64,000 bases of DNA from an uncultured Bacteroidales bacterium (GCA_902788315.1 CADAJS010000001.1:171962-235961), one strand, 5' to 3'; counted from the first letter of the stretch, positions 1 through 64,000 are shown. The notes: generated by a model not told the origin, from the sequence alone. Numbers and translations are program-made.

Positions 1-100
1 GCTGTGCATGCGGAGCCGCAGTCATAGGTTGCTGCGGCACAGACTGCTCAGGGCTTGCTGCCGGAGCCGTTTTCTCTTCTCTTTTGCCGAATAGACTCAT
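1..100 (-). CDS. hypothetical protein, 5' fragment (gene runs off the left edge)
   Basis: The reverse-strand ATG at 98-100 opens MSLFGKREEKTAPAASPEQSVPQQPMTAAPHAQ with no stop before the window edge. A TAccTTTG -7 box lies 21 nt upstream (121-128, reverse strand). The ORF is below the ORF-track length cutoff. Confidence 0.35.
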   Translation of the reverse strand, partial: MSLFGKREEKTAPAASPEQSVPQQPMTAAPHAQ

Positions 101-120
101 CGCTTCGTGTATTTTTCAAG

Positions 121-128
121 CAAAGGTA
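121..128 (-). promoter_or_regulatory. Bacteroidetes -7 box (TAccTTTG)
   Basis: The + strand CAAAGGTA is reverse-strand TACCTTTG, which matches the TAnnTTTG consensus. It sits just upstream of the reverse-strand ATG at 100. Confidence 0.5.
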
Positions 129-160
129 TTACTTTTTTTTGAATTGTCCCTAATTTAACG

Positions 161-168
161 TAACTTTG
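161..168 (+). promoter_or_regulatory. Bacteroidetes -7 box (TAacTTTG) for hisS
   Basis: TAACTTTG lies 31 nt upstream of the hisS ATG at 199. It overlaps the TTG at 166 that opens the track ORF, which argues for the 199 start. Confidence 0.55.
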
Positions 169-198
169 CGCCTGAAATCACAAAACAGAACATATATC

Positions 199-1563
199 AT
201 GGCACAGAAACCTTCGATTCCCAAGGGTACACGCGATTTCGGCCCACAAGAGATGGCGCGACGCAACTATATTTTCGACACCATACGCGATGTGTATTCG
301 CTTTACGGTTTCCAGCAGATTGAGACACCGGCGATGGAGAACCTCTCCACGCTGATGGGGAAATACGGCGAGGAGGGCGACAAACTACTGTTCAAGATTC
401 TGAACAGCGGCGACTTCCTGCGTGGTATCGATCTTAGCTCACTGGCCGAAGGAGCTACGGGCCACCTGGCTGCACAGCTTTGCGAGAAAGGTCTCCGCTA
501 TGACCTCACGGTGCCCTTTGCACGCTACGTGGTACAGCACCGCGAGGAGCTGACACTCCCCTTCCGCCGCTATCAGATTCAGCCCGTGTGGCGTGCCGAC
601 CGGCCGCAGAAAGGCCGCTACCGCGAGTTCTATCAGTGCGACGCCGACGTGGTGGGCAGCGACTCGCTGCTCAACGAGGTGGAGCTGATGCAAATCGTGG
701 ACGAGGTGTTCCGCCGCCTGGGCATCCGAGTGTGCATCAAGATTAACAATCGCAAGATTCTCTCCGGCATCGCCGAAATCATCGGACAGGCCGAGCGCAT
801 CGTGGACATCACCGTGGCCATCGACAAGCTGGACAAGATCGGGCTCGACGCCGTGAACGAGGAACTGCGACAGGCAGGACTGGACGACAAGGCCATCGAA
901 GCACTGCAGCCCATCATCCGTCTCGAAGGCACGAATGACGAGAAACTGGCCACCATGCGACGTGTGCTGGCCGCAAGCGAAACAGGACAGAAGGGAATTC
1001 AGGAGGTGGAATACGTATTCCGAACACTCGCCGCCACACAGCTCGATGCACAGCTGGAACTCGACCTCACGCTGGCGCGCGGGCTGAACTACTATACCGG
1101 CTGCATCTTCGAGGTAAAGGCACTCGACGTGCAAATCGGGAGCATCACCGGCGGCGGACGCTATGACAACCTGACCGGCATCTTCGGCATGCCGGGCCTG
1201 AGCGGAGTAGGCATAAGCTTCGGCGCCGACCGCATCTACGACGTGCTGAACCAGCTCGAACTATATCCCGAGGCTGTGACCACAGCCACTCAAATGCTCT
1301 TCATCAATTTCGGCCCGGCGGAGCTGGCCTACTGTCTCCCGTTCGTGGCACGCGCACGCCGCGACGGCATCCGATGCGAGATATACCCGGATGCGGCAAA
1401 GATGAAGAAGCAGATGCAGTATGCCAACCAGAAGCAGATTCCCTACGTAGTGCTGGCAGGCGAGAGCGAGATGGCAGCCAAAAGTTTCACGCTGAAGAAC
1501 ATGCAGACGGGCGAGCAGGCTATGCTCACACCCGACGAACTCATCGCACGCGTGCAGGCCTGA
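199..1563 (+). CDS. hisS: histidine--tRNA ligase
   Basis: [14 protein letters not shown]..., [27 protein letters not shown] and GGGRYD are class II HisRS signatures. A C-terminal anticodon-binding domain is present. The start is trimmed to the ATG at 199. Confidence 0.95.
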
Positions 1564-1631
1564 TGCCCGGCACGTCACCCGACGACAGTACTCCCCCACC
1601 ACGGCTCCGCCCGACAAGGCCAGCCACCGAC

Positions 1632-1677
1632 GCCGATGCGGCGTGTTGCACCCTCGGATGCGGCACGCCGCATCGGC
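1632..1677. terminator. GC-rich hairpin in a convergent intergenic region (probable bidirectional terminator)
   Basis: A perfect 14-bp stem pairs GCCGATGCGGCGTG (1632-1645) with CACGCCGCATCGGC (1664-1677). It lies between the 3' ends of hisS (+) and the GT2 gene (-). Confidence 0.5.
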
Positions 1678-1778
1678 ATACGAGGCGTGCCACGTCTCCA
1701 GACGAGGCATGCCACCTCCCTTGCACGACCAATCATCGTACGAACGAAGCTGTACATTATCCCTTGAGGGGAGGGGCG

Positions 1779-2789
1779 TCACAGGTCGCTCCACTTGCGT
1801 TTGCGACGCACATAATACTGCCACAGGAGCGAGAACTGGCTCTGTTCAGGCACGGGCGACAAGACGGCGGCGGCCAGGTTGGCCCTGCGGTCGGCCTCAA
1901 AATCGGGACACATGGCACGGAAGGCACGTCGCGCCCGCCACACGGCGCTGCAACTGCCCCACTGGCCGGTAAGGAAGAATTGCAGGCTGGCCAGCGCATC
2001 GAGCCAGAAGCGAAGGCGCATCACTGGACGCAACCTCGACTCGGGCAGATTCTTGTAGAGCAGGAGCAGGTTGTTGCGGAAATTGAGGAACGTCTTCCGG
2101 GGATTATCCTTCGGCAGCGTGCCTCCGCCCAGATGATAGACCACACTGGCGGGCACACAAGCCACTCCGCGCCCACGGCTGCGCAGGCGCCAGCAGAGGT
2201 CGATTTCCTCCTGATGGGCAAAGAAACGCCCGTCCAGCCCGCCAACGGCCCAATAGTCGTCGCGGCGAATGAGCAGCGCCGCACCAGTGGCCCACATCAC
2301 GGGCAAGGGCTCGTCATACTGCCCCTCATCGCGCTCCACGGTGGACATCAGGCGTCCACGGCAATAGGGATAGCCCCAGGCATCGATGAAACCTCCTGCC
2401 GCACCGGCATACTCAAAGGCCTCGCGCTGCCACTCGCAACGCAGCTTGGGCTGGCAGGCGGCCACCTCGGGATGGGCATCCATATACTCTGACAGTGGAG
2501 AAAGCCATCCGGCAGTGACCTCCACATCGCTGTTCAGCAGCATGTAGAACTCGCTGTCCACCTGGGCCAGCGACCGATTATAGCCCTCGGCAAAGCCATA
2601 GTTGCGGTCGAGAGCGATGCGGCGTACCGTCGGGTATCTGGCAGCAAGCCAGGCAAGCGAGTCGTCGGTACTGGCATTGTCGGCCACGATGACCTCGACA
2701 CCGCCCGAATGCTCCAACACCGACGGAAGAAAACGCTCCAGCATTCGACGTCCGTTCCAGTTTAGTATGACGATAGCAATCCGTTCCAT
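1779..2789 (-). CDS. glycosyltransferase family 2
   Basis: The N-terminus IAIVILNWNGRRMLERFLPS...IVADNASTDDS and the later NYGFAEGYN and LLNSDVEV motifs are typical of GT-A/GT2 rhamnosyltransferase-like enzymes. Confidence 0.85.
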   Translation of the reverse strand: MERIAIVILNWNGRRMLERFLPSVLEHSGGVEVIVADNASTDDSLAWLAARYPTVRRIALDRNYGFAEGYNRSLAQVDSEFYMLLNSDVEVTAGWLSPLSEYMDAHPEVAACQPKLRCEWQREAFEYAGAAGGFIDAWGYPYCRGRLMSTVERDEGQYDEPLPVMWATGAALLIRRDDYWAVGGLDGRFFAHQEEIDLCWRLRSRGRGVACVPASVVYHLGGGTLPKDNPRKTFLNFRNNLLLLYKNLPESRLRPVMRLRFWLDALASLQFFLTGQWGSCSAVWRARRAFRAMCPDFEADRRANLAAAVLSPVPEQSQFSLLWQYYVRRKRKWSDL

Positions 2790-2798
2790 AGACGTGCG

Positions 2799-4112
2799 TT
2801 ATAGCAGAGTGGCCGTGAGGGCATCGCCCGCCGCATTCCACGGCCCCAGCTCTGCCTGCACGATGCAGTTATCCGGCTGGTCGGGGGCGACACGGACCTC
2901 CGTGCGTATGTAATTATCCGTAAATCCATGCATGATACCCGGCGTATGGCTGTGCTCGAGGAGCACGGGACGCCTCGCGCGCGCGTACCTATTATAAAAT
3001 ATATGTAGCTTGGCCTCGCTCAGAGCCAGAATCTGCTGGCTGCGTTCATGCTTCTCCTCGGGCCGCACGGCATGAGGAATCTGCAGCGCCTTGGTGCCCG
3101 GGCGTTCGCTGTAGCTGAAGACATGGTACTGAGCCACGTCGAGCTGCTCCATGAAACGATGGGCGTCGCGGAAAAGAGCGTCGGTCTCGCCACGTGTGCC
3201 CACGATGACATCCACACCAATGAAGGCATCGGGAATCAACTCATGGACACGCGCCACCTTATCGGCAAAGAACTGGGTATCGTAACGACGGTGCATGAGA
3301 CGCAACACCTCGTCCGAACCGCTCTGCAGCGGAATGTGGAAGTGAGGCATGAAGGCACGGCTCCCGGCGCAGAACTGGAGGATCTCATCGGTGAGCAGAT
3401 TAGGCTCGATGCTGCTGATGCGGTAGCGCTTGATGCCCTCCACGGCATCCAGTGCACGAAGCAGGTCGATGAACCGCTCGCCCGTGGTGCGACCGAAGTC
3501 GCCGATGTTCACCCCCGTAATCACAATCTCGCGTCCGCCCTCGGCAGCCGCCTGACGAGCCTGACCGACCAACATGTCGATGCTGCCATTTCGGCTACGG
3601 CCACGGGCAAAGGGGATAGTGCAATAGGTACAGTAATAGTCGCATCCATCCTGCACCTTGAGGAAATAGCGTGTGCGCTCACCACAGGAACAGCTGGGCA
3701 CGAAGGAGCGTATGTCTGACGTGCGGCTGGTATAGTGTTCGTGGGACACGAGGGCACGTTCCTCGGGCATCATGGCCAGGCGCTGCTCGATATGGCGCAC
3801 GATGTCGCCCTTCTCCTGAGCGCCCAGCACGAGATCCACCCCCTCAAGCGATGCCACCTGTTCGGGACGAAGCTGTGCATAACAACCCGTGACCACGACC
3901 AGTGCACCCGGATGTCGGCGCACGAGGCGATGGATGGCCTGCCTACATTTCGAGTCGGCCACCTCGGTAACGCTGCACGTGTTCACGATGCATATGTCGG
4001 CCGATTCACCTTCCTTCACCGGTTCCACACCGGCGTCGCGCAGCTGACGGCCCACAGTGCTCGTTTCTGCGAAATTCAACTTACAGCCCAGCGTAAAATA
4101 GGCTGCCTTCAT
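2799..4112 (-). CDS. mtaB: tRNA methylthiotransferase, MiaB/MtaB family (radical SAM)
   Basis: The N-terminal UPF0004 domain reads MKAAYFTLGCKLNF and the radical SAM cluster reads CDYYCTYC. The start is placed at 4112 because a reverse-strand TActTTTG box at 4135-4142 precedes it and overlaps the longer ORF. Confidence 0.8.
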   Translation of the reverse strand: MKAAYFTLGCKLNFAETSTVGRQLRDAGVEPVKEGESADICIVNTCSVTEVADSKCRQAIHRLVRRHPGALVVVTGCYAQLRPEQVASLEGVDLVLGAQEKGDIVRHIEQRLAMMPEERALVSHEHYTSRTSDIRSFVPSCSCGERTRYFLKVQDGCDYYCTYCTIPFARGRSRNGSIDMLVGQARQAAAEGGREIVITGVNIGDFGRTTGERFIDLLRALDAVEGIKRYRISSIEPNLLTDEILQFCAGSRAFMPHFHIPLQSGSDEVLRLMHRRYDTQFFADKVARVHELIPDAFIGVDVIVGTRGETDALFRDAHRFMEQLDVAQYHVFSYSERPGTKALQIPHAVRPEEKHERSQQILALSEAKLHIFYNRYARARRPVLLEHSHTPGIMHGFTDNYIRTEVRVAPDQPDNCIVQAELGPWNAAGDALTATLL

Positions 4113-4134
4113 GCCATTCAACACATTCATAGTG

Positions 4135-4142
4135 CAAAAGTA
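4135..4142 (-). promoter_or_regulatory. Bacteroidetes -7 box (TActTTTG) for mtaB
   Basis: The + strand CAAAAGTA is the reverse complement of TACTTTTG. Confidence 0.5.
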
Positions 4143-4196
4143 CAAAAAAATTCAAAAAAAAATGCCGTTTTTGGTACAACATATTGAAAAATGGCG

Positions 4197-4204
4197 TACC
4201 TTTG
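4197..4204 (+). promoter_or_regulatory. Bacteroidetes -7 box (TAccTTTG) for the small lipoprotein gene
   Basis: TACCTTTG lies 51 nt upstream of the ATG at 4255. A TTTG element sits at 4170-4173. Confidence 0.55.
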
Positions 4205-4254
4205 CACCGTTTTTATAAGCAAGTGATGTTTTACAGTTTAAAAAACAAAAAAAA

Positions 4255-4461
4255 ATGAAGAAGTTAGCATTTCTGTTCGCAGCTGTAACAGCTGTAACGT
4301 TCGCTGCTTGTGGTAACAAGGCAGCTGAGCAGACTCAGGACGCCGAAGCACAGGAGCCCGAGACCGAAGTATGTTGTCAGAAGGACTCGTGTGAGAAGGC
4401 ATGCTGCCAGGATTCCTGCCAGGCCGAGAGCCCCGCAGAGGAAGCTCCTGCTGCTGAGTAA
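4255..4461 (+). CDS. small cysteine-cluster lipoprotein (68 aa)
   Basis: The signal peptide has a lipobox (MKKLAFLFAAVTAVTFAAC). It is followed by the cluster CCQKDSCEKACCQDSC and an acidic tail. The gene has its own -7 box. Confidence 0.6.
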   Translation: MKKLAFLFAAVTAVTFAACGNKAAEQTQDAEAQEPETEVCCQKDSCEKACCQDSCQAESPAEEAPAAE

Positions 4462-4597
4462 GCACGGTTCACAGTTAGAACAGAAGGACTACATCTCTCG
4501 GTGTGGCCCTTTTTTTTGTATTGTCCTCCCACATCGTAGCAGGCAGTCCGGGGACAATGCGACAGACCACCTCGCGTCATACAGCCAGACATAACGG

Positions 4598-4640
4598 CAA
4601 AGAGAGGGGCACAGCCACGAAAGCCATGCCCCTCTCTTTG
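4598..4640. terminator. hairpin between convergent genes (terminator of rplI and/or the small lipoprotein gene)
   Basis: A perfect 14-bp stem pairs CAAAGAGAGGGGCA (4598-4611) with TGCCCCTCTCTTTG (4627-4640). Confidence 0.55.
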
Positions 4641-4675
4641 TCAATATTCAACGTCCGGCCTTGCGGCCAGGAATT

Positions 4676-5215
4676 TTACTCTTCTGCAGCAGGTGTCTCC
4701 TTGACGGGAGCCTCGGCAGGAGCCTCCACCACAGGAGCTTCCTCGACTACGACCTCAGCCGGAGCAGCAGGAGCATTCTCGGCCACTACTGTGAAGGGAA
4801 CCTCGGCAGATACCTCCTTATGCAGACGTACGTGAGCCACATATTCGCCCACTTCCTTAACATCCTTTACCTGGATGAGCTTACGATCCACCTGGAAGCC
4901 AAGTTTCTGCAGTTCGTCGGCAATCTGCAGGCTGTTCACACTGCCATAGATAACACCACTGTTGCTCACCTTGGTAGCAATGGTCAGCGTCACGCCGTTC
5001 AGCTTCTCAGCCAGAGCCTCAGCCTCGGCCTTGATCTTGGCCAGTTTCACAGCCTTCTGCTTGAGCAGCTCAGCCAACTCTTTCTTTGCACTTTCGCTTG
5101 CAATAACTCCCTTGCCTGTCGGGATGAGATAATTACGTCCGTAGCCCGGCTTCACATTCACGATGTCGTTCTTGTAGCCCAAGCCGATGATATCTTCTTT
5201 AAGTATAATTTCCAT
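4676..5215 (-). CDS. rplI: 50S ribosomal protein L9 with an Ala/Pro/Glu/Val-rich C-terminal tail
   Basis: MEIILKEDIIGLGYKNDIVNVKPGYGRNYLIP is the conserved L9 N-terminus. It is the last gene of the rpsF-rpsR-rplI operon. Confidence 0.95.
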   Translation of the reverse strand: MEIILKEDIIGLGYKNDIVNVKPGYGRNYLIPTGKGVIASESAKKELAELLKQKAVKLAKIKAEAEALAEKLNGVTLTIATKVSNSGVIYGSVNSLQIADELQKLGFQVDRKLIQVKDVKEVGEYVAHVRLHKEVSAEVPFTVVAENAPAAPAEVVVEEAPVVEAPAEAPVKETPAAEE

Positions 5216-5235
5216 AACTATTTCCTCCTTTAATG

Positions 5236-5505
5236 TTACTTCATCAAGTCTGTCACGAAGGGCAGCAAAGCCAGATGACGCGCGCGCTTCACAGCCTGTG
5301 CTACGCGACGCTGATACTTCAGAGAGGTGCCCGTGATGCGGCGAGGCAGAATCTTGCCCTGCTCGTTCAGGAACTTCTTCAGGAACTCGGGGTTCTTGTA
5401 GTCAATATACTTGATACCGCTCTTCTTGAAACGGCAGTACTTCTTTCTCTTGACATCAATTGCAGGCGCTGTCAGATAGCGTATTTCCGATGATTGCTGT
5501 GCCAT
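5236..5505 (-). CDS. rpsR: 30S ribosomal protein S18
   Basis: [39 protein letters not shown] is the S18 signature region. Confidence 0.95.
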
Positions 5506-5507
5506 GA

Positions 5508-5843
5508 TTAGTCCTCCTTTTTGGTGTTTCTTCTCTTTTCAGCATAAGCTGCTGCATACTTGTCCAACTTGACGGTCAGGAATCGCAACACCTTCTCGTC
5601 ACGGCGATACGCTGTCTCGAGAGTCTTGATACCCTCGGGCTCTGCCTTGAACTCAATTAACACATAGAAGCCCGTGCTCTTCTTCTCAATGGGATAAGCC
5701 AGCTTCTTCAAGCCCCAGTTCTCCTCATTGATGATCTCTGCACCAATGCTCGCGAGAACGTCTTTGAACTTGTTCACCGCTTCCTTCATCTGATCGTCAG
5801 ACAAAACGGGAGTTAAAATGAAAACGGTTTCGTACTGATTCAT
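5508..5843 (-). CDS. rpsF: 30S ribosomal protein S6
   Basis: The product begins [18 protein letters not shown]. The start is trimmed to the ATG at 5843, and the upstream 107 codons of the track ORF are non-coding leader/promoter. Confidence 0.95.
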
Positions 5844-5901
5844 AATACGTTTTAATAGGATTAATAAGTTATTTAAATGTCTCGTGCGCCGAAACGCGGT
5901 G

Positions 5902-5909
5902 CAAAGGTA
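5902..5909 (-). promoter_or_regulatory. Bacteroidetes -7 box (TAccTTTG) for the rpsF operon
   Basis: The + strand CAAAGGTA lies 59 nt upstream of the rpsF ATG. Confidence 0.55.
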
Positions 5910-6184
5910 GTGTTTTTTTCCGAAACGGCAAAACCTACAGCCATTTATTTTCAACGCATTCCATGCAAGGGACCGACAAGAGGCCCTGCAGAAGGACAAT
6001 CGAACCACGACGGACCACGACGAACCGCACCACGAGCAACTGCACGAAGCATTGTTTTGGGGCAAATCGGGCACAAGAAAGAGAAATTCTGTGGAAAATC
6101 TTTCGTCATCTCGCAAAAAATGTGTTATTTTGTAGCTTGAAAGATTAAATAACGAGTCGAACACATAAAAGTTACATACAAATT

Positions 6185-6355
6185 ATGAAGAATTACGCTG
6201 GAATTATCTTGATTGTGCTGGGTGCTTTGTTGTTAATCCTCAGCTACATTGCCGACATGACCGACTACAACTGGTATCAACTCATCTGCCTGCTGCTCAT
6301 CATTGGAGGTATCGTGACGCACATCATCGTGAGCAAGAAGGTCAAGAGCGAATAG
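6185..6355 (+). CDS. small two-helix membrane protein (56 aa), not in the ORF track
   Basis: The ATG at 6185 opens MKNYAGIILIVLGALLLILSYIADMTDYNWYQLICLLLIIGGIVTHIIVSKKVKSE and the stop is at 6353-6355. There are two clear hydrophobic segments. The ORF ends 7 nt before the next gene. Confidence 0.45.
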   Translation: MKNYAGIILIVLGALLLILSYIADMTDYNWYQLICLLLIIGGIVTHIIVSKKVKSE

Positions 6356-6361
6356 CATCCC

Positions 6362-7051
6362 ATGAAGAAAACCCGGTATATACTATGTCTCATCGCCACA
6401 GTGTGCATGAGCCAGAATGTTTGTGCCCAATACGATACGGACTATAGCGACGACTTGGGTTTGTACTATGATGAGGATGAGCCGGAAGACACCCTGCCGC
6501 CGCACAAGGAGTACAAGAACATGCTCTACGCGCAGTACTCCTCTTCGCGCTACCTGTTCCGAGGAGCCACACCGAAACTGAAGTTTCAGGAGATAGCCGT
6601 GGGGTATGCCCGCATCGTACAGGTACAGGAGAAGACGCCGCTCTTCGTGGACGCCGGCATACAGATGAAGTATTCCCATTCGAAAGGTGATGCGGCTCAC
6701 CAAAATGCGAGCTACGACCTACTCAGTTTCCGCATCCCCATCAACGTGTCATATAAATGGTACCCATCGAGGACACGCGACATCGCACTGGCTCCCTTTG
6801 TAGGTGTAAACGCACGGGCTTTAGCGACAGCACGCGAGAAACTCAACGGAACAAAAAACAATCTCATGGACGAGGACAAGGCGAACACCACGGGCGTACA
6901 TTGGGAATGGGGCCAGGTGGGATGGCAAGCAGGACTGAGATTCTGGTTCAAACAATTTACGGTCGGCGCAGTCTATGGGCGTGACTTCCACGACAAGAGC
7001 AAACTGCCCCGACTGCATGAGTGCAGCGTAACCGCAGGATATTGCTTCTGA
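6362..7051 (+). CDS. outer-membrane beta-barrel protein (OmpW/opacity-porin-like)
   Basis: The signal peptide is MKKTRYILCLIATVCMSQNVCAQ. The mature part has alternating aromatic/hydrophobic beta-strand patterns and ends in a terminal Phe (AGYCF). Confidence 0.65.
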   Translation: MKKTRYILCLIATVCMSQNVCAQYDTDYSDDLGLYYDEDEPEDTLPPHKEYKNMLYAQYSSSRYLFRGATPKLKFQEIAVGYARIVQVQEKTPLFVDAGIQMKYSHSKGDAAHQNASYDLLSFRIPINVSYKWYPSRTRDIALAPFVGVNARALATAREKLNGTKNNLMDEDKANTTGVHWEWGQVGWQAGLRFWFKQFTVGAVYGRDFHDKSKLPRLHECSVTAGYCF

Positions 7052-7109
7052 AGCCGGGGGAAAGACCGGCAACGAAGAAGCGCCGAAGGAAAGACACACG
7101 AACAGACAG

Positions 7110-7143
7110 AGAGGGGAGCCACACAAAACTGCGGCTCCCCTCT
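7110..7143. terminator. hairpin between convergent genes
   Basis: The stem pairs AGAGGGGAGCC (7110-7120) with GGCTCCCCTCT (7133-7143) and is followed by TT. Confidence 0.5.
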
Positions 7144-7171
7144 TTATGTCTGACAAGCCCAAAGGCTCGGC

Positions 7172-7885
7172 CTACTCCTCCTTCATGTTCGGCACAATGA
7201 GACGATAGCCCTTGCCGTGCACATTGTTGATCTCGATGTTGGGATCGTCCTTCAGATGCTTGCGCAACTTAGTAATATAGACATCCATGCTGCGAGCATT
7301 GAAATAGTTGTCGTCAATCCAGATAGTCTTCAGAGCCAACTCGCGCTCCAGCACATCATTGACATGCGTACACAGCATCGTGAGCAGCTCGCTTTCCTTT
7401 GTGGTAAGCTTTGTCTGCTTGTCACCGATGGAGAGCGTCTGGCGACGTGTGTCGAACGTGAAGTTGCCCAACTGATACTGTGCCACCACACGCTGACTCT
7501 TGGCACGCACACGGCGCAGGATGGCTTCCATACGGTAAACCAGTTCGTCCATTGAGAAAGGTTTGGTCAGATAGTCATCGGCTCCCAGTTTGAACCCCTC
7601 CAGGATGTCATCCTTGAGATTACGGGCCGTGAGGAAGATGATGGGTACATCGGCATTAATGAGACGTATCTCGCGAGCCAGGGCGAAACCGTCCATCTTG
7701 GGCATCATCACGTCGAGCAGACACATGTCATACTTTCCCTTCATGAAGGCCTTGTAGCCGGCCTCGCCATCGAGAAACAGTTCGGCATCGTATCCCTTGG
7801 CCTGCAGGTACTCGCGTACGAGCATGCCCAGACTCTCCTCGTCCTCGCACAGGAGGATGTGCAGTTTGTTCTCCGTCGTATTCAT
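7172..7885 (-). CDS. OmpR/PhoB-type response regulator (RprY-like)
   Basis: The receiver domain reads ILLCEDEESLG...LLDVMMPKMDG...IIFLTA. The winged-helix output domain ends GKGYRLIV. The start is trimmed to MNTTENK at 7885. Confidence 0.9.
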   Translation of the reverse strand: MNTTENKLHILLCEDEESLGMLVREYLQAKGYDAELFLDGEAGYKAFMKGKYDMCLLDVMMPKMDGFALAREIRLINADVPIIFLTARNLKDDILEGFKLGADDYLTKPFSMDELVYRMEAILRRVRAKSQRVVAQYQLGNFTFDTRRQTLSIGDKQTKLTTKESELLTMLCTHVNDVLERELALKTIWIDDNYFNARSMDVYITKLRKHLKDDPNIEINNVHGKGYRLIVPNMKEE

Positions 7886-7889
7886 AAGC

Positions 7890-9419
7890 TTATTCTTTAA
7901 TAGTGGGTAATGTAATTGTAAATAACGTGCCGCGTCCAGGCTCACTTGTGGCGCGGATAGTGCCGTGGTGAAGCTCGACCATCTTCTTGACATAGGCAAG
8001 ACCAAGGCCAAAGCCTTTCACATCGTGTTTATTACCAGTAGGCACACGATAGAACTTATCGAAGATTCGTTTCAGATTATCCTTATGTATGCCGATACCA
8101 TTGTCCTGCACGCTGATACAGAGTGCGTCGCCCTGGTTCCACGTGGACACCTCGAGATGCAGTTCTACGTCGTCACGTCGGTACTTCACCGCATTATCCA
8201 TCAGATTGAAGATGATATTGGTGAAGTGCATCTCGTCAGCCTGAACCAGCGAATCTACAGCCTCCAAACGGGTATCAATCGTACCGCCGCTCTGCGTCAC
8301 CTTGAGCGAGAAGGTCTGTACCACAGTATCGATTAGCTCATTGGCATCCATTTCGCTCAACTTCAACGCAATATTATCGCGGTCAAAGAGACTCATCTGC
8401 AAGACCTTCTCCACTTGGAACCGCAAGCGTCGCGTCTCAGCATTGATCACTCCACCCAGACGTTCATAAGTTTCCTCCGATTTTGACAACGACTTGTCCG
8501 CCATCATCTGGGCAGCAATGGATATAGTGGAGATGGGGGTCTTGAACTCATGTGTCATGTTGTGAATGAAGTCATTCTTCATCTCGGTGACGTTTTTCTG
8601 TCGCACCACGAGGTAAACCGTCACCATAAACGTTATGAAGAGGATAATGGTGAACACCATTGCTGGCATCACATATCGCGCCACACCTTGGGTATAATGA
8701 CGTCGATCGGGGAAATGAACCTTGATATTTCCCGTCTGTCCCATCGCATCGCTTCGGTAGAGGATCTGTGTATAGCTGTGTCGCTGCCCCTTTTCTTCAT
8801 AGTCTTGACAGCGATAGACCTCGCGTCCGTCGGCAGTATTGACTGTGAAGTGGAAAGGCAGGGTGACGCCATTGCGCTCCAAGGCGTCTCGCAAACGCAC
8901 GTGCAGCTCCGCCGGGTCTATACGTTCCTCGAATTTCTTGTCGCTGGCGGTGTACATCACGGCATAGATTACCTCATTCAGTATCTCACGTTCATAGTCG
9001 TAGGCCTTCTGTGCCTGCTTCTGCAGGTTAGCCGACACCTGAGCAAAACGATTACTTCGCGGCATGTTCAAACGCATGGCTGGACGAGAGCCATGCTTGC
9101 CCACATAGCTAAACTGCTGACCGGGAGCCATGATAAGGGTATCTGGCGCAGGTTGCACGTTGATATGGGGCAGTGAATCGAATCCAAGGTTGTAGGGAGC
9201 ATCCTTGCCCTGACGTTCGAGAACCATCTTCAGGTACTTGTACGTCTCGTTGCGTTCCAATTCACGCGCAGCCTGGTCAAGGCTGCGAATCACAGTCTCG
9301 TCGAACTGCTCGCTCCGCATGCGTACCATCGCCCGAGCATAACTGCTCTCCAGATAGAGCAACGCTAGGAAAGAGACGCCAATTATCAGGCATATAATCC
9401 AAATAACACTCCGTTTCAT
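7890..9419 (-). CDS. sensor histidine kinase (RprX-like)
   Basis: Two TM segments are present. The H-box is FIHNMTHEFKTPIS, the N-box NLMDNAVKY, G1 DNGIGI and G2 GFGLGLAY. The stop lies 4 nt before the response regulator start. Confidence 0.9.
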   Translation of the reverse strand: MKRSVIWIICLIIGVSFLALLYLESSYARAMVRMRSEQFDETVIRSLDQAARELERNETYKYLKMVLERQGKDAPYNLGFDSLPHINVQPAPDTLIMAPGQQFSYVGKHGSRPAMRLNMPRSNRFAQVSANLQKQAQKAYDYEREILNEVIYAVMYTASDKKFEERIDPAELHVRLRDALERNGVTLPFHFTVNTADGREVYRCQDYEEKGQRHSYTQILYRSDAMGQTGNIKVHFPDRRHYTQGVARYVMPAMVFTIILFITFMVTVYLVVRQKNVTEMKNDFIHNMTHEFKTPISTISIAAQMMADKSLSKSEETYERLGGVINAETRRLRFQVEKVLQMSLFDRDNIALKLSEMDANELIDTVVQTFSLKVTQSGGTIDTRLEAVDSLVQADEMHFTNIIFNLMDNAVKYRRDDVELHLEVSTWNQGDALCISVQDNGIGIHKDNLKRIFDKFYRVPTGNKHDVKGFGLGLAYVKKMVELHHGTIRATSEPGRGTLFTITLPTIKE

Positions 9420-9453
9420 ACAGGCAAAGTTAGGTCATCGTAGCGAGACACAC

Positions 9454-9485
9454 AAAAAAACCGATGCAGAAAAGCATCGGTTTTT
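9454..9485 (-). terminator. rho-independent terminator downstream of the EF-G paralog
   Basis: The stem pairs CCGATGC with GCATCGG (9461-9480). An A-run and a T-run flank it, so it has a U-tract on either strand. Confidence 0.6.
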
Positions 9486-9625
9486 AACATATTTAATAAT
9501 ACAGACTGCGAATAGTTGCTTTTTACACAACTACGCACCATGTAACATCCCACATTTCCTAATACCAAGCAGAGCGGTGCCACTCAATCAGTGATTCGTC
9601 ACTCTACATTGAGATTAAGAGGAAA

Positions 9626-11782
9626 TTACTGCTCCGTCTGAGTGGCTTGATACTCGGCAATGAGCTTCGCCTGTACGTCGCCCGGCACGAGTTCATAGGA
9701 GGAGAATGTCATGTTGAAGGTAGCGCGGGCTCCGGTAAGGCTGCTCAGCGATGTGCTGTAGCTGGCCATTTCCTTCAGGGGAACCTTTGCCATCAGCTTC
9801 TCATATCCACTCTCGCTGGACATACCCTGAATCATGGCACGGCGTCCCTGCAGATCGCTCATCACGTCGCCCATCTTATCGCTCGGAGTGAGTACCTCCA
9901 CATCATAGATAGGCTCCAGGATCTTCGGGCCGGCCTCCTTGAAGGCCTGAGCAAATGCCTGACGGCCTGCAAGCATAAACGAAAGTTCGTTGCTGTCCAC
10001 GGGGTGCATCTTACCATCATATACGATAACGCGCACGTCGCGAGCATAGCAGCCAGTCAGAGGTCCCTGCTCCATTCGCTGCATTACACCCTTCAGGATG
10101 GCGGGCATGAAGCGAGCATCAATGGCACCACCCACCACGCTGTTGATGAACACGAGCTTGCCGCCCCACTCCAGGTCGATGACGTCCGTGCTCTTGGCGT
10201 TGATACGGTACTCCTGGCCACCGAAGCGATACACGTCGGGATCAGGCATGCCCTCATAGTAAGGCTCCACAATGAGGTGTACCTCACCAAACTGACCAGC
10301 ACCACCCGACTGCTTCTTGTGTCGGTAATCGGCACGGGCAGCTTTGGTGATCGTCTCACGATACGGCACCTTCGGTTCGTCGAAGGCAATCTGAATCTTC
10401 TCGTTATTCTCCATACGCCACTTCAGAGTGCGCAGGTGGAACTCGCCCTGTCCGTGAACAAGGATTTGTTTTAGTTCCTTGCTCTGCTCAATCTGCCACG
10501 TGGGATCCTCTTCGCGCATCTTCTGCAAAGCATTCATCATCTTCTCCGTCTCCGACTCGTTGACGGCGCGGATGGCGCGGCTGTACTTCGTATTAGGATA
10601 CTTGATGAAGTTGAATCGATAATCGCAGTCCTTGCCATTCAGTGTATTGCCAGTCTTGACATCCTTCAGCTTCACGGAGCAACCGATGTCGCCAGCCACG
10701 AGTTCTTCTACGTCGAAGCGGTTGCCTCCGGCGCACACGAAGAGCTGTGCCAGACGTTCCTTGCTGCCACGGTCTGCATTTGTCAGGTCGTCTCCCACAT
10801 GTACACGTCCGCTCATTACCTTGAAGTACTGCACCTGGCCGATATGCGGCTCCATGCTGGTCTTGAAGAAGAAGAGGCTCGTGGGACCTGCGGCGTCGGG
10901 AGCGATTTCCTGTCCCGCCGTGTTCTGAACGGCAGGCATGTCGTTCACGAAAGGAACCACATTGCCCAGGAACTCCATCAAGCGGCGCACGCCCATATCC
11001 TTGACTGCACATACACAGAAGACGGGGAACATGCCGCGAGCAGCCAAACCCTTGCGAATGCCTTCGCGCATTTCGTCCTCGGTCAGAGTCTCGCTCTCGA
11101 AGAACTTCTCCATCAGCGACTCATCGTTCTCGGCAGCAGCCTCTACGAGTGCATGGTGCATCTCGGTAGCCTTGTCTATCTCGTCGGCAGGGATGTCCTC
11201 AATGGTGGGTGCACCTCCCTCGGCTCCCCACGTGTACTTCTTCATCAGCAGGACATCGATAACGGAGTTAAAGTCGGGACCCGTCTTTACAGGATACTGC
11301 ACGGGAATGACCTTCGAGCCGTAGCTCTCGCGCAGCTGCTCAAGTAGTGCGTCATAGTCACAGTTCTCGTCGTCCAGTTGGTTCACCAGGAAGATGACGG
11401 GCTTGTTCAGTTTCTCTGCATAGCGGAAATGATTTTGAGTGCCCACTTCGATGCCTGCTGCGCCCTTCAGCAAGAGCACGGCCGTGTCGGTAATGCTCAG
11501 GGCCGAGATAGCTGCACCGGCAAAGTCGTCACTGCCTGGGCAGTCGATGATGTTGAGTTTCTTTCCGTTCCACTCGACATGGAATACCGTCGAGAACACA
11601 CTGTAGCCATACTCGTGCTCGACGGGGAAACTGTCACTCACGGTGGTGTGCTGGGACACGCGTCCACGGCGTTTGATAATGCCTGCTTCATAGAGCAGCG
11701 CTTCAGTCAGTGTGGTCTTGCCAGCACCGTCATTACCCAGCAGGGTAATGTTTTTGATTTCGTTTGTTTGATAGACTTTCAT
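9626..11782 (-). CDS. elongation factor G paralog with degenerate GTPase motifs
   Basis: The protein has full five-domain EF-G length (718 aa). G1 is GNDGAGKTT. G3 is DCPGS instead of DTPGH, and G4 is NQLD instead of NKxD. Confidence 0.85.
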   Translation of the reverse strand: MKVYQTNEIKNITLLGNDGAGKTTLTEALLYEAGIIKRRGRVSQHTTVSDSFPVEHEYGYSVFSTVFHVEWNGKKLNIIDCPGSDDFAGAAISALSITDTAVLLLKGAAGIEVGTQNHFRYAEKLNKPVIFLVNQLDDENCDYDALLEQLRESYGSKVIPVQYPVKTGPDFNSVIDVLLMKKYTWGAEGGAPTIEDIPADEIDKATEMHHALVEAAAENDESLMEKFFESETLTEDEMREGIRKGLAARGMFPVFCVCAVKDMGVRRLMEFLGNVVPFVNDMPAVQNTAGQEIAPDAAGPTSLFFFKTSMEPHIGQVQYFKVMSGRVHVGDDLTNADRGSKERLAQLFVCAGGNRFDVEELVAGDIGCSVKLKDVKTGNTLNGKDCDYRFNFIKYPNTKYSRAIRAVNESETEKMMNALQKMREEDPTWQIEQSKELKQILVHGQGEFHLRTLKWRMENNEKIQIAFDEPKVPYRETITKAARADYRHKKQSGGAGQFGEVHLIVEPYYEGMPDPDVYRFGGQEYRINAKSTDVIDLEWGGKLVFINSVVGGAIDARFMPAILKGVMQRMEQGPLTGCYARDVRVIVYDGKMHPVDSNELSFMLAGRQAFAQAFKEAGPKILEPIYDVEVLTPSDKMGDVMSDLQGRRAMIQGMSSESGYEKLMAKVPLKEMASYSTSLSSLTGARATFNMTFSSYELVPGDVQAKLIAEYQATQTEQ

Positions 11783-11939
11783 CTCTTTTATTATAATAAA
11801 TTATGCGATTTTGGCTTTTTCGGGCATAAATTTATCATTTTTCTGCGACATACCAAAACGTTCCCTGTATTTTTTGTGGAATTAAGGCACTACAGGGACA
11901 TCAGTGGCCCGTTTGAGGGGAAAAGTGAGGGGGAAGAGG

Positions 11940-13049
11940 TCAGTTCATCAAGTCGCAGATGATGTCATTAGAGACAAAAAGGCCTTCCGACGTAAGCATC
12001 AGTCGGTTTCCATCAAGGCGTAGTCGTCCGGCAGCGATATGAGGACGTGCCATTTGCATGCAATAGTCACGCCGCGAAGCGTCGAGCAAAGCCAGGTCGG
12101 CACCCTGCTGAGTACGCAGGCGCGTCATGATAAACTCGTCATAAAGTTCATCATCCGTGAGCACTTCGCTTTCGTACGGTGCACAATCGGCATCGACGTA
12201 ACGTGCAAGGTCGGGCGTATTCCATCGCCGCCAACGCTGTCCGTCATAGGAATGAGCGCCCGGACCGAGACCCAGGTAAGGCACTCCCTGCCAGTAGCCC
12301 CCATTGTGTCGCGACGCACATCCGGGAAGTGCGAAGTTAGATATCTCGTAGTGCTGCATGCCAGCCTCGGCCGAAAGACGGCACAGCAGACGATACATGG
12401 CCAGGGACAGCTCCTCATCGGCCTCGGTTACCTTATTATTATCGCGCATGCGCGCGAGGGGAGTTCCGTCTTCGTAGGTCAAAGCGTAGGCGCTCAGATG
12501 GGTTACCTGCAGTGCGAGCGCTCGCCTCACGTCGCTCTCCCACATCGCGAGTGTCTGTCCCGGCAGGCCATAGATAAGGTCGATGCTGATGTTCTCCAAT
12601 CCAGCCTCGCGACATGCCTCGACGGCACGCACCGCCTGCTGGCTGTCGTGCCGGCGGTGGAGCATGGCGAGCAATGCGTCGTCAAACGTCTGTACGCCCA
12701 TACTGATTCGGTTCACCGGAGTGCCAGTCAGGGCATCAAGCCATGCAGGCGTAACATCATCGGGGTTTGCCTCTACCGTCACCTCGGCATCCTCGGCCAA
12801 CGGATAACGCATGACCACGGCTTGCAGAATCTTTTGCAGGAGGGCGGGAGGCAGGCAACTGGGTGTGCCGCCCCCCACGTATAGCGTGTCCACGACGGGA
12901 AACGTCCACGTGGCACGACGCTGTTCCATCTCGCGGATAAGCGCTGTGGCATAGCGGTGCATCCACGGTGTGTGACAAGTGGTGGAATAGAAGTCGCAAT
13001 AGATACAGCGCGACTTACAGAAAGGCACGTGTATATAGAGGCCGGCCAC
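11940..13049 (-). CDS. hemW: radical SAM HemN-like protein, short HemW type
   Basis: LYIHVPFCKSRCIYCDFYS carries the CxxxCxxC cluster. The length is 369 aa and a HemN C-terminal domain is present. Confidence 0.8.
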   Translation of the reverse strand: MAGLYIHVPFCKSRCIYCDFYSTTCHTPWMHRYATALIREMEQRRATWTFPVVDTLYVGGGTPSCLPPALLQKILQAVVMRYPLAEDAEVTVEANPDDVTPAWLDALTGTPVNRISMGVQTFDDALLAMLHRRHDSQQAVRAVEACREAGLENISIDLIYGLPGQTLAMWESDVRRALALQVTHLSAYALTYEDGTPLARMRDNNKVTEADEELSLAMYRLLCRLSAEAGMQHYEISNFALPGCASRHNGGYWQGVPYLGLGPGAHSYDGQRWRRWNTPDLARYVDADCAPYESEVLTDDELYDEFIMTRLRTQQGADLALLDASRRDYCMQMARPHIAAGRLRLDGNRLMLTSEGLFVSNDIICDLMN

Positions 13050-13751
13050 TTACTCGCGCATTTCCTGATACAGGATTTCGTAGAAGCAGGGATACACGTT
13101 GGTAGTGGCGCTGGTATGCCCCTCGGAATGAGGCACGATGAGTCGCACCTTGGCGATGCCCTCGTCGCTGGTCAACTGCCGGCCCAGGTTGATATACGTG
13201 AGCGGCGTAAGCCATCCACTGGGCACGCTGGTGTTACCATACACCTGATACATTGCTCCGCCGGGATTTACCGTGGTATTGAACGAGGCGGTAAACGTGC
13301 CGGAGGTGTTCGTCACGTCGATAACATCGGGATAGGCATGCCAGTAGGTAACATCGCTGCGCAACTGTATGCTGTCTCCCAGGATATTATATTCAAGGAA
13401 ACGGCACAGAATCTGCTTCGAGTCTCCGCTCTTCATCGGTCGGCCCTCGCCCTTACGCACAATCTGCATATAGACGCCTGTGCTCTTGAACAGCACGTAT
13501 TCGTTGTTCTCCAGGTTGGTCGTGGAGTCCTGGTCCCGAAACTGCTTCTCGCTGATGGGATGGATTCGTCCCACACGGCACACGGTGTCGCCCTCCTGGC
13601 TCACGATGGCTACGTCACGCTGCAAGAACGAGTTGATGGCCTTGCGTTCCTTGTCTTTCTTTTCGGCATAGGTCTCGTCGTCGTTGCATGCACCCAAAAA
13701 GACGCTGCACATCACGAGGGCGAGGATGCCATATAGAGTGGTCTGCTTCAT
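13050..13751 (-). CDS. lipoprotein of unknown function (Bacteroidetes-specific; DUF4827-like from memory)
   Basis: MKQTTLYGILALVMCSVFLGAC has a lipobox. The start is trimmed to 13751. The stop abuts the hemW start. Confidence 0.55.
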   Translation of the reverse strand: MKQTTLYGILALVMCSVFLGACNDDETYAEKKDKERKAINSFLQRDVAIVSQEGDTVCRVGRIHPISEKQFRDQDSTTNLENNEYVLFKSTGVYMQIVRKGEGRPMKSGDSKQILCRFLEYNILGDSIQLRSDVTYWHAYPDVIDVTNTSGTFTASFNTTVNPGGAMYQVYGNTSVPSGWLTPLTYINLGRQLTSDEGIAKVRLIVPHSEGHTSATTNVYPCFYEILYQEMRE

Positions 13752-13781
13752 TTTCTGCCTGTTTTTTATCCGTTGTGACTG

Positions 13782-13789
13782 CAAAGGTA
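13782..13789 (-). promoter_or_regulatory. Bacteroidetes -7 box (TAccTTTG) proximal to the lipoprotein/hemW operon
   Basis: The + strand CAAAGGTA lies 31 nt upstream of the ATG at 13751. The same box recurs at 13869-13876. Confidence 0.55.
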
Positions 13790-13985
13790 CGAATAAGCGA
13801 GCGAAGTGCAAAATGAAAGCCGAAGTTTTTCATTTTGAATTTCCGAGCACAAGTACTTTCGACGTAGTCAAAGGTACGAATAAGCGAGCGAAGTGCAAAA
13901 TGAAAGCCGAAGTTTTTCATTTTGAATTTCCGAGCACAAGTACTTTCGACGCAGTCAAAGGTGTGAATAAGCGCCGCAAGCGTCG
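13782..13985. repeat. 87-bp tandem repeat: two near-identical copies plus a degenerate third
   Basis: Copies at 13782-13868 and 13869-13955 differ at one base. A third copy starts at 13956 and decays after about 30 nt. Each unit holds a reverse-strand TAccTTTG box and a 10-bp-stem hairpin (CAAAATGAAA/TTTCATTTTG). Confidence 0.9.
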
Positions 13986-14048
13986 AGCACGACGAAATCG
14001 AAGGTACAATATTCCTTCAAGATTCACGACTCATCATGCAGGATTTCA

Positions 14049-15128
14049 TTATGCCAGCCACTTGGCATAGGCCTCGATGGCGCGGTCCACCACCTGGAGT
14101 GCATCCTCCATGGTACCATGCACACGTCCGCCGCTGGCATTCAGATGTCCGCCGCCCTCAAAGAACTCAGCCGCCATTTTATTGCACGGGAAGTTGTCCA
14201 CCGAACGGAGGCTCACCTTGATAAGTCCCGGTTGCTCCGTATCCTCAGTCAGGAAGATGCTCAGCCTCATCTTATGTATCACCAAGGGCATGTTCACCAT
14301 ACCCTCCGTGTCGCCGTTCTTTACCTTGAAGCGTTGGCGCTCGACGTTGGTCAGCGTCATGATACTTGTGTGACGCTCGCGGATGACACGCAGCTTCACA
14401 TAGAGCAGGTATCCCTGCAGACGCAGGCGGGCCAGTGAGGCGGTATAGAACACCTTGCGATAGATGCGGTCCTTGTCGATGCCGCGCGAGAGCAACATGC
14501 TGATGCATTCGTAGATGACGGCACGCCCCGAGGCATACGTGAACGCCCCCGTATCACACATCATGCCGGCATAGAGGCAGGTGGCCTCCTCCGGTGTCAG
14601 GCGTTCAGCCTCGCCCATTTGCCACAGCAGGTGGCACAGCACCTCGCAGGTGGCACACATCTCGGGATGCGATATCACCATCTGACAGAAGTCGCCGGGG
14701 TTCAGGTGATGGTCAATCATGATGCGCGACACGTCGTTTGCCATGAAGTCGGTTTCCATCTCGCGCAGCCGCCCCGGCTCGTTCATGTCGGCCACCAGAA
14801 AGAGGTCGGCCGCCTCGAGCACGGGGCGCACTTCCTCTTCATGCTTGAAATAGACACGGATGTCCTGAGCACCCGGCATCCATTGCAGGAAGTCCGGGAA
14901 CATATTGGGCACCACCACCTGCGCCTCCTTTCCGCGTCGTGCCAGCCAGTGTTTCAGGGCCAGCGACGAACCGATGGCATCACCGTCGGGGTTCACATGG
15001 GCACAGATGACTATCCTCTTCGCCTCGTCTATCATCCCGAGGAATCTCTCTATCTGGGTATCGTCGAGCAGTCTTTCCACGTTCTTTTCTCTGTTTGGAG
15101 TGGCAAAGTTCGACAAAAGAAGCGACAT
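14049..15128 (-). CDS. DHH-family phosphoesterase (NrnA-like oligoribonuclease/pAp phosphatase)
   Basis: ICAHVNPDGDAIGSS, MIDHHLNP and the DHHA1 motif GGGHLNASGG are present. The start is trimmed to MSLLLSNF at 15128. Confidence 0.8.
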   Translation of the reverse strand: MSLLLSNFATPNREKNVERLLDDTQIERFLGMIDEAKRIVICAHVNPDGDAIGSSLALKHWLARRGKEAQVVVPNMFPDFLQWMPGAQDIRVYFKHEEEVRPVLEAADLFLVADMNEPGRLREMETDFMANDVSRIMIDHHLNPGDFCQMVISHPEMCATCEVLCHLLWQMGEAERLTPEEATCLYAGMMCDTGAFTYASGRAVIYECISMLLSRGIDKDRIYRKVFYTASLARLRLQGYLLYVKLRVIRERHTSIMTLTNVERQRFKVKNGDTEGMVNMPLVIHKMRLSIFLTEDTEQPGLIKVSLRSVDNFPCNKMAAEFFEGGGHLNASGGRVHGTMEDALQVVDRAIEAYAKWLA

Positions 15129-15322
15129 AGCCAAATTTTCAGCCCGCCATTTGACATTCTGCCACAAGAAGCGAAAGCAAACACAGCATAAACGTCCGCG
15201 AAACGTCCCACAGGAAGCCATCGAGGGAGAGAGAGCAAAATATACCTTAATATAGCGCGCCCGTGCGGGATAGCAGACACAAAGAACGCCACCAATGGCT
15301 GCAGGCCACAAAAATTTGAACC

Positions 15323-15351
15323 ATGAATTATGAATTATGAATTAAAGATTG
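15323..15351. repeat. 7-bp tandem array (GAATTAT type) directly upstream of the fmt -7 box
   Basis: The sequence ATGAATT ATGAATT ATGAATT AAAGATTG runs in phase into the TACCTTTG box. Confidence 0.85.
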
Positions 15352-15359
15352 TACCTTTG
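15352..15359 (+). promoter_or_regulatory. Bacteroidetes -7 box (TAccTTTG) for fmt
   Basis: TACCTTTG lies 25 nt upstream of the fmt ATG at 15384. Confidence 0.6.
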
Positions 15360-15383
15360 CAGCACGAAACATGACAGAAGAAG

Positions 15384-16352
15384 ATGGAGAAGGACATTCG
15401 TATCGTATATATGGGGACGCCGGACTTTGCCGTGGCCCCGCTGGAGAGACTGGTGAACGAGGGATATAACGTGGTGGGCGTGGTGACCATGCCCGACAAG
15501 GCAGTGGGCCGCCACCATGACGTGTTGCAGGCCAGCCCCGTCAAGCAGTGGGCCACAGAGCACTCGCTCCCCGTGCTACAGCCGGAGAAACTTCGCGACG
15601 AAGCATTCCTTGCCCAGTTGGCCAGCCTGCAGGCCGACCTCCAGGTGGTCGTGGCCTTCCGCATGCTGCCCGAGGTGGTGTGGGCCATGCCGCGGTTAGG
15701 GACGTTCAACCTGCACGCGGCACTCCTGCCCCAGTATCGCGGAGCGGCTCCCATCAACTGGGCCATCATCAACGGCGAGCGCGAGACAGGCGTCACCACC
15801 TTTTTCCTCGACCACGACATCGACACGGGCCGCATCCTGCTGCAGGAACGATGCCCCATCTATGAGACGGACACGGCCGAGGACGTACACGACCGGCTGA
15901 TGACGCTGGGCACCGACGTTGTCCTGCGCACTATCGACCTCATTGCCAGCGGCGAGGAGCGGGCCGTGCCGCAGGAACAGTTCATCACCGACGCCCCACT
16001 GCACCATGCACCGAAGATTTTCCGTGAGACGTGCGAGATACGCTGGGCGGAACTGGGTGCCAAGCAGGCCTACGACTTCATCCGCGGCCTCTCGCCCTAC
16101 CCCGCCGCATGGACCACGCTCGTCTCGCCCGACGGTCGCGAACTGACGATGAAGGTCTATCGCACGGAATACCACCTCGAAGCACAGTCCCATCCCGCAG
16201 GCACCCTGCTCACCGACGGCAAGAGCCACCTCACCATCGTCCTCGCCGACGGTCAGTTGGAACTCCGGGAAGTGCAGGTGGCCGGCAAGAAACGCATGGC
16301 CGTCGAAGACTTCCTGAGGGGCACCCGACTGGACGGATGGCGGGTGAAATGA
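15384..16352 (+). CDS. fmt: methionyl-tRNA formyltransferase
   Basis: IVYMGTPDFAV and NLHAALLPQYRGAAPINWAIINGE are the formyltransferase signatures. The C-terminal Fmt domain is present. Confidence 0.95.
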   Translation: MEKDIRIVYMGTPDFAVAPLERLVNEGYNVVGVVTMPDKAVGRHHDVLQASPVKQWATEHSLPVLQPEKLRDEAFLAQLASLQADLQVVVAFRMLPEVVWAMPRLGTFNLHAALLPQYRGAAPINWAIINGERETGVTTFFLDHDIDTGRILLQERCPIYETDTAEDVHDRLMTLGTDVVLRTIDLIASGEERAVPQEQFITDAPLHHAPKIFRETCEIRWAELGAKQAYDFIRGLSPYPAAWTTLVSPDGRELTMKVYRTEYHLEAQSHPAGTLLTDGKSHLTIVLADGQLELREVQVAGKKRMAVEDFLRGTRLDGWRVK

Positions 16353-16483
16353 AAATTTTCTGCCGAAATATTTGGCGGTTCGGGAAAAAAGTGCTTTCTT
16401 TGCACTCGATAAAACGAGTATTCACACATTAAAACTGTCTTTGCCTATCGAGAGAACATTACGCGAAACCAATAATTAGGGTA

Positions 16484-17074
16484 ATGAACAAATGGGATAC
16501 AATGACCGACTATGAGTTGGTCGAGTTGTATGAGAAAGGCAACGACAGTGCATTCGACACGATACTGAGCAGACACCAAGCGTATGTATATTCCTACATA
16601 CTCTTCTTCGTGCACCAGCGCGACATCGCCGACGACATCTTCCAAGAGACGTTCACGCGGGCGATAATCGCCATCCGCAGCCACCGATACCAGACGACGG
16701 GTAAGTTCAGCGCATGGCTCATCCGCATAGCCCATAATCTGGTCATCGACTACCTGCGTGAGAGCAAGGGCAGCAGCATCGTGCCCACCGAGAACTTCCC
16801 GGAGGCACTGACGAACAGCGTGCACCACAGCGAGAAGGCCCACGAGACACATCTGGTGGAGGAGCAGGACATGCAGACCCTGCGCCACCTGCTGGACTTC
16901 CTTCCTGCACCGCAGGCCGAGGTGGTGCTGATGCGCTTCTACGAGGACATGTCGTTCAAGGAGATTGCCGAGGCCACAGGCGTGAGCATCAATACGTCGC
17001 TGGGCCGCATGCGCTACGCCCTCATCAACCTTCGCAAGCTCATCCAGCAGCACAACATCAGCCTGGCCGTCTGA
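16484..17074 (+). CDS. ECF-type RNA polymerase sigma-70 factor
   Basis: Region 2 reads DIFQETFTRAI...WLIRIAHNLVIDYLR. Region 4 HTH reads MSFKEIAEATGVSINTSLGRMRYAL. Confidence 0.9.
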   Translation: MNKWDTMTDYELVELYEKGNDSAFDTILSRHQAYVYSYILFFVHQRDIADDIFQETFTRAIIAIRSHRYQTTGKFSAWLIRIAHNLVIDYLRESKGSSIVPTENFPEALTNSVHHSEKAHETHLVEEQDMQTLRHLLDFLPAPQAEVVLMRFYEDMSFKEIAEATGVSINTSLGRMRYALINLRKLIQQHNISLAV

Positions 17075-17100
17075 CCATCCGGCCACTGCCCCCACTTCAC

Positions 17101-17133
17101 GCGGCTGTCCCCCTCATGTCAGGGGACAGCCGC
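17101..17133 (+). terminator. hairpin terminator after the sigma factor gene
   Basis: The stem pairs GCGGCTGTCCCC with GGGGACAGCCGC. It starts 27 nt after the stop codon. Confidence 0.55.
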
Positions 17134-17393
17134 GTACGTCATTCCAGAGGCATCACAGAGCCTTTTTTTCACAATGCCCTAATTTTTCAGCCCGTTCCAT
17201 ACAATAAAAGGCACCACCGGCGCGTTTATACAATGAGCAATCGAATAAAACCCCGACGAAAAGCGCCTATGGAACAATCATTACCTCTCCCCTATTTTCA
17301 GCCCAGTCCTGCTGTATTGGCTCGCGTACGCCAATTTGCACGTAACTTCAGGCCGGCATGTACCCTGGCGCGGCCTCATACCATCCAGCCCTC

Positions 17394-18035
17394 ATGATTG
17401 CGCCCTCCCTGCTCTCAGCCAATTTTGCCAATCTCGAGAAAGACTTTGAGTGGCTCAACCGCAGCACAGCCGACTGGATTCATCTCGACGTGATGGACGG
17501 TGTCTTCGTGCCCAACATCTCGTTTGGGTTCCCGGTGCTCAAGCACGTGGCACGCCTCACCGACAAGCCGCTCGACGTACATCTGATGATCGTGCAGCCC
17601 GAGAAATTCATCGGCGAAGTGGCCCAATTGGGTGCCCGCGTAATGACGGTACACCACGAGGCCTGCATCCATCTGCACCGCACTGTACACGAGATACAGC
17701 GCCACGGCATGATGGCCGGTGTGGCGCTGAATCCCTCGACGCCCGTCATGATGCTGCAAGATATCATTGCCGACCTCGACCTGGTGCTCCTCATGAGCGT
17801 GAATCCGGGATTCGGCGGCCAGCAGTTCATCCCCCAATGCCTGCAGAAGGTCGCCCAGCTGCGCACCCTTATTGCCGAGACAGGCAGCCATGCGCTCATT
17901 GAGGTGGACGGCGGCGTAAACATGGAAACGGGACGCCAGCTGCGCCAGGCCGGTGCCGACGTGCTGGTGGCCGGTAGCGCCATCTTCGCTGCCGACGACC
18001 CCGAAGCAATGTGCCGCCGACTGAGCGCGATATGA
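17394..18035 (+). CDS. rpe: ribulose-phosphate 3-epimerase
   Basis: IAPSLLSANF, HLDVMDGVFVPN and LMSVNPGFGGQ are present. The start is trimmed to the ATG at 17394. Confidence 0.9.
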   Translation: MIAPSLLSANFANLEKDFEWLNRSTADWIHLDVMDGVFVPNISFGFPVLKHVARLTDKPLDVHLMIVQPEKFIGEVAQLGARVMTVHHEACIHLHRTVHEIQRHGMMAGVALNPSTPVMMLQDIIADLDLVLLMSVNPGFGGQQFIPQCLQKVAQLRTLIAETGSHALIEVDGGVNMETGRQLRQAGADVLVAGSAIFAADDPEAMCRRLSAI

Positions 18036-19204
18036 ACCTGCGCCTCCCCCTCGTATGGGGCACGGGACTTTTCCTCCTCGGGCTTCTTCTGGCCGACCGC
18101 TGGCCCAGCCTGTGGTTCGTGGCCGCAGCAGTCCTCGCACTCGTCGTCCAGACACTTTCCCTTCGCCATCCGCGCACATCGCTATGTGCCGCCGCGTTCT
18201 TCTGGCTGATGCTGGGCGCCGGACGCATGAGCCTGCAACGTCTCTGGCAGGACGACGCACGGGGCCCGCTCAGCACACTCTACCAAAACATTTCCGACAA
18301 TGCCCGTCTGCATGCCGGCCGTCTCGTCCAGCGTCTGCAGGCACAGGGCTTGGACGAGGAGCCCCTCGCCCTCACCGCTGCCATGCTCATGGGGCAGCGC
18401 TCGGGGCTGTCGCGCGAGACACGGCATGAATTCTCAGATGCCGGCACGGCCCATCTGCTGGCCTTGAGCGGCATGCACCTCGGCGTGCTCTACGGCCTGA
18501 TGCACCTGCTCTTCCTTCGCTGGGTGCGCCCCACGCGCTGGCGATGGCATGCATTGCCCCTGATGCTGGCAGCCATCTGGGGCTACGCCCTGCTCACGGG
18601 CTTCCCCGTTTCGCTGGTGCGCGCCTCCGTCATGCTATCGGTGATGACCATCGGCAGCCTGGCCGAGCGCGGCGTGCCCTCCCTCCACACACTGTCTCTC
18701 GCGGCACTCGTCATTCTGCTGTGCTCGCCCGATGCAGTGATGGACGTCGGCTTCCAACTATCGTTTCTCTCCGTGCTCTTCATCCTGACGCTTTATGTCC
18801 CCGTCCTGCAGCGTTATCATCGGCTTTTCTCGGGCTGGGGCCTGCTGCTCCGCCCCATAGGTGTGTCGCTGGCAGCACAGATAGGTACTGCCCCGCTCTG
18901 CCTCTACTACTTCCACAGCCTGCCGTTAGGCGCCGTGGCAATCAACCTGCTGATGGTGCCCCTGACCACCGCCATCATCTATCTCGGCGTGGCGGCTCTC
19001 GTGTGGCCGGCAACAATGCTGGTGAGCTTACTGGCCGATGTGGTGAAGGCCGAGTTGTGGCTCATCAAGGGATGGACCGCCCTGCCTCACCTCACCATCC
19101 ACGACATCTACGTGCCCCGGCTGATGGTACTGCTCCTGTATGCCTTGCTCCTCTGCGCCATCCTGCGCCTCCATCTCCAGCTGAAAGACGACGATTTCGC
19201 CTGA
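18032..19204 (+). CDS. ComEC/Rec2-family membrane protein (competence-domain core only)
   Basis: The protein is polytopic, with FSDAGTAHLLALSGMHLGVL typical of the ComEC competence domain. It shares an ATGA start/stop overlap with rpe. No C-terminal MBL domain is present. Confidence 0.7.
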   Translation: MNLRLPLVWGTGLFLLGLLLADRWPSLWFVAAAVLALVVQTLSLRHPRTSLCAAAFFWLMLGAGRMSLQRLWQDDARGPLSTLYQNISDNARLHAGRLVQRLQAQGLDEEPLALTAAMLMGQRSGLSRETRHEFSDAGTAHLLALSGMHLGVLYGLMHLLFLRWVRPTRWRWHALPLMLAAIWGYALLTGFPVSLVRASVMLSVMTIGSLAERGVPSLHTLSLAALVILLCSPDAVMDVGFQLSFLSVLFILTLYVPVLQRYHRLFSGWGLLLRPIGVSLAAQIGTAPLCLYYFHSLPLGAVAINLLMVPLTTAIIYLGVAALVWPATMLVSLLADVVKAELWLIKGWTALPHLTIHDIYVPRLMVLLLYALLLCAILRLHLQLKDDDFA

Positions 19205-19261
19205 GGAAATTGCTCTCGGGCGAAAAGACACATCGAGTAATTCTTTACACAAAATTTTCCT

Positions 19262-19349
19262 CCGGGCAAAACAACGTGCCGCGCCGAGCGATGGAACGTG
19301 CTGCACCGAGCGATGGAACACGCTGCGCAGACACATGGAACACGCTCCT
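19262..19349. repeat. 22-bp tandem repeat, about 4 units
   Basis: Units start at 19262, 19284, 19306 and 19328. The core CCGAGCGATGGAAC(G/A)(T/C)GCTGC is best conserved in units 2 and 3. It lies in the convergent intergenic region between the ComEC-like gene and the ClC gene. Confidence 0.75.
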
Positions 19350-19624
19350 CCGCCACGAGAATCGTGTATTTCCAGACGTGAGGACGTTCGCTTTAAAAAA
19401 ACGCCGTATTTTCAATCGTTGATTATCAAATATTTAGTAGTAAATCGGCGCGCAAATCATCGCAAAAAGCGACCCAAAATGGGCAAAAAAGCCTCATTTT
19501 GGGGGTATGGCAGAAAGTGCCGGAGAGACTCAAACATCCGTTTTATTTACACAAAAACAGATATGGAAAAGGTTATCTCTGGCGTATAAGTCAATTAATT
19601 GAGATTGACTGCAGTTTTCAGCAC

Positions 19625-21412
19625 TCAGTCCGTCGAATAGTCGGCCAGCAGCTGGCGGTAGGCAGAGAGAATGGTGCTCTTGCGGATAAAGCCCACGAAG
19701 ACGCCCTCCTCATCGACCACAGGCAACGTCCAGGCACCCGTGCGGTCGAAGGTGGCCACGACGTCGTCCATCGGGTCCACCACGGAGAGTCGCGCCTCGG
19801 GCTGTGCCATCAGCTGCTCCACATGGAACTGGCGATAGAGTTCGGTGCGGAAGATCAGGTGGCGGATGTCATCCAGATACACCGCCCCGATGAACTGCAT
19901 CTGACGGTTCACCACGGGGAAGACATGGTTGCGGCTGGTGCTCACCTGTGTGGCCACGTCGCCCAGCGTCATGTCAGGATAGAGTACATGGTCGTAATGC
20001 TGGATGACGCTGTCCATCTTCATCAGCGTAAGGATGGAGTGGTCGGTGTGATGCGTGAGCAGTTCACCCCGCTGAGCCAGACGCATGGCATAGATGCTGT
20101 GCGGCTCGAAGGCCTTGATGGTGAGGTAGGCCCCCACGGCCACGATCATCAAGGGCAGGAACAGGGCATATCCTCCCGTGAGCTCGGCAATGAGGAAGAT
20201 GCCGGTGAGCGGCGCGTGCATGACACCACTCATCAGTCCGCACATGCCCAGCATGGCAAAATTGCGCTCAGGGACGTGCATGCCCAGAAAGGCATACTGA
20301 TTCCAGAGGTGGCTGAAGACAAAGCCGCAGACACAGCCCAGGAACAGGCTGGGGGCAAAGATTCCGCCGCAGCCCCCACCGGCATTCGTGGCCGTGGAGG
20401 CAAAGACCTTGAAGACGATGATGAGCGAAAGATAGAGGAGCAGGAGATGACCCGAACCATAGAAGAGCGAGCGGTTCATGGCCTCGGCCCAGTCGGCTTC
20501 GCCGTTGCCGTTGAGCAGCAGGTTGATGAGGTCGTAGCCCTCGCCATAGAGCGGCGGGAAGAGGTAGATGAGAAGGCTGAGGATGACGCTGGCCACGATG
20601 AAGCGCCGGTAGCGACCGTCGAGACGGCGGAAAGCACCCTCGAGGCGGTTCATCGTACGGGTGAAGTAGAGTGCTATCAAACCGCAGACGATGCCCAGCA
20701 GGATATAGGCCGGGAGACGACTCACCTGGAAAGCATCCTGGAGGTGAAACTCGAAGACAGGACTCGTGCCGGAGACAGCAAACGTGAGGCTGGCCGCCGT
20801 AACACTGCATACGAGCAGGGGCAGAAGACTCGTGAACGTAAGGTCGATCATCAAGACCTCCAGCACGAAGACCACTCCGGCGATGGGTGCCTTGAAGATT
20901 CCGGCAATGGCACCGGCCGCACCGCAACCCACAAGCACCATCATTTGCTTGCGGCTCATGTTGAACAAGCGTCCCAGATTGCTGCCGATGGCACTGCCCG
21001 TGAGCACGATGGGCGCCTCGGCACCCACACTACCACCAAAACCGATGGTCAGGGCCGAGGCCACTACAGAGCTCCAGGTGTTATGCAGGCGCAGCTTGCT
21101 CTGCTTGCGGGCCAGGGCAAAGAGAATCTGCGTGACGCCGTGGCTGATGTCGTCCCGCACCACGTAGCGGATGAAGAGCATTGTCAGATAGATACCTATA
21201 GCGGGATACACCAGATAGAGCCAGTTGGCATCCGTCAGGCTGAAGCTGCGGGTGAGCAAATGCTCAATGCTGGCAATGAGCCACTTCAGCAGCAGGCCGG
21301 CCAGTGCGATGAAGATACCCACCAGGAAGCTGATGAGGAGGAGGAACTGGTTATCACCCAGATGGCGGCGTCGCCAGCGGATGAGGTAGGCAATCACGTC
21401 GCGTCCGCTCAT
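19625..21412 (-). CDS. ClC-family voltage-gated chloride channel / H+-Cl- antiporter with C-terminal CBS pair
   Basis: GGSVGAEAPIV and GIFAPSLFLG are selectivity-filter-like motifs. There are about 10 TM helices and a C-terminal CBS domain pair. Confidence 0.9.
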   Translation of the reverse strand: MSGRDVIAYLIRWRRRHLGDNQFLLLISFLVGIFIALAGLLLKWLIASIEHLLTRSFSLTDANWLYLVYPAIGIYLTMLFIRYVVRDDISHGVTQILFALARKQSKLRLHNTWSSVVASALTIGFGGSVGAEAPIVLTGSAIGSNLGRLFNMSRKQMMVLVGCGAAGAIAGIFKAPIAGVVFVLEVLMIDLTFTSLLPLLVCSVTAASLTFAVSGTSPVFEFHLQDAFQVSRLPAYILLGIVCGLIALYFTRTMNRLEGAFRRLDGRYRRFIVASVILSLLIYLFPPLYGEGYDLINLLLNGNGEADWAEAMNRSLFYGSGHLLLLYLSLIIVFKVFASTATNAGGGCGGIFAPSLFLGCVCGFVFSHLWNQYAFLGMHVPERNFAMLGMCGLMSGVMHAPLTGIFLIAELTGGYALFLPLMIVAVGAYLTIKAFEPHSIYAMRLAQRGELLTHHTDHSILTLMKMDSVIQHYDHVLYPDMTLGDVATQVSTSRNHVFPVVNRQMQFIGAVYLDDIRHLIFRTELYRQFHVEQLMAQPEARLSVVDPMDDVVATFDRTGAWTLPVVDEEGVFVGFIRKSTILSAYRQLLADYSTD

Positions 21413-21987
21413 TTCCGTATGAACGTTATCTGTCCGTCTTTCGAAATCTTCACTATCTGGCTCGGCTTGCCTTTCGTCACGTCATTCTGCCTTGCCTTCA
21501 TCACATAGTCCACTCCCTGGATTATCTCGGGAGAGATCTCCATGAAGTTACGCGGTGCAGGCTGTCCGCTCAGATTGGCGCTCGTGCTGACGACGGCGCG
21601 CTGGAAGCGGTAGCACAGGTCGTGGCTGATGCGCTCGCGGGTAACACGGATGGCTATGCTGCCGTCCTGGGCCACAAGGTTGGGTGCCAGGTTGAGTGCC
21701 CCATCGACAATCAGCGTGAGGGGGTTCTGAGCATAGTCGATGAGGTCCCACGCCACGTCGGGGATCGAGCGTGAGTACTGTTGCATGCGATTAGGACTGT
21801 CCACCAGGCAGATGAGCGCCTTCGAGTCGTCGCGCTGCTTCAACTCATAGATGCGACGCACGGCATCGGCATTCGTGGCATCGCAGCCAATGCCCCAGAT
21901 GGTATCGGTGGGGTACAGAATGAGTCCGCCGCTGCGCATCGTCTGCACCGCCTGCTGAATGTCTTCTGCAATTTCTTTCTGTGTCAT
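21409..21987 (-). CDS. tsaC: L-threonylcarbamoyladenylate synthase (YrdC/TsaC type)
   Basis: The YrdC fold is indicated by GGLILYPTDTIWGIGCDA and VSTSANLSG. The gene overlaps the ClC gene by 4 bp. Confidence 0.85.
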   Translation of the reverse strand: MTQKEIAEDIQQAVQTMRSGGLILYPTDTIWGIGCDATNADAVRRIYELKQRDDSKALICLVDSPNRMQQYSRSIPDVAWDLIDYAQNPLTLIVDGALNLAPNLVAQDGSIAIRVTRERISHDLCYRFQRAVVSTSANLSGQPAPRNFMEISPEIIQGVDYVMKARQNDVTKGKPSQIVKISKDGQITFIRK

Positions 21988-22052
21988 TATCTGATGATCC
22001 TTATTCCTCTATATTCTATTCCTTACTCTTTAATCCTCTCCCTATCGCGCCA

Positions 22053-22060
22053 CAAAGATA
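22053..22060 (-). promoter_or_regulatory. Bacteroidetes -7 box (TAtcTTTG) for the tsaC-ClC operon
   Basis: The + strand CAAAGATA lies 66 nt upstream of the tsaC ATG. Confidence 0.5.
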
Positions 22061-22224
22061 CTGCTTTTTCATCGGAAAACAGCCCGACAAGGAAACATTT
22101 ATTGAACGAAAGGGAAAAAAACAGGAAAGGGGGAACAAATTTATCCGCATGGGGTATCTCCTACTTTCAAGATAGACTTACTAATGAATAAAAACTAAGT
22201 CCAATTATCTAAATCCTGTAAGTT

Positions 22225-23220
22225 ATGAAACAAAAAGAAGAAAAACATCCGAAGTCGAAGACGAAGTTCCTTGAGTTCATTTACAGTGAGATTGCGCGGC
22301 AGCGGGAGAATGGACATATCAGCGTGGCCAACAACTACGCCAGTGCGGCACACAGCTTCTCCCGATTCCTCAAGACAAAGAACAAGGCAGACATCTCTTT
22401 CAGGAAGATAACCTCGCTGGTGATGTCGGATTATGAGGCCTGGCTACAGACCTGTGGTCTGTGCCGTAACACGACCTCGTTCTATATCCGTGCCTTGCAG
22501 TCCGTCTATCACAAGGCTGTGCGTCAATGCCTTACGGAAGACCGCCGTCCGTTCAGTGGGACCTACCGCGGCGTAGCAAGAACCGCGAAGCGAGCCATCG
22601 ATGCGTCAGAGATCTGCCAGCTGAGCAGGCTCGACATACGCAGCGCCCTGCTGTCAGGCGGCGACTATGAACAAGGAAAGCGACTGGACAACATGCAGCG
22701 GCAGTTGGAGTTTGCCCGCGACATCTTCATCTTCTGCTTCTGCGCCCGCGGATTGACCTTCGTGGATTTGGCTCACATGCGGAAGACGAACGTCACGGGC
22801 AGCCTTCTGGTCTATGTGCGACGCAAGACGAAGCAACGCATCGAGGTACAGGTGGAGCCGATGATGCAGGCCGTCATCGACCGCTACCCCTCGCAGACCG
22901 ACTATCTCCTTCCCATACTGACAAAGACAGGCAGCCCTGAGGCCGTCTATCAGCAGTACCGATACGCTCTCGGGCGCTATAATGCCAGCCTTAACACATT
23001 GGGGGCGATGCTGGACGGACTGAAGCTCACCTCCTACGTCAGCCGCCATTCGTGGGCCTCGGCAGCACGCCGGCAACACGTCCCCCTCTCCATCATCAGC
23101 CAGTCCATGGGGCACAACTCGGAGAAGACCACGGAGATTTACCTGAAGTCACTCGAATGCAACGTCATCAACAAGACCAACCATGACTTGCTGAACAACG
23201 TGTTCCAGAATGCAAAGTAA
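22225..23220 (+). CDS. tyrosine site-specific recombinase (phage integrase family)
   Basis: An N-terminal SAM-like domain is present. The catalytic residues appear in ARGLTFVDLAHMR, SRHSWASAARR and MGHNSEKTTEIYL (R..HxxR..H..Y). Confidence 0.85.
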   Translation: MKQKEEKHPKSKTKFLEFIYSEIARQRENGHISVANNYASAAHSFSRFLKTKNKADISFRKITSLVMSDYEAWLQTCGLCRNTTSFYIRALQSVYHKAVRQCLTEDRRPFSGTYRGVARTAKRAIDASEICQLSRLDIRSALLSGGDYEQGKRLDNMQRQLEFARDIFIFCFCARGLTFVDLAHMRKTNVTGSLLVYVRRKTKQRIEVQVEPMMQAVIDRYPSQTDYLLPILTKTGSPEAVYQQYRYALGRYNASLNTLGAMLDGLKLTSYVSRHSWASAARRQHVPLSIISQSMGHNSEKTTEIYLKSLECNVINKTNHDLLNNVFQNAK

Positions 23221-23261
23221 AGCGGAAATATCCACAACGAGTATAAAATGAAAGCGTGTGT

Positions 23262-23524
23262 CTCTCTTGCATAGAGAGATCGTGAATCGCCTGCAAAGGT
23301 AATCAAATTATTTGAAACAAATAACAAAACAGTAGAAATAATTTATCAAGACTATTATTTTTATGCGCCATTAGACGAAATTTAAAGTTCTGCGTGCATT
23401 CGGTGAATATATCTGATGCCTGAGATGTGGGAAAAGGAAAAAATCACTTTTGCTTGCATCTGTCGTGTTCAAATATATTCATCCCCAGCCGATTGGCACA
23501 CGTGTGTCTCTCTATGCAAGAGAG
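23262..23524. promoter_or_regulatory. candidate invertible promoter segment bounded by 18-nt inverted repeats
   Basis: CTCTCTTGCATAGAGAGA at 23262-23279 has its exact reverse complement at 23507-23524. The enclosed 227 bp is AT-rich and carries a reverse-strand TAccTTTG box at 23294-23301. Confidence 0.5.
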
Positions 23525-23686
23525 GCAGTGATTTTGGTGCATCGGGCACCTAAAATAGTAGTCTTTGCATGTCGCTTCAAAATAAGTACATAGAAGACGA
23601 AGTTCTCCGACGGATATCCCGTCATGTTCTGCATCACTTGATGCGGAGTCCCCAAGAATTTGTCTTTACACAACTGCGCTGAACGA

Positions 23687-24271
23687 ATGGAAGGGTATGC
23701 AGCAGATAGCATTCAGGCAGCACCGGACGTCATCGTGCGGTGGTACCCCATGAGGATTTTCCACTCCAGCGTCAAGCGACAGGAGAAGCTGAACGAACTG
23801 CTCGCCAACGATGCGCACGTCGAGAGGACATACATCCCTTTGCGGCTGATTGATGCCGAGGAAAAGACATACGTGCCCGCACTCGTCAATTACATCTTCC
23901 TGCGCACATCGCTGAAACATCTGAGGAAAATCAAAGCCGACAAGGCAAAATACAACAACCTGCGCTATGTCATGGCCATCGGCCTTGACGAGAAGCTCAA
24001 TCCGTTCACGAAAATTGCTTATGTGCCCGAAAAACAGATGGAGGACTTCATGCGCGTCATCGACAACGGCAATGAACAGGTCGTCTTGCTCGAGAACCTC
24101 GGCTTCGCCTGCCGCCCGGGTGAGACGGTCCGCATCACGAACGGCCTGTTCGAAGGCGTCGAAGGCATCCTAAAGAGCATCAAGAAACACCTCTGTGTGG
24201 TCATCCCCATCAAGGGAGTCATGGCCGTTGCCATCACAAATGTCCCGAGGAAATACCTGCAAAAGGTATAA
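23687..24271 (+). CDS. upxY: UpxY-family (NusG-like) transcription antiterminator
   Basis: The NGN-like N-terminus reads RWYPMRIFHSS...NYIFLRTS. The KOW motif reads GETVRITNGLFEGVEGIL. The position at the head of a polysaccharide locus fits. The start is set at the ATG at 23687. Confidence 0.75.
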   Translation: MEGYAADSIQAAPDVIVRWYPMRIFHSSVKRQEKLNELLANDAHVERTYIPLRLIDAEEKTYVPALVNYIFLRTSLKHLRKIKADKAKYNNLRYVMAIGLDEKLNPFTKIAYVPEKQMEDFMRVIDNGNEQVVLLENLGFACRPGETVRITNGLFEGVEGILKSIKKHLCVVIPIKGVMAVAITNVPRKYLQKV

Positions 24272-24328
24272 AGATACATATAAATATATAAGGCACGCGC
24301 GCGTAAGGCGATTTTCACACAAAAAAAA

Positions 24329-24433
24329 CTGCAAAACCTACACACATGTTCGACAACAGATTGATTGTCTGCGCGTAGCCAGTGTGTAGGTTTTGGTGTA
24401 GGGCGGCCGAAATCGTGTAGGTTATGCCTACAC
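24329..24433. repeat. cluster of CAAAACCTACAC / GTGTAGG motifs (left flank of the VirE module)
   Basis: CTGCAAAACCTACAC lies at 24329-24343. The inverted partner GTGTAGGTTTTG lies at 24384-24395. Further GTGTAGG copies lie at 24396 and 24415. CCTACAC at 24427-24433 forms the palindrome GTGTAGG-ttatg-CCTACAC over the VirE stop codon. Confidence 0.8.
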
Positions 24434-26542
24434 TTTGGCCCTTACATAGAATTCGCTACCGCTATTGCTGCGCCGAAACGGCAAGTCCGGCAGTCCATGC
24501 AGGATGCGACCGAAGGCGTTGGTGGCGGGTGCCTGGAGGAGGGAACCGGCTCGTTTCTTGATATGGAGCAGGATAGCGGTGGTGGACATCCACTGCCCCA
24601 CCTCGCCCTCCGCGGCAATCTCGAAATACTGATGGAAGAACATCTCGGCGTCGGTCTGCTTCTGGAAGCGTCGGTTGTACGCCATGACGACGGCCGTCTC
24701 GGCGTCGTTGAACCAGTAGCGCGCACCGGCGTTCAGCTCGGCCTGCGCCTGGGCATAGAGCTGCGCATGGTTGGGCGTCTGGCTGACATCGATGTCTCCC
24801 GTCACCTGTATGCCGAGGAAGCGGCGTGAACCCGTGGGGTCGGTGAGCACGTCGGCCATGTTCGTCGTCGCGATGAACGAGGCAAGCCGCGGCACCTCCT
24901 CCGTATGGCGGGCGTAGGGCCGCTTCACCTTGACGGAAGGCAGTTGCAGGATGTTCTTCAGGAACCCTTGCTGCAGTCTTGGCGAGATGCGGTTGAACTC
25001 GTCGAGGTTGATGAGGAGCATCTGCGCCATTGCCAGATGGACATTCCGCTCGTCGCTGAGCGAGAGGTTGTCGGTATAGCCCCACTGGCGCAGTTCGGGC
25101 GGCAGCAGCGAACGGCAGAAAGCGCTCTTGTGCATGCCCTGCTCCGAGACGAGCAGCGGCACGATGGCATTTCCGTATCGCGTGTCGCGTCCCTGCCATT
25201 GCGCCACCATGGCCAGGAACCATGTGTGGAACCACTCGGCCCACTGCGCCGCGTTGTCCGTGGGCACGGTGGCGGCAAGGGCGCGGATATGGTCGTGTCC
25301 GTCCCAGTGCGGGAGAGTGTCGAAGAGATAGTGCTCGACGGGATTGTAGTCGCGCACACGGGTGGAATTCACGTAGCGGCGCACGTCGCGGTCCCATGCG
25401 TCGAGGCCCGCCAGCTGAAGGTCGGTGGAGAACGTGTTGATGACCTTCTCCGTGACGGGTTGCCAGGGCGTGTTCCAGCTATGGTTGGGCCGATATTCGA
25501 CATACCCCATGACGGTATTGAATCGGAACACATAGCGGCTCTCCATGCGGCGGATAATCTGCTGCATGAGCGGTTCGCCCACGGCCGGCGAGGGCTGTCG
25601 CCGACGCGTCCGCTCCTCGTCATAGACTGACACGACGAGCATCCGCACGAAGTCCTCCGTCAGCCCTGGATAATCCTTGAACCTCAGGTGGTTCCACAGA
25701 TGGCAGACGGTCTCCTCCTCGGGCCATCCCATGCTGAAGAGCTCCGTAGCCATCGCCGTGACAAAGACCTTATACCATTCGTTGCTGTTTCGCGGGACAT
25801 TGCCTATCCGCTCTTCCACGCTGCACACAGCCTGGTCATAGGCGCGCTCGTTGTTGAAGTATGCCGTCATGTCGGCCTCCCCGAAGTCGCGTTCCTCGGG
25901 CAACGTGAGCAGATGGGCGTCAGCATTGTCGCCACGCGTCTCGATGGCGTCCGTAGCAACAACGTGGAACGGCACTGCTTCCGGACGGGTCATCGGCCTC
26001 GGGTCGAGCGGCATCAGGAAGGCGTGGCGCAGCGAGGGCGTCATGCGCGTGATGCGGCAAGGGAGCAGGGAGTCATAGACAGGCGTCACACGATGATAGG
26101 CCTGTGCATAGAAGTACTCGGCCTCCGTCTCCGTCGTGGGCACCGTGCCGTCGGGGCGCGACACGCGCACCAGCAGGATGACCTCCGTGCCGGTGACACC
26201 CGTGAAGGCCGCCAGCGTCGAGGGCATCGTCATCGCCGCACGCTTCACGTCCTCGCAGTCTCGCCGGCCCATGAGCTGACGCACCTCCAGGACAACCAGG
26301 CCATTGAAACGGGCGACTCCCGTGGCGCCGTTCGCCTGACGATACAGCTCCACGGCGGCTGCCACCTGCGGGATCTCAGCGTAGCGCCGGTATTGGCGGA
26401 TGCGGTCCGGCGTCGTCTCAAGGCGCAGGCTCCCAATGAGGTTTCTGCTTGCATCCGTCTGGATGCGTTCGAAGAACTTGGCGCTGTCCCACAGCCGGAG
26501 ATGTTCGCCTTGCTTGTCTGTCTTTAATGTAGAGAATTTCAT
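24428..26542 (-). CDS. VirE-family (virulence-associated protein E / primase-helicase-like P-loop) protein
   Basis: The Walker-A-like motif is LVSEQGMHKSAF and the Walker B motif is LLINLDEF. PRLASFIATTN...DPTGSRRFLGIQV matches the VirE family pattern. A long N-terminal domain is present. Confidence 0.75.
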   Translation of the reverse strand: MKFSTLKTDKQGEHLRLWDSAKFFERIQTDASRNLIGSLRLETTPDRIRQYRRYAEIPQVAAAVELYRQANGATGVARFNGLVVLEVRQLMGRRDCEDVKRAAMTMPSTLAAFTGVTGTEVILLVRVSRPDGTVPTTETEAEYFYAQAYHRVTPVYDSLLPCRITRMTPSLRHAFLMPLDPRPMTRPEAVPFHVVATDAIETRGDNADAHLLTLPEERDFGEADMTAYFNNERAYDQAVCSVEERIGNVPRNSNEWYKVFVTAMATELFSMGWPEEETVCHLWNHLRFKDYPGLTEDFVRMLVVSVYDEERTRRRQPSPAVGEPLMQQIIRRMESRYVFRFNTVMGYVEYRPNHSWNTPWQPVTEKVINTFSTDLQLAGLDAWDRDVRRYVNSTRVRDYNPVEHYLFDTLPHWDGHDHIRALAATVPTDNAAQWAEWFHTWFLAMVAQWQGRDTRYGNAIVPLLVSEQGMHKSAFCRSLLPPELRQWGYTDNLSLSDERNVHLAMAQMLLINLDEFNRISPRLQQGFLKNILQLPSVKVKRPYARHTEEVPRLASFIATTNMADVLTDPTGSRRFLGIQVTGDIDVSQTPNHAQLYAQAQAELNAGARYWFNDAETAVVMAYNRRFQKQTDAEMFFHQYFEIAAEGEVGQWMSTTAILLHIKKRAGSLLQAPATNAFGRILHGLPDLPFRRSNSGSEFYVRAKV

Positions 26543-26600
26543 AGAGATGTTGTTGTATTCTTATAGTTAAAACTCTTGTTTCGCAAAGTGTCGCACGGGA

Positions 26601-26642
26601 TTTTATCACACGTGATAAAACAGTTTATCACACGTGATAAAA
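26601..26642. promoter_or_regulatory. two tandem copies of the 20-bp near-palindrome TTTTATCACACGTGATAAAA (operator/iteron-like)
   Basis: Copies lie at 26601-26620 and 26624-26642, offset by 22 bp. They sit between the 143-aa gene and the VirE-family gene. The same motif recurs at 61401-61465. Confidence 0.7.
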
Positions 26643-26655
26643 CCTCCCGAAGCGG

Positions 26656-27087
26656 TCAGGGGAAATAATACTCGAGGGAAGCGGCGTCGTACTCGGGCTC
26701 GTGGTCAATGCCGTGCGAGCGGAACAGCTGTGCGACGCGCTCCTGCAGTACGGGCGTGATGACATAGCGCCCGTTTCGGTAGCGGTAGTATTGCGGCTGG
26801 CTGCCAAAGATGCCGTACAGCGCGTGGCGGAGAGCCATGAGTTTCTCGGGTGGCAGGCCGCGGAGCAGGTGCCGCATGCCACGCGCCATCCGGACCGGCT
26901 CTTTCGAGGCAAAGAGGCTGCAGCCGTCGCCCTGCAGGGCGCCGGGCAGCCCGGTGGCGTGCTGTGCGAGACCGACCGGAGCCAGCAGGCCGACGGCGTG
27001 GCGAAGACAGGATTCTGCCATCGGGCAGTCGTGTTGGAAACAGAGCGCCCAGTCATCGGGCGCGAGAGAGTAAGTGAGTTCTTGCAT
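26656..27087 (-). CDS. hypothetical protein (143 aa) upstream of and co-oriented with the VirE-family gene
   Basis: The ORF has a Cys/His-rich N-terminus (CFQHDCPMAESCLRH). A -7 box lies at 27134-27141. I did not recognise a family. Confidence 0.55.
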   Translation of the reverse strand: MQELTYSLAPDDWALCFQHDCPMAESCLRHAVGLLAPVGLAQHATGLPGALQGDGCSLFASKEPVRMARGMRHLLRGLPPEKLMALRHALYGIFGSQPQYYRYRNGRYVITPVLQERVAQLFRSHGIDHEPEYDAASLEYYFP

Positions 27088-27133
27088 TTCTTCTTCCTTT
27101 TTCAGATGTTACCATTACGTTCACATTTCTCTG

Positions 27134-27141
27134 CAAAGATA
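27134..27141 (-). promoter_or_regulatory. Bacteroidetes -7 box (TAtcTTTG) for the 143-aa / VirE operon
   Basis: The + strand CAAAGATA lies 47 nt upstream of the reverse-strand ATG at 27087. Confidence 0.5.
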
Positions 27142-27164
27142 CAAAAATAACGCCGAAAATGCAA

Positions 27165-27263
27165 GCAAAACCTACACTTTTTCGCCGAACCTACACAGAA
27201 ACATACACACAGATAAATCCGAGATAATAAAGCAAATAACCATTCCGAGTGTAGGTTTTGCAG
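27165..27263. repeat. cluster of CAAAACCTACAC / GTGTAGG motifs (right flank of the VirE module)
   Basis: GCAAAACCTACAC lies at 27165-27177 and CCTACAC at 27190-27196. GTGTAGGTTTTGCAG at 27249-27263 is the exact reverse complement of 24329-24343. Confidence 0.8.
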
Positions 27264-27383
27264 TTTTATTCAGGATAAATTTTACATGCATGGGATGCAA
27301 CTGACATCCCACACGCATCCGAACGATAGTCACAATAATGATTTATATGGGGACAATCATCCCCCTCGAAACTTGAAACAGAT

Positions 27384-28628
27384 ATGAAAAAAGTAATGCT
27401 TGTGTTTGGGACACGACCGGAGGCCATCAAGATGTGTCCGCTGGTGAAAGAGTTCCAGAAATATCCAGAACAGTTTGAAACGATTGTGTGCGTGACGGGA
27501 CAGCACCGCGAGATGCTGGATCAGGTGCTCACCATATTCGATGTGAAGCCCGACTTTGACCTGAATATTATGAAGCAGGGGCAGGACCTGTACGATGTCA
27601 CCGCTCGTGTCCTCACCGGTATGCGCGACGTGTTCAAAGAGTGCAAGCCCGATGTGGTGCTGGTGCACGGTGATACCACTACCAGTACTGCTGCAGCCTT
27701 GGCTGCCTTCTACCAGCAGATTCCCGTTGGTCATGTGGAAGCCGGCTTGCGCACACATAACATCTACAGTCCCTGGCCAGAAGAGATGAACCGCCAGATT
27801 ACGGGACGCATCGCCACCTACGACTTTGCCCCCACGCCGCTATCAGAAAAGAACTTGCAAGAGGAAAAAGCACAAGGCAAGATCTTCGTTACCGGCAATA
27901 CCGTCATTGATGCTCTCCACATGGTGGTGGAGAAACTAAAAAGCGACAAGGACCTGGCTAAAGAGCAAATCCATGTGCTTGCTGATGCAGGTTATGACGT
28001 GACTCGTCTGGACGAAGGCAAAAAGCTGGTCCTCATCACCGGCCATCGTCGCGAGAACTTTGGTGAAGGCTTTATCAGCATGGTTACCGCCATGAAAGAC
28101 CTCTCAGAGAAATACCCTGATGTCGATTTCGTCTATCCCATGCATCTTAACCCCAATGTGCGCAAACCCATCGCGCAGGTCTTTGGAGAAGAATATTTCC
28201 GTCAACGTGATGAACTAAAAACTATCAACGATCCACTGACTTTAAACTCTAAACTTTCCACTTTAAACTTCAGGAACGTGTTCCTGATCGAGCCATTGCA
28301 GTACTTAGAGTTCGTCTATCTGATGGAGAAGAGCACCGTGGTGCTGACCGACAGCGGTGGCATTCAGGAGGAAGCTCCTGGACTAGGTAAGCCTGTGCTG
28401 GTTATGCGCGACACCACCGAACGTCCTGAAGCCCTGAAGAGCGGCACCGTCCACCTCGTGGGCACTAATCACGACCTCATCGTCTCCGAGGTCAGCACCC
28501 TGCTTGATGATGCATCAGCTTATGAACGCATGTCCAAAGCCGTGAACCCTTACGGTGATGGCAAAGCTTGCTCACGCATAGTGCGTGCACTCAAAGGTGA
28601 AGAAGTTGAAAGATACGAAGTAAAATAA
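27384..28628 (+). CDS. wecB: UDP-N-acetylglucosamine 2-epimerase (non-hydrolysing)
   Basis: VFGTRPEAIKMCP, VLVHGDTTT, GHVEAGLRT and TDSGGIQEEAPGLGKPVLVMRDTTERPE are present. The gene contains an extra in-frame segment of about 26 aa at 28188-28274. Confidence 0.9.
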   Translation: MKKVMLVFGTRPEAIKMCPLVKEFQKYPEQFETIVCVTGQHREMLDQVLTIFDVKPDFDLNIMKQGQDLYDVTARVLTGMRDVFKECKPDVVLVHGDTTTSTAAALAAFYQQIPVGHVEAGLRTHNIYSPWPEEMNRQITGRIATYDFAPTPLSEKNLQEEKAQGKIFVTGNTVIDALHMVVEKLKSDKDLAKEQIHVLADAGYDVTRLDEGKKLVLITGHRRENFGEGFISMVTAMKDLSEKYPDVDFVYPMHLNPNVRKPIAQVFGEEYFRQRDELKTINDPLTLNSKLSTLNFRNVFLIEPLQYLEFVYLMEKSTVVLTDSGGIQEEAPGLGKPVLVMRDTTERPEALKSGTVHLVGTNHDLIVSEVSTLLDDASAYERMSKAVNPYGDGKACSRIVRALKGEEVERYEVK

Positions 28629-28643
28629 ATAACACATATACAA

Positions 28644-29867
28644 ATGATTAACGTAATTGGCTTAGGCTATATTGGCCTTCCTACGGCCCTTATGATGGCC
28701 TCCCACGGAGTGGAAGTAATCGGAACGGATTACAACAAAGAGTTAGTGGCAACCCTCAATGCTGGCAAGACCACCTTCAAGGAGGATGGCCTCGACGAAC
28801 TCTTCCAGGCCGCTGTAAAGGCGGGTATCAAGTTCACCACCGAGTACCAGAAGACAGATATGTATATTGTGTCTGTTCCCACTCCTTACGACAAGTTCAG
28901 CAAAAAGGTGGATGCTTGCTATGTGGTGGCTGCCGTGAAAGAAGTCATGAAGGTGTGCCCGAAGGGCGCTACCGTCGTCATCGAATCCACTGTCAGTCCC
29001 GGCACCATTGACAAGTTCGTGCGTCCTGTCATCGAGGCAAACGGCTTCCGTATTGGCGAAGACATCAACCTCGTACACGCCCCCGAGCGCATCATCCCCG
29101 GCAACATGGTTTACGAGCTGCTGCACAACAACCGTACCATTGGTGCAGACTCGAAGGCGATTGGCGAAAAGGTGAAGCAGTACTATGCTTCTTTCTGTCA
29201 GGGTGAAATTGTGGTTACCGACATCCGTACTGCAGAAATGACCAAGGTGGTAGAAAACACCTACCGGGCTGTGAATATTGCCTTTGCCAACGAGCTGTCG
29301 AGAATTTGCCGTCACGACAATATGGATGTGTATGAGATTATCAAGATATGCAACATGCACCCCCGTGTGAACATTCTGCAGCCCGGCCCTGGCGTGGGCG
29401 GTCACTGCATCTCTGTTGATCCTTGGTTCTTGGTAGGTGACTATCCCCAGCTGGCCAAGGTGATTGACGAGAGTATGAAGACCAACGACTACCAGCCCGT
29501 GTTCGTTCTCGAACGGATTCACGAAATCATGGAAAAACATGGAATTACGGATAATCGGAAGGTTGGATTATACGGATTGACCTACAAGGAGAACGTGGAC
29601 GACATCCGCGAGAGCCCCACACTCCAGATGCTCGACATCCAGGAGCGCCACCTCGCCCGTCCGCTCAAGACCTTCGACCCCTTCTTCACCGAGAAAGAAA
29701 TTGTCAAGAACCAGATTCTCGACTTCGACCAGTTCCTCGATGAGGTAGATATGATAGTCATCATGGTCAAGCACGACCATATCAAACAGAATTGGGATAA
29801 GCTGAAGGGCAAAGTAATTCTGGATTGCCACAATATCTGTCCGTTAGAGGGAGTTTATCACATATAA
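28644..29867 (+). CDS. wecC: UDP-N-acetyl-D-mannosamine dehydrogenase
   Basis: The NAD-binding motif is VIGLGYIGLPTA. This is the UDP-glucose/GDP-mannose dehydrogenase family, with the catalytic Cys in GPGVGGHCISVDP. The gene lies directly after wecB. Confidence 0.9.
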   Translation: MINVIGLGYIGLPTALMMASHGVEVIGTDYNKELVATLNAGKTTFKEDGLDELFQAAVKAGIKFTTEYQKTDMYIVSVPTPYDKFSKKVDACYVVAAVKEVMKVCPKGATVVIESTVSPGTIDKFVRPVIEANGFRIGEDINLVHAPERIIPGNMVYELLHNNRTIGADSKAIGEKVKQYYASFCQGEIVVTDIRTAEMTKVVENTYRAVNIAFANELSRICRHDNMDVYEIIKICNMHPRVNILQPGPGVGGHCISVDPWFLVGDYPQLAKVIDESMKTNDYQPVFVLERIHEIMEKHGITDNRKVGLYGLTYKENVDDIRESPTLQMLDIQERHLARPLKTFDPFFTEKEIVKNQILDFDQFLDEVDMIVIMVKHDHIKQNWDKLKGKVILDCHNICPLEGVYHI

Positions 29868-29882
29868 AATCTAACATCTAAC

Positions 29883-29925
29883 GATTGCCACAATATCTGT
29901 CTATTGTAGGGAGTGTATCGTATCT
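29883..29925 (+). pseudogene. degenerate duplicate of the wecC 3' end (recombination scar)
   Basis: GATTGCCACAATATCTGTC (29883-29901) is identical to 29823-29841 inside wecC and then diverges. It sits exactly at the switch to AT-rich DNA. Confidence 0.55.
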
Positions 29926-30139
29926 AAACGCTGGTCCGCTGGTACAAACAGTAGAAGAAATATTGCTCAAATATTTGGAAGTCTCGTATCCCCCAAAAAG
30001 TCTGGGATGAGAATTGGTGGATAATACATCTTACGTCTGCCATCTTACAACAGGCATCAAACAAAACGGGAATTACCGCTGGTTTCTTAAAAAAAAATGG
30101 TCTCTTAAAAGTATAAAAGAGACTTGACATTTAATAAAA

Positions 30140-30889
30140 ATGAACATAGGAATAATTATTCAGGCCCGATTGGGATCTACTCGTTTACCCGGTAAGATTT
30201 TGAAGCCGTTTTATGGGGATAAAACATTGCTGGAAATAGTAATCAGTAATATGCAGAAAGCTGGGGAAGCAAAGATCATTGTGGCAACCTCAGTTAATCC
30301 TAATAATGATAAGTTAGAGACATTCCTCAATGAACGTAATATAACAGTCTTTAGAGGCTCTGAGGATGATGTGCTTAGTCGTTTTATTGGAACGGCTGAA
30401 ACAAATGGTGTAGATGGCATAGTTCGTATTTGCTCTGACAATCCATTTTTGGATTGGCATGGTGTAACAGCACTCATTGAAAAGGCTAAGACCTGCGATG
30501 CTGACTATATAGGATATAGGATAAACAATACCCCTTCTATTAAAACACATTTTGGATTCTGGGGCGAGTTTGTTACGTTAGATGCCCTTAAACGTGTGGC
30601 AGCAGCTACAGATGAAAAGTCGGCCCATGAACATGTGACAATCTATATCTATACGCATCCTGACGAATACAAATGTGAGTGGATTGAGTGTCCTGAGTAT
30701 TTACAGGGGCGGAACAATATCCGTCTTACTGTGGATAACCTCGAGGACTTTGAAAATGCACAGAAGGTTTACACGGTCCTGTACGAAAATAATCCCGATT
30801 TTGGTTTGGAGGATGTCGTAAATTGCATTGATAAACATGCAGAGTTGCGTGACTCGATGAAACAAATGATAGAGAATAATCAAAAATAA
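30140..30889 (+). CDS. cytidylyltransferase-family protein (SpsF / acylneuraminate cytidylyltransferase-like)
   Basis: IIIQARLGSTRLPGKILKP and RGSEDDVLSRF are hallmarks of the CMP-sugar synthetase-like SpsF group. Confidence 0.75.
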   Translation: MNIGIIIQARLGSTRLPGKILKPFYGDKTLLEIVISNMQKAGEAKIIVATSVNPNNDKLETFLNERNITVFRGSEDDVLSRFIGTAETNGVDGIVRICSDNPFLDWHGVTALIEKAKTCDADYIGYRINNTPSIKTHFGFWGEFVTLDALKRVAAATDEKSAHEHVTIYIYTHPDEYKCEWIECPEYLQGRNNIRLTVDNLEDFENAQKVYTVLYENNPDFGLEDVVNCIDKHAELRDSMKQMIENNQK

Positions 30890-30897
30890 ATAATGTC

Positions 30898-32459
<1,562 letters not shown>

Positions 32460-32806
32460 TTCCGCGTTATAAGTAGCCATTACACACTTCGTTAAGCAAT
32501 GCCACCATTTCTGGACGAACAGGTTTGTAAATCGCGAGCGTTAAAGAGTATGGAAGAACGTTTTATTATTATAATTGAAAGATGTTGGAAAGCCGAGCAT
32601 CTTTATTGTCTTTCGTAATTATCTGGATTGTTAGAGCGTTTTTCCAAAATATTATGATAATAGAATGAATACATATAGAGAATTATTGTGGCTACTGCTT
32701 CATCTATAACCGATAACTAGGCTGGGATACTACAGCAGTTTGCTTTGTATATAGAGTATACCATAAAAAGATTGAGATCTGTATAAATAATATTGAAGTG
32801 ATATAA

Positions 32807-34084
32807 ATGATAAATGATAATAAGATTAGGAATTTTGTATCAAAGAATAAGCTTCTGATAGAGAATATGTCATATTTATCTTTGTTAGAGGTATTTATAA
32901 TGGTCGCCCCCCTATTAACTTATCCCTATCTTGTTAGGGTTCTAGGTTTGGAGCTTTATGGCTTTATTATTACAGCTCAAGCTCTAGCGAGTTATGCTTC
33001 AAAAATAATAGATTTTGGTTCCAACAAGGTTTGCGCTAAACATGTTGCGATAAATAGAGGTAATGAGTGCAGATTAAGTGAAATATTCAATTCTGTGTTG
33101 ATTATTAGAATTTCTTTGTGTCTTATTTGTTTCCTTATATATCTTTTTGTCGTTCTATTAGTAGATTTATATCGAAATTATCTATTGCTTTTTATACTTT
33201 CATATGGATTGACATTCAACGAAGTGTTGTTTCCTCAGTATTTTTTTCAGGGAATGGAAAAGATGCGATATTCTTCGCTAATTAACATATTGATAAAGCT
33301 ATTGTTTATTGTTCTAGTTTTTTTTGTTGTAAAAAATGAAGGTGATTATTTATTGGTACCAGTTATGTATTCTATAGGCTATATCATTGCAGGGCTTATT
33401 TCTTTGTATATTGTATATAAAAAAATGGGGCTTAATTTCTATTTTCCAAAAATGAAAGAAATGAGTGTTTATTTCAAGGATTCTATGCCAATATTTGCTA
33501 CAGACATGATCTGTTTAGTTAAAGATAAGCTAAGCTATTTTATTATGGGGCCTTATGCGGGTATGAGCAATGTGGTTCTATATGATTTAGGATTAAAAAT
33601 TAATTCTTTATTAGTAAAACCTGTACAGATAATTTCAATGGCAATTTTCCCTCAGTCAGCAAGAATTAAGGAGAAAAAAAGAATTAAAAAAATCCTATAT
33701 GTGGTATCTATACTATCCATATCAATTGTTCTTATGGCAAATGTGTTTTTGAAACCTATTGTAGAATTCTTTATTGCAAACCAAGATGTTAATCTGCTTC
33801 CCATACGAATTTTTACTCTTGCACCTATTTTTTTATCTGTTAGTACGTTTTTAAGTTCTAATATTTTTGTTGCATGGGGTTATAATAAATATATGCTTTA
33901 CAGTATTATCATTACAGTACTAGTATATGTAATAACTCTCATACTCGTATTTATGTCAGGACATATAGCCAGCATGTACGCCTTCGTCTTAATTGCATTA
34001 GTTTCATATTTTGTTGAGCTCATTTATAGAATAATAATAAGTGCTATAATTGTTAATTTGGAATCAAAGAAACAAGGCGCATGA
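32807..34084 (+). CDS. wzx: Wzx-type polysaccharide flippase (MOP superfamily)
   Basis: The protein is 425 aa with about 12 TM segments and the typical polysaccharide-biosynthesis-protein N-terminus. Its coding DNA is AT-rich. Confidence 0.75.
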   Translation: MINDNKIRNFVSKNKLLIENMSYLSLLEVFIMVAPLLTYPYLVRVLGLELYGFIITAQALASYASKIIDFGSNKVCAKHVAINRGNECRLSEIFNSVLIIRISLCLICFLIYLFVVLLVDLYRNYLLLFILSYGLTFNEVLFPQYFFQGMEKMRYSSLINILIKLLFIVLVFFVVKNEGDYLLVPVMYSIGYIIAGLISLYIVYKKMGLNFYFPKMKEMSVYFKDSMPIFATDMICLVKDKLSYFIMGPYAGMSNVVLYDLGLKINSLLVKPVQIISMAIFPQSARIKEKKRIKKILYVVSILSISIVLMANVFLKPIVEFFIANQDVNLLPIRIFTLAPIFLSVSTFLSSNIFVAWGYNKYMLYSIIITVLVYVITLILVFMSGHIASMYAFVLIALVSYFVELIYRIIISAIIVNLESKKQGA

Positions 34085-34096
34085 AAAGAAGAAAAT

Positions 34097-35224
34097 ATGT
34101 ATATATCTTCGGCTATTTTCTATTTTTTTGTTATTTCTATTGTTTACACTCTCATCAAAAGAGGTGAGCAAATTAAATCTAACCAGTTAATAATAACATC
34201 ATATGTTATTTTATGGTTAATAACAATCATTCGATTTGATATAGGTAATGATTATGACAATTACATGACTCTTATCGATTATCATATACAATTATTTAAT
34301 CAAAACTTCACTCCTCTTGCGGCTTATAATTATTTTGATGGAAGAACAGAATTATCTCTAAGTGTATTTACATATGTTTTCCGATGGACACATACTCCAT
34401 TTTTTTGGGTTATAGCTTTTTATTCCACATTATTTTATATTTTTATTTTTCTGACTTTTGACTCCTACAAATCTCATTCCACAGGAGTCTTATTATTCTT
34501 TATCAGTGGATTTATGTTTTGTTCTTGGGATTGGATTAGGCAAGGCCTTTCGATTATAATTGTTCTTTATTCTTTTTCGTGTTTGCAAAATAAAAAAATA
34601 ATTATCTACTTCTTATGTATTGGGTTAGCTTTTTTTATACACTACTCTGCATTAGTCGGTTTGCTATTTATCTTATTAGATAGATTTAATATTAAGAATA
34701 GAATCGCAATATTATTTTTATTGACTATTTTATTATTGTACATTTTTAATGCATTTAATAATACCGTAGAGAAAACGGGCCTTTATTTTAGATATCTTGG
34801 GGGGTATGACACATATACAGATACAGAAGCAACGGTAAGAACATTTTCATCCTGGAATTATAAATTAAGAACGATCACTTATACTATGTTGTGGATAAGT
34901 ATGATATTTTCTTTGCCTTATGACTCAAAACTTGAAAAAAATGCATTAATTCTTGGAGCAGTTATTTTTATCATTGGATCCGGAAGCCTTGTATTTACAA
35001 GAATTTCATGGTATTTTATAGTTCCATCTTTCTGCTTGCTTAAGGATGTTCTAAAGAATAATCATGGTGTTAGAAACATTGTTATTGCTTTAATGTTGGT
35101 TATGAGTGGTTTATTATTTCGTGACATTGCAATAAATAAAAATTGTAGAGGTTGTTCTCCTTACGAAACAATCTTTTCTGATGAATTCAAGACTCAACGA
35201 TTGAGAATTTCTGATAGACAATAG
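34097..35224 (+). CDS. wzy: EpsG-family / Wzy-type polysaccharide polymerase
   Basis: The protein is polytopic and highly hydrophobic (375 aa). It follows wzx and has the aromatic-rich loops typical of EpsG/Wzy proteins. Confidence 0.65.
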   Translation: MYISSAIFYFFVISIVYTLIKRGEQIKSNQLIITSYVILWLITIIRFDIGNDYDNYMTLIDYHIQLFNQNFTPLAAYNYFDGRTELSLSVFTYVFRWTHTPFFWVIAFYSTLFYIFIFLTFDSYKSHSTGVLLFFISGFMFCSWDWIRQGLSIIIVLYSFSCLQNKKIIIYFLCIGLAFFIHYSALVGLLFILLDRFNIKNRIAILFLLTILLLYIFNAFNNTVEKTGLYFRYLGGYDTYTDTEATVRTFSSWNYKLRTITYTMLWISMIFSLPYDSKLEKNALILGAVIFIIGSGSLVFTRISWYFIVPSFCLLKDVLKNNHGVRNIVIALMLVMSGLLFRDIAINKNCRGCSPYETIFSDEFKTQRLRISDRQ

Positions 35225-35260
35225 CATAATAATAAGAAGAATAACTAAAAATGAAAGAAT

Positions 35261-36478
35261 ATGAAAGAAGTTCATATTATTAAGTCTGGTTCTCTTAGAG
35301 CCACAATTGGGCCAATTGGAACAATACGAAGGATCTTAAGTTCTCGTTTGTTTTTGAATGAGAAAGGCTATGATGTTAAGTTGTTTTCAGGGAATAAAAT
35401 GATAGACCGATTTCCAACATTTACAGAAAAAAATGACACAACAACAAAGAAGAGAAGGCTAAAATTGTTTTTGGATAATTTAGCAAAGAAATGGTTTCTT
35501 TTAGCTGTAATACTGATAGAATATAAATGGGTGACACACAAATTTTTCATAAAAAAATACCATAAGCTTAATCAGCCTTGTGATATTGCAGTATTTCATG
35601 CAGAATTGGAGTGTTATTACTTTCTAAAAAAGCAGACAAAAAGGAAAAAGAAGACCAAAACCGTGCTCTTCTTTCATAATGACGGAATTCCACTTCAAAT
35701 GTATTTGATATATTATCCGTGTATTGCTAATAGCTGGTATTACCGCGTACTGATGAAAAGATTTGAATATACACTGAGGAATGTTGATGGCTGTGCTTTT
35801 ATTTGCAGAGTTGGCATGGAGAATATCATCAATAGGTATTCATTTGTAAGGGAAAAGTCTTATCTAATAGTTAATGGTATAACTGATCTCAACGAAAGTG
35901 ATTTGGCCGATGCTACAATTATTAGAACATCTGCAGACAAGACAAAACTAAAACTTGTCACTGTCGGTTCTGTTTCTATAAGGAAAGGGCAGCGATATAT
36001 AATTGAGGCAATCAGCAAACTTCCTCATAATGTTCGAGACAGAATTCACCTACACATCGTGGGCGATGGACCTGACTGCCAGTACTGCAAGCAGAAGGTT
36101 GAAAGCGGGGGACTAAATAGTTTAGTTACATTTTGGGGGGGGATCCTTAATTCAGAAGTTTATAAAGTATTAGCAGAATCTGATGTTTTTGTTTTATTAA
36201 GTTCGAATGAAGGTCTTCCGATATCTATTATCGAGGCAATGCGAGGAGGGTTGCCAATTATATCTACTGATGTATCTGGCATACCTGAATTAGTATCATA
36301 TAATAATGGTGTCATATTAGATAGCTCAAATCGAGCAGATAGTTTCTATAATCTTCTGATAAATAGTAGTCAATTTGATTGGAAAACTATGGGACATAAT
36401 TCACGTAAGGCCTATGAGGAATGGTATACATTCGACAGAATGTTAAATAAATATGTTAGCATGTTAAACTCAATGTAG
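35261..36478 (+). CDS. glycosyltransferase family 4 (GT-B)
   Basis: The C-terminal E-x7-E region reads SNEGLPISIIEAMRGGLPIISTDVSGIPELV. Confidence 0.85.
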   Translation: MKEVHIIKSGSLRATIGPIGTIRRILSSRLFLNEKGYDVKLFSGNKMIDRFPTFTEKNDTTTKKRRLKLFLDNLAKKWFLLAVILIEYKWVTHKFFIKKYHKLNQPCDIAVFHAELECYYFLKKQTKRKKKTKTVLFFHNDGIPLQMYLIYYPCIANSWYYRVLMKRFEYTLRNVDGCAFICRVGMENIINRYSFVREKSYLIVNGITDLNESDLADATIIRTSADKTKLKLVTVGSVSIRKGQRYIIEAISKLPHNVRDRIHLHIVGDGPDCQYCKQKVESGGLNSLVTFWGGILNSEVYKVLAESDVFVLLSSNEGLPISIIEAMRGGLPIISTDVSGIPELVSYNNGVILDSSNRADSFYNLLINSSQFDWKTMGHNSRKAYEEWYTFDRMLNKYVSMLNSM

Positions 36479-36575
36479 TCAAAATCCATTTAATTTATAC
36501 TGTTATCGTTCTATATAAGAGTAGAATGTTTTTACACAGAACAAATACTCAACCTGTTTTCCAAAGACAACATAT

Positions 36576-37088
36576 ATGAGCATTTCTAAATTCTTAAAAA
36601 AGATTGTAAGGGAAGTTTTATATAAAATTCCATTCAAAAGGCAGGTAGTAAAATACGGCAATGATATGAATATCAATCATTTTTCCTATATTTCAACAAA
36701 TGCAGAGGTGTATATTGGAGATAATTGTAATATTAATGGTCTCAAAGTATTAGGGAAAGGCAAAGTTACTATTGGAGACAATTTCCATTGCGGCGAAGGG
36801 CTTTTGATTATGCTTGGATCCCATGAGTACGATAATGATGATTATATCCCATATGGCGAAAAACTTACGAGTAAAGAAGTCGTTATTTGTGATAATGTAT
36901 GGTTGGGACGCGATGTGACGGTTTCTGGTAATGTCAAAATTGGAGAAGGGGCAATTGCCGCGACAAGAGCTGTTATTGTAAAAGATGTTCCGCCATGCGC
37001 GATAGTTGGAGGTAATCCTGCGAAAATAATAAAGTTCCGTAATAAGGAGCACTATTATCATCTGAAGGAGTTGAAAAAATTTCATTAA
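36576..37088 (+). CDS. hexapeptide-repeat (LbH) O-acetyltransferase
   Basis: Left-handed beta-helix repeats read IGDNCNINGL...IGDNFHCGEGL...ICDNVWLGRDVTVSGNVKIGEGAIAA...VGGNPAKI. Confidence 0.8.
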   Translation: MSISKFLKKIVREVLYKIPFKRQVVKYGNDMNINHFSYISTNAEVYIGDNCNINGLKVLGKGKVTIGDNFHCGEGLLIMLGSHEYDNDDYIPYGEKLTSKEVVICDNVWLGRDVTVSGNVKIGEGAIAATRAVIVKDVPPCAIVGGNPAKIIKFRNKEHYYHLKELKKFH

Positions 37089-37090
37089 TC

Positions 37091-38389
37091 ATGGACATTT
37101 ATAATTTAGCATACATATATTTCTCAATCGGTTATGATACTGATTATAGGAGAATGCCCAAAATTGATAAGCTTTTCTCAAAATTTTATTTAACTGGCTT
37201 CTTATTCTTTTTTTTACGGTTTATTGGTTCTTTTTTTAAATATGGTTTTTGCCTACCGAAAAGAATGGAAGATGATGGAGGGGGCTTTCTTATTTGGGGA
37301 CTAACGATTAATAACAAGACAACACTTTCTCCACTTATTACGGAATTAAAGAAAAAAGGGGAGCATATTGATGCAATAACTGATAGATCGTCATTCCCTA
37401 TGTGGAAATTGTATCTGTATTCAATAAGATATCTACCTTCTTTAATTAAAGAAATAGTAAAAGCGTCTAAAGAAAACAAGAGGATTTTTAGGAGTAGATT
37501 TGCGCTTATATGGAGAGCATACGGCAGTTATAAATTAGCTATTGAAATGCTAAATAAATACGCTCCCAAATTTGTCGTTGTGGCTTCTGATCAAGATCCT
37601 TTTGCCCGAGCTTTGGTTAGTAAGGCACGAGAAAATGATATTAGAACTGTATATGTTCAGCATGCTGCTGTTACAAATAAATTCCCACCTCTTGACTTTT
37701 CATTCTCTTTTTTGGACGGAAAAGAGTCTTTGTCAAAATATAAGCAAGCTGGAGAAATAAAAGGAACAATTGTGCTAAGTGGCGGAGTGAGGTTTGATCG
37801 AGTTTTAACCCCTCATAAATCGCCACAAAACATGGTTGGTGTTGCGATTAATACTATTGATGACAAGAAAAAAGTAAAAGAACTGTGTATGTATTTGATA
37901 TCGAATAATATCGATGTCGTTTTTCGGCCACATCCAACTATGAATAAAAGTGACTGGAAAGTATGGTGTAAAAAAAACAATGTAAGTTTTTCTGATCCAG
38001 ACAACGAAGATTCGTTTCAGTTCCTTACAGGTATAAACTTATTGGTCTCTAATCAATCTTCAATCCATTTGGATGCAGCCATTATCGGCACAAAATCTAC
38101 GCTGTACAATTTTTCAAATGGAATACAGAATGATTACTATGGTTTCCTAGCAAATGACCTTATTAAGGAATCTCATACACATGAAGAAATAATTATGTTG
38201 TTGAAGGACAACAAGGGTGTTAATACTAATGTTCGATATTATAATTCTTCTTCACAAACTGATTTTTTTGGCTATGTTTCAAAGCTAATTTGTATTATTT
38301 TGTTAGACTTATGTAATGATATAACCTTAAATGGACGGCTAAAAAAGATTGACGCAAGTGACAACTTCGTTGTTTACGATATCATATAA
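37091..38389 (+). CDS. uncharacterised protein, possible GT-B-type (non)ulosonic acid transferase
   Basis: The protein is 432 aa. VVFRPHPTMN (an HP motif) is followed about 45 aa later by LVSNQSSIHLDAAIIG. I did not recognise a named family. The gene lies next to the acetyltransferase inside the AT-rich core. Confidence 0.45.
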   Translation: MDIYNLAYIYFSIGYDTDYRRMPKIDKLFSKFYLTGFLFFFLRFIGSFFKYGFCLPKRMEDDGGGFLIWGLTINNKTTLSPLITELKKKGEHIDAITDRSSFPMWKLYLYSIRYLPSLIKEIVKASKENKRIFRSRFALIWRAYGSYKLAIEMLNKYAPKFVVVASDQDPFARALVSKARENDIRTVYVQHAAVTNKFPPLDFSFSFLDGKESLSKYKQAGEIKGTIVLSGGVRFDRVLTPHKSPQNMVGVAINTIDDKKKVKELCMYLISNNIDVVFRPHPTMNKSDWKVWCKKNNVSFSDPDNEDSFQFLTGINLLVSNQSSIHLDAAIIGTKSTLYNFSNGIQNDYYGFLANDLIKESHTHEEIIMLLKDNKGVNTNVRYYNSSSQTDFFGYVSKLICIILLDLCNDITLNGRLKKIDASDNFVVYDII

Positions 38390-38550
38390 GTTCATTATTA
38401 TATACACTTTTTTGTTATACATCATTAAATAACAAGAACCCGTGATAGAAATAAATTTTAAGTATAAAATACCATGTGAGAATTTGACATTCTCCTGATA
38501 TTTATAAAATTAAGTGAAGTTAAATATTAAGTTATCTTAACAAACAATTT

Positions 38551-39255
38551 ATGTATGGTGTTACATTTAAGAACAAGGTGAACTGCTATTCGTTCAGTTC
38601 GTTTGATGAAATAATTGACTACGTGTCGGACAAAAAGGGCATATTGGTGGCCATTAACGCCGAGAAAATTCTTCATGCCACAGACCAGACGCGTGACATC
38701 ATTAACCGCAATATTGGCTATAGCGACGGAATAGGTGCTGTGATGGCATTGAAGAAGCATGGATGCAAGGATGCCGTGAAAATACCTGGCTGTGAGCTTT
38801 GGCTGAAAATTGTAGAAAAACTGGTTCCGCAGGGGAAAAGCTTTTATTTGGTGGGAGGCAAGCAGGAAGTGATTGAAAAGACCATAACAAGGCTGAAAGA
38901 GGATTTCAAAGGTATCCAGATTGTGGGGTATCGAAATGGATACATCAAAACTGATAAAGAGAAGCAGGATTTGATTGCGGACATCGTGGATAAGAAGCCA
39001 GATGTGGTGTTTGTGGCTATGGGGAGTCCGAAACAAGAGTTATTGATGGAGGAAATGAATAAACGTCATAGAGCAATATATCAAGGCTTAGGTGGTAGTT
39101 TTGATGTATATACCGGACATGTGGAACGAGCCCCTAAGTGGTGGGTTGAACATAATCTTGAGTTTGCTTACAGACTTGTGAAACAACCGAGTCGTATTAA
39201 ACGTCAGATACATCTTATAAGATTTCCTGTTATGGTGAAGCTGGGGCTGATTTGA
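38551..39255 (+). CDS. WecG/TagA/CpsF-family glycosyltransferase (GT26, ManNAc/ManNAcA transferase type)
   Basis: LVAINAEK, SDGIG, YLVGG, VAMGSPKQE and QGLGGSFDV are present, as is typical of GT26. Confidence 0.85.
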   Translation: MYGVTFKNKVNCYSFSSFDEIIDYVSDKKGILVAINAEKILHATDQTRDIINRNIGYSDGIGAVMALKKHGCKDAVKIPGCELWLKIVEKLVPQGKSFYLVGGKQEVIEKTITRLKEDFKGIQIVGYRNGYIKTDKEKQDLIADIVDKKPDVVFVAMGSPKQELLMEEMNKRHRAIYQGLGGSFDVYTGHVERAPKWWVEHNLEFAYRLVKQPSRIKRQIHLIRFPVMVKLGLI

Positions 39256-39257
39256 CC

Positions 39258-40280
39258 ATGAGTGTATTTATCGAACTGCTTCAAGTGGCATTAAGAAGCC
39301 GTGAATGTTTGTCCCGGATTCCCGATGTAGCAGAATGGGAATTGATTTATGATGAGGCTGAACGCCAAGCCGTGCTTGGCATAATGCTCGACGGGCTTGA
39401 ACGGCTTCCACAAGAACAGTTGCCTCCTGCCATCTTGAAACTACAATGGATTGGGGCGGCAAGGATGGTGGAAGCTGTTACACAACAGAATAAGGCACGT
39501 TCAAAAGAACTGTCGGCAAACGTTAAAGTTGTTGGATTTAATGGATGTGTCTTAAAGGGTGTCGCAATAGCTCGGTATTATCCAACGCCCATGCGCAGGC
39601 AATGCGGGGATATTGACCTGTGGGCGTTTGGACGCAGAAAGGATGTAATGGCCCGGTTGAAAAGAGACTATTCCATAGAACATAACGTGTGGCACCATGT
39701 CGGGGTTAGGATGTTTGAGGACGTGCCTGTGGAGATTCATTTCCATCCTGCTTGGTTGTATAATCCTTTATGTAATTGGCGATTACAACGATGGCTTAAT
39801 AGGGCTGGAAGTTGGGGGGATAAGCAAAATGACGGATACAATGTCATGCCTGTGAAGTTTGATGCCGTTTTTTCATTGCTACATACCTATAGGCATTTGT
39901 TGGCAGAGGGCATCGGAATAAGGCACATCGTGGATTATTACTACATCTTAAAGGCTCTGCCTGCAGAAGATAGAACAGACGTAGTTGAGGACTTGAAAAG
40001 TTTTGGACTTTTGAAACTCGCAAAGGCAATGATGTGGGTACTGCGGGAGATCTGCGGCGCGAAGGATGGACTTTTACTTTGTGAACCCAGTGAGAAAGAG
40101 GGGCGTTTCCTGTTGGATGAGATCATGAGAGGTGGCAACTTCGGATATTATCGTAAGGATAACAGGAAGCGAAACTCCGTGGCCCGCATGTGCGCTTTGC
40201 TACCCCATTATCCCCGGGAAGTCCTGTGGATGGTGCCATGGAAATTATGGCATAAGGGATGGCGGATGGTTAATTCATAG
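39258..40280 (+). CDS. nucleotidyltransferase-fold family protein common in Bacteroidales capsule loci
   Basis: LKGVAIARYYPTPMRRQCGDIDLW has a GD-x-D-like nucleotidyltransferase motif. The start is set at the ATG at 39258, just after the GT26 stop. Confidence 0.6.
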   Translation: MSVFIELLQVALRSRECLSRIPDVAEWELIYDEAERQAVLGIMLDGLERLPQEQLPPAILKLQWIGAARMVEAVTQQNKARSKELSANVKVVGFNGCVLKGVAIARYYPTPMRRQCGDIDLWAFGRRKDVMARLKRDYSIEHNVWHHVGVRMFEDVPVEIHFHPAWLYNPLCNWRLQRWLNRAGSWGDKQNDGYNVMPVKFDAVFSLLHTYRHLLAEGIGIRHIVDYYYILKALPAEDRTDVVEDLKSFGLLKLAKAMMWVLREICGAKDGLLLCEPSEKEGRFLLDEIMRGGNFGYYRKDNRKRNSVARMCALLPHYPREVLWMVPWKLWHKGWRMVNS

Positions 40281-40333
40281 TTCTGAAGTTCTGGACTAAG
40301 GGTTTTAGAGCAAATATCTGATAAAATAACAAT

Positions 40334-41785
40334 ATGATTGTCTTGTTACAATTGGTGGCGGCATCATTGATGTCGCTGATGGCTGTCGTCTGGATTTTTC
40401 CCCGAATACTGAAGATTGCAAAGGTGAAGGGACTGGTGGACAATCCAAACGCGAGGAAACTGCAAAAGGTGCCCGTACCTGTGCTCGGTGGCATTGCGGT
40501 AATATTTGGGCTGTTTGCAGGGTATCTGACGTTCTTGGCCCTGATCGGTCCTGAGCCGCAATCGGTTACACGGAGTTTGGCTCCTGTCCTGCTTGGAACA
40601 AGTATGATGTTGTATGTGGGAAGTCTCGACGATATATTGGGACTGACCCCGAGGATACGACTGATGATTGAGATGCTGGTGATGCTGGGGCTGATATATG
40701 GCTCGGGGATATGTGCCGATTCGTTTCACGGGTTGTTTGGCATAGATGAATTCTCGTGGTGGTTAGCAGTTCCTTTGACTGTGTTTGCCGGTGTGGGGCT
40801 GATTAATGCCTACAACATGGTGGATGGCGTGAACGGCCTTTCAAGCGGATTGTCTATCACGGGTGCTTGCATGATAGGTTACTTATGCTATAAGCGATGT
40901 GACTATTTGAATGCAGCTTTGGCATTCTGCTTTGCCGCCAGCTTGTTTCCCTTTCTGATGCATAATGTGTTTGGCCGGCGTTCCAAGATGTTCATCGGTG
41001 ACGGCGGCACGATGGTGATGGGCCTGCTGGTCAGTTGGTTCACGATGCGTGTGCTGACTGTGGAGAATGCGGAATCGCTCGAAAACATGACGCACGGAGG
41101 CCGGGAACTGGGCGTAGTGCCGATGATGACGGCCATCGTCTGTGTGCCGGTGTTTGACACCTTACGGGTGATGACGGCGCGGATATTCAAGGGCGTAAGT
41201 CCCTTCAAACCAGACAAGACGCATCTACATCACGTCTTCATTGCCGTGGGGGTAAGTCATTCCATAACTTCCCTTAGCGAGATTCTGATTAACTTCATTG
41301 TAGTGGCAATCTGGTTCATTGCATACAAGGCCGGGATGTCCGTAAATGTCCAGTTTGTGGTGGTCATGGTGACTGCCGGCGCACTGGTATGGGGTATGTA
41401 CTTCTTCTTGAACAGAGTGGTAAGGCATAATACGGACTCATGGATTCGTAAATTCTCCCTGAAGACTCATTTTGGGAAAAAAATCTGGTGGCAAAGGTTG
41501 GAGAAGTGGTTAGACAAGGGGGCATACGAGGATTATCTCATGATATTGAAGGAACGTCTAAATAAAAAACCTGAAGAAATGACATACAAGGAGAAGGATA
41601 TTGCTGCAATCCTGAACTACATGCAGGATAAGAAGAGCGTGGCGGTGGAGGACATCAAGAATGAGAGCGGCGCCGAGCCGATGCGCGTACATACCATACT
41701 CTTCGAATTGGAACAGAAGGATGTGATAGAGGTGTTGTCAAGGGAGATGCTTGGCGCGGCCAAAAACGTAAGACTATGCCATTAG
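40334..41785 (+). CDS. WecA/MraY-family initiating sugar-phosphate transferase with a soluble C-terminal extension
   Basis: The motif NAYNMVDGVNGL is present with about 10 TM helices. A hydrophilic tail of about 120 aa ends the protein (from about 41410). Confidence 0.85.
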   Translation: MIVLLQLVAASLMSLMAVVWIFPRILKIAKVKGLVDNPNARKLQKVPVPVLGGIAVIFGLFAGYLTFLALIGPEPQSVTRSLAPVLLGTSMMLYVGSLDDILGLTPRIRLMIEMLVMLGLIYGSGICADSFHGLFGIDEFSWWLAVPLTVFAGVGLINAYNMVDGVNGLSSGLSITGACMIGYLCYKRCDYLNAALAFCFAASLFPFLMHNVFGRRSKMFIGDGGTMVMGLLVSWFTMRVLTVENAESLENMTHGGRELGVVPMMTAIVCVPVFDTLRVMTARIFKGVSPFKPDKTHLHHVFIAVGVSHSITSLSEILINFIVVAIWFIAYKAGMSVNVQFVVVMVTAGALVWGMYFFLNRVVRHNTDSWIRKFSLKTHFGKKIWWQRLEKWLDKGAYEDYLMILKERLNKKPEEMTYKEKDIAAILNYMQDKKSVAVEDIKNESGAEPMRVHTILFELEQKDVIEVLSREMLGAAKNVRLCH

Positions 41786-42228
41786 CCGACAGTCGGGGAA
41801 TGAAAAGGCTGGACAGCAAACTTTTCGATGAGATTCTGTCCTTGGCAGAGGCTTCACCGCGCCGCCGTATGCACTATGATTTGCGTACTGCGGCCGAGGA
41901 GGAGGGTTGGGAGGACATGAGTCAGCGCATGCTGAATGTGATGATGGCCGACACGAAGATTCCCATTCACCGACATTCGGAAACGAATGAGGTGGTGATA
42001 GTGCTCAGGGGGAGTGGATGTGAGGTGATGTACGATGAATTTGGGAACGAAACAGAGCGCACCGAAATGTGTGCCAGTAAAGATTGTCCCGGAGTTGTGG
42101 TACCCAGAGGAGCATGGCACACATTCATCGCTTACGAGGATGGTACGGTTATCTTTGAGGCCAAGGATCGACCCTATGATTCGGTGAAAACGGAGGAAAT
42201 GCTATATGTCTGCGGTGGTGATGAATGA
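41776..42228 (+). CDS. WbuC-family cupin-fold protein
   Basis: SPRRRMHYDLRT, IHRHSETNEVVIVLRG and GAWHTF match the WbuC cupin pattern. An alternative start lies at 41800. Confidence 0.7.
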   Translation: MPLADSRGMKRLDSKLFDEILSLAEASPRRRMHYDLRTAAEEEGWEDMSQRMLNVMMADTKIPIHRHSETNEVVIVLRGSGCEVMYDEFGNETERTEMCASKDCPGVVVPRGAWHTFIAYEDGTVIFEAKDRPYDSVKTEEMLYVCGGDE

Positions 42229-44233
42229 GGGGCTGAGGGACTACCAGCAGGAGATGCTTGACAGGCTGTATGATGCCTGGAGGACGTATCAGAGCGTGAT
42301 GGTTCAGATGCCAACGGGGACGGGAAAGACTGTGCTCCTTGCGGAGGTCATCCGTCAATTCACAATGCATAATTCACAATGCATAGATGAGGGTGGAGTG
42401 CTGATTGTGGCGCATCGTATTGAACTCATCGAACAGATTTCACGGACGCTGGACAGGTTCGGAATTGTACATGGGCTGATTGTCAGCGGAAAGGCGATTG
42501 ACAGGACGAAGCCGGTGCAGGTAGCGAGCATACAGACGCTTTCGCGACGAATAGAACAAACCGCGATTGATCCTTCGCTGGTTGTCATCGACGAGGCACA
42601 CCATGCTCTGGCCAAGACGTACAAGATGCTTTGGGACAGATGGCCTTCTGCTAAGTTCCTCGGGCTGACGGCTACTCCATGCCGAATGAACCATGCCGGC
42701 TTCACGGAGTTGTTCCGCAGGATACTGGTGTCGTGGCCCATCCAGGAGTTCATCGACAAGGGCTGGCTCTCGGACTTCGACTACATCTCCGACCGTCCCG
42801 ACAACCCGATGATGCAAAGGATAGCCAGACTGGAGAAGCGCGGTGCTGACGGTGACTATCAGACGAAGGAGATGGCTGCGGTGATGGATGTGCCGGAGAG
42901 CATCGAGCATCTGTTTGGCACCTACAAGCAATACGTTGATGGCAAGAAGGGCATCGTCTATGCCATCGACCGCGAACATGCACGGCACATCACAGAATAC
43001 TACCAAGAACATGGCGTCAGCTGCTGCTGGATTGAGGCTAAGACACCTGCCGCAGAACGTGAGCGCCTGATTGAGGATTATCGTGCCGACAGGATAAAGG
43101 TCTGCGTAAACGTGGACATCCTCGGCGAGGGAGTGGATTTCCCTGAAGTAGAGTTCATACAACTGGCACGTCCCACTTTGTCACTGTCGAAGTACCTTCA
43201 ACAGGTAGGGCGCGGCATGCGCGTCAGCGAGGGCAAGGAGTGTGTGACCATCCTTGACCAGGTTGGCTTGTATCAGACCTTCGGCCTGCCCACCGACGAA
43301 CGCGACTGGATCGGGATGTTCACCGGCAAGATTACCGGTAAGGCGAGAGCGGGAGGAGAACGTCCCGTCATCATCAGAGACGATGAGGATGAGAAAGAAC
43401 TTGTCAATCTCGAGATGGTGCGCATCAAACGACGCGGGGAGAAGCACACGGGCGTGGAGATATTCATGCAGGGCGGCAAGTATGGCGTAATGTATGACGG
43501 GAATATCACATGTCCCGCTGTGTTTGAGCATATCAGAAGGATCTCGGATGGATACTTCGCACTGGCTACCTATCCTTATCATATATATGAGAATAAGGTG
43601 ACGGTGATTGACCTGCAAGGGCACGACCTGAATATGTCGCTGTACGGAAAGGTGAGACAGGAGGGTGACTTGTTCTATGGCAGGTCTTCCTCCGGCAAGA
43701 TGGTCTATTGGGATGGGAAGGGCATGACTTACTATGACACCCTCCCCGAATTCGAACGTGTGGGAAACCTCGACATGACAAGAGTAGGCACAGGCCAATA
43801 CACGTTGAGAAGGCCGTCACCTCTCATGCCGCATGCAGTAAGCAAGAAGGACATCTTCTATAATGACAAGCTGACGGTCATCGGTGACATCATCATCCTG
43901 AACGACGGGAAATCAACGGTACTGAAGCCCAAATGGTATTTCGGGCATAAGGTGCAAGTCGATGCGAGGAAGGAAGGGAAAAGGCTATACAGGTGGGTTA
44001 CATTGTCGGAGGGGCTTACCGATGAATACTCGACATACTTCTCCAACGGCAGCAGCCGTCCCTATTGGGAGGATGCCAAGATGATAAATGCAGCCACGGG
44101 AAAGATGGAGTACCTGAGTCCAGAATGGGTAAGGCAACAGAGATGGCGGAAAGCTTTCGAGGGTCTGCGCGGCAAGTTGTCGCAGGAAAGGAATAGTTGG
44201 TCATTTCCGAAGAAATGGTATAGGCGCACTTAG
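42206..44233 (+). CDS. superfamily-2 DEAH helicase (ResIII-like) fused to a C-terminal repeat domain of about 270 aa
   Basis: Motif I is QMPTGTGKT, motif II VVIDEAHH, motif III GLTATP and motif VI QQVGRGMR. The C-terminal part has KYGV/DGYF-type repeats resembling WG/KWG beta-repeats. Confidence 0.8.
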   Translation: MSAVVMNEGLRDYQQEMLDRLYDAWRTYQSVMVQMPTGTGKTVLLAEVIRQFTMHNSQCIDEGGVLIVAHRIELIEQISRTLDRFGIVHGLIVSGKAIDRTKPVQVASIQTLSRRIEQTAIDPSLVVIDEAHHALAKTYKMLWDRWPSAKFLGLTATPCRMNHAGFTELFRRILVSWPIQEFIDKGWLSDFDYISDRPDNPMMQRIARLEKRGADGDYQTKEMAAVMDVPESIEHLFGTYKQYVDGKKGIVYAIDREHARHITEYYQEHGVSCCWIEAKTPAAERERLIEDYRADRIKVCVNVDILGEGVDFPEVEFIQLARPTLSLSKYLQQVGRGMRVSEGKECVTILDQVGLYQTFGLPTDERDWIGMFTGKITGKARAGGERPVIIRDDEDEKELVNLEMVRIKRRGEKHTGVEIFMQGGKYGVMYDGNITCPAVFEHIRRISDGYFALATYPYHIYENKVTVIDLQGHDLNMSLYGKVRQEGDLFYGRSSSGKMVYWDGKGMTYYDTLPEFERVGNLDMTRVGTGQYTLRRPSPLMPHAVSKKDIFYNDKLTVIGDIIILNDGKSTVLKPKWYFGHKVQVDARKEGKRLYRWVTLSEGLTDEYSTYFSNGSSRPYWEDAKMINAATGKMEYLSPEWVRQQRWRKAFEGLRGKLSQERNSWSFPKKWYRRT

Positions 44234-44276
44234 AGAGGAAAAATAAATGAGGCCGTTAACGTTAAGCTAAACATCA

Positions 44277-44311
44277 GAGAGCCAGAACAGCAGTTTTGCA
44301 GTTCTGGCTCT
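44277..44311 (+). terminator. hairpin after the last gene of the polysaccharide operon
   Basis: The stem pairs AGAGCCAGAAC with GTTCTGGCTCT (11 bp). No U-tract follows. Confidence 0.35.
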
Positions 44312-44468
44312 CATCGTATTACAGCCGTTTATTTGCAAAAACATTGCACACTTATACGTTTTTGTGATTTACGGAAGTTAAATCATGCTGCACTTGCCGA
44401 CAAGGCCAGCCTGCGGGTCTTTCTGCCTGCACTACCTCCAAGACTTTGCGTTTCCCTAAGGGGGAGCC

Positions 44469-46058
44469 TCAGAACTCACTGGTGAAGTGGAAGCGAATGT
44501 GCTCGAAGTCCTGCTGTGCCATCTGCAGGACATAGCCCGAGTCGGCCAGGAAGACGTCGCGCCCCTCGCGGTCGCAGGCCATGTACTGGTACTTGCGCTT
44601 CTTGAAGGACTCGAGCTGCGCCTCGTCGTCACTCTCAATCCAGCAGGCTTTGTAGAGGCTCACGGGCTGCCACTTGCACTTGGCACCATACTCGTTCTCC
44701 AGGCGGTACTGTATGACCTCAAACTGAAGCTGGCCAACCGTGCCGATGAGCTTGCGACCATTGAACTGATTGATAAAGAGCTGTGCCACGCCCTCGTCCA
44801 TGAGCTGGTTGATGCCCTTCTCCAATTGCTTGGTCTTCATGGGGTCGGCATTCTCGATGTACTTGAACATCTCGGGCGAGAAGGACGGCAGACCACGATA
44901 ATGCAGCAGCTCACCCTCGGTAAGCGTGTCGCCGATCTTGAAGATGCCGTTGTCAGGCAGGCCGACGATGTCGCCCGGCCAGGCCTCGTCGATGGTCTCC
45001 TTGCGCTGGGCCATAAACTGTGTGGGGCTGGAGAAACGGAGCGTCTTGCCCTGACGCACATGGAGGTAAGGAGCATTGCGTACAAACTTGCCCGAGCACA
45101 CCTTGCAGAAGGCAATACACGAGCGGTGATTCGGGTCGATGTTGGCCGTTATCTTGAAGATGAAGCCAGTAAACTTAGGTTCGTCGGGAGTGACCATACG
45201 CTCCTCGGCCTGAGTGGGACGGGGGTATGGAGCGATGCGCACAAAGCAGTCGAGCAGTTCCTGCACGCCGAAATTATTCAGGGCAGAACCGAAAAAGACG
45301 GGAGCCACCTCGGCATCGAGATAGGACTGCACGCTGAACTCGGGATATACACCATCCACGAGTTCCAGGTCGTCGCGCAGCTTTTGGGCATCGTGCTCCC
45401 CGACCCGCTCGTCGAGCTCAGCAGAATCGAGCTCCACGCTGACCTTCTCTGTCACCTTCTGCTTGTCGGGAGTGAAGAGGTTGAGGTTTTGCTCGTAAAT
45501 ATTGTACACGCCCTTGAAACGCGCTCCCTGATTGATGGGCCACGAGAGGGGGCGCACACTGATCTGGAGTTCCTGCTCCAGCTCATCGAGCAAGTCGAAG
45601 GGGTCCTTGCCTTCACGGTCCATCTTGTTGATGAAGATTATCACGGGGGTCTTGCGCATGCGGCAGACGGTCATCAGCTTGCGAGTCTGTGCCTCGACAC
45701 CCTTTGCCCCGTCCACCACGATGATGGCACTGTCCACGGCGGTCAGTGTGCGGAAGGTGTCCTCGGCAAAGTCCTGGTGGCCGGGCGTATCGAGAATATT
45801 CACCTTGTACATATTCTCGGCATCGCCGGAGGGGGAATAGTCGAACTCCATGACGCTTGTCGTCACAGAGATTCCACGCTGCTTCTCTATCTCCATCCAG
45901 TCGCTGGTGGCCGTCTTCTTGATTTTATTGTTCTTCACTGCGCCGGCCACCTGAATCTGCCCGCCAAAGAGCAGGAGTTTCTCGGTCAGCGTGGTCTTTC
46001 CCGCATCGGGGTGAGAGATGATGGCAAATGTTCTGCGTCGTTCGATCTCGGGATTCAT
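44469..46058 (-). CDS. prfC: peptide chain release factor 3
   Basis: [30 protein letters not shown] and NKMDR are canonical. The length (529 aa) is typical of RF3. Confidence 0.95.
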
Positions 46059-46078
46059 AATTCTATATCTCGTTCTCT

Positions 46079-46603
46079 TTATTCATGTTCGTTATACAAT
46101 TGGGCCAGCAGTTCCAACCAGTGTGTGATGGGCTGCAAGGCCACCTGGGTCTCCGTCGAGATTTCACGACCCTGCATCTTCAGCACCGTAGCACCATAGA
46201 TGGCCTCCAGGGAGTTCTCAACCTCCCCCTTCTCCTTGTCGGCACCATGTGTTCGGAGATCCACGATTGAGGGCAGCGCCTTGTAATAGGCAGCGCTGTA
46301 GAAGGGTTGCTTCGCATCATGCAGGAGTTCCTGGTGGCGGTCGGTCATGAGCAAGATAGTATTGCGCACCACCTGCACGTGCCCGGCACGCTCACATCCC
46401 TCCTCATGCATCATCCGAACGAGTCCGCCATACCATTCGGCGACCTCCTTCGTCTGCGCCTCATCATAATGAAAGCGGGGAAGGTATTCGGCAACGATCC
46501 GATCGACGTCCAGGCCATAAGCACGGATGACATCCTCCACCTGAAACATATATATGACATAAGCAGTAATATTCTGCCCGCGAAGTTTCTTTGCTACTAA
46601 CAT
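46079..46603 (-). CDS. conserved hypothetical protein (DUF4924-like from memory)
   Basis: This is a clean 174-aa ORF co-oriented with and 20 nt upstream of prfC. I recognised no motifs with certainty. Confidence 0.5.
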
Positions 46604-46668
46604 TATTCTTCCTTATCTGTTCCTCCGTTTCCCAAATCCCAAATTCTATAGTCCTCCAACTCCTATTC

Positions 46669-47316
46669 CTATATATAATATAAGGTATAGGCAAACCCTG
46701 CCACAGCTGCCAGCATGACCAGAATGCCAATCGCCTTATTCAGCCGTACGACACTGCTCAGGCGGAAGCGCATCCTCACACGGTCTATCGCTCCCGAAAG
46801 ACAGAACCACCAGAGGCAGGCACCCACCACGATGGCGGCAAAACCAAAGATGTACTCCAGACCATACTCGGGACGGATGAAGCCCACGCTGTCAAAGAGA
46901 GCAATGAAAAGCACGATGACAAGCGGATTGCTGATGGACACGAGAAAGCCCGTGAGCATATTGTTTGCTAACGTGCCGCGGCTATGGCTGGGCGAAGTCA
47001 TATCATGCGGCCTGGCTTTGTAGGTGTACAGGCCAAAGAGGAAGAGCATGATGCTCCCGCCAAGCTTGAAGTAGTCCACCGACGGCGAATTACTGAAGAA
47101 TTCCATCACGGCATGCATGCCGAGGGCGGTCAGGATGGCATAGAGCAAATCACTCACCACAGCCCCAAGACCCGTGACGAAACCATACCAACGACCCTTG
47201 TTCAGTGTCCGGCGAACAGCCAACACACCCACAGGGCCCATCGGCGCACTCGCGATGATGCCCACAATCAGTCCTTTGACCACAAGGACCATCGTATTTA
47301 TCGGGTTCAAAAGCAT
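46669..47316 (-). CDS. LysE/RhtB-family amino-acid exporter
   Basis: GIIASAPMGPVGVLAVRRTL and six hydrophobic segments are present. The start is trimmed to MLLNPINT at 47316. The upstream part of the 424-aa track ORF is antisense to the ROK gene. Confidence 0.8.
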   Translation of the reverse strand: MLLNPINTMVLVVKGLIVGIIASAPMGPVGVLAVRRTLNKGRWYGFVTGLGAVVSDLLYAILTALGMHAVMEFFSNSPSVDYFKLGGSIMLFLFGLYTYKARPHDMTSPSHSRGTLANNMLTGFLVSISNPLVIVLFIALFDSVGFIRPEYGLEYIFGFAAIVVGACLWWFCLSGAIDRVRMRFRLSSVVRLNKAIGILVMLAAVAGFAYTLYYI

Positions 47317-47397
47317 ATTAGGCTGCAAATTTCGCGTTTTTTTTCGACTTATGACACTTTTTTCGGGAAAAAGTGAGGAATTATCCGAGGAAATGCC

Positions 47398-47405
47398 TAC
47401 CTTTG
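47398..47405 (+). promoter_or_regulatory. Bacteroidetes -7 box (TAccTTTG) for the ROK kinase gene
   Basis: TACCTTTG lies 41 nt upstream of the ATG at 47446. Confidence 0.55.
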
Positions 47406-47445
47406 TAGAGAACAATCCCCAACAAACAACATAATCATATTCAAC

Positions 47446-48408
47446 ATGGAAAAGAAACCTTATGTAATTGGCTTGGACCTGGGCGGAACCAACTCGGTGT
47501 TCGGCATCGTGGACGGAAAGGCCAATGTAGTGGCCAGTGTATCGGTCAAGACGCGCGGTCACGGCACTGCCGAGAACTATGTGAACAACTGCTGCGAGGC
47601 ACTGCAGACCATCATCAGCCAAGTGGGCGGAATCGAGAAGATTCAGGCCATGGGCATCGGTGCACCTAACGGAAACTATTACTCGGGCAGCGTGGAGAAC
47701 GCCCCCAACCTGGAGTGGCGGGGTATCATCCCCCTGGCCAAGATGTTCAGCGAGCGTCTGGGTATCCCCGTGGCACTGACCAACGACGCCAATGCAGCCG
47801 CCATCGGAGAAATGGCCTACGGCGTGGCAAAAGGCATGAAGAACTTCATCATGATCACCCTGGGCACAGGTGTGGGCAGCGGCATCGTCGTGAACGGCCA
47901 GCTGGTATATGGCAGCGACGGATTTGCAGGAGAGCTGGGCCACGTAGTTATTGACCGCAGCAAGAGCGCACGCGACTGTGGTTGCGGCCGCAAGGGCTGC
48001 CTCGAGGCTTACTGCTCCGCTACCGGCATGGTGCGCACGGCACTCGAGTGGATGGCCATCCGCACCACCCCATCAACACTGCGCGATATCCCCTTCGACA
48101 AACTGGAAGCAAAGGACATCAGCATCGCAGCCTCACAAGGCGACTTCATGGCCAAGGAAATCATGAACTACACCGGCGACCTGCTGGGCAAGGCATGTGC
48201 CGACTTCTGCAACTTCAGCAGCCCCGAGGCATTTATCTTCTTCGGAGGTCCCACGAAGGCCGGCGACCTGCTGATGAACCCCATCCGCAAGGCATACGAT
48301 GAGAACGTCCTGATGAACTTCAAGGGCAAAGCCAAGCTGCTCCTCTCTGAGTTGGACGGCGCCAGCGCTGCCGTGCTGGGTGCAAGTGCCCTGGGCTGGG
48401 AACTTTAA
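47446..48408 (+). CDS. ROK-family sugar kinase (glucokinase-like)
   Basis: IGLDLGGTNS is present, as is the ROK zinc motif CGCGRKGCLEAY. Confidence 0.85.
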   Translation: MEKKPYVIGLDLGGTNSVFGIVDGKANVVASVSVKTRGHGTAENYVNNCCEALQTIISQVGGIEKIQAMGIGAPNGNYYSGSVENAPNLEWRGIIPLAKMFSERLGIPVALTNDANAAAIGEMAYGVAKGMKNFIMITLGTGVGSGIVVNGQLVYGSDGFAGELGHVVIDRSKSARDCGCGRKGCLEAYCSATGMVRTALEWMAIRTTPSTLRDIPFDKLEAKDISIAASQGDFMAKEIMNYTGDLLGKACADFCNFSSPEAFIFFGGPTKAGDLLMNPIRKAYDENVLMNFKGKAKLLLSELDGASAAVLGASALGWEL

Positions 48409-48454
48409 TGTAAACAGACATTCGTACGGCACATCGCCGTGACATCCTGCAAAG

Positions 48455-48490
48455 CGCAATTTGTCTTTTCGTGACAAATTGCGTTTTTTT
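48455..48490 (+). terminator. rho-independent terminator of the ROK kinase gene
   Basis: An 11-bp stem pairs CGCAATTTGTC with GACAAATTGCG and is followed by T7. Confidence 0.8.
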
Positions 48491-48545
48491 CTGTTTTGAT
48501 TATCATTTTGTCGGGCAAAAGTTTTTATGGTTTGTTAATTTTACT

Positions 48546-48553
48546 TAACTTTG
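48546..48553 (+). promoter_or_regulatory. Bacteroidetes -7 box (TAacTTTG)
   Basis: TAACTTTG lies 67 nt upstream of the ATG at 48620. It overlaps the alternative start of the track ORF at 48551. Confidence 0.55.
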
Positions 48554-48619
48554 CAACATCAATGTATGACTCGAACATTTAAATTACCTTTATTAACCAC
48601 TATCAAACACTGGCAACTT

Positions 48620-50563
48620 ATGAAAACCAATGCCAAACATTACCTTTCCCTGGGCGTAGTCACGGGCTGCATGCTGCTTGCTGCATGCGTGGACGACAGC
48701 TACGACCTGGAAGACGTCGACTGGACGATAGGCAGCAACGTAGACCTGAAACTGCCCTATTGCAGCACAGACAGCATCCTTCTGCGTAACATCATGGACC
48801 TGGAGGAAGACGGCGTGGTGCAGTACGTATGGAGCGATGAACTGCAGGACTCCATCTTCTGCGTCAAACAGAGTGGCAAGGCAGACATTCAGCCTGTGAA
48901 TGTCGAAGACATCCGCATCCGCAAACCGGAGATTGAAAACATCAATGCCACGGTTCCCCTGGACCTCTTCCACAAGATCAACAGACGGAAGATTAACGTG
49001 CCCATCACCGTTCCCGGTGGAGGAGGCACAGTGAATGTGAATGTCCCGGACAAGGAGTACTTCTATGTCATCCAGGCTGGCTCGGCCGTCAACCACATTG
49101 AGGAGAATGCCCAGGCACGGGACATCAACCGCGACGTGGTTAGCATCGAGAGCGTCACCATCAAGGAGAACACCGCAACGCTGGAGATGGAGGTCGTGGG
49201 CTTGCCCGACTTTGTAACCCACATCTATCTGAACGATCTTACGCTGGAATATCCAAAGGGCCTGCAGATAAGCAAGGTGGTCTTCCGTGGCAATGAAATC
49301 GCTCCAGGCCGTATTGCGAACAATCAGATTAAGCTGACCATCGGCGAGACACGAGTGCCCATCACCGAGAATCTGAAGCTGACCATCTCCTTCACCGGAA
49401 TCACCGAAGGCGAGGATTTCGTCTTCGACAAGAATGCCCACACGGCCACCATCAAGGGCGGTTTCTCCGTCACCGGTTCGTTTGGCCTCAAGACAGCCGA
49501 GTTCGATGCAGATGGGATCGCAGCAGCCATCAATGCACTCCCAGCTGAGGACATCGCCGAGATTCAGGCCACCAAGACGCTGGACAAGGTGATGCCCGAG
49601 AACATCACGTTCAACGGCAGTGCCAGCTTCGGCCGCGACATCGAGGTGGATACGTTCACGGGCGAACTGCGCCACGAGGTCAGCAATATCGACCCCATCA
49701 TGCTGGATGACCTGCCCAACTTCCTGAACGACGACGAAGTGATACTCGACTTGGAGAATCCCATTCTCTTCCTCAAGGCCAAGAGCCAGATTCCGGCCAC
49801 AGCCACTACGAGCATCACCGTGAAGAACGTGGAGCGTGGCATCAGCATCACCGCACCGAACATCTCGGTGGTGGGAGATGCCACAGGCGCTTACGAGAAC
49901 CAGTACTATCTGGCCGACAATCCTGCCAAGTATCTGCCCAGCGACTACAGCCATGCACAGCGCATCACGACCACAGGCAACAAGGTCAGCGAGCTCATCC
50001 GCAAAATACCTCACCAAATAGATATCGAAGTGGCTGCCGTCACCCTACGCGCCGAGAACCTCAGTGTGACACGCAACTATGAGATCGATGTCGAGTATGA
50101 AGTGTTTGCCCCCATTTCATTCGGCAAGGACTTCCTGCTCGTATACCGCGACACCGAGCGCGGTTGGGCTGACGACATCGAGGACGTGGAGGACGTTGAC
50201 TTCGGCTACTTGCAGCTCACCGCCAAGGCATCCAGCGACCTGCCCGCCACCACGACGCTCAAGCTGACACCCATTGACGAGAACGGCATGGCCATCCCGC
50301 AGTTAGAGGTGAACACTATCAGCGTGCCGGCTAACGCCAACGGTGCCGACGTCACCTTCACCATCAAGCCCAAGACGGGCTACACGCTCAACGACATTCT
50401 GAACGGCAACGAGCAGAAGGGGGTAAAGAAGATTGACGGTGTTCAGTACGAAGCCCGACTCGCCGGCACCAGCTCCGGCGGTACGCTCAAGCGCAAAGCC
50501 TACATGATACTGCGTCAGATGCAGGTGACCATCAAGGGAGGAGTAACCATTGACGCTAATTAA
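48620..50563 (+). CDS. large surface lipoprotein of unknown function
   Basis: MKTNAKHYLSLGVVTGCMLLAAC has a lipobox. The 647-aa product is rich in beta-strand-like segments. I recognised no catalytic motifs. Confidence 0.6.
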   Translation: MKTNAKHYLSLGVVTGCMLLAACVDDSYDLEDVDWTIGSNVDLKLPYCSTDSILLRNIMDLEEDGVVQYVWSDELQDSIFCVKQSGKADIQPVNVEDIRIRKPEIENINATVPLDLFHKINRRKINVPITVPGGGGTVNVNVPDKEYFYVIQAGSAVNHIEENAQARDINRDVVSIESVTIKENTATLEMEVVGLPDFVTHIYLNDLTLEYPKGLQISKVVFRGNEIAPGRIANNQIKLTIGETRVPITENLKLTISFTGITEGEDFVFDKNAHTATIKGGFSVTGSFGLKTAEFDADGIAAAINALPAEDIAEIQATKTLDKVMPENITFNGSASFGRDIEVDTFTGELRHEVSNIDPIMLDDLPNFLNDDEVILDLENPILFLKAKSQIPATATTSITVKNVERGISITAPNISVVGDATGAYENQYYLADNPAKYLPSDYSHAQRITTTGNKVSELIRKIPHQIDIEVAAVTLRAENLSVTRNYEIDVEYEVFAPISFGKDFLLVYRDTERGWADDIEDVEDVDFGYLQLTAKASSDLPATTTLKLTPIDENGMAIPQLEVNTISVPANANGADVTFTIKPKTGYTLNDILNGNEQKGVKKIDGVQYEARLAGTSSGGTLKRKAYMILRQMQVTIKGGVTIDAN

Positions 50564-50594
50564 TCCAAGACCACATAACAGAACATACATCATT

Positions 50595-52031
50595 ATGAAA
50601 ACGACACTCAAATCCATAATAACTGTCTGTGCCTTGGTAGTCAGCGGAAGCACCCTCGCACAGAACCTCAACAGTGCCTATTTCCTGGACGGATATGCCT
50701 ACGGCCACGAAATGAACCCAGCCAAGGAGTACGACCGTAAGGGCTATATCAGTTTCCCCGTCCTGGGCAACATCAACATGGCCTTCCGCGGCAACGTCGG
50801 CGTGAAGGACTTCTTTTACAAGAATCCCAACGGCAACGGACTCGTGAGCTACCTCCACCCCAGCATCACATCCAAGGAGGCCATGGGTGCCTTCCATGAC
50901 AAGAACAAGCTGCTGATGGATGCACGTATCGACATTCTCAGCGTGGGCTTCCATGCCTTCAAGGGTTACAACACGATTACACTGGGGTCTCGAGCCAACA
51001 TCGGACTTAACGTCCCCTACGAACTGTTCGACCTGACGAAGAATCTCACGAACAGGAACTACGACATCAGCGAGTTTGGTGCCACGGCCATAGCATGGGG
51101 CGAACTGGCCCTGGGCCACAGCCACCAGGTCAATGATGCATGGCGCGTCGGCGGCAAGGTAAAGTTCCTGCTGGGCGGTGCATACGCAAAGATGAAGATG
51201 GACAATCTGAGCCTCGACCTCTCGAACGACAACCAGTGGACCGCCAACGCCAATGCCACGATGGAGGTTGGCGTGAAAGGCTTCACCTGGGGTGATACAG
51301 AGACCAAGGAATACAAGAACCAGTACCCCGGCCACATGACATACCAGCAGCTCGACCTGGACAACGCTGATGTTGACGGCAGCGGCCTGAACGGCTTCGG
51401 AATGGGATTTGACCTGGGTGTGGAATGGGACATGGAAAAGCAGGAACTCGTGGACGGACTGAAGCTGAGTGCCTCGCTGCTCGACCTGGGCTTCATCAGC
51501 TGGAGCGACGTGGCCATTGCCCAGAACAAGGGAGACGCCTTCGTCTTCAACGGCTTCCATAACATCCAAGTGAGCGACGGCCCGGGCGAACCTCTTGACG
51601 AACAGGCCGACGATCTGGGCGACCGCCTGAGCGACCTGTACAGCCTCCAGGACGGCGGTTCGGGCAGCAAGACAACCGGACTGGGCGCCACCCTCAACCT
51701 GGCAGCCGAATACGCGCTTCCCTCCTATCGTCACCTGAAGTTTGGTCTCTTGAGCACCACGCGTCTGCAGAGCGTATATAGCTGGAACGAGGAGCGGCTG
51801 GCCGTCACGCTGAGCCCTGCCAAGATGTTCGAGATGAGCTGCAATGTCGGCGTCGGCACACTGGGGGCCAACCTGGGTTGGGTAATCAACTTCCACCCGC
51901 GCTCGTTCAGTCTGTTCATCGGCTCGGACCATTGTATCGGCAAGTTCTCCAAGCAGATGGTTCCCCTGCGCAGCAACTACGACTTCTGCATGGGCATCAA
52001 CATACCTTTCGGCAAAAGCCGCATAGAATAA
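50595..52031 (+). CDS. outer-membrane beta-barrel protein of unknown function
   Basis: The signal peptide is MKTTLKSIITVCALVVSGSTLAQ. The mature protein has an alternating aromatic/Gly-rich beta-strand pattern. The gene lies 32 nt after the lipoprotein gene. Confidence 0.6.
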   Translation: MKTTLKSIITVCALVVSGSTLAQNLNSAYFLDGYAYGHEMNPAKEYDRKGYISFPVLGNINMAFRGNVGVKDFFYKNPNGNGLVSYLHPSITSKEAMGAFHDKNKLLMDARIDILSVGFHAFKGYNTITLGSRANIGLNVPYELFDLTKNLTNRNYDISEFGATAIAWGELALGHSHQVNDAWRVGGKVKFLLGGAYAKMKMDNLSLDLSNDNQWTANANATMEVGVKGFTWGDTETKEYKNQYPGHMTYQQLDLDNADVDGSGLNGFGMGFDLGVEWDMEKQELVDGLKLSASLLDLGFISWSDVAIAQNKGDAFVFNGFHNIQVSDGPGEPLDEQADDLGDRLSDLYSLQDGGSGSKTTGLGATLNLAAEYALPSYRHLKFGLLSTTRLQSVYSWNEERLAVTLSPAKMFEMSCNVGVGTLGANLGWVINFHPRSFSLFIGSDHCIGKFSKQMVPLRSNYDFCMGINIPFGKSRIE

Positions 52032-52058
52032 AGCCCACCGCCACAGTGCAAGATATCC

Positions 52059-52107
52059 CCGAGGGGGAGACGGACCTTCATCACGTCCGCCTCCCCCTCG
52101 GCGTTTT
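52059..52107 (+). terminator. rho-independent terminator
   Basis: A long stem pairs CCGAGGGGGAG with CTCCCCCTCGG and has an inner CGGAC/GTCCG pairing. CGTTTT follows. Confidence 0.7.
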
Positions 52108-52150
52108 ATGACATGGAGCAATCCTCTGGCTGGCATACCACCTGGAAAAC

Positions 52151-52238
52151 GGTGGAGTGCCACCAAACATTTGGTGGAGTGCCACGGAAAGTTTGGTGGA
52201 GTGCCGCGGGAAAGTTGGTGGTATGCCGCCCGTTTCTC
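52151..52238. repeat. 22-bp tandem repeat, 4 units (GGTGGAGTGCCACNGAAAGTTT)
   Basis: Units start at 52151, 52173, 52195 and 52217. An inverted partial copy GGCATACCACC lies at 52132-52142. Confidence 0.85.
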
Positions 52239-52279
52239 CCCCATTCTCTCCGCTTCGTAAAGCCGGCATGCAGAAAATT

Positions 52280-52315
52280 ATGAATTATGAACTATGAATT
52301 ATGAATTAATTATTG
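52280..52315. repeat. 7-bp tandem array (GAATTAT type) directly upstream of the purL -7 box
   Basis: The sequence is ATGAATT ATGAACT ATGAATT ATGAATT AATTATTG. It has the same phase and 3' junction as the fmt array. Confidence 0.85.
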
Positions 52316-52323
52316 TACCTTTG
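52316..52323 (+). promoter_or_regulatory. Bacteroidetes -7 box (TAccTTTG) for purL
   Basis: TACCTTTG lies 32 nt upstream of the ATG at 52355. It sits inside the longer track ORF and so excludes the start at 52313. Confidence 0.6.
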
Positions 52324-52354
52324 CATGCAGAAACGACAATACCCCATCAAGGAC

Positions 52355-55300
52355 ATGACGATTACATTCTTCAAGACACCCGCCGGCACGATTATTGCCA
52401 CTCAGAGCGGGCATGCACTCACAAGCGAGGAGCAAGAGAAACTATGTTGGCTTTATGGCGAAGCCACGGTCATCAATGCAGAAAGCGTAGATGGCTACTT
52501 CGTGGGCCCACGCCGCGAAATGATTACTCCATGGAGCACCAATGCCGTTGAGATCACCCAGAACATGGCCCTCAGCGGCATTGTGCGTATCGAGGAATAC
52601 TTCCCCGTGGACAGCGCCGACGCCGAATACGACCCCATGCTGCAGCGCATGTACAAGGGGCTCGACCAGGACATTTTCCGCGTCGATATCGAACCCGCAG
52701 CAATACAGCATATCGACGACCTCGACAGCTACAATGAGCAGGAGGGGCTGGCTCTCTCGCCCGAGGAAATCCAATACCTGCACGATGTGGAGAGGCAGCT
52801 GGGACGCAAGCTCACGGACAGCGAGGTCTTCGGCTTTGCCCAGATCAACAGCGAGCACTGCCGCCACAAGATATTCGGCGGCACATTCATCATCGACGGG
52901 GAGGAGAAGCAGAGCAGTCTCTTCCAAATGATTAAGCGCACCACGCAGGAGAACCCTCACCGAATCATCTCAGCCTACAAGGACAACGTAGCCTTTGCCG
53001 AAGGGCCTGTGGTGGAACAGTTTGCACCGGCCGACCATTCGACGAGCGACTGGTTCCGCGTAAAGGATATCGAGAGCGTCATCAGCCTGAAGGCCGAGAC
53101 ACACAACTTTCCGACCACCGTGGAGCCATTCAACGGTGCCTCCACCGGCACGGGCGGCGAGATACGCGACCGCATGGGCGGCGGCACAGGCTCATGGCCC
53201 ATCGCCGGCACCGCTGTATATATGACCAGCTACCCCACTCCCCGACAGGGAGCCATGCCTCCCCGTCCCTGGCTCTACCAGACACCCGAGCAGATTCTCA
53301 TCAAGGCTTCCAATGGTGCCTCAGACTTCGGCAACAAGTTCGGACAGCCGCTCATCACGGGTTCGGTGCTTACCTTCGAGCACGAAGAGAACGGCGAGCA
53401 ATACGGCTACGACAAGGTAATCATGCTGGCTGGCGGAGTGGGCTACGGCACACGGCGCGACTGCCTGAAGAAGGAGCCTCAGAAGGGCAACAAGATTGTC
53501 GTCGTGGGTGGCGACAACTATCGTATCGGGCTCGGTGGAGGCAGTGTCTCCAGCGTGGACACCGGTCGCTACAGCAGCGGCATCGAGCTGAACGCCGTGC
53601 AACGAGCCAATCCTGAGATGCAGAAGCGCGCCAACAATCTGGTACGTGCCCTGTGCGAGGAAGACGTCAACCCCGTAGTCAGCATTCACGACCACGGATC
53701 GGCAGGCCACGTGAACTGCCTCTCCGAGCTGGTGGAGGAATGCGGCGGCCTTATTGACATGACCAAGCTGCCCATCGGCGACCCGACACTCTCGGCCAAG
53801 GAAATCATCGCCAACGAAAGCCAGGAACGCATGGGCCTGCTCATCGACGAGAAGCATATCGAGCACGTCCGCCGCATTGCCGAGCGCGAGCGAGCTCCGC
53901 TCTACGTGGTGGGCGAGACCACGGGCGATGCCCACTTCGCCTTCCAGCAAGCCGACGGCGTGCGCCCATTCGATCTTGACGTGGCTCAGATGTTCGGCCA
54001 CAGCCCCAAGACAGTAATGCGTGACGAGACTGTGGAGCGGCACTATGCTCCGGTAGATGCCAAGAGTCTTGACGTATCTGAGAAACTAAACGCATACATC
54101 GAAGGCGTGCTCTCGCTGGAGAGCGTAGCCTGCAAGGACTGGCTCACGAACAAGGTGGACCGTTCCGTGACGGGTAAGGTGGCGCGCCAGCAGTGTCAGG
54201 GAGAGTTGCAGCTGCCGCTCTCCGACTGTGGTGTGGTAGCCCTCGACTACCGTGGCCGCAAGGGTATTGCCACCGCACTGGGCCATGCGCCCCAGGCTGC
54301 ACTTGCCAGCCCCGCAGCCGGCAGCGTGCTCAGCGTGGCCGAATCGCTCACCAATCTCGTATGGGCACCGCTGGAGGAAGGGCTCGACAGCGTCAGCCTC
54401 AGCGCCAACTGGATGTGGCCGTGCCGTGCCCAGAAGGGCGAGGATGCCCGCCTCTATCAGGCCGTCGAGGCACTAAGCGACTTCTGCTGCCAGTTGGAGA
54501 TTAATGTGCCCACAGGCAAAGACAGCCTCTCCATGACCCAGAAATACCCTGACGGTACCAAGATTATCTCTCCGGGAACCGTCATCGTCTCCAGCGGCGG
54601 ACAGGTATCCGACATCCGCAAGGTGGTGAGTCCCGTGCTCTCCGCAGAGCCTAAGAGCGCCCTCTACCACATCGACTTCTCGTTTGACGCCCTGCATCTG
54701 GGTGGCAGTGCGTTGGCACAGAGCCTGGGACGCGTAGGCTCCGACGTGCCCACGGTGCAGAATGCCGAATATTTCCGCGATGCATTCAATGCCGTGCAGG
54801 AGTGCGTGCGCCATGGCCTCCTGCTCGCCGGACACGACATCAGCGCAGGCGGCCTCGTCACCACTCTGCTCGAAATGTGCTTTGCCAACACGCAGGGCGG
54901 ACTGAAGATAAACCTCGTGAACTATGCCGAGGAGGACATCACGAAGATTCTCTTCGCCGAGAATCCAGGCGTAGTAGTCCAGGTAAGTACCCGTAACGAA
55001 GAAGCCTTCAAGAAGACACTCGAAGAGGCCGGCGTAGGCTACATCTATATCGGAGTGCCCATGCGCGAACGCTACCTGCACATCCGTAAGGGCGATTTCG
55101 AGCAAACACTCGACATTGACATGCTGCGCGATGTCTGGTACGAGACCTCACGGCGCCTGGACCGCAAGCAGAGCATGAACGGAAAGGCCGACGAGCGCTT
55201 CCGAAACTACAAGCTGCAGCCGCTCCAGTGGCTTCTTCCGAAATCCTTTACCGGAAAATTCGCTCAATATGGTATCAATCCCGACCGACGCACACCAAGC

Positions 55301-56068
55301 GGCCTCCACGCCGCCATCATCCGCGAAAAAGGTACCAACGGCGAACGCGAGATGGCCTATATGCTCTATCTGGCCGGTTTCGACGTGAAAGACGTAATGA
55401 TGACCGACCTTATCGCAGGGCGTGAGACACTGGACGATGTGAACTTCATCGTCTTCTGCGGCGGTTTCTCGAACAGCGACGTCCTCGGCTCGGCCAAGGG
55501 ATGGGCCGGTGCCTTCCTATACAACCCCAAGGCCAAGGAAGCCCTCGAACGCTTCTACAGCCGCCCCGACACACTCTCTCTCGGTGTCTGCAACGGATGC
55601 CAACTCATGGTGGAGCTGGGACTTGTTCAAAGTGCAAGCCCTACAGGCAAATCCCCCAAGATGCTCCACAACGACTCGCACAAGTTCGAGTCGGGCTTCG
55701 TGGGCCTCACCGTGCAGCCCAACCAGAGCGTGCTGCTGGGCAGCCTGAGCGGCTCGAAACTGGGTATATGGGTGGCCCACGGCGAGGGCAAGTTCTCACT
55801 GCCCGGCCGTGAAGAAGACTACAGCATCGTGCTCAAATACAGCCACACGGGTTATCCCGCCAATCCCAACGGCAGCGACTATTCTGCTGCGGGCATTTGC
55901 TCGCCCGACGGACGCCATCTGGCCATGATGCCCCATCTGGAACGCGCCTTCTTCCCCTGGCAGTGTGGCTACTATCCCGAATCGCGCCGGCTGACCGACG
56001 AAGTGACACCCTGGATCGAAGCCTTTGTCAATGCCAGAAAGTGGGTGGAGAGGCAGAAGAAGGACTAA
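52355..56068 (+). CDS. purL: phosphoribosylformylglycinamidine synthase, single-chain large form
   Basis: The product is about 1237 aa with FGAM synthase N-terminal, AIR-synthase-like and C-terminal GATase domains. The nucleophile Cys lies in LGVCNGCQ. Confidence 0.95.
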   Translation: MTITFFKTPAGTIIATQSGHALTSEEQEKLCWLYGEATVINAESVDGYFVGPRREMITPWSTNAVEITQNMALSGIVRIEEYFPVDSADAEYDPMLQRMYKGLDQDIFRVDIEPAAIQHIDDLDSYNEQEGLALSPEEIQYLHDVERQLGRKLTDSEVFGFAQINSEHCRHKIFGGTFIIDGEEKQSSLFQMIKRTTQENPHRIISAYKDNVAFAEGPVVEQFAPADHSTSDWFRVKDIESVISLKAETHNFPTTVEPFNGASTGTGGEIRDRMGGGTGSWPIAGTAVYMTSYPTPRQGAMPPRPWLYQTPEQILIKASNGASDFGNKFGQPLITGSVLTFEHEENGEQYGYDKVIMLAGGVGYGTRRDCLKKEPQKGNKIVVVGGDNYRIGLGGGSVSSVDTGRYSSGIELNAVQRANPEMQKRANNLVRALCEEDVNPVVSIHDHGSAGHVNCLSELVEECGGLIDMTKLPIGDPTLSAKEIIANESQERMGLLIDEKHIEHVRRIAERERAPLYVVGETTGDAHFAFQQADGVRPFDLDVAQMFGHSPKTVMRDETVERHYAPVDAKSLDVSEKLNAYIEGVLSLESVACKDWLTNKVDRSVTGKVARQQCQGELQLPLSDCGVVALDYRGRKGIATALGHAPQAALASPAAGSVLSVAESLTNLVWAPLEEGLDSVSLSANWMWPCRAQKGEDARLYQAVEALSDFCCQLEINVPTGKDSLSMTQKYPDGTKIISPGTVIVSSGGQVSDIRKVVSPVLSAEPKSALYHIDFSFDALHLGGSALAQSLGRVGSDVPTVQNAEYFRDAFNAVQECVRHGLLLAGHDISAGGLVTTLLEMCFANTQGGLKINLVNYAEEDITKILFAENPGVVVQVSTRNEEAFKKTLEEAGVGYIYIGVPMRERYLHIRKGDFEQTLDIDMLRDVWYETSRRLDRKQSMNGKADERFRNYKLQPLQWLLPKSFTGKFAQYGINPDRRTPSGLHAAIIREKGTNGEREMAYMLYLAGFDVKDVMMTDLIAGRETLDDVNFIVFCGGFSNSDVLGSAKGWAGAFLYNPKAKEALERFYSRPDTLSLGVCNGCQLMVELGLVQSASPTGKSPKMLHNDSHKFESGFVGLTVQPNQSVLLGSLSGSKLGIWVAHGEGKFSLPGREEDYSIVLKYSHTGYPANPNGSDYSAAGICSPDGRHLAMMPHLERAFFPWQCGYYPESRRLTDEVTPWIEAFVNARKWVERQKKD

Positions 56069-56112
56069 GGATTAAGGATTAGGGATTAGGGATTAGAGAT
56101 TAAGGATTAGGG
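56064..56112. repeat. 7-bp tandem array, 7 units of ATTARGG
   Basis: The units are ACTAAGG ATTAAGG ATTAGGG ATTAGGG ATTAGAG ATTAAGG ATTAGGG. The array spans the purL stop codon and ends 2 nt before the chrA ATG. Confidence 0.9.
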
Positions 56113-56114
56113 CA

Positions 56115-56642
56115 ATGTTTGAAATGTTCTTCACCTTCATGCGCATCGGCCTCTTCACTATCGGAGGAGGCTATGCCATGATACCCCTCATCGAAGAGCA
56201 GGTGGTGAGACGCAAGCAGTGGCTCACTGCCGAGGAACTCATCGACCTGATAGCCGTGGCACAGTCCTGTCCCGGCATCTTCGCCGTGAACATAAGCATC
56301 TTCGTGGGCTATCGCCGCCAGGGCATACGGGGAGCATTCCTGTGTGCCCTCGGCGCCGTGCTCCCCTCGTTCCTCATTATCCTGGCCATCGCGCTTGTAT
56401 TCCACCAGTTCCGTGACAACTGGGTGGTGGAGCGCATCTTCCGCGGCATACGTCCCGCTGTGGTGGCACTCATTGCCGCACCCGTCTTCCGCATGGCCCG
56501 CAGTGCGCGGATAGACCGCTACAACGCATGGATTCCCATTGCCTCCGCCATCGCCATCTGGCTTTTAGGCGTCAGCCCCATCTATGTCATCCTGCTCGCT
56601 GCCATTGGCGGCTATGCATACGGACAATATATTAAGGAATAA
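56115..56642 (+). CDS. chrA: chromate transporter family protein (short CHR, first half)
   Basis: FTIGGGYAMIPLI is present and the size is 175 aa. It is paired with a second half-size CHR gene. Confidence 0.85.
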   Translation: MFEMFFTFMRIGLFTIGGGYAMIPLIEEQVVRRKQWLTAEELIDLIAVAQSCPGIFAVNISIFVGYRRQGIRGAFLCALGAVLPSFLIILAIALVFHQFRDNWVVERIFRGIRPAVVALIAAPVFRMARSARIDRYNAWIPIASAIAIWLLGVSPIYVILLAAIGGYAYGQYIKE

Positions 56643-56681
56643 AGAACGACGAACCACATTTATTATGAATTAGTCTAAGCG

Positions 56682-57260
56682 ATGCTATTGCTACTGTTAA
56701 AACTCTTCTGGACATTCTTCCTCATCGGTCTGTTTGGCTTTGGTGGGGGCTATGCCATGATTTCCATGATACAGGCCGAGATTGTGAACCACCACCATTG
56801 GATCAGCACCGGCGAGTTCACCGACATCGTGGCCATCAGCCAGAGCACGCCTGGCCCCATCGGCATCAACAGCGCCACCTATGTGGGTTACAGTAGCATG
56901 GTCAATGCGGGCTACAGCCACGCATGGGGCGTCATGGGCAGCCTGACAGCCACCTTCGCCGTGGTGTTGCCCAGCTTCGTCCTTATGCTTCTCATCAGCA
57001 AGTTCCTGCTCCGCTATTACAATCATCCTGCAGTGGAGCACACCTTCTCCGGCCTTCGTCCCGCCGTAGTGGGCCTGCTGGCTGCTGCCGCCCTGCTACT
57101 GATGAATTCCGAGAACTTCGGCAGCCCCGACGAGTCGCCGTGGCAGTTCGCCATCAGCATCCTGCTCTTTGCCTTCGCCTTCATCAGCCAGCAAGTGTAT
57201 AAGATGAACCCCATCCACATCATCCTCCTCTGCGGCCTGGCCGGCCTCATCCTTTTGTAA
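56682..57260 (+). CDS. chrA: chromate transporter family protein (short CHR, second half)
   Basis: FGFGGGYAMISMI and SQSTPGPIGIN are present. The size is 192 aa. Confidence 0.85.
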   Translation: MLLLLLKLFWTFFLIGLFGFGGGYAMISMIQAEIVNHHHWISTGEFTDIVAISQSTPGPIGINSATYVGYSSMVNAGYSHAWGVMGSLTATFAVVLPSFVLMLLISKFLLRYYNHPAVEHTFSGLRPAVVGLLAAAALLLMNSENFGSPDESPWQFAISILLFAFAFISQQVYKMNPIHIILLCGLAGLILL

Positions 57261-57366
57261 GTCTTTCGGCACAGAAAGTTTCACATAAGCCACCCCCGAT
57301 AAAGACTTTTATATCATTCTTATAGACATTTCTGCTCCGCACACTTGCATTGTGATTATTTTTTCA

Positions 57367-57374
57367 TACCTTTG
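57367..57374 (+). promoter_or_regulatory. Bacteroidetes -7 box (TAccTTTG)
   Basis: TACCTTTG lies 63 nt upstream of the ATG at 57437. It excludes the start of the track ORF at 57374. Confidence 0.55.
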
Positions 57375-57436
57375 TGCCGAGGTTAGTTCCTCGCGCGCGT
57401 AAATATAATAAGGTATCACATCTAACCATTTCAGCC

Positions 57437-57919
57437 ATGAAGAGACTTTACATGTTACTCCTATGCGTCCCCCTGCTTGCATTGCCAGCCGGGGCCGAGA
57501 CGCAAGACGTCGTCGTCACCATCAACGGAAAGGTACTCACGCAGCAACTTGTCGAAGCCTATGTATCGAGCCGATACAACTTTGGCGTCGAAACCGAAAC
57601 CGTGAACCTTGTGTTCATCGATGCAGAAGGAAAGAGAACCGTCGAGGAATACCATCCCACGACGGTGCAGCTATGGTTCAATGCCGACCCCAACGGCATC
57701 GAGGGCATTCGTCTGTACAATGCCGGCAATCAGGACGGCAAGCTTAGCTTGGGCGGCATCAAGCCCGGCACTCCCGTCAGGGTGTACGACACAGCGGGCA
57801 GGATGCGCCTGGCCACCACGGCCGGCAAGGAGCATGCCCTCATCGGGCTGGAGTCGCTGCCGCACGGCATCTATATCATCCGTGCAGGCGACACCGCCAT
57901 CAAGTTCACAAAGAAATAA
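57437..57919 (+). CDS. small secreted protein with a T9SS C-terminal sorting domain
   Basis: The signal peptide is MKRLYMLLLCVPLLALPAGA. The C-terminus VRVYDTAGRMRL...LPHGIYIIRAGDTAIKFTKK matches type A Por/T9SS CTDs. Confidence 0.65.
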   Translation: MKRLYMLLLCVPLLALPAGAETQDVVVTINGKVLTQQLVEAYVSSRYNFGVETETVNLVFIDAEGKRTVEEYHPTTVQLWFNADPNGIEGIRLYNAGNQDGKLSLGGIKPGTPVRVYDTAGRMRLATTAGKEHALIGLESLPHGIYIIRAGDTAIKFTKK

Positions 57920-57937
57920 TCAAGGGAGGACCACGCT

Positions 57938-60900
57938 ATGAAGAAGTTATTTGCCCTCGCCGCCCTGTTCCTTGCCGGACAGGCTGTGGCACAGACCCGC
58001 ATTGAGACGACTGCCAAGGACGGCACCGTAAGCACCCATGAGAGCATCTCCCTCACCATCAGCGAGGAGAACCACACCATACAGATTGGCCCCGAAGAGC
58101 CACAGTCCGTAACCGACCTTCGCTCGCTACGCTTCACCCGCGACGGCCTCCCCTGGAACCTTCAGTGGAAACTATGTGACGGAAGCCGGGCCGAACGCTT
58201 CGGCTATGGCAGCATCATGCACATCCGCGACCTGATGACGGCAGACATATACCGCCCCGATAATGGCTACAACTGGTTCGGCACATGGCAGAAGAACCAA
58301 TTTTTAGGTAAGAACTACGTGTATGCACAAGGTGTATGGAGAACCATGCGCACGCTGGCAGTCGAGGCCAACGACTGGATACGCACGCTGAAGGAGAACG
58401 GCCAGGAAAACGATGGATGGCTGGGCGTGGCATACACGTGCCGGGCACTGACCTATCTGGACATGGCTCGCATGTATGAATTCCTACCCAACGACCGCAC
58501 CAACGGCATTTCCGAGTCGGGACAGGACATCACGGGCCTCACCGTCCCCCTCATCGACGAGACCACCGAGTACGACCCCGTCACTCGCTTCTACAATGTT
58601 CCGCGTGCCACGAAAAACGAGGCAGCGGCCTTCATCCAAAATGATCTGGACCGCGCCGAACAGCTCATCACGAAACTCAACGAGCCGTCTCGTCTGGTGC
58701 CTCATATTGATGTGGTCTATGGACTGAAAGCACGCCTCTACCTCTGGACCGGAGACTACGCCAAAGCCCGCGAATATGCACGCCGAGCCATAGAAACCAC
58801 CAGCACGCATATCATGACCCGGGCAGAGATGACGGACAAGACTACAGGTTTCAACACAGCGGAGAACTGGATGTGGGCTGTGCAGCACTTCCCCACGGAT
58901 CCCACAGTAACCAGCGGCATCACGAACTGGACCTCCTGGATGAGCAACGAATACAACGAGGGCTATGCCGCAGCAGGAGCCGAGTTGCTGATAGACAAGA
59001 GCCTGTACGACCGAATGACGGACACGGACGTGCGCAAGCAACTCTTCGTGCCTCCCTATGAATCGTGGCTTGAGTCCCAGGCGATGTACATGCTCATCGA
59101 CATGGACAACATCATGCTGTCTCCATACGCATCGATAAAGTTCCGCCCGAGCCATGCAGCCATCAATGACGTGGAAGGACTGCTTACGGCCTTCCCATTG
59201 ATGCGCGTCGAGGAGATGTATCTCATCGAGGCAGAGGCTGCTGCCCATACCTCGCCCGCCGAGGGAGCGGCACTGCTGACGACCTTCGTCCGCCAGAACC
59301 GCGATGAAGCCTATGACTTCCGTGCCACGACCGAGGAAGAAGCCGTCAGCGAAATCATCCTCCAGAAACGCCTCGAGCTGTGGGGCGAGGGACAGGTATA
59401 TTTCGACATCAAACGTCTCAACATGAGCGTCACTCGCGACTATGACGGCACCAACTGCCCCGAAGGTTTCCGGTTCAACACCGAGAGTCGGCCCGCATGG
59501 ATGAACTTCGTGTTCGTGCGGACCGAGGAGCAGCAGAACCTGGGCCTGGCCGAGCGTAACAACCCTGATCCCTCGTACGCCTACCTTGCAGACTACCAAC
59601 CTGCAATCTCCGACGACGAGGCACGGGCTGCCATCACCAAGGGCATCGTGCTCCACGAACCGCGCTTCAAGGCCGACGTGCCCTACGTGCCCCTGAACGC
59701 CGTAGGCTATTTCCTTTTCCACTACGACGAAGCAGAGCACACAGAGGCCGTCTCCATAGAATACACTCCGCAACTCTCCATGTCGCCCGACTTCCCGCTG
59801 GGCCAGACCGTGCCCGTCAGCTTCCCGCTCAACAGCCAGCAGGTACTGACGTCGGCCAAGTATCTGCTGCGCCAGGCTGGCATGCCCGACAGCGGCAAGG
59901 CCACGGCCTACCTGCGCGTCCGCGGCAAAGTAGAGCAGGCCACCTCCTTCACCACGTGTTCCAACGTAGTGAGCTTCGGCATCGACATCCCCCAGGAACT
60001 CGATGCGTCACAGACGTTCGACTATCTGCCCGAAGCAGCCATCAGCATGGCAGGCCCGATTGACGAGGAAAAATACGTCGGTCTGGACAGCGTGAAGATA
60101 TGTGACGTAAGGTTGAAAGGCGAGGGAGAAATCAGGCATTTCTATGAAAATTACTATAGCAACGGCACGTATAACCCCATCTCGATGATGGTATATTATC
60201 CGGAGGAATTCAGATTCCAAGGCAGCTACAGCATGGACAAGAACGGAGTCGCTGAGAACTACCAGGGAGAGACGATGACTCAGGCCGCAAGCATCTTGCG
60301 CCACATGCAAATGGACTTCCAGCCCAGGGTGGAGGCCACCGCCCGATGCTCCTACATCGTACAGCGCAACGACTTGGCCCAGACACGCCACACAGAGATA
60401 TTCGACGTGACAATCCTGCCCAACCGACAGCTTTACACCGAGATGGAATACTCGTGGAAGGCGGAGATCCAGAGCACGATGCACTCCACGCTGGACGATG
60501 CCCGCTTCAGCGGCCCCGTGAGCTATCAGAAAGCCGAGGGGGCAAGTGTGTATCGCATCCTCTCACCCTACGCCCAGGGACGCAATCTGCTCTTCGACGT
60601 GGACGCCGAGAACCAGGTGAGCGTCGATAGCCAGTATGCCTATACGGCCGAAGACGGACAGCCGGTGCGCGTGAGCGGCAGCGGGCTGTATGAGAAGGGG
60701 ATGTTCGACATGCAACTCACCTTTACGAAAGACGACGGCACCCAGCTGGGCACCTTCCGCGAAACAATCGGAGAGAAGACCGATTGGATCTCCCTGGGCA
60801 AAGCGACCATCACGGATGACTGCTTCACCTCACTCTGGAGCTTGGAAAACGTGTCGTGGCAGGTGAGCATAGAAGAAAGCAGCACCACGCCGGGCCTCTA

Positions 60901-61381
60901 CCGTCTGACGAATCCCTATAACACACTGGACTTCCCCTATAACGAAACGGGCGACAACGACCCGTCGCAGGTATATTACATGTATATCCACGCCGAGGAC
61001 CCCACCGCCGTTTACTTCGAGAACACACCGCTCGGCGTAAACTGGGGCTACGGAATGATTTCCCTGTGGAGCCGGGCCGACTATCATATCAGCAATGGGC
61101 AGTCCGTAGAAGATGTCAAGAATGCAGGATGGTTCGGCACGCTGACCAATGGCACCATCACCTTCCCGGCAGGAGGCATAGTCATCAGCATGTCCGAATA
61201 CAACAACGGAGGCTTTTACCTCGCGAACAGGAACGGACTATTCAGCATCGTGCTGCCTAACGCTCAGAAAAATGCACCCGCCAAGGTCGGCAGCATCTCA
61301 CGGCCGGGAGGCATCGCGCCGCTGGACAAAAAGACAGCCTTAAAGCAGGCCGACTCGATGCAGGAAATGCTGCTGCCCTGA
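57938..61381 (+). CDS. SusD/RagB-like domain protein with a C-terminal extension of about 590 aa
   Basis: SusD hallmarks are VAYTCRALTYLDMARMYEF, LKARLYLWTGDYAKAREYARRAIE, PLMRVEEMYLIEAEA and ILQKRLELWGEGQVYFDIKRL. The signal is SPI-type with no lipobox Cys. The product is 1147 aa. Confidence 0.7.
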   Translation: MKKLFALAALFLAGQAVAQTRIETTAKDGTVSTHESISLTISEENHTIQIGPEEPQSVTDLRSLRFTRDGLPWNLQWKLCDGSRAERFGYGSIMHIRDLMTADIYRPDNGYNWFGTWQKNQFLGKNYVYAQGVWRTMRTLAVEANDWIRTLKENGQENDGWLGVAYTCRALTYLDMARMYEFLPNDRTNGISESGQDITGLTVPLIDETTEYDPVTRFYNVPRATKNEAAAFIQNDLDRAEQLITKLNEPSRLVPHIDVVYGLKARLYLWTGDYAKAREYARRAIETTSTHIMTRAEMTDKTTGFNTAENWMWAVQHFPTDPTVTSGITNWTSWMSNEYNEGYAAAGAELLIDKSLYDRMTDTDVRKQLFVPPYESWLESQAMYMLIDMDNIMLSPYASIKFRPSHAAINDVEGLLTAFPLMRVEEMYLIEAEAAAHTSPAEGAALLTTFVRQNRDEAYDFRATTEEEAVSEIILQKRLELWGEGQVYFDIKRLNMSVTRDYDGTNCPEGFRFNTESRPAWMNFVFVRTEEQQNLGLAERNNPDPSYAYLADYQPAISDDEARAAITKGIVLHEPRFKADVPYVPLNAVGYFLFHYDEAEHTEAVSIEYTPQLSMSPDFPLGQTVPVSFPLNSQQVLTSAKYLLRQAGMPDSGKATAYLRVRGKVEQATSFTTCSNVVSFGIDIPQELDASQTFDYLPEAAISMAGPIDEEKYVGLDSVKICDVRLKGEGEIRHFYENYYSNGTYNPISMMVYYPEEFRFQGSYSMDKNGVAENYQGETMTQAASILRHMQMDFQPRVEATARCSYIVQRNDLAQTRHTEIFDVTILPNRQLYTEMEYSWKAEIQSTMHSTLDDARFSGPVSYQKAEGASVYRILSPYAQGRNLLFDVDAENQVSVDSQYAYTAEDGQPVRVSGSGLYEKGMFDMQLTFTKDDGTQLGTFRETIGEKTDWISLGKATITDDCFTSLWSLENVSWQVSIEESSTTPGLYRLTNPYNTLDFPYNETGDNDPSQVYYMYIHAEDPTAVYFENTPLGVNWGYGMISLWSRADYHISNGQSVEDVKNAGWFGTLTNGTITFPAGGIVISMSEYNNGGFYLANRNGLFSIVLPNAQKNAPAKVGSISRPGGIAPLDKKTALKQADSMQEMLLP

Positions 61382-61400
61382 CCGTCAAAGGGCACGGCCG

Positions 61401-61482
61401 TTTTTATCACACGTGATAAAAACGAACGCGACGTGCCGCACCCGACTTTATCACACGTGATAAAACAGGATGCGGCACGTCG
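61401..61482. promoter_or_regulatory. second pair of the TTTTATCACACGTGATAAAA near-palindrome, one copy inside a 12-bp-stem hairpin
   Basis: Copies lie at 61401-61422 and 61447-61465, offset by 44 bp. The stem CGACGTGCCGCA (61429-61440) / TGCGGCACGTCG (61471-61482) encloses the second copy. Confidence 0.7.
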
Positions 61483-61506
61483 TGTTCTTATGTACAATTC
61501 ATCGTG

Positions 61507-61636
61507 GATTGACATTTAGTCAATCCTCTCCCTTACGGTCGGCCACGTCTGCCCTCCGTCGGCCACGGCACTGGCCTCCCCGACAACGGGCACGGATTGA
61601 CATTTAGTCAATCCTCTCCCTTACGGTCGGCCACGT
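61507..61636. repeat. perfect 43-bp direct repeat separated by 44 bp
   Basis: GGATTGACATTTAGTCAATCCTCTCCCTTACGGTCGGCCACGT occurs at 61507-61549 and 61594-61636. The second copy contains the last 9 sense codons and the stop codon of the reverse-strand gene ending at 61608. Confidence 0.9.
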
Positions 61637-62054
61637 TGTCGCCCTGTGTTTCCTGGAGAGCCTCGTCGAAGTCGGTGATGCCGTTCTCGACGAGGATGTT
61701 GTACCACTGGAGAAGTTTCTTCACATCGGTGGGATACACGCGGTCGCGGTCGTAATTGGGCAGCACCTCGGCCAGATAGCCGGTCAGTTCCTCCTTCGAG
61801 GCTGTCTTGGGATTCAGCGAAGCCTTGCCGCCGTTTTCTTTTGTCTGAATGCTCTTGAGCACCTGGCGCAGGGGCACTTCCTCCTCGTCGGTGTACATGG
61901 CAATGTCGGCCAGGGAAATCACCTTGTCGGCACTGAAAGCAGGCATACGTTTCTTCTGGGCGTCAAGTGTCTCTACAATGAGGCTTCGACTGCCACGGGA
62001 AACCAGGCGATAAAGGCCGGGCTTACCCGAAATTGCTAAAATCGTTTCTAACAT
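61608..62054 (-). CDS. conserved hypothetical protein (DUF5606-like from memory)
   Basis: This is a clean 148-aa ORF beginning MLETILAISGKPGLYRLVSRG. I am not certain of any motifs. Confidence 0.5.
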   Translation of the reverse strand: MLETILAISGKPGLYRLVSRGSRSLIVETLDAQKKRMPAFSADKVISLADIAMYTDEEEVPLRQVLKSIQTKENGGKASLNPKTASKEELTGYLAEVLPNYDRDRVYPTDVKKLLQWYNILVENGITDFDEALQETQGDNVADRKGED

Positions 62055-62136
62055 CTTTTGTGCTTATTTTATAGTATAATTCCTAATTCATTGTGTCATA
62101 TCCAAGGCCAAACAGCCCTGTGCATTCGGCCTGGTC

Positions 62137-63048
62137 TCAGAACACCACTTCCAGCCCATCGTATGCCGCACGGAGCGAGGCTGGCAAATGGGCATCAAGT
62201 TCGGCCTGCGTGCCATGCAGCGTGCGAGCCATATGGGTTAGATAAACGGGTAGGCCCGCCGTCTTGGGCTGATAGCGCTTGGTCTTGGCGAGCACCTGAG
62301 CCGTGCGCTCCACGGTGGCCACGCTGGAATGGGCATAAAGACGGAAGTCCACTTCGTGGTCCATGCCCATGGTGGCTTCCATTATCAGGCCCGTAATGGG
62401 CTCGCCCTTGGCATGAGCGTCGATACCGGCCAGACGCGCGGCAACGGCCATCAAGCCACCCGTGTCGGTGGCATAGAGCAAGCGCGATGTGCCTTTCTCT
62501 ATAAGGTAGATGAGCGTCTGTTCCAGGATATGACCCGTGGCATGATTGGCCGGCAGGGGGTGGAAGGTGAGCCCGCCGACGCTGATCTCCTGTCCGATGC
62601 ACAGAGGGATGATCTTAGGCATAGGTACGCCGAGCTTCTGAGCAGCCTTGGAGAATTCGGACATGGCAATGTCATACCACGTCTGGCTCAGATAGACGGT
62701 ACGGATGCTGCCCAGCGCAAGAGCTGCCGCAGGGCGATAGTGATCGCCGTGGGAGTGAGTGTAGAAGATGGTATCGGGATGGCATCCCTCGGGAAGCATG
62801 TCGGAGGCCGTCTCAGTGAAGTCAATCAGGACGTGCCCGTCGAGCAGGATGCTGGAGAGACGACGCAGTTCGCCGCGGTCGTCGCGTCCGTTCCAGTCGG
62901 CTGCTCCAGTACCGAGGAAGCGCACGTGGATCCCGTCGGAGACGCTCTCCCGGGCTGTTTTCGACGACAGCTGCGGGGTGGCCAGGGCATCCTGACCCAC
63001 AGCCATCATAGCGCTGCCTGCAACTCCGATAAAGGTTCGTCTGTTCAT
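62137..63048 (-). CDS. MBL-fold metallo-hydrolase with a Tat-type signal
   Basis: MNRRTFIGVAGSAMMAVG is a twin-arginine-like signal. The HxHxDH motif appears as YTHSHGDHY. Confidence 0.8.
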   Translation of the reverse strand: MNRRTFIGVAGSAMMAVGQDALATPQLSSKTARESVSDGIHVRFLGTGAADWNGRDDRGELRRLSSILLDGHVLIDFTETASDMLPEGCHPDTIFYTHSHGDHYRPAAALALGSIRTVYLSQTWYDIAMSEFSKAAQKLGVPMPKIIPLCIGQEISVGGLTFHPLPANHATGHILEQTLIYLIEKGTSRLLYATDTGGLMAVAARLAGIDAHAKGEPITGLIMEATMGMDHEVDFRLYAHSSVATVERTAQVLAKTKRYQPKTAGLPVYLTHMARTLHGTQAELDAHLPASLRAAYDGLEVVF

Positions 63049-63644
63049 TTGGATTGAGTTATAAGTTCGGGAATCGACGCCAGCTGAGCGAGCAGAGCGT
63101 GCTCGTCGGCCGCTGCGTCGTTGAATATCACATAATCGGCCTGCTCCCTATGGCGCTCGCTGTCCTGTCGGGCAACACGGGCAGCTATCTGCTGGCGCGA
63201 GGCTCCATCGCGGCGCATGGCGCGACTCAGACGCACATCGAGCGGCGCATCCACGAAGAGCACGCGGTCCACCATCGCGTCGAAACCGCTCTCATAGAGA
63301 ATGGCGCTCTCCACAGCCAGCAGGGGGAGGGACTGTCCCTCGGCCCAACGGTGCAGGTCGCGCTGTACAGCGGGATGAACAATGTGGTTTACCACTGCGG
63401 CATGCTCCTCGTCGGCAAAGAGAAAGCGAGCCAGGACGGGACGCACGAGTTCGCCGCTCTGAGCATCATAGACCTCGGGGCCCACCACCGACGTGAGGGC
63501 CGCACGCAGGGCAGGGTCGTCATTCTCGAGACGCTTGGCTGCCGCATCACAGTCATAGACAGGAACACCGAAGTGCCGGGTGAGCAGACGGGCCACGAAG
63601 CTCTTACCGCTGCCGATGCCGCCAGTGATGCCCAGCAGCGTCAT
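63045..63644 (-). CDS. coaE: dephospho-CoA kinase
   Basis: The P-loop is LGITGGIGSGKS. The size is 199 aa. The gene overlaps both neighbours by 4 bp. Confidence 0.9.
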   Translation of the reverse strand: MTLLGITGGIGSGKSFVARLLTRHFGVPVYDCDAAAKRLENDDPALRAALTSVVGPEVYDAQSGELVRPVLARFLFADEEHAAVVNHIVHPAVQRDLHRWAEGQSLPLLAVESAILYESGFDAMVDRVLFVDAPLDVRLSRAMRRDGASRQQIAARVARQDSERHREQADYVIFNDAAADEHALLAQLASIPELITQSK

Positions 63645-64000
63645 TCGGCATTGCCGCCCTCCCCGTCGGTCTGTTCGATGAGGTAGTCCACCTCCTGGGG
63701 GGTGATGCGCACATTGGAAACACCGGCAGGAAGCGACTTCAGGTGGAGCGCTAACTTATCCGAAGCGTTCTGCATCAGCTCCTCGTAAGTGAAAGCCAGC
63801 ACAAAGTTCTCTGCCGAGATGTCCTTCAGCTGGGCAGAGCCCACACGGAAGGTGATGGAGGCATGAGAAGGGAAGGTGCGCAGACGACGGTCGGGCGGGA
63901 AATTGAGCCCGATGACGGGCACCTTAATGGTCTTTTCGGCATAGAAATCGACATTGAGCGTCACACTGACTTCGTCGGGTTCGTACTTCACGCCACGAAT
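63641..64000 (-). CDS. YbbR-like domain protein, 3' part (gene continues beyond the right edge)
   Basis: The C-terminal YbbR-type repeat reads VPVIGLNFP...TFRVGSAQL...VRITPQEVDYLIE. The reading frame is open to the window end. Confidence 0.6.
   Translation of the reverse strand: MRGVKYEPDEVSVTLNVDFYAEKTIKVPVIGLNFPPDRRLRTFPSHASITFRVGSAQLKDISAENFVLAFTYEELMQNASDKLALHLKSLPAGVSNVRITPQEVDYLIEQTDGEGGNAE

Follow-up and report, generated by a model that had tools for sequence, protein, structure and literature searches.

Does the 227-bp AT-rich stretch that separates a tyrosine recombinase gene from upxY in an uncultured Bacteroidales bacterium invert, and does its orientation control the capsule genes further downstream? 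The stretch of DNA that was analysed, called the window throughout, is 64,000 nucleotides long. A first-pass annotation had proposed an invertible promoter at this position. The locus is very probably a phase-variation switch: the adjacent recombinase would invert a 227-bp promoter segment and thereby turn upxY ON or OFF, and UpxY-assisted transcription would extend to the capsule genes. The features of the locus are the following.

22225-23220, plus strand: tyrosine site-specific recombinase gene, 331 aa, the presumed invertase (assigned by Pfam, residues and fold)
23259-23279, no strand: left recombination site, with CTCTC at 23262-23266, spacer TTGCATA at 23267-23273 and GAGAG at 23274-23278
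23280-23506, no strand: invertible segment of 227 bp in the OFF orientation, present as its reverse complement between unchanged flanks in contigs L172 and L174
23294-23301, minus strand: Bacteroidetes-type -7 box TACCTTTG, 14 nt from the left site and directed outward towards the recombinase gene
23507-23527, no strand: right recombination site, with CTCTC at 23508-23512, spacer TATGCAA at 23513-23519 and GAGAG at 23520-23524
23528-23686, plus strand: upxY leader, with the block AGTAGTCTTTGCATGTCGCTTCAAAATAAGTACATAGAAGACGA at 23556-23600, hairpins at 23609-23623 and 23631-23644, followed by GGAGTCCCCAAGA
23687-24271, plus strand: upxY, NusG-like antiterminator of 194 aa counted from the ATG (NF033644), with an alternative TTG start at 23660
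24428-27087, minus strand: opposite-strand block, consisting of a VapE-like/BT4734_N/DUF3874 gene (24428-26542) and a DUF6078 gene (26656-27087)
27384-41785, plus strand: capsule biosynthesis genes (Pfam matches)

The segment has a GC content of 33-34%, compared with ~58% in the flanks. It is bracketed by an 18-nt perfect inverted repeat, CTCTCTTGCATAGAGAGA at 23262-23279 and its reverse complement at 23507-23524, exactly as first described. If one mismatch is allowed, the repeat finder gives arms of 21 nt (23259-23279 and 23507-23527, 95% complementarity, 227 nt between them). This is the sole perfect inverted repeat of at least 16 nt with a gap of 50-500 nt in the 64 kb. In 200 windows simulated with a Markov-1 model, no such repeat of at least 16 nt occurred, the maximum being 15 nt. 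Two matches to the site occurred in 0 of 100 shuffles, and no further copy is found in the 64-kb window when up to three mismatches are allowed.

The core site of a tyrosine recombinase consists of two inverted binding half-sites that flank an asymmetric overlap region of 6-8 bp. The orientation of the overlap regions determines whether recombination leads to inversion or deletion. Judged by their sequence, the CTCTC-N7-GAGAG arms have the layout of such a core site. The half-sites CTCTC and GAGAG extend to about CTGCCTCTC, and the sites comprise 17-21 bp. The outer half-site of the right site, GAGAGGCAG, is kept across the family. In each arm the flanking blocks form a palindrome and the asymmetry is confined to the central 7 nt. 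The right spacer TATGCAA is the reverse complement of the left spacer TTGCATA, i.e. the two spacers are inverted relative to each other. Since they are oppositely oriented, recombination between the sites would invert the segment. The near-palindromic arms had raised the caveat that the sites might also be aligned directly. Such an alignment does exist (31 nt at 74%), but it results from the palindromic flanking blocks, only the 7-nt spacer being asymmetric, and the central 7 nt remain inverted.

The TACCTTTG box on the minus strand faces the 3' end of the recombinase gene. TTTG elements are located 16 and 23 nt upstream of it (23318-23321 and 23325-23328). From this arrangement we infer that the box is an active promoter. 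Inversion would place it at 23485-23492, 195 nt ahead of the upxY ATG (23687). Strand, direction and distance are those given in the first-pass annotation. Its statement that the segment holds only one canonical -7 box has to be corrected, because two TAnnTTTG matches are found, both on the minus strand. The second one, TATATTTG at 23470-23477, was dropped as a promoter candidate; it is not conserved in relatives, whereas the TACCTTTG box is. A scan for sigma-70 promoters and terminators is uninformative for Bacteroidetes promoters.

Inversion was observed by comparison of contigs of the same species. These contigs were gathered by exact-protein look-ups with the recombinase and with members of its 90%-identity cluster. 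Fourteen of them are informative, with recombinase genes that are 98.5-100% identical. The OFF orientation is present in 11 complete contigs (window included) and in the partial contig L173, which ends inside the segment and has an OFF-type left junction; L172 and L174 are in the ON orientation. The clearest pair is L174 (ON) and L175 (OFF), which encode an identical recombinase protein. Their flanks are identical at 599 of 600 positions on the left and 598 of 600 on the right. The 229 nt between the sites, on the other hand, agree at 225 of 229 positions when compared as reverse complements and at 62 of 229 when compared directly. When L175 is flipped in silico between the centres of its spacers, it agrees with L174 at 382 of 386 positions. 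The junctions of L172 and L174 are exactly those that a crossover within the spacer predicts: each flank retains its outer half-site, and the segment takes the inner ones with it. In L174 the TACCTTTG box is found on the plus strand at a distance of 15 nt upstream of the right site, directed towards the conserved leader and upxY. These contigs, in which ON and OFF come from different samples, show that the segment inverts in natural populations of the same species with a crossover inside the sites. Both the proposed invertibility and the assignment of the assembled orientation as OFF are thereby substantiated, the box facing the recombinase gene in the window and upxY in the flipped contigs.

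The ON state may be rare, because assemblies of the species are mostly OFF (11 complete and one partial compared with two ON). A switch locked in the OFF state was considered when exact look-ups of the recombinase and UpxY gave 9 OFF contigs out of 9. It was discarded after the cluster members had yielded the ON contigs. Within the species (L084, L085 and L175) the segment is 94.7% identical, compared with 98.7-99.1% for the recombinase gene and the upxY flank; the sites are intact. The window's own species has no match in the genome collection, where the best hit is 85% identical.

The same arrangement is found in many relatives. Many loci with 64-86% identical recombinases, retrieved by metagenome and genome scans, come from samples and MAGs of the rumen. 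In all cases where the sequence continues far enough beyond the recombinase gene, two CTCTC-N7-GAGAG sites are present at a distance of 176-238 nt. Eight spacers occur in 13 tabulated close-family loci (TTGCATA, TTACGAA, TTACAAA, TTACTAA, TTATTTA, TGACGCA, TTGCGAA and TAATGTA). In the 10 loci with both sites in register, which represent seven of the spacers, the partner site carries the exact reverse-complement spacer. Covariation of this kind within loci is what one would expect if identical spacers are required for strand exchange. A TAnnTTTG box, TACCTTTG in nearly all cases, lies 14-20 nt from one site and points outward in all close relatives examined. It faces the recombinase gene in some of them and upxY in others.

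Opposite orientations are also seen between these relatives. L012 and the MAG UBA4336 (L090) have recombinase genes that are 97% identical over 982 nt, and their 277-nt segments are 95% identical in opposite orientation. In L006 and L012 the segments are inverted with respect to each other and the half-sites are swapped. The window, when flipped in silico, is colinear with the order of promoter, site, leader and upxY in L007, L015 and L016. The same design recurs at 37-44% recombinase identity in Phocaeicola, Bacteroides, Alistipes, Odoribacter and others. In the P. vulgatus ATCC 8482 locus L106, a 41% identical recombinase is accompanied by the site CTCTC-TTACATA-GAAA, by a TACCTTTG box 11 nt from the left site and by UpxY downstream. 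Further ON/OFF pairs of the wider family are L131/L152 and L074/L075.

Two contigs are hairpin-shaped. In L005 (2207-2562) and throughout L021 the order is flank, site, segment, site and reverse-complemented flank. The two flank copies are identical to 100% in L005 and 97% in L021. In L021 the sites are ~940 bp apart and enclose a possible minus-strand ORF. L005 and L021 could be explained by mixed orientations or strains within one sample or by assembler artefacts. Together with L088 and L090, contigs that end inside a site, they would agree with both orientations being present in one sample, yet all four were kept out of the primary evidence because they are possibly artefacts of the assembler.

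In the proposed mechanism the adjacent recombinase would bind the half-sites, bring both sites together in a synapse and exchange the strands within the 7-nt spacer. In the OFF state, which is that of the window, the promoter would fire into the 3' end of the recombinase gene. In the ON state, transcription would begin just before the right site, cross it and proceed through the 160-nt leader into upxY. UpxY-assisted transcription would then carry on into the capsule genes.

The product of upxY matches the NCBIfam model NF033644 (antiterm_UpxY) over its full length (1-164 of 164) with an E-value of 1.9e-23 and 83.2 bits, below the curated cut-off of 100. A Pfam search of the product gave no match. 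The full-length match and the homologues that follow the switch in relatives agree with the earlier designation of the gene as upxY. In an alignment of eight loci the leader blocks are near-invariant, though the UpxY proteins are only 60-79% identical. An Rfam search of 21900-27500 returned no known RNA family. By analogy with the opsX pause and recruitment sites of B. fragilis, which serve as the model for this reading, the leader is probably the site where UpxY loads onto RNA polymerase (ops-like recruitment; PMC11685472). The first leader hairpin varies in sequence while its pairing is kept. After the leader hairpins, GATGCGGAGTCCCCAAGA resembles the TGCG.AG core of B. fragilis ops elements.

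The capsule genes expected downstream are indeed present on the same strand from 27384 onward according to Pfam, after the opposite-strand block. Those for the sugar part encode a UDP-GlcNAc 2-epimerase, a UDP-sugar dehydrogenase, a cytidylyltransferase, NeuB and a HAD phosphatase. The remainder encode a Wzx-type flippase, an EpsG-type polymerase, a GT1 glycosyltransferase, an acetyltransferase, WecG, NTP_transf_5 and a GT4 initiating transferase. No upxZ is present, as there is no plus-strand ORF between upxY and the opposite-strand gene at 24428.

Control of the capsule by the switch is the weak point at this locus, because 3.1 kb of opposite-strand genes lie between upxY and the capsule genes and a hairpin with a 14-bp stem (24332-24395) directly follows upxY. 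It is possible, if somewhat unlikely, that the switch governs upxY only, or upxY together with an antisense RNA to the VapE-like block, and that the capsule genes are transcribed separately or not at all. In relatives that lack the opposite-strand block, an epimerase-like gene comes directly after upxY, and the distance from upxY to the first biosynthesis gene is only 50-120 nt, which fits this possibility as do the two intervening genes and the hairpin. A separate capsule promoter is, however, not apparent: the plus strand of 27088-27384 contains no TAnnTTTG box, and this favours dependence on the upstream switch, without proving it. Furthermore, an interruption of this kind is frequent in P. 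distasonis and P. vulgatus, whose loci are nevertheless classed as capsule operons (PMC1892571), and UpxY-type factors take RNA polymerase over long distances and through terminators (PMC11685472).

The opposite-strand block has some peculiarities of its own. The motif GCAAAACCTACAC occurs nine times in the window (1.1 expected) and clusters around the VapE-like/DUF6078 block, on one side at 24331 (plus strand), 24384 (minus) and 24415 (minus) and on the other at 27165 (plus), 27184 (plus) and 27249 (minus). A 22-nt inverted repeat (24322-24343 and 27249-27270) spans 2905 nt, and each of its ends has its own hairpin with a 14-bp stem. The motif is restricted to loci of the same species. It remains after upxY in L084, where an Amidase_2 gene replaces the opposite-strand block and no VapE gene is present. 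A cassette boundary, a terminator or another site of rearrangement are possible roles of GCAAAACCTACAC. A 20-nt unit that contains a palindrome, TTTATCACACGTGATAAAAC, is perfectly duplicated in tandem at 26602-26643, where the VapE-like gene starts on one side and the DUF6078 gene ends on the other. This duplication is operator-like.

The gene at 22225-23220 had been named a tyrosine recombinase at the outset, and this assignment holds for its domains, its catalytic positions and its predicted fold. The product matches Phage_int_SAM_5 (PF13102, 58.1 bits) and Phage_integrase (PF00589, 27.9 bits with a cut-off of 27.1) in Pfam; the XerA, XerD and XerC models give weak full-length matches. R175, K201, R274, H275, H297 and Y306, assigned as catalytic residues by motif position and not by structural superposition, are invariant in 18 homologues (46-85% identity). 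In the HxxR box the first His is replaced by an invariant Tyr (Y271). The AlphaFold model (pLDDT 85.6) has the two-domain recombinase fold. A fold search of the PDB with this model gave 59 matches with E-values of at most 0.001 and TM-scores of ~0.5, similar to XerA, lambda Int and Cre. Among the 50 matches listed, all 50 are tyrosine recombinases, which also include Tn1549 Int, XerH and IntI. The PDB sequence search with the recombinase returned 0 matches, and matches were obtained by the fold search alone. From its sequence and model, the recombinase looks intact. The genes 5' of it are the housekeeping gene tsaC and a ClC channel gene, and the same synteny is found in other strains.

From the linkage conserved across the family, we infer that this adjacent recombinase is the catalyst of the inversion. 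The inversion might instead be catalysed in trans by a paralogous Tsr or by a Mpi-like serine invertase, with the adjacent gene being dispensable or acting elsewhere. There are precedents for this: in P. vulgatus single Tsr knockouts left inversion running and two paralogues cross-react (PMC12940148), and in B. fragilis one Tsr or Mpi serves distant sites. Catalysis in trans is nevertheless improbable here. In many genera, and over a range of 37% to 100% protein identity, recombinase gene and site type are found side by side; a 7-nt spacer between inverted half-sites is the layout of a tyrosine and not of a serine recombinase; and the catalytic residues are invariant.

In two contigs, L086 (2625-2670) and L087 (1215-1260), a recombinase gene of 96.7% identity is followed by a single site gtgtgtCTCTCTTGCGAAGAGAGgcagtgattt and the 227-bp segment is absent. 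This solo-site allele is promoter-less, and in it the left outer half runs directly into its right counterpart and the upxY leader. A different gene (GDPD) is located upstream of the recombinase gene in both contigs. The switch can therefore be lost, as a 97% identical recombinase is found there with a single site and no invertible segment. The single site looks like a hybrid, with the spacer TTGCGAA between a left and a right outer half, and 'integrase' is the annotation of the enzyme family. Both facts would agree with palindromes that are attL/attR-like ends of a small excisable or mobile cassette, inserted and excised by the integrase. This explanation is very improbable, as the spacers are inverted and not direct, the segment contains no gene and alleles of the same species differ by inversion and not by presence or absence. 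Furthermore, the recombinase gene is not part of the segment and shares a conserved chromosomal neighbourhood with tsaC and the ClC channel gene. That the repeat represents mere hairpin-forming palindromes (terminators or operators) that do not invert can practically be dismissed: the right arm together with GTGATTTTGG scores as a terminator-like hairpin and each arm is itself a near-palindrome, but the segment is inverted between identical flanks in the same species, and the asymmetric spacers of a locus match each other while they differ from locus to locus.

The preferred reading, a promoter switch operated by the adjacent recombinase, has a parallel in fimS of E. coli, where the tyrosine recombinases FimB and FimE are encoded beside an invertible promoter of ~300 bp with short inverted repeats. 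The half-site context of fimS changes with orientation, as it does here. fimS differs in phylum, promoter type, its 9-bp repeats, its two dedicated recombinases and its host accessory factors. In most close-family loci the left site starts 39-110 nt past the stop codon of the recombinase gene. As the OFF promoter would fire into the convergent 3' end of this gene, antisense transcription could lower the expression of the recombinase. Inversion would also convert the left site of the window into a perfect palindrome with 12-bp arms, CGTGTGTCTCTC-TTGCATA-GAGAGACACACG, and at both sites the composition of the extended half-sites depends on orientation. By analogy with the orientational control of fimE, the switch might bias itself through OFF-state antisense transcription, through orientation-dependent half-sites with unequal rates, or through both. 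This is a speculative and rather unlikely addition to the mechanism. If true, unequal ON-to-OFF and OFF-to-ON rates would explain the OFF excess of ~12:2 in the assemblies.

Capsule loci of this kind are known from gut Bacteroidales. A tyrosine recombinase is encoded immediately upstream of UpxY in 5 of 9 capsule loci of P. vulgatus, 11 of 13 of P. distasonis, 4 of 8 of B. thetaiotaomicron and 1 of 10 of B. fragilis (PMC1892571). Inversions were seen in assemblies at such loci (Xu et al. 2007, PMC1892571). Since this position of the recombinase gene upstream of upxY was described in 2007, the present locus belongs to the known Tsr-linked kind. It shares with the gut loci the order of recombinase, invertible promoter, upxY and capsule genes (PMC1892571). 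The interrupted layout is likewise already known, as the same authors reported for P. distasonis and P. vulgatus 'phage-like' blocks on the opposite strand that separate the UpxY cassette from the biosynthesis genes (Xu et al. 2007, PMC1892571). The locus differs from the known kind only in host lineage, divergence, the absent upxZ and the genes that the interposed block contains. The host belongs to an uncultured rumen lineage of ~58% GC, whose closest named records are MAGs labelled 'Bacteroidaceae bacterium' and 'Prevotellaceae bacterium'. In comparison with the human-gut species, the recombinase is only 37-44% identical and no upxZ follows upxY. The interposed block is VapE-like plus DUF6078, whereas theirs carries a T7-lysozyme-type amidase, with which the Amidase_2 gene of L084 may be compared. 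A literature search for invertible capsule promoters of the rumen or of Prevotella found nothing specific.

Knockout and complementation experiments, together with reconstitution in E. coli, have demonstrated that adjacent Tsr genes invert promoters in P. vulgatus and B. fragilis (PMC12940148). In P. vulgatus, promoters no longer invert once the adjacent Tsr genes are knocked out, and cross-reaction occurs between paralogous Tsr enzymes (PMC12940148). The enzymes BVU2677/BVU2684 and BF2766, which act on EPS and Mfa1 promoters, are also locus-adjacent and control promoters of surface-structure genes (PMC12940148, PMC4747536). Their repeat motif TACTTNNNANGTAANNGAA is unlike the CTCTC-N7-GAGAG sites described here, and one such enzyme can serve distant sites. 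Adjacent tyrosine recombinases are found as well at the S-layer/lipoprotein, restriction-enzyme and BT0292-94 loci of B. thetaiotaomicron (10.1101/521070, PMC4611039). There the recombinase gene is followed by a near-consensus promoter in imperfect palindromic repeats of 17-18 nt, often assembled OFF, and inversions beside the recombinases were verified by PCR and amplicon sequencing (10.1101/521070). These loci regulate lipoproteins or restriction enzymes and not an upxY-led capsule locus, and the comparison with them is one of layout.

The Mpi system of B. fragilis leads to the same outcome, with ON/OFF capsule promoters upstream of upxY and antitermination by UpxY. Mpi, however, is a serine recombinase that is encoded elsewhere and acts globally on seven loci, in contrast to the tyrosine recombinase beside a single site pair in the window. 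Site architecture and adjacent enzyme argue for the tyrosine rather than the Mpi serine type. The initial impression that the repeat is not of the Mpi type is in line with the CTCTC-N7-GAGAG site, which is also present beside the homologous recombinase at the P. vulgatus ATCC 8482 capsule locus; the distinction is made by site architecture and the adjacent tyrosine-type enzyme.

Beyond the cultured Bacteroides, Phocaeicola and Parabacteroides of the human gut, recombinase-linked capsule phase variation now extends to an uncultured rumen lineage of high GC; the knowledge of how such switches work is unchanged. Natural ON and OFF alleles are in hand for the species. Comparison of the loci provides a definition of the site, with conserved CTCTC/GAGAG half-sites and a free but pair-matched 7-nt spacer, that could serve to annotate such switches in metagenomes without read mapping. 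When this genome is annotated, the capsule locus is best regarded as phase-variable and, in the orientation assembled, silent.

A further arrangement is seen in the human-gut contigs L074 and L075 (3981-4560), which encode a 36% identical recombinase. Two invertible regions with the sites ATCTCCTTTTAAGAGAATTA and TCTCTCTATAAGAGAA are arranged in tandem, and the second region is present in opposite orientations in the two contigs.
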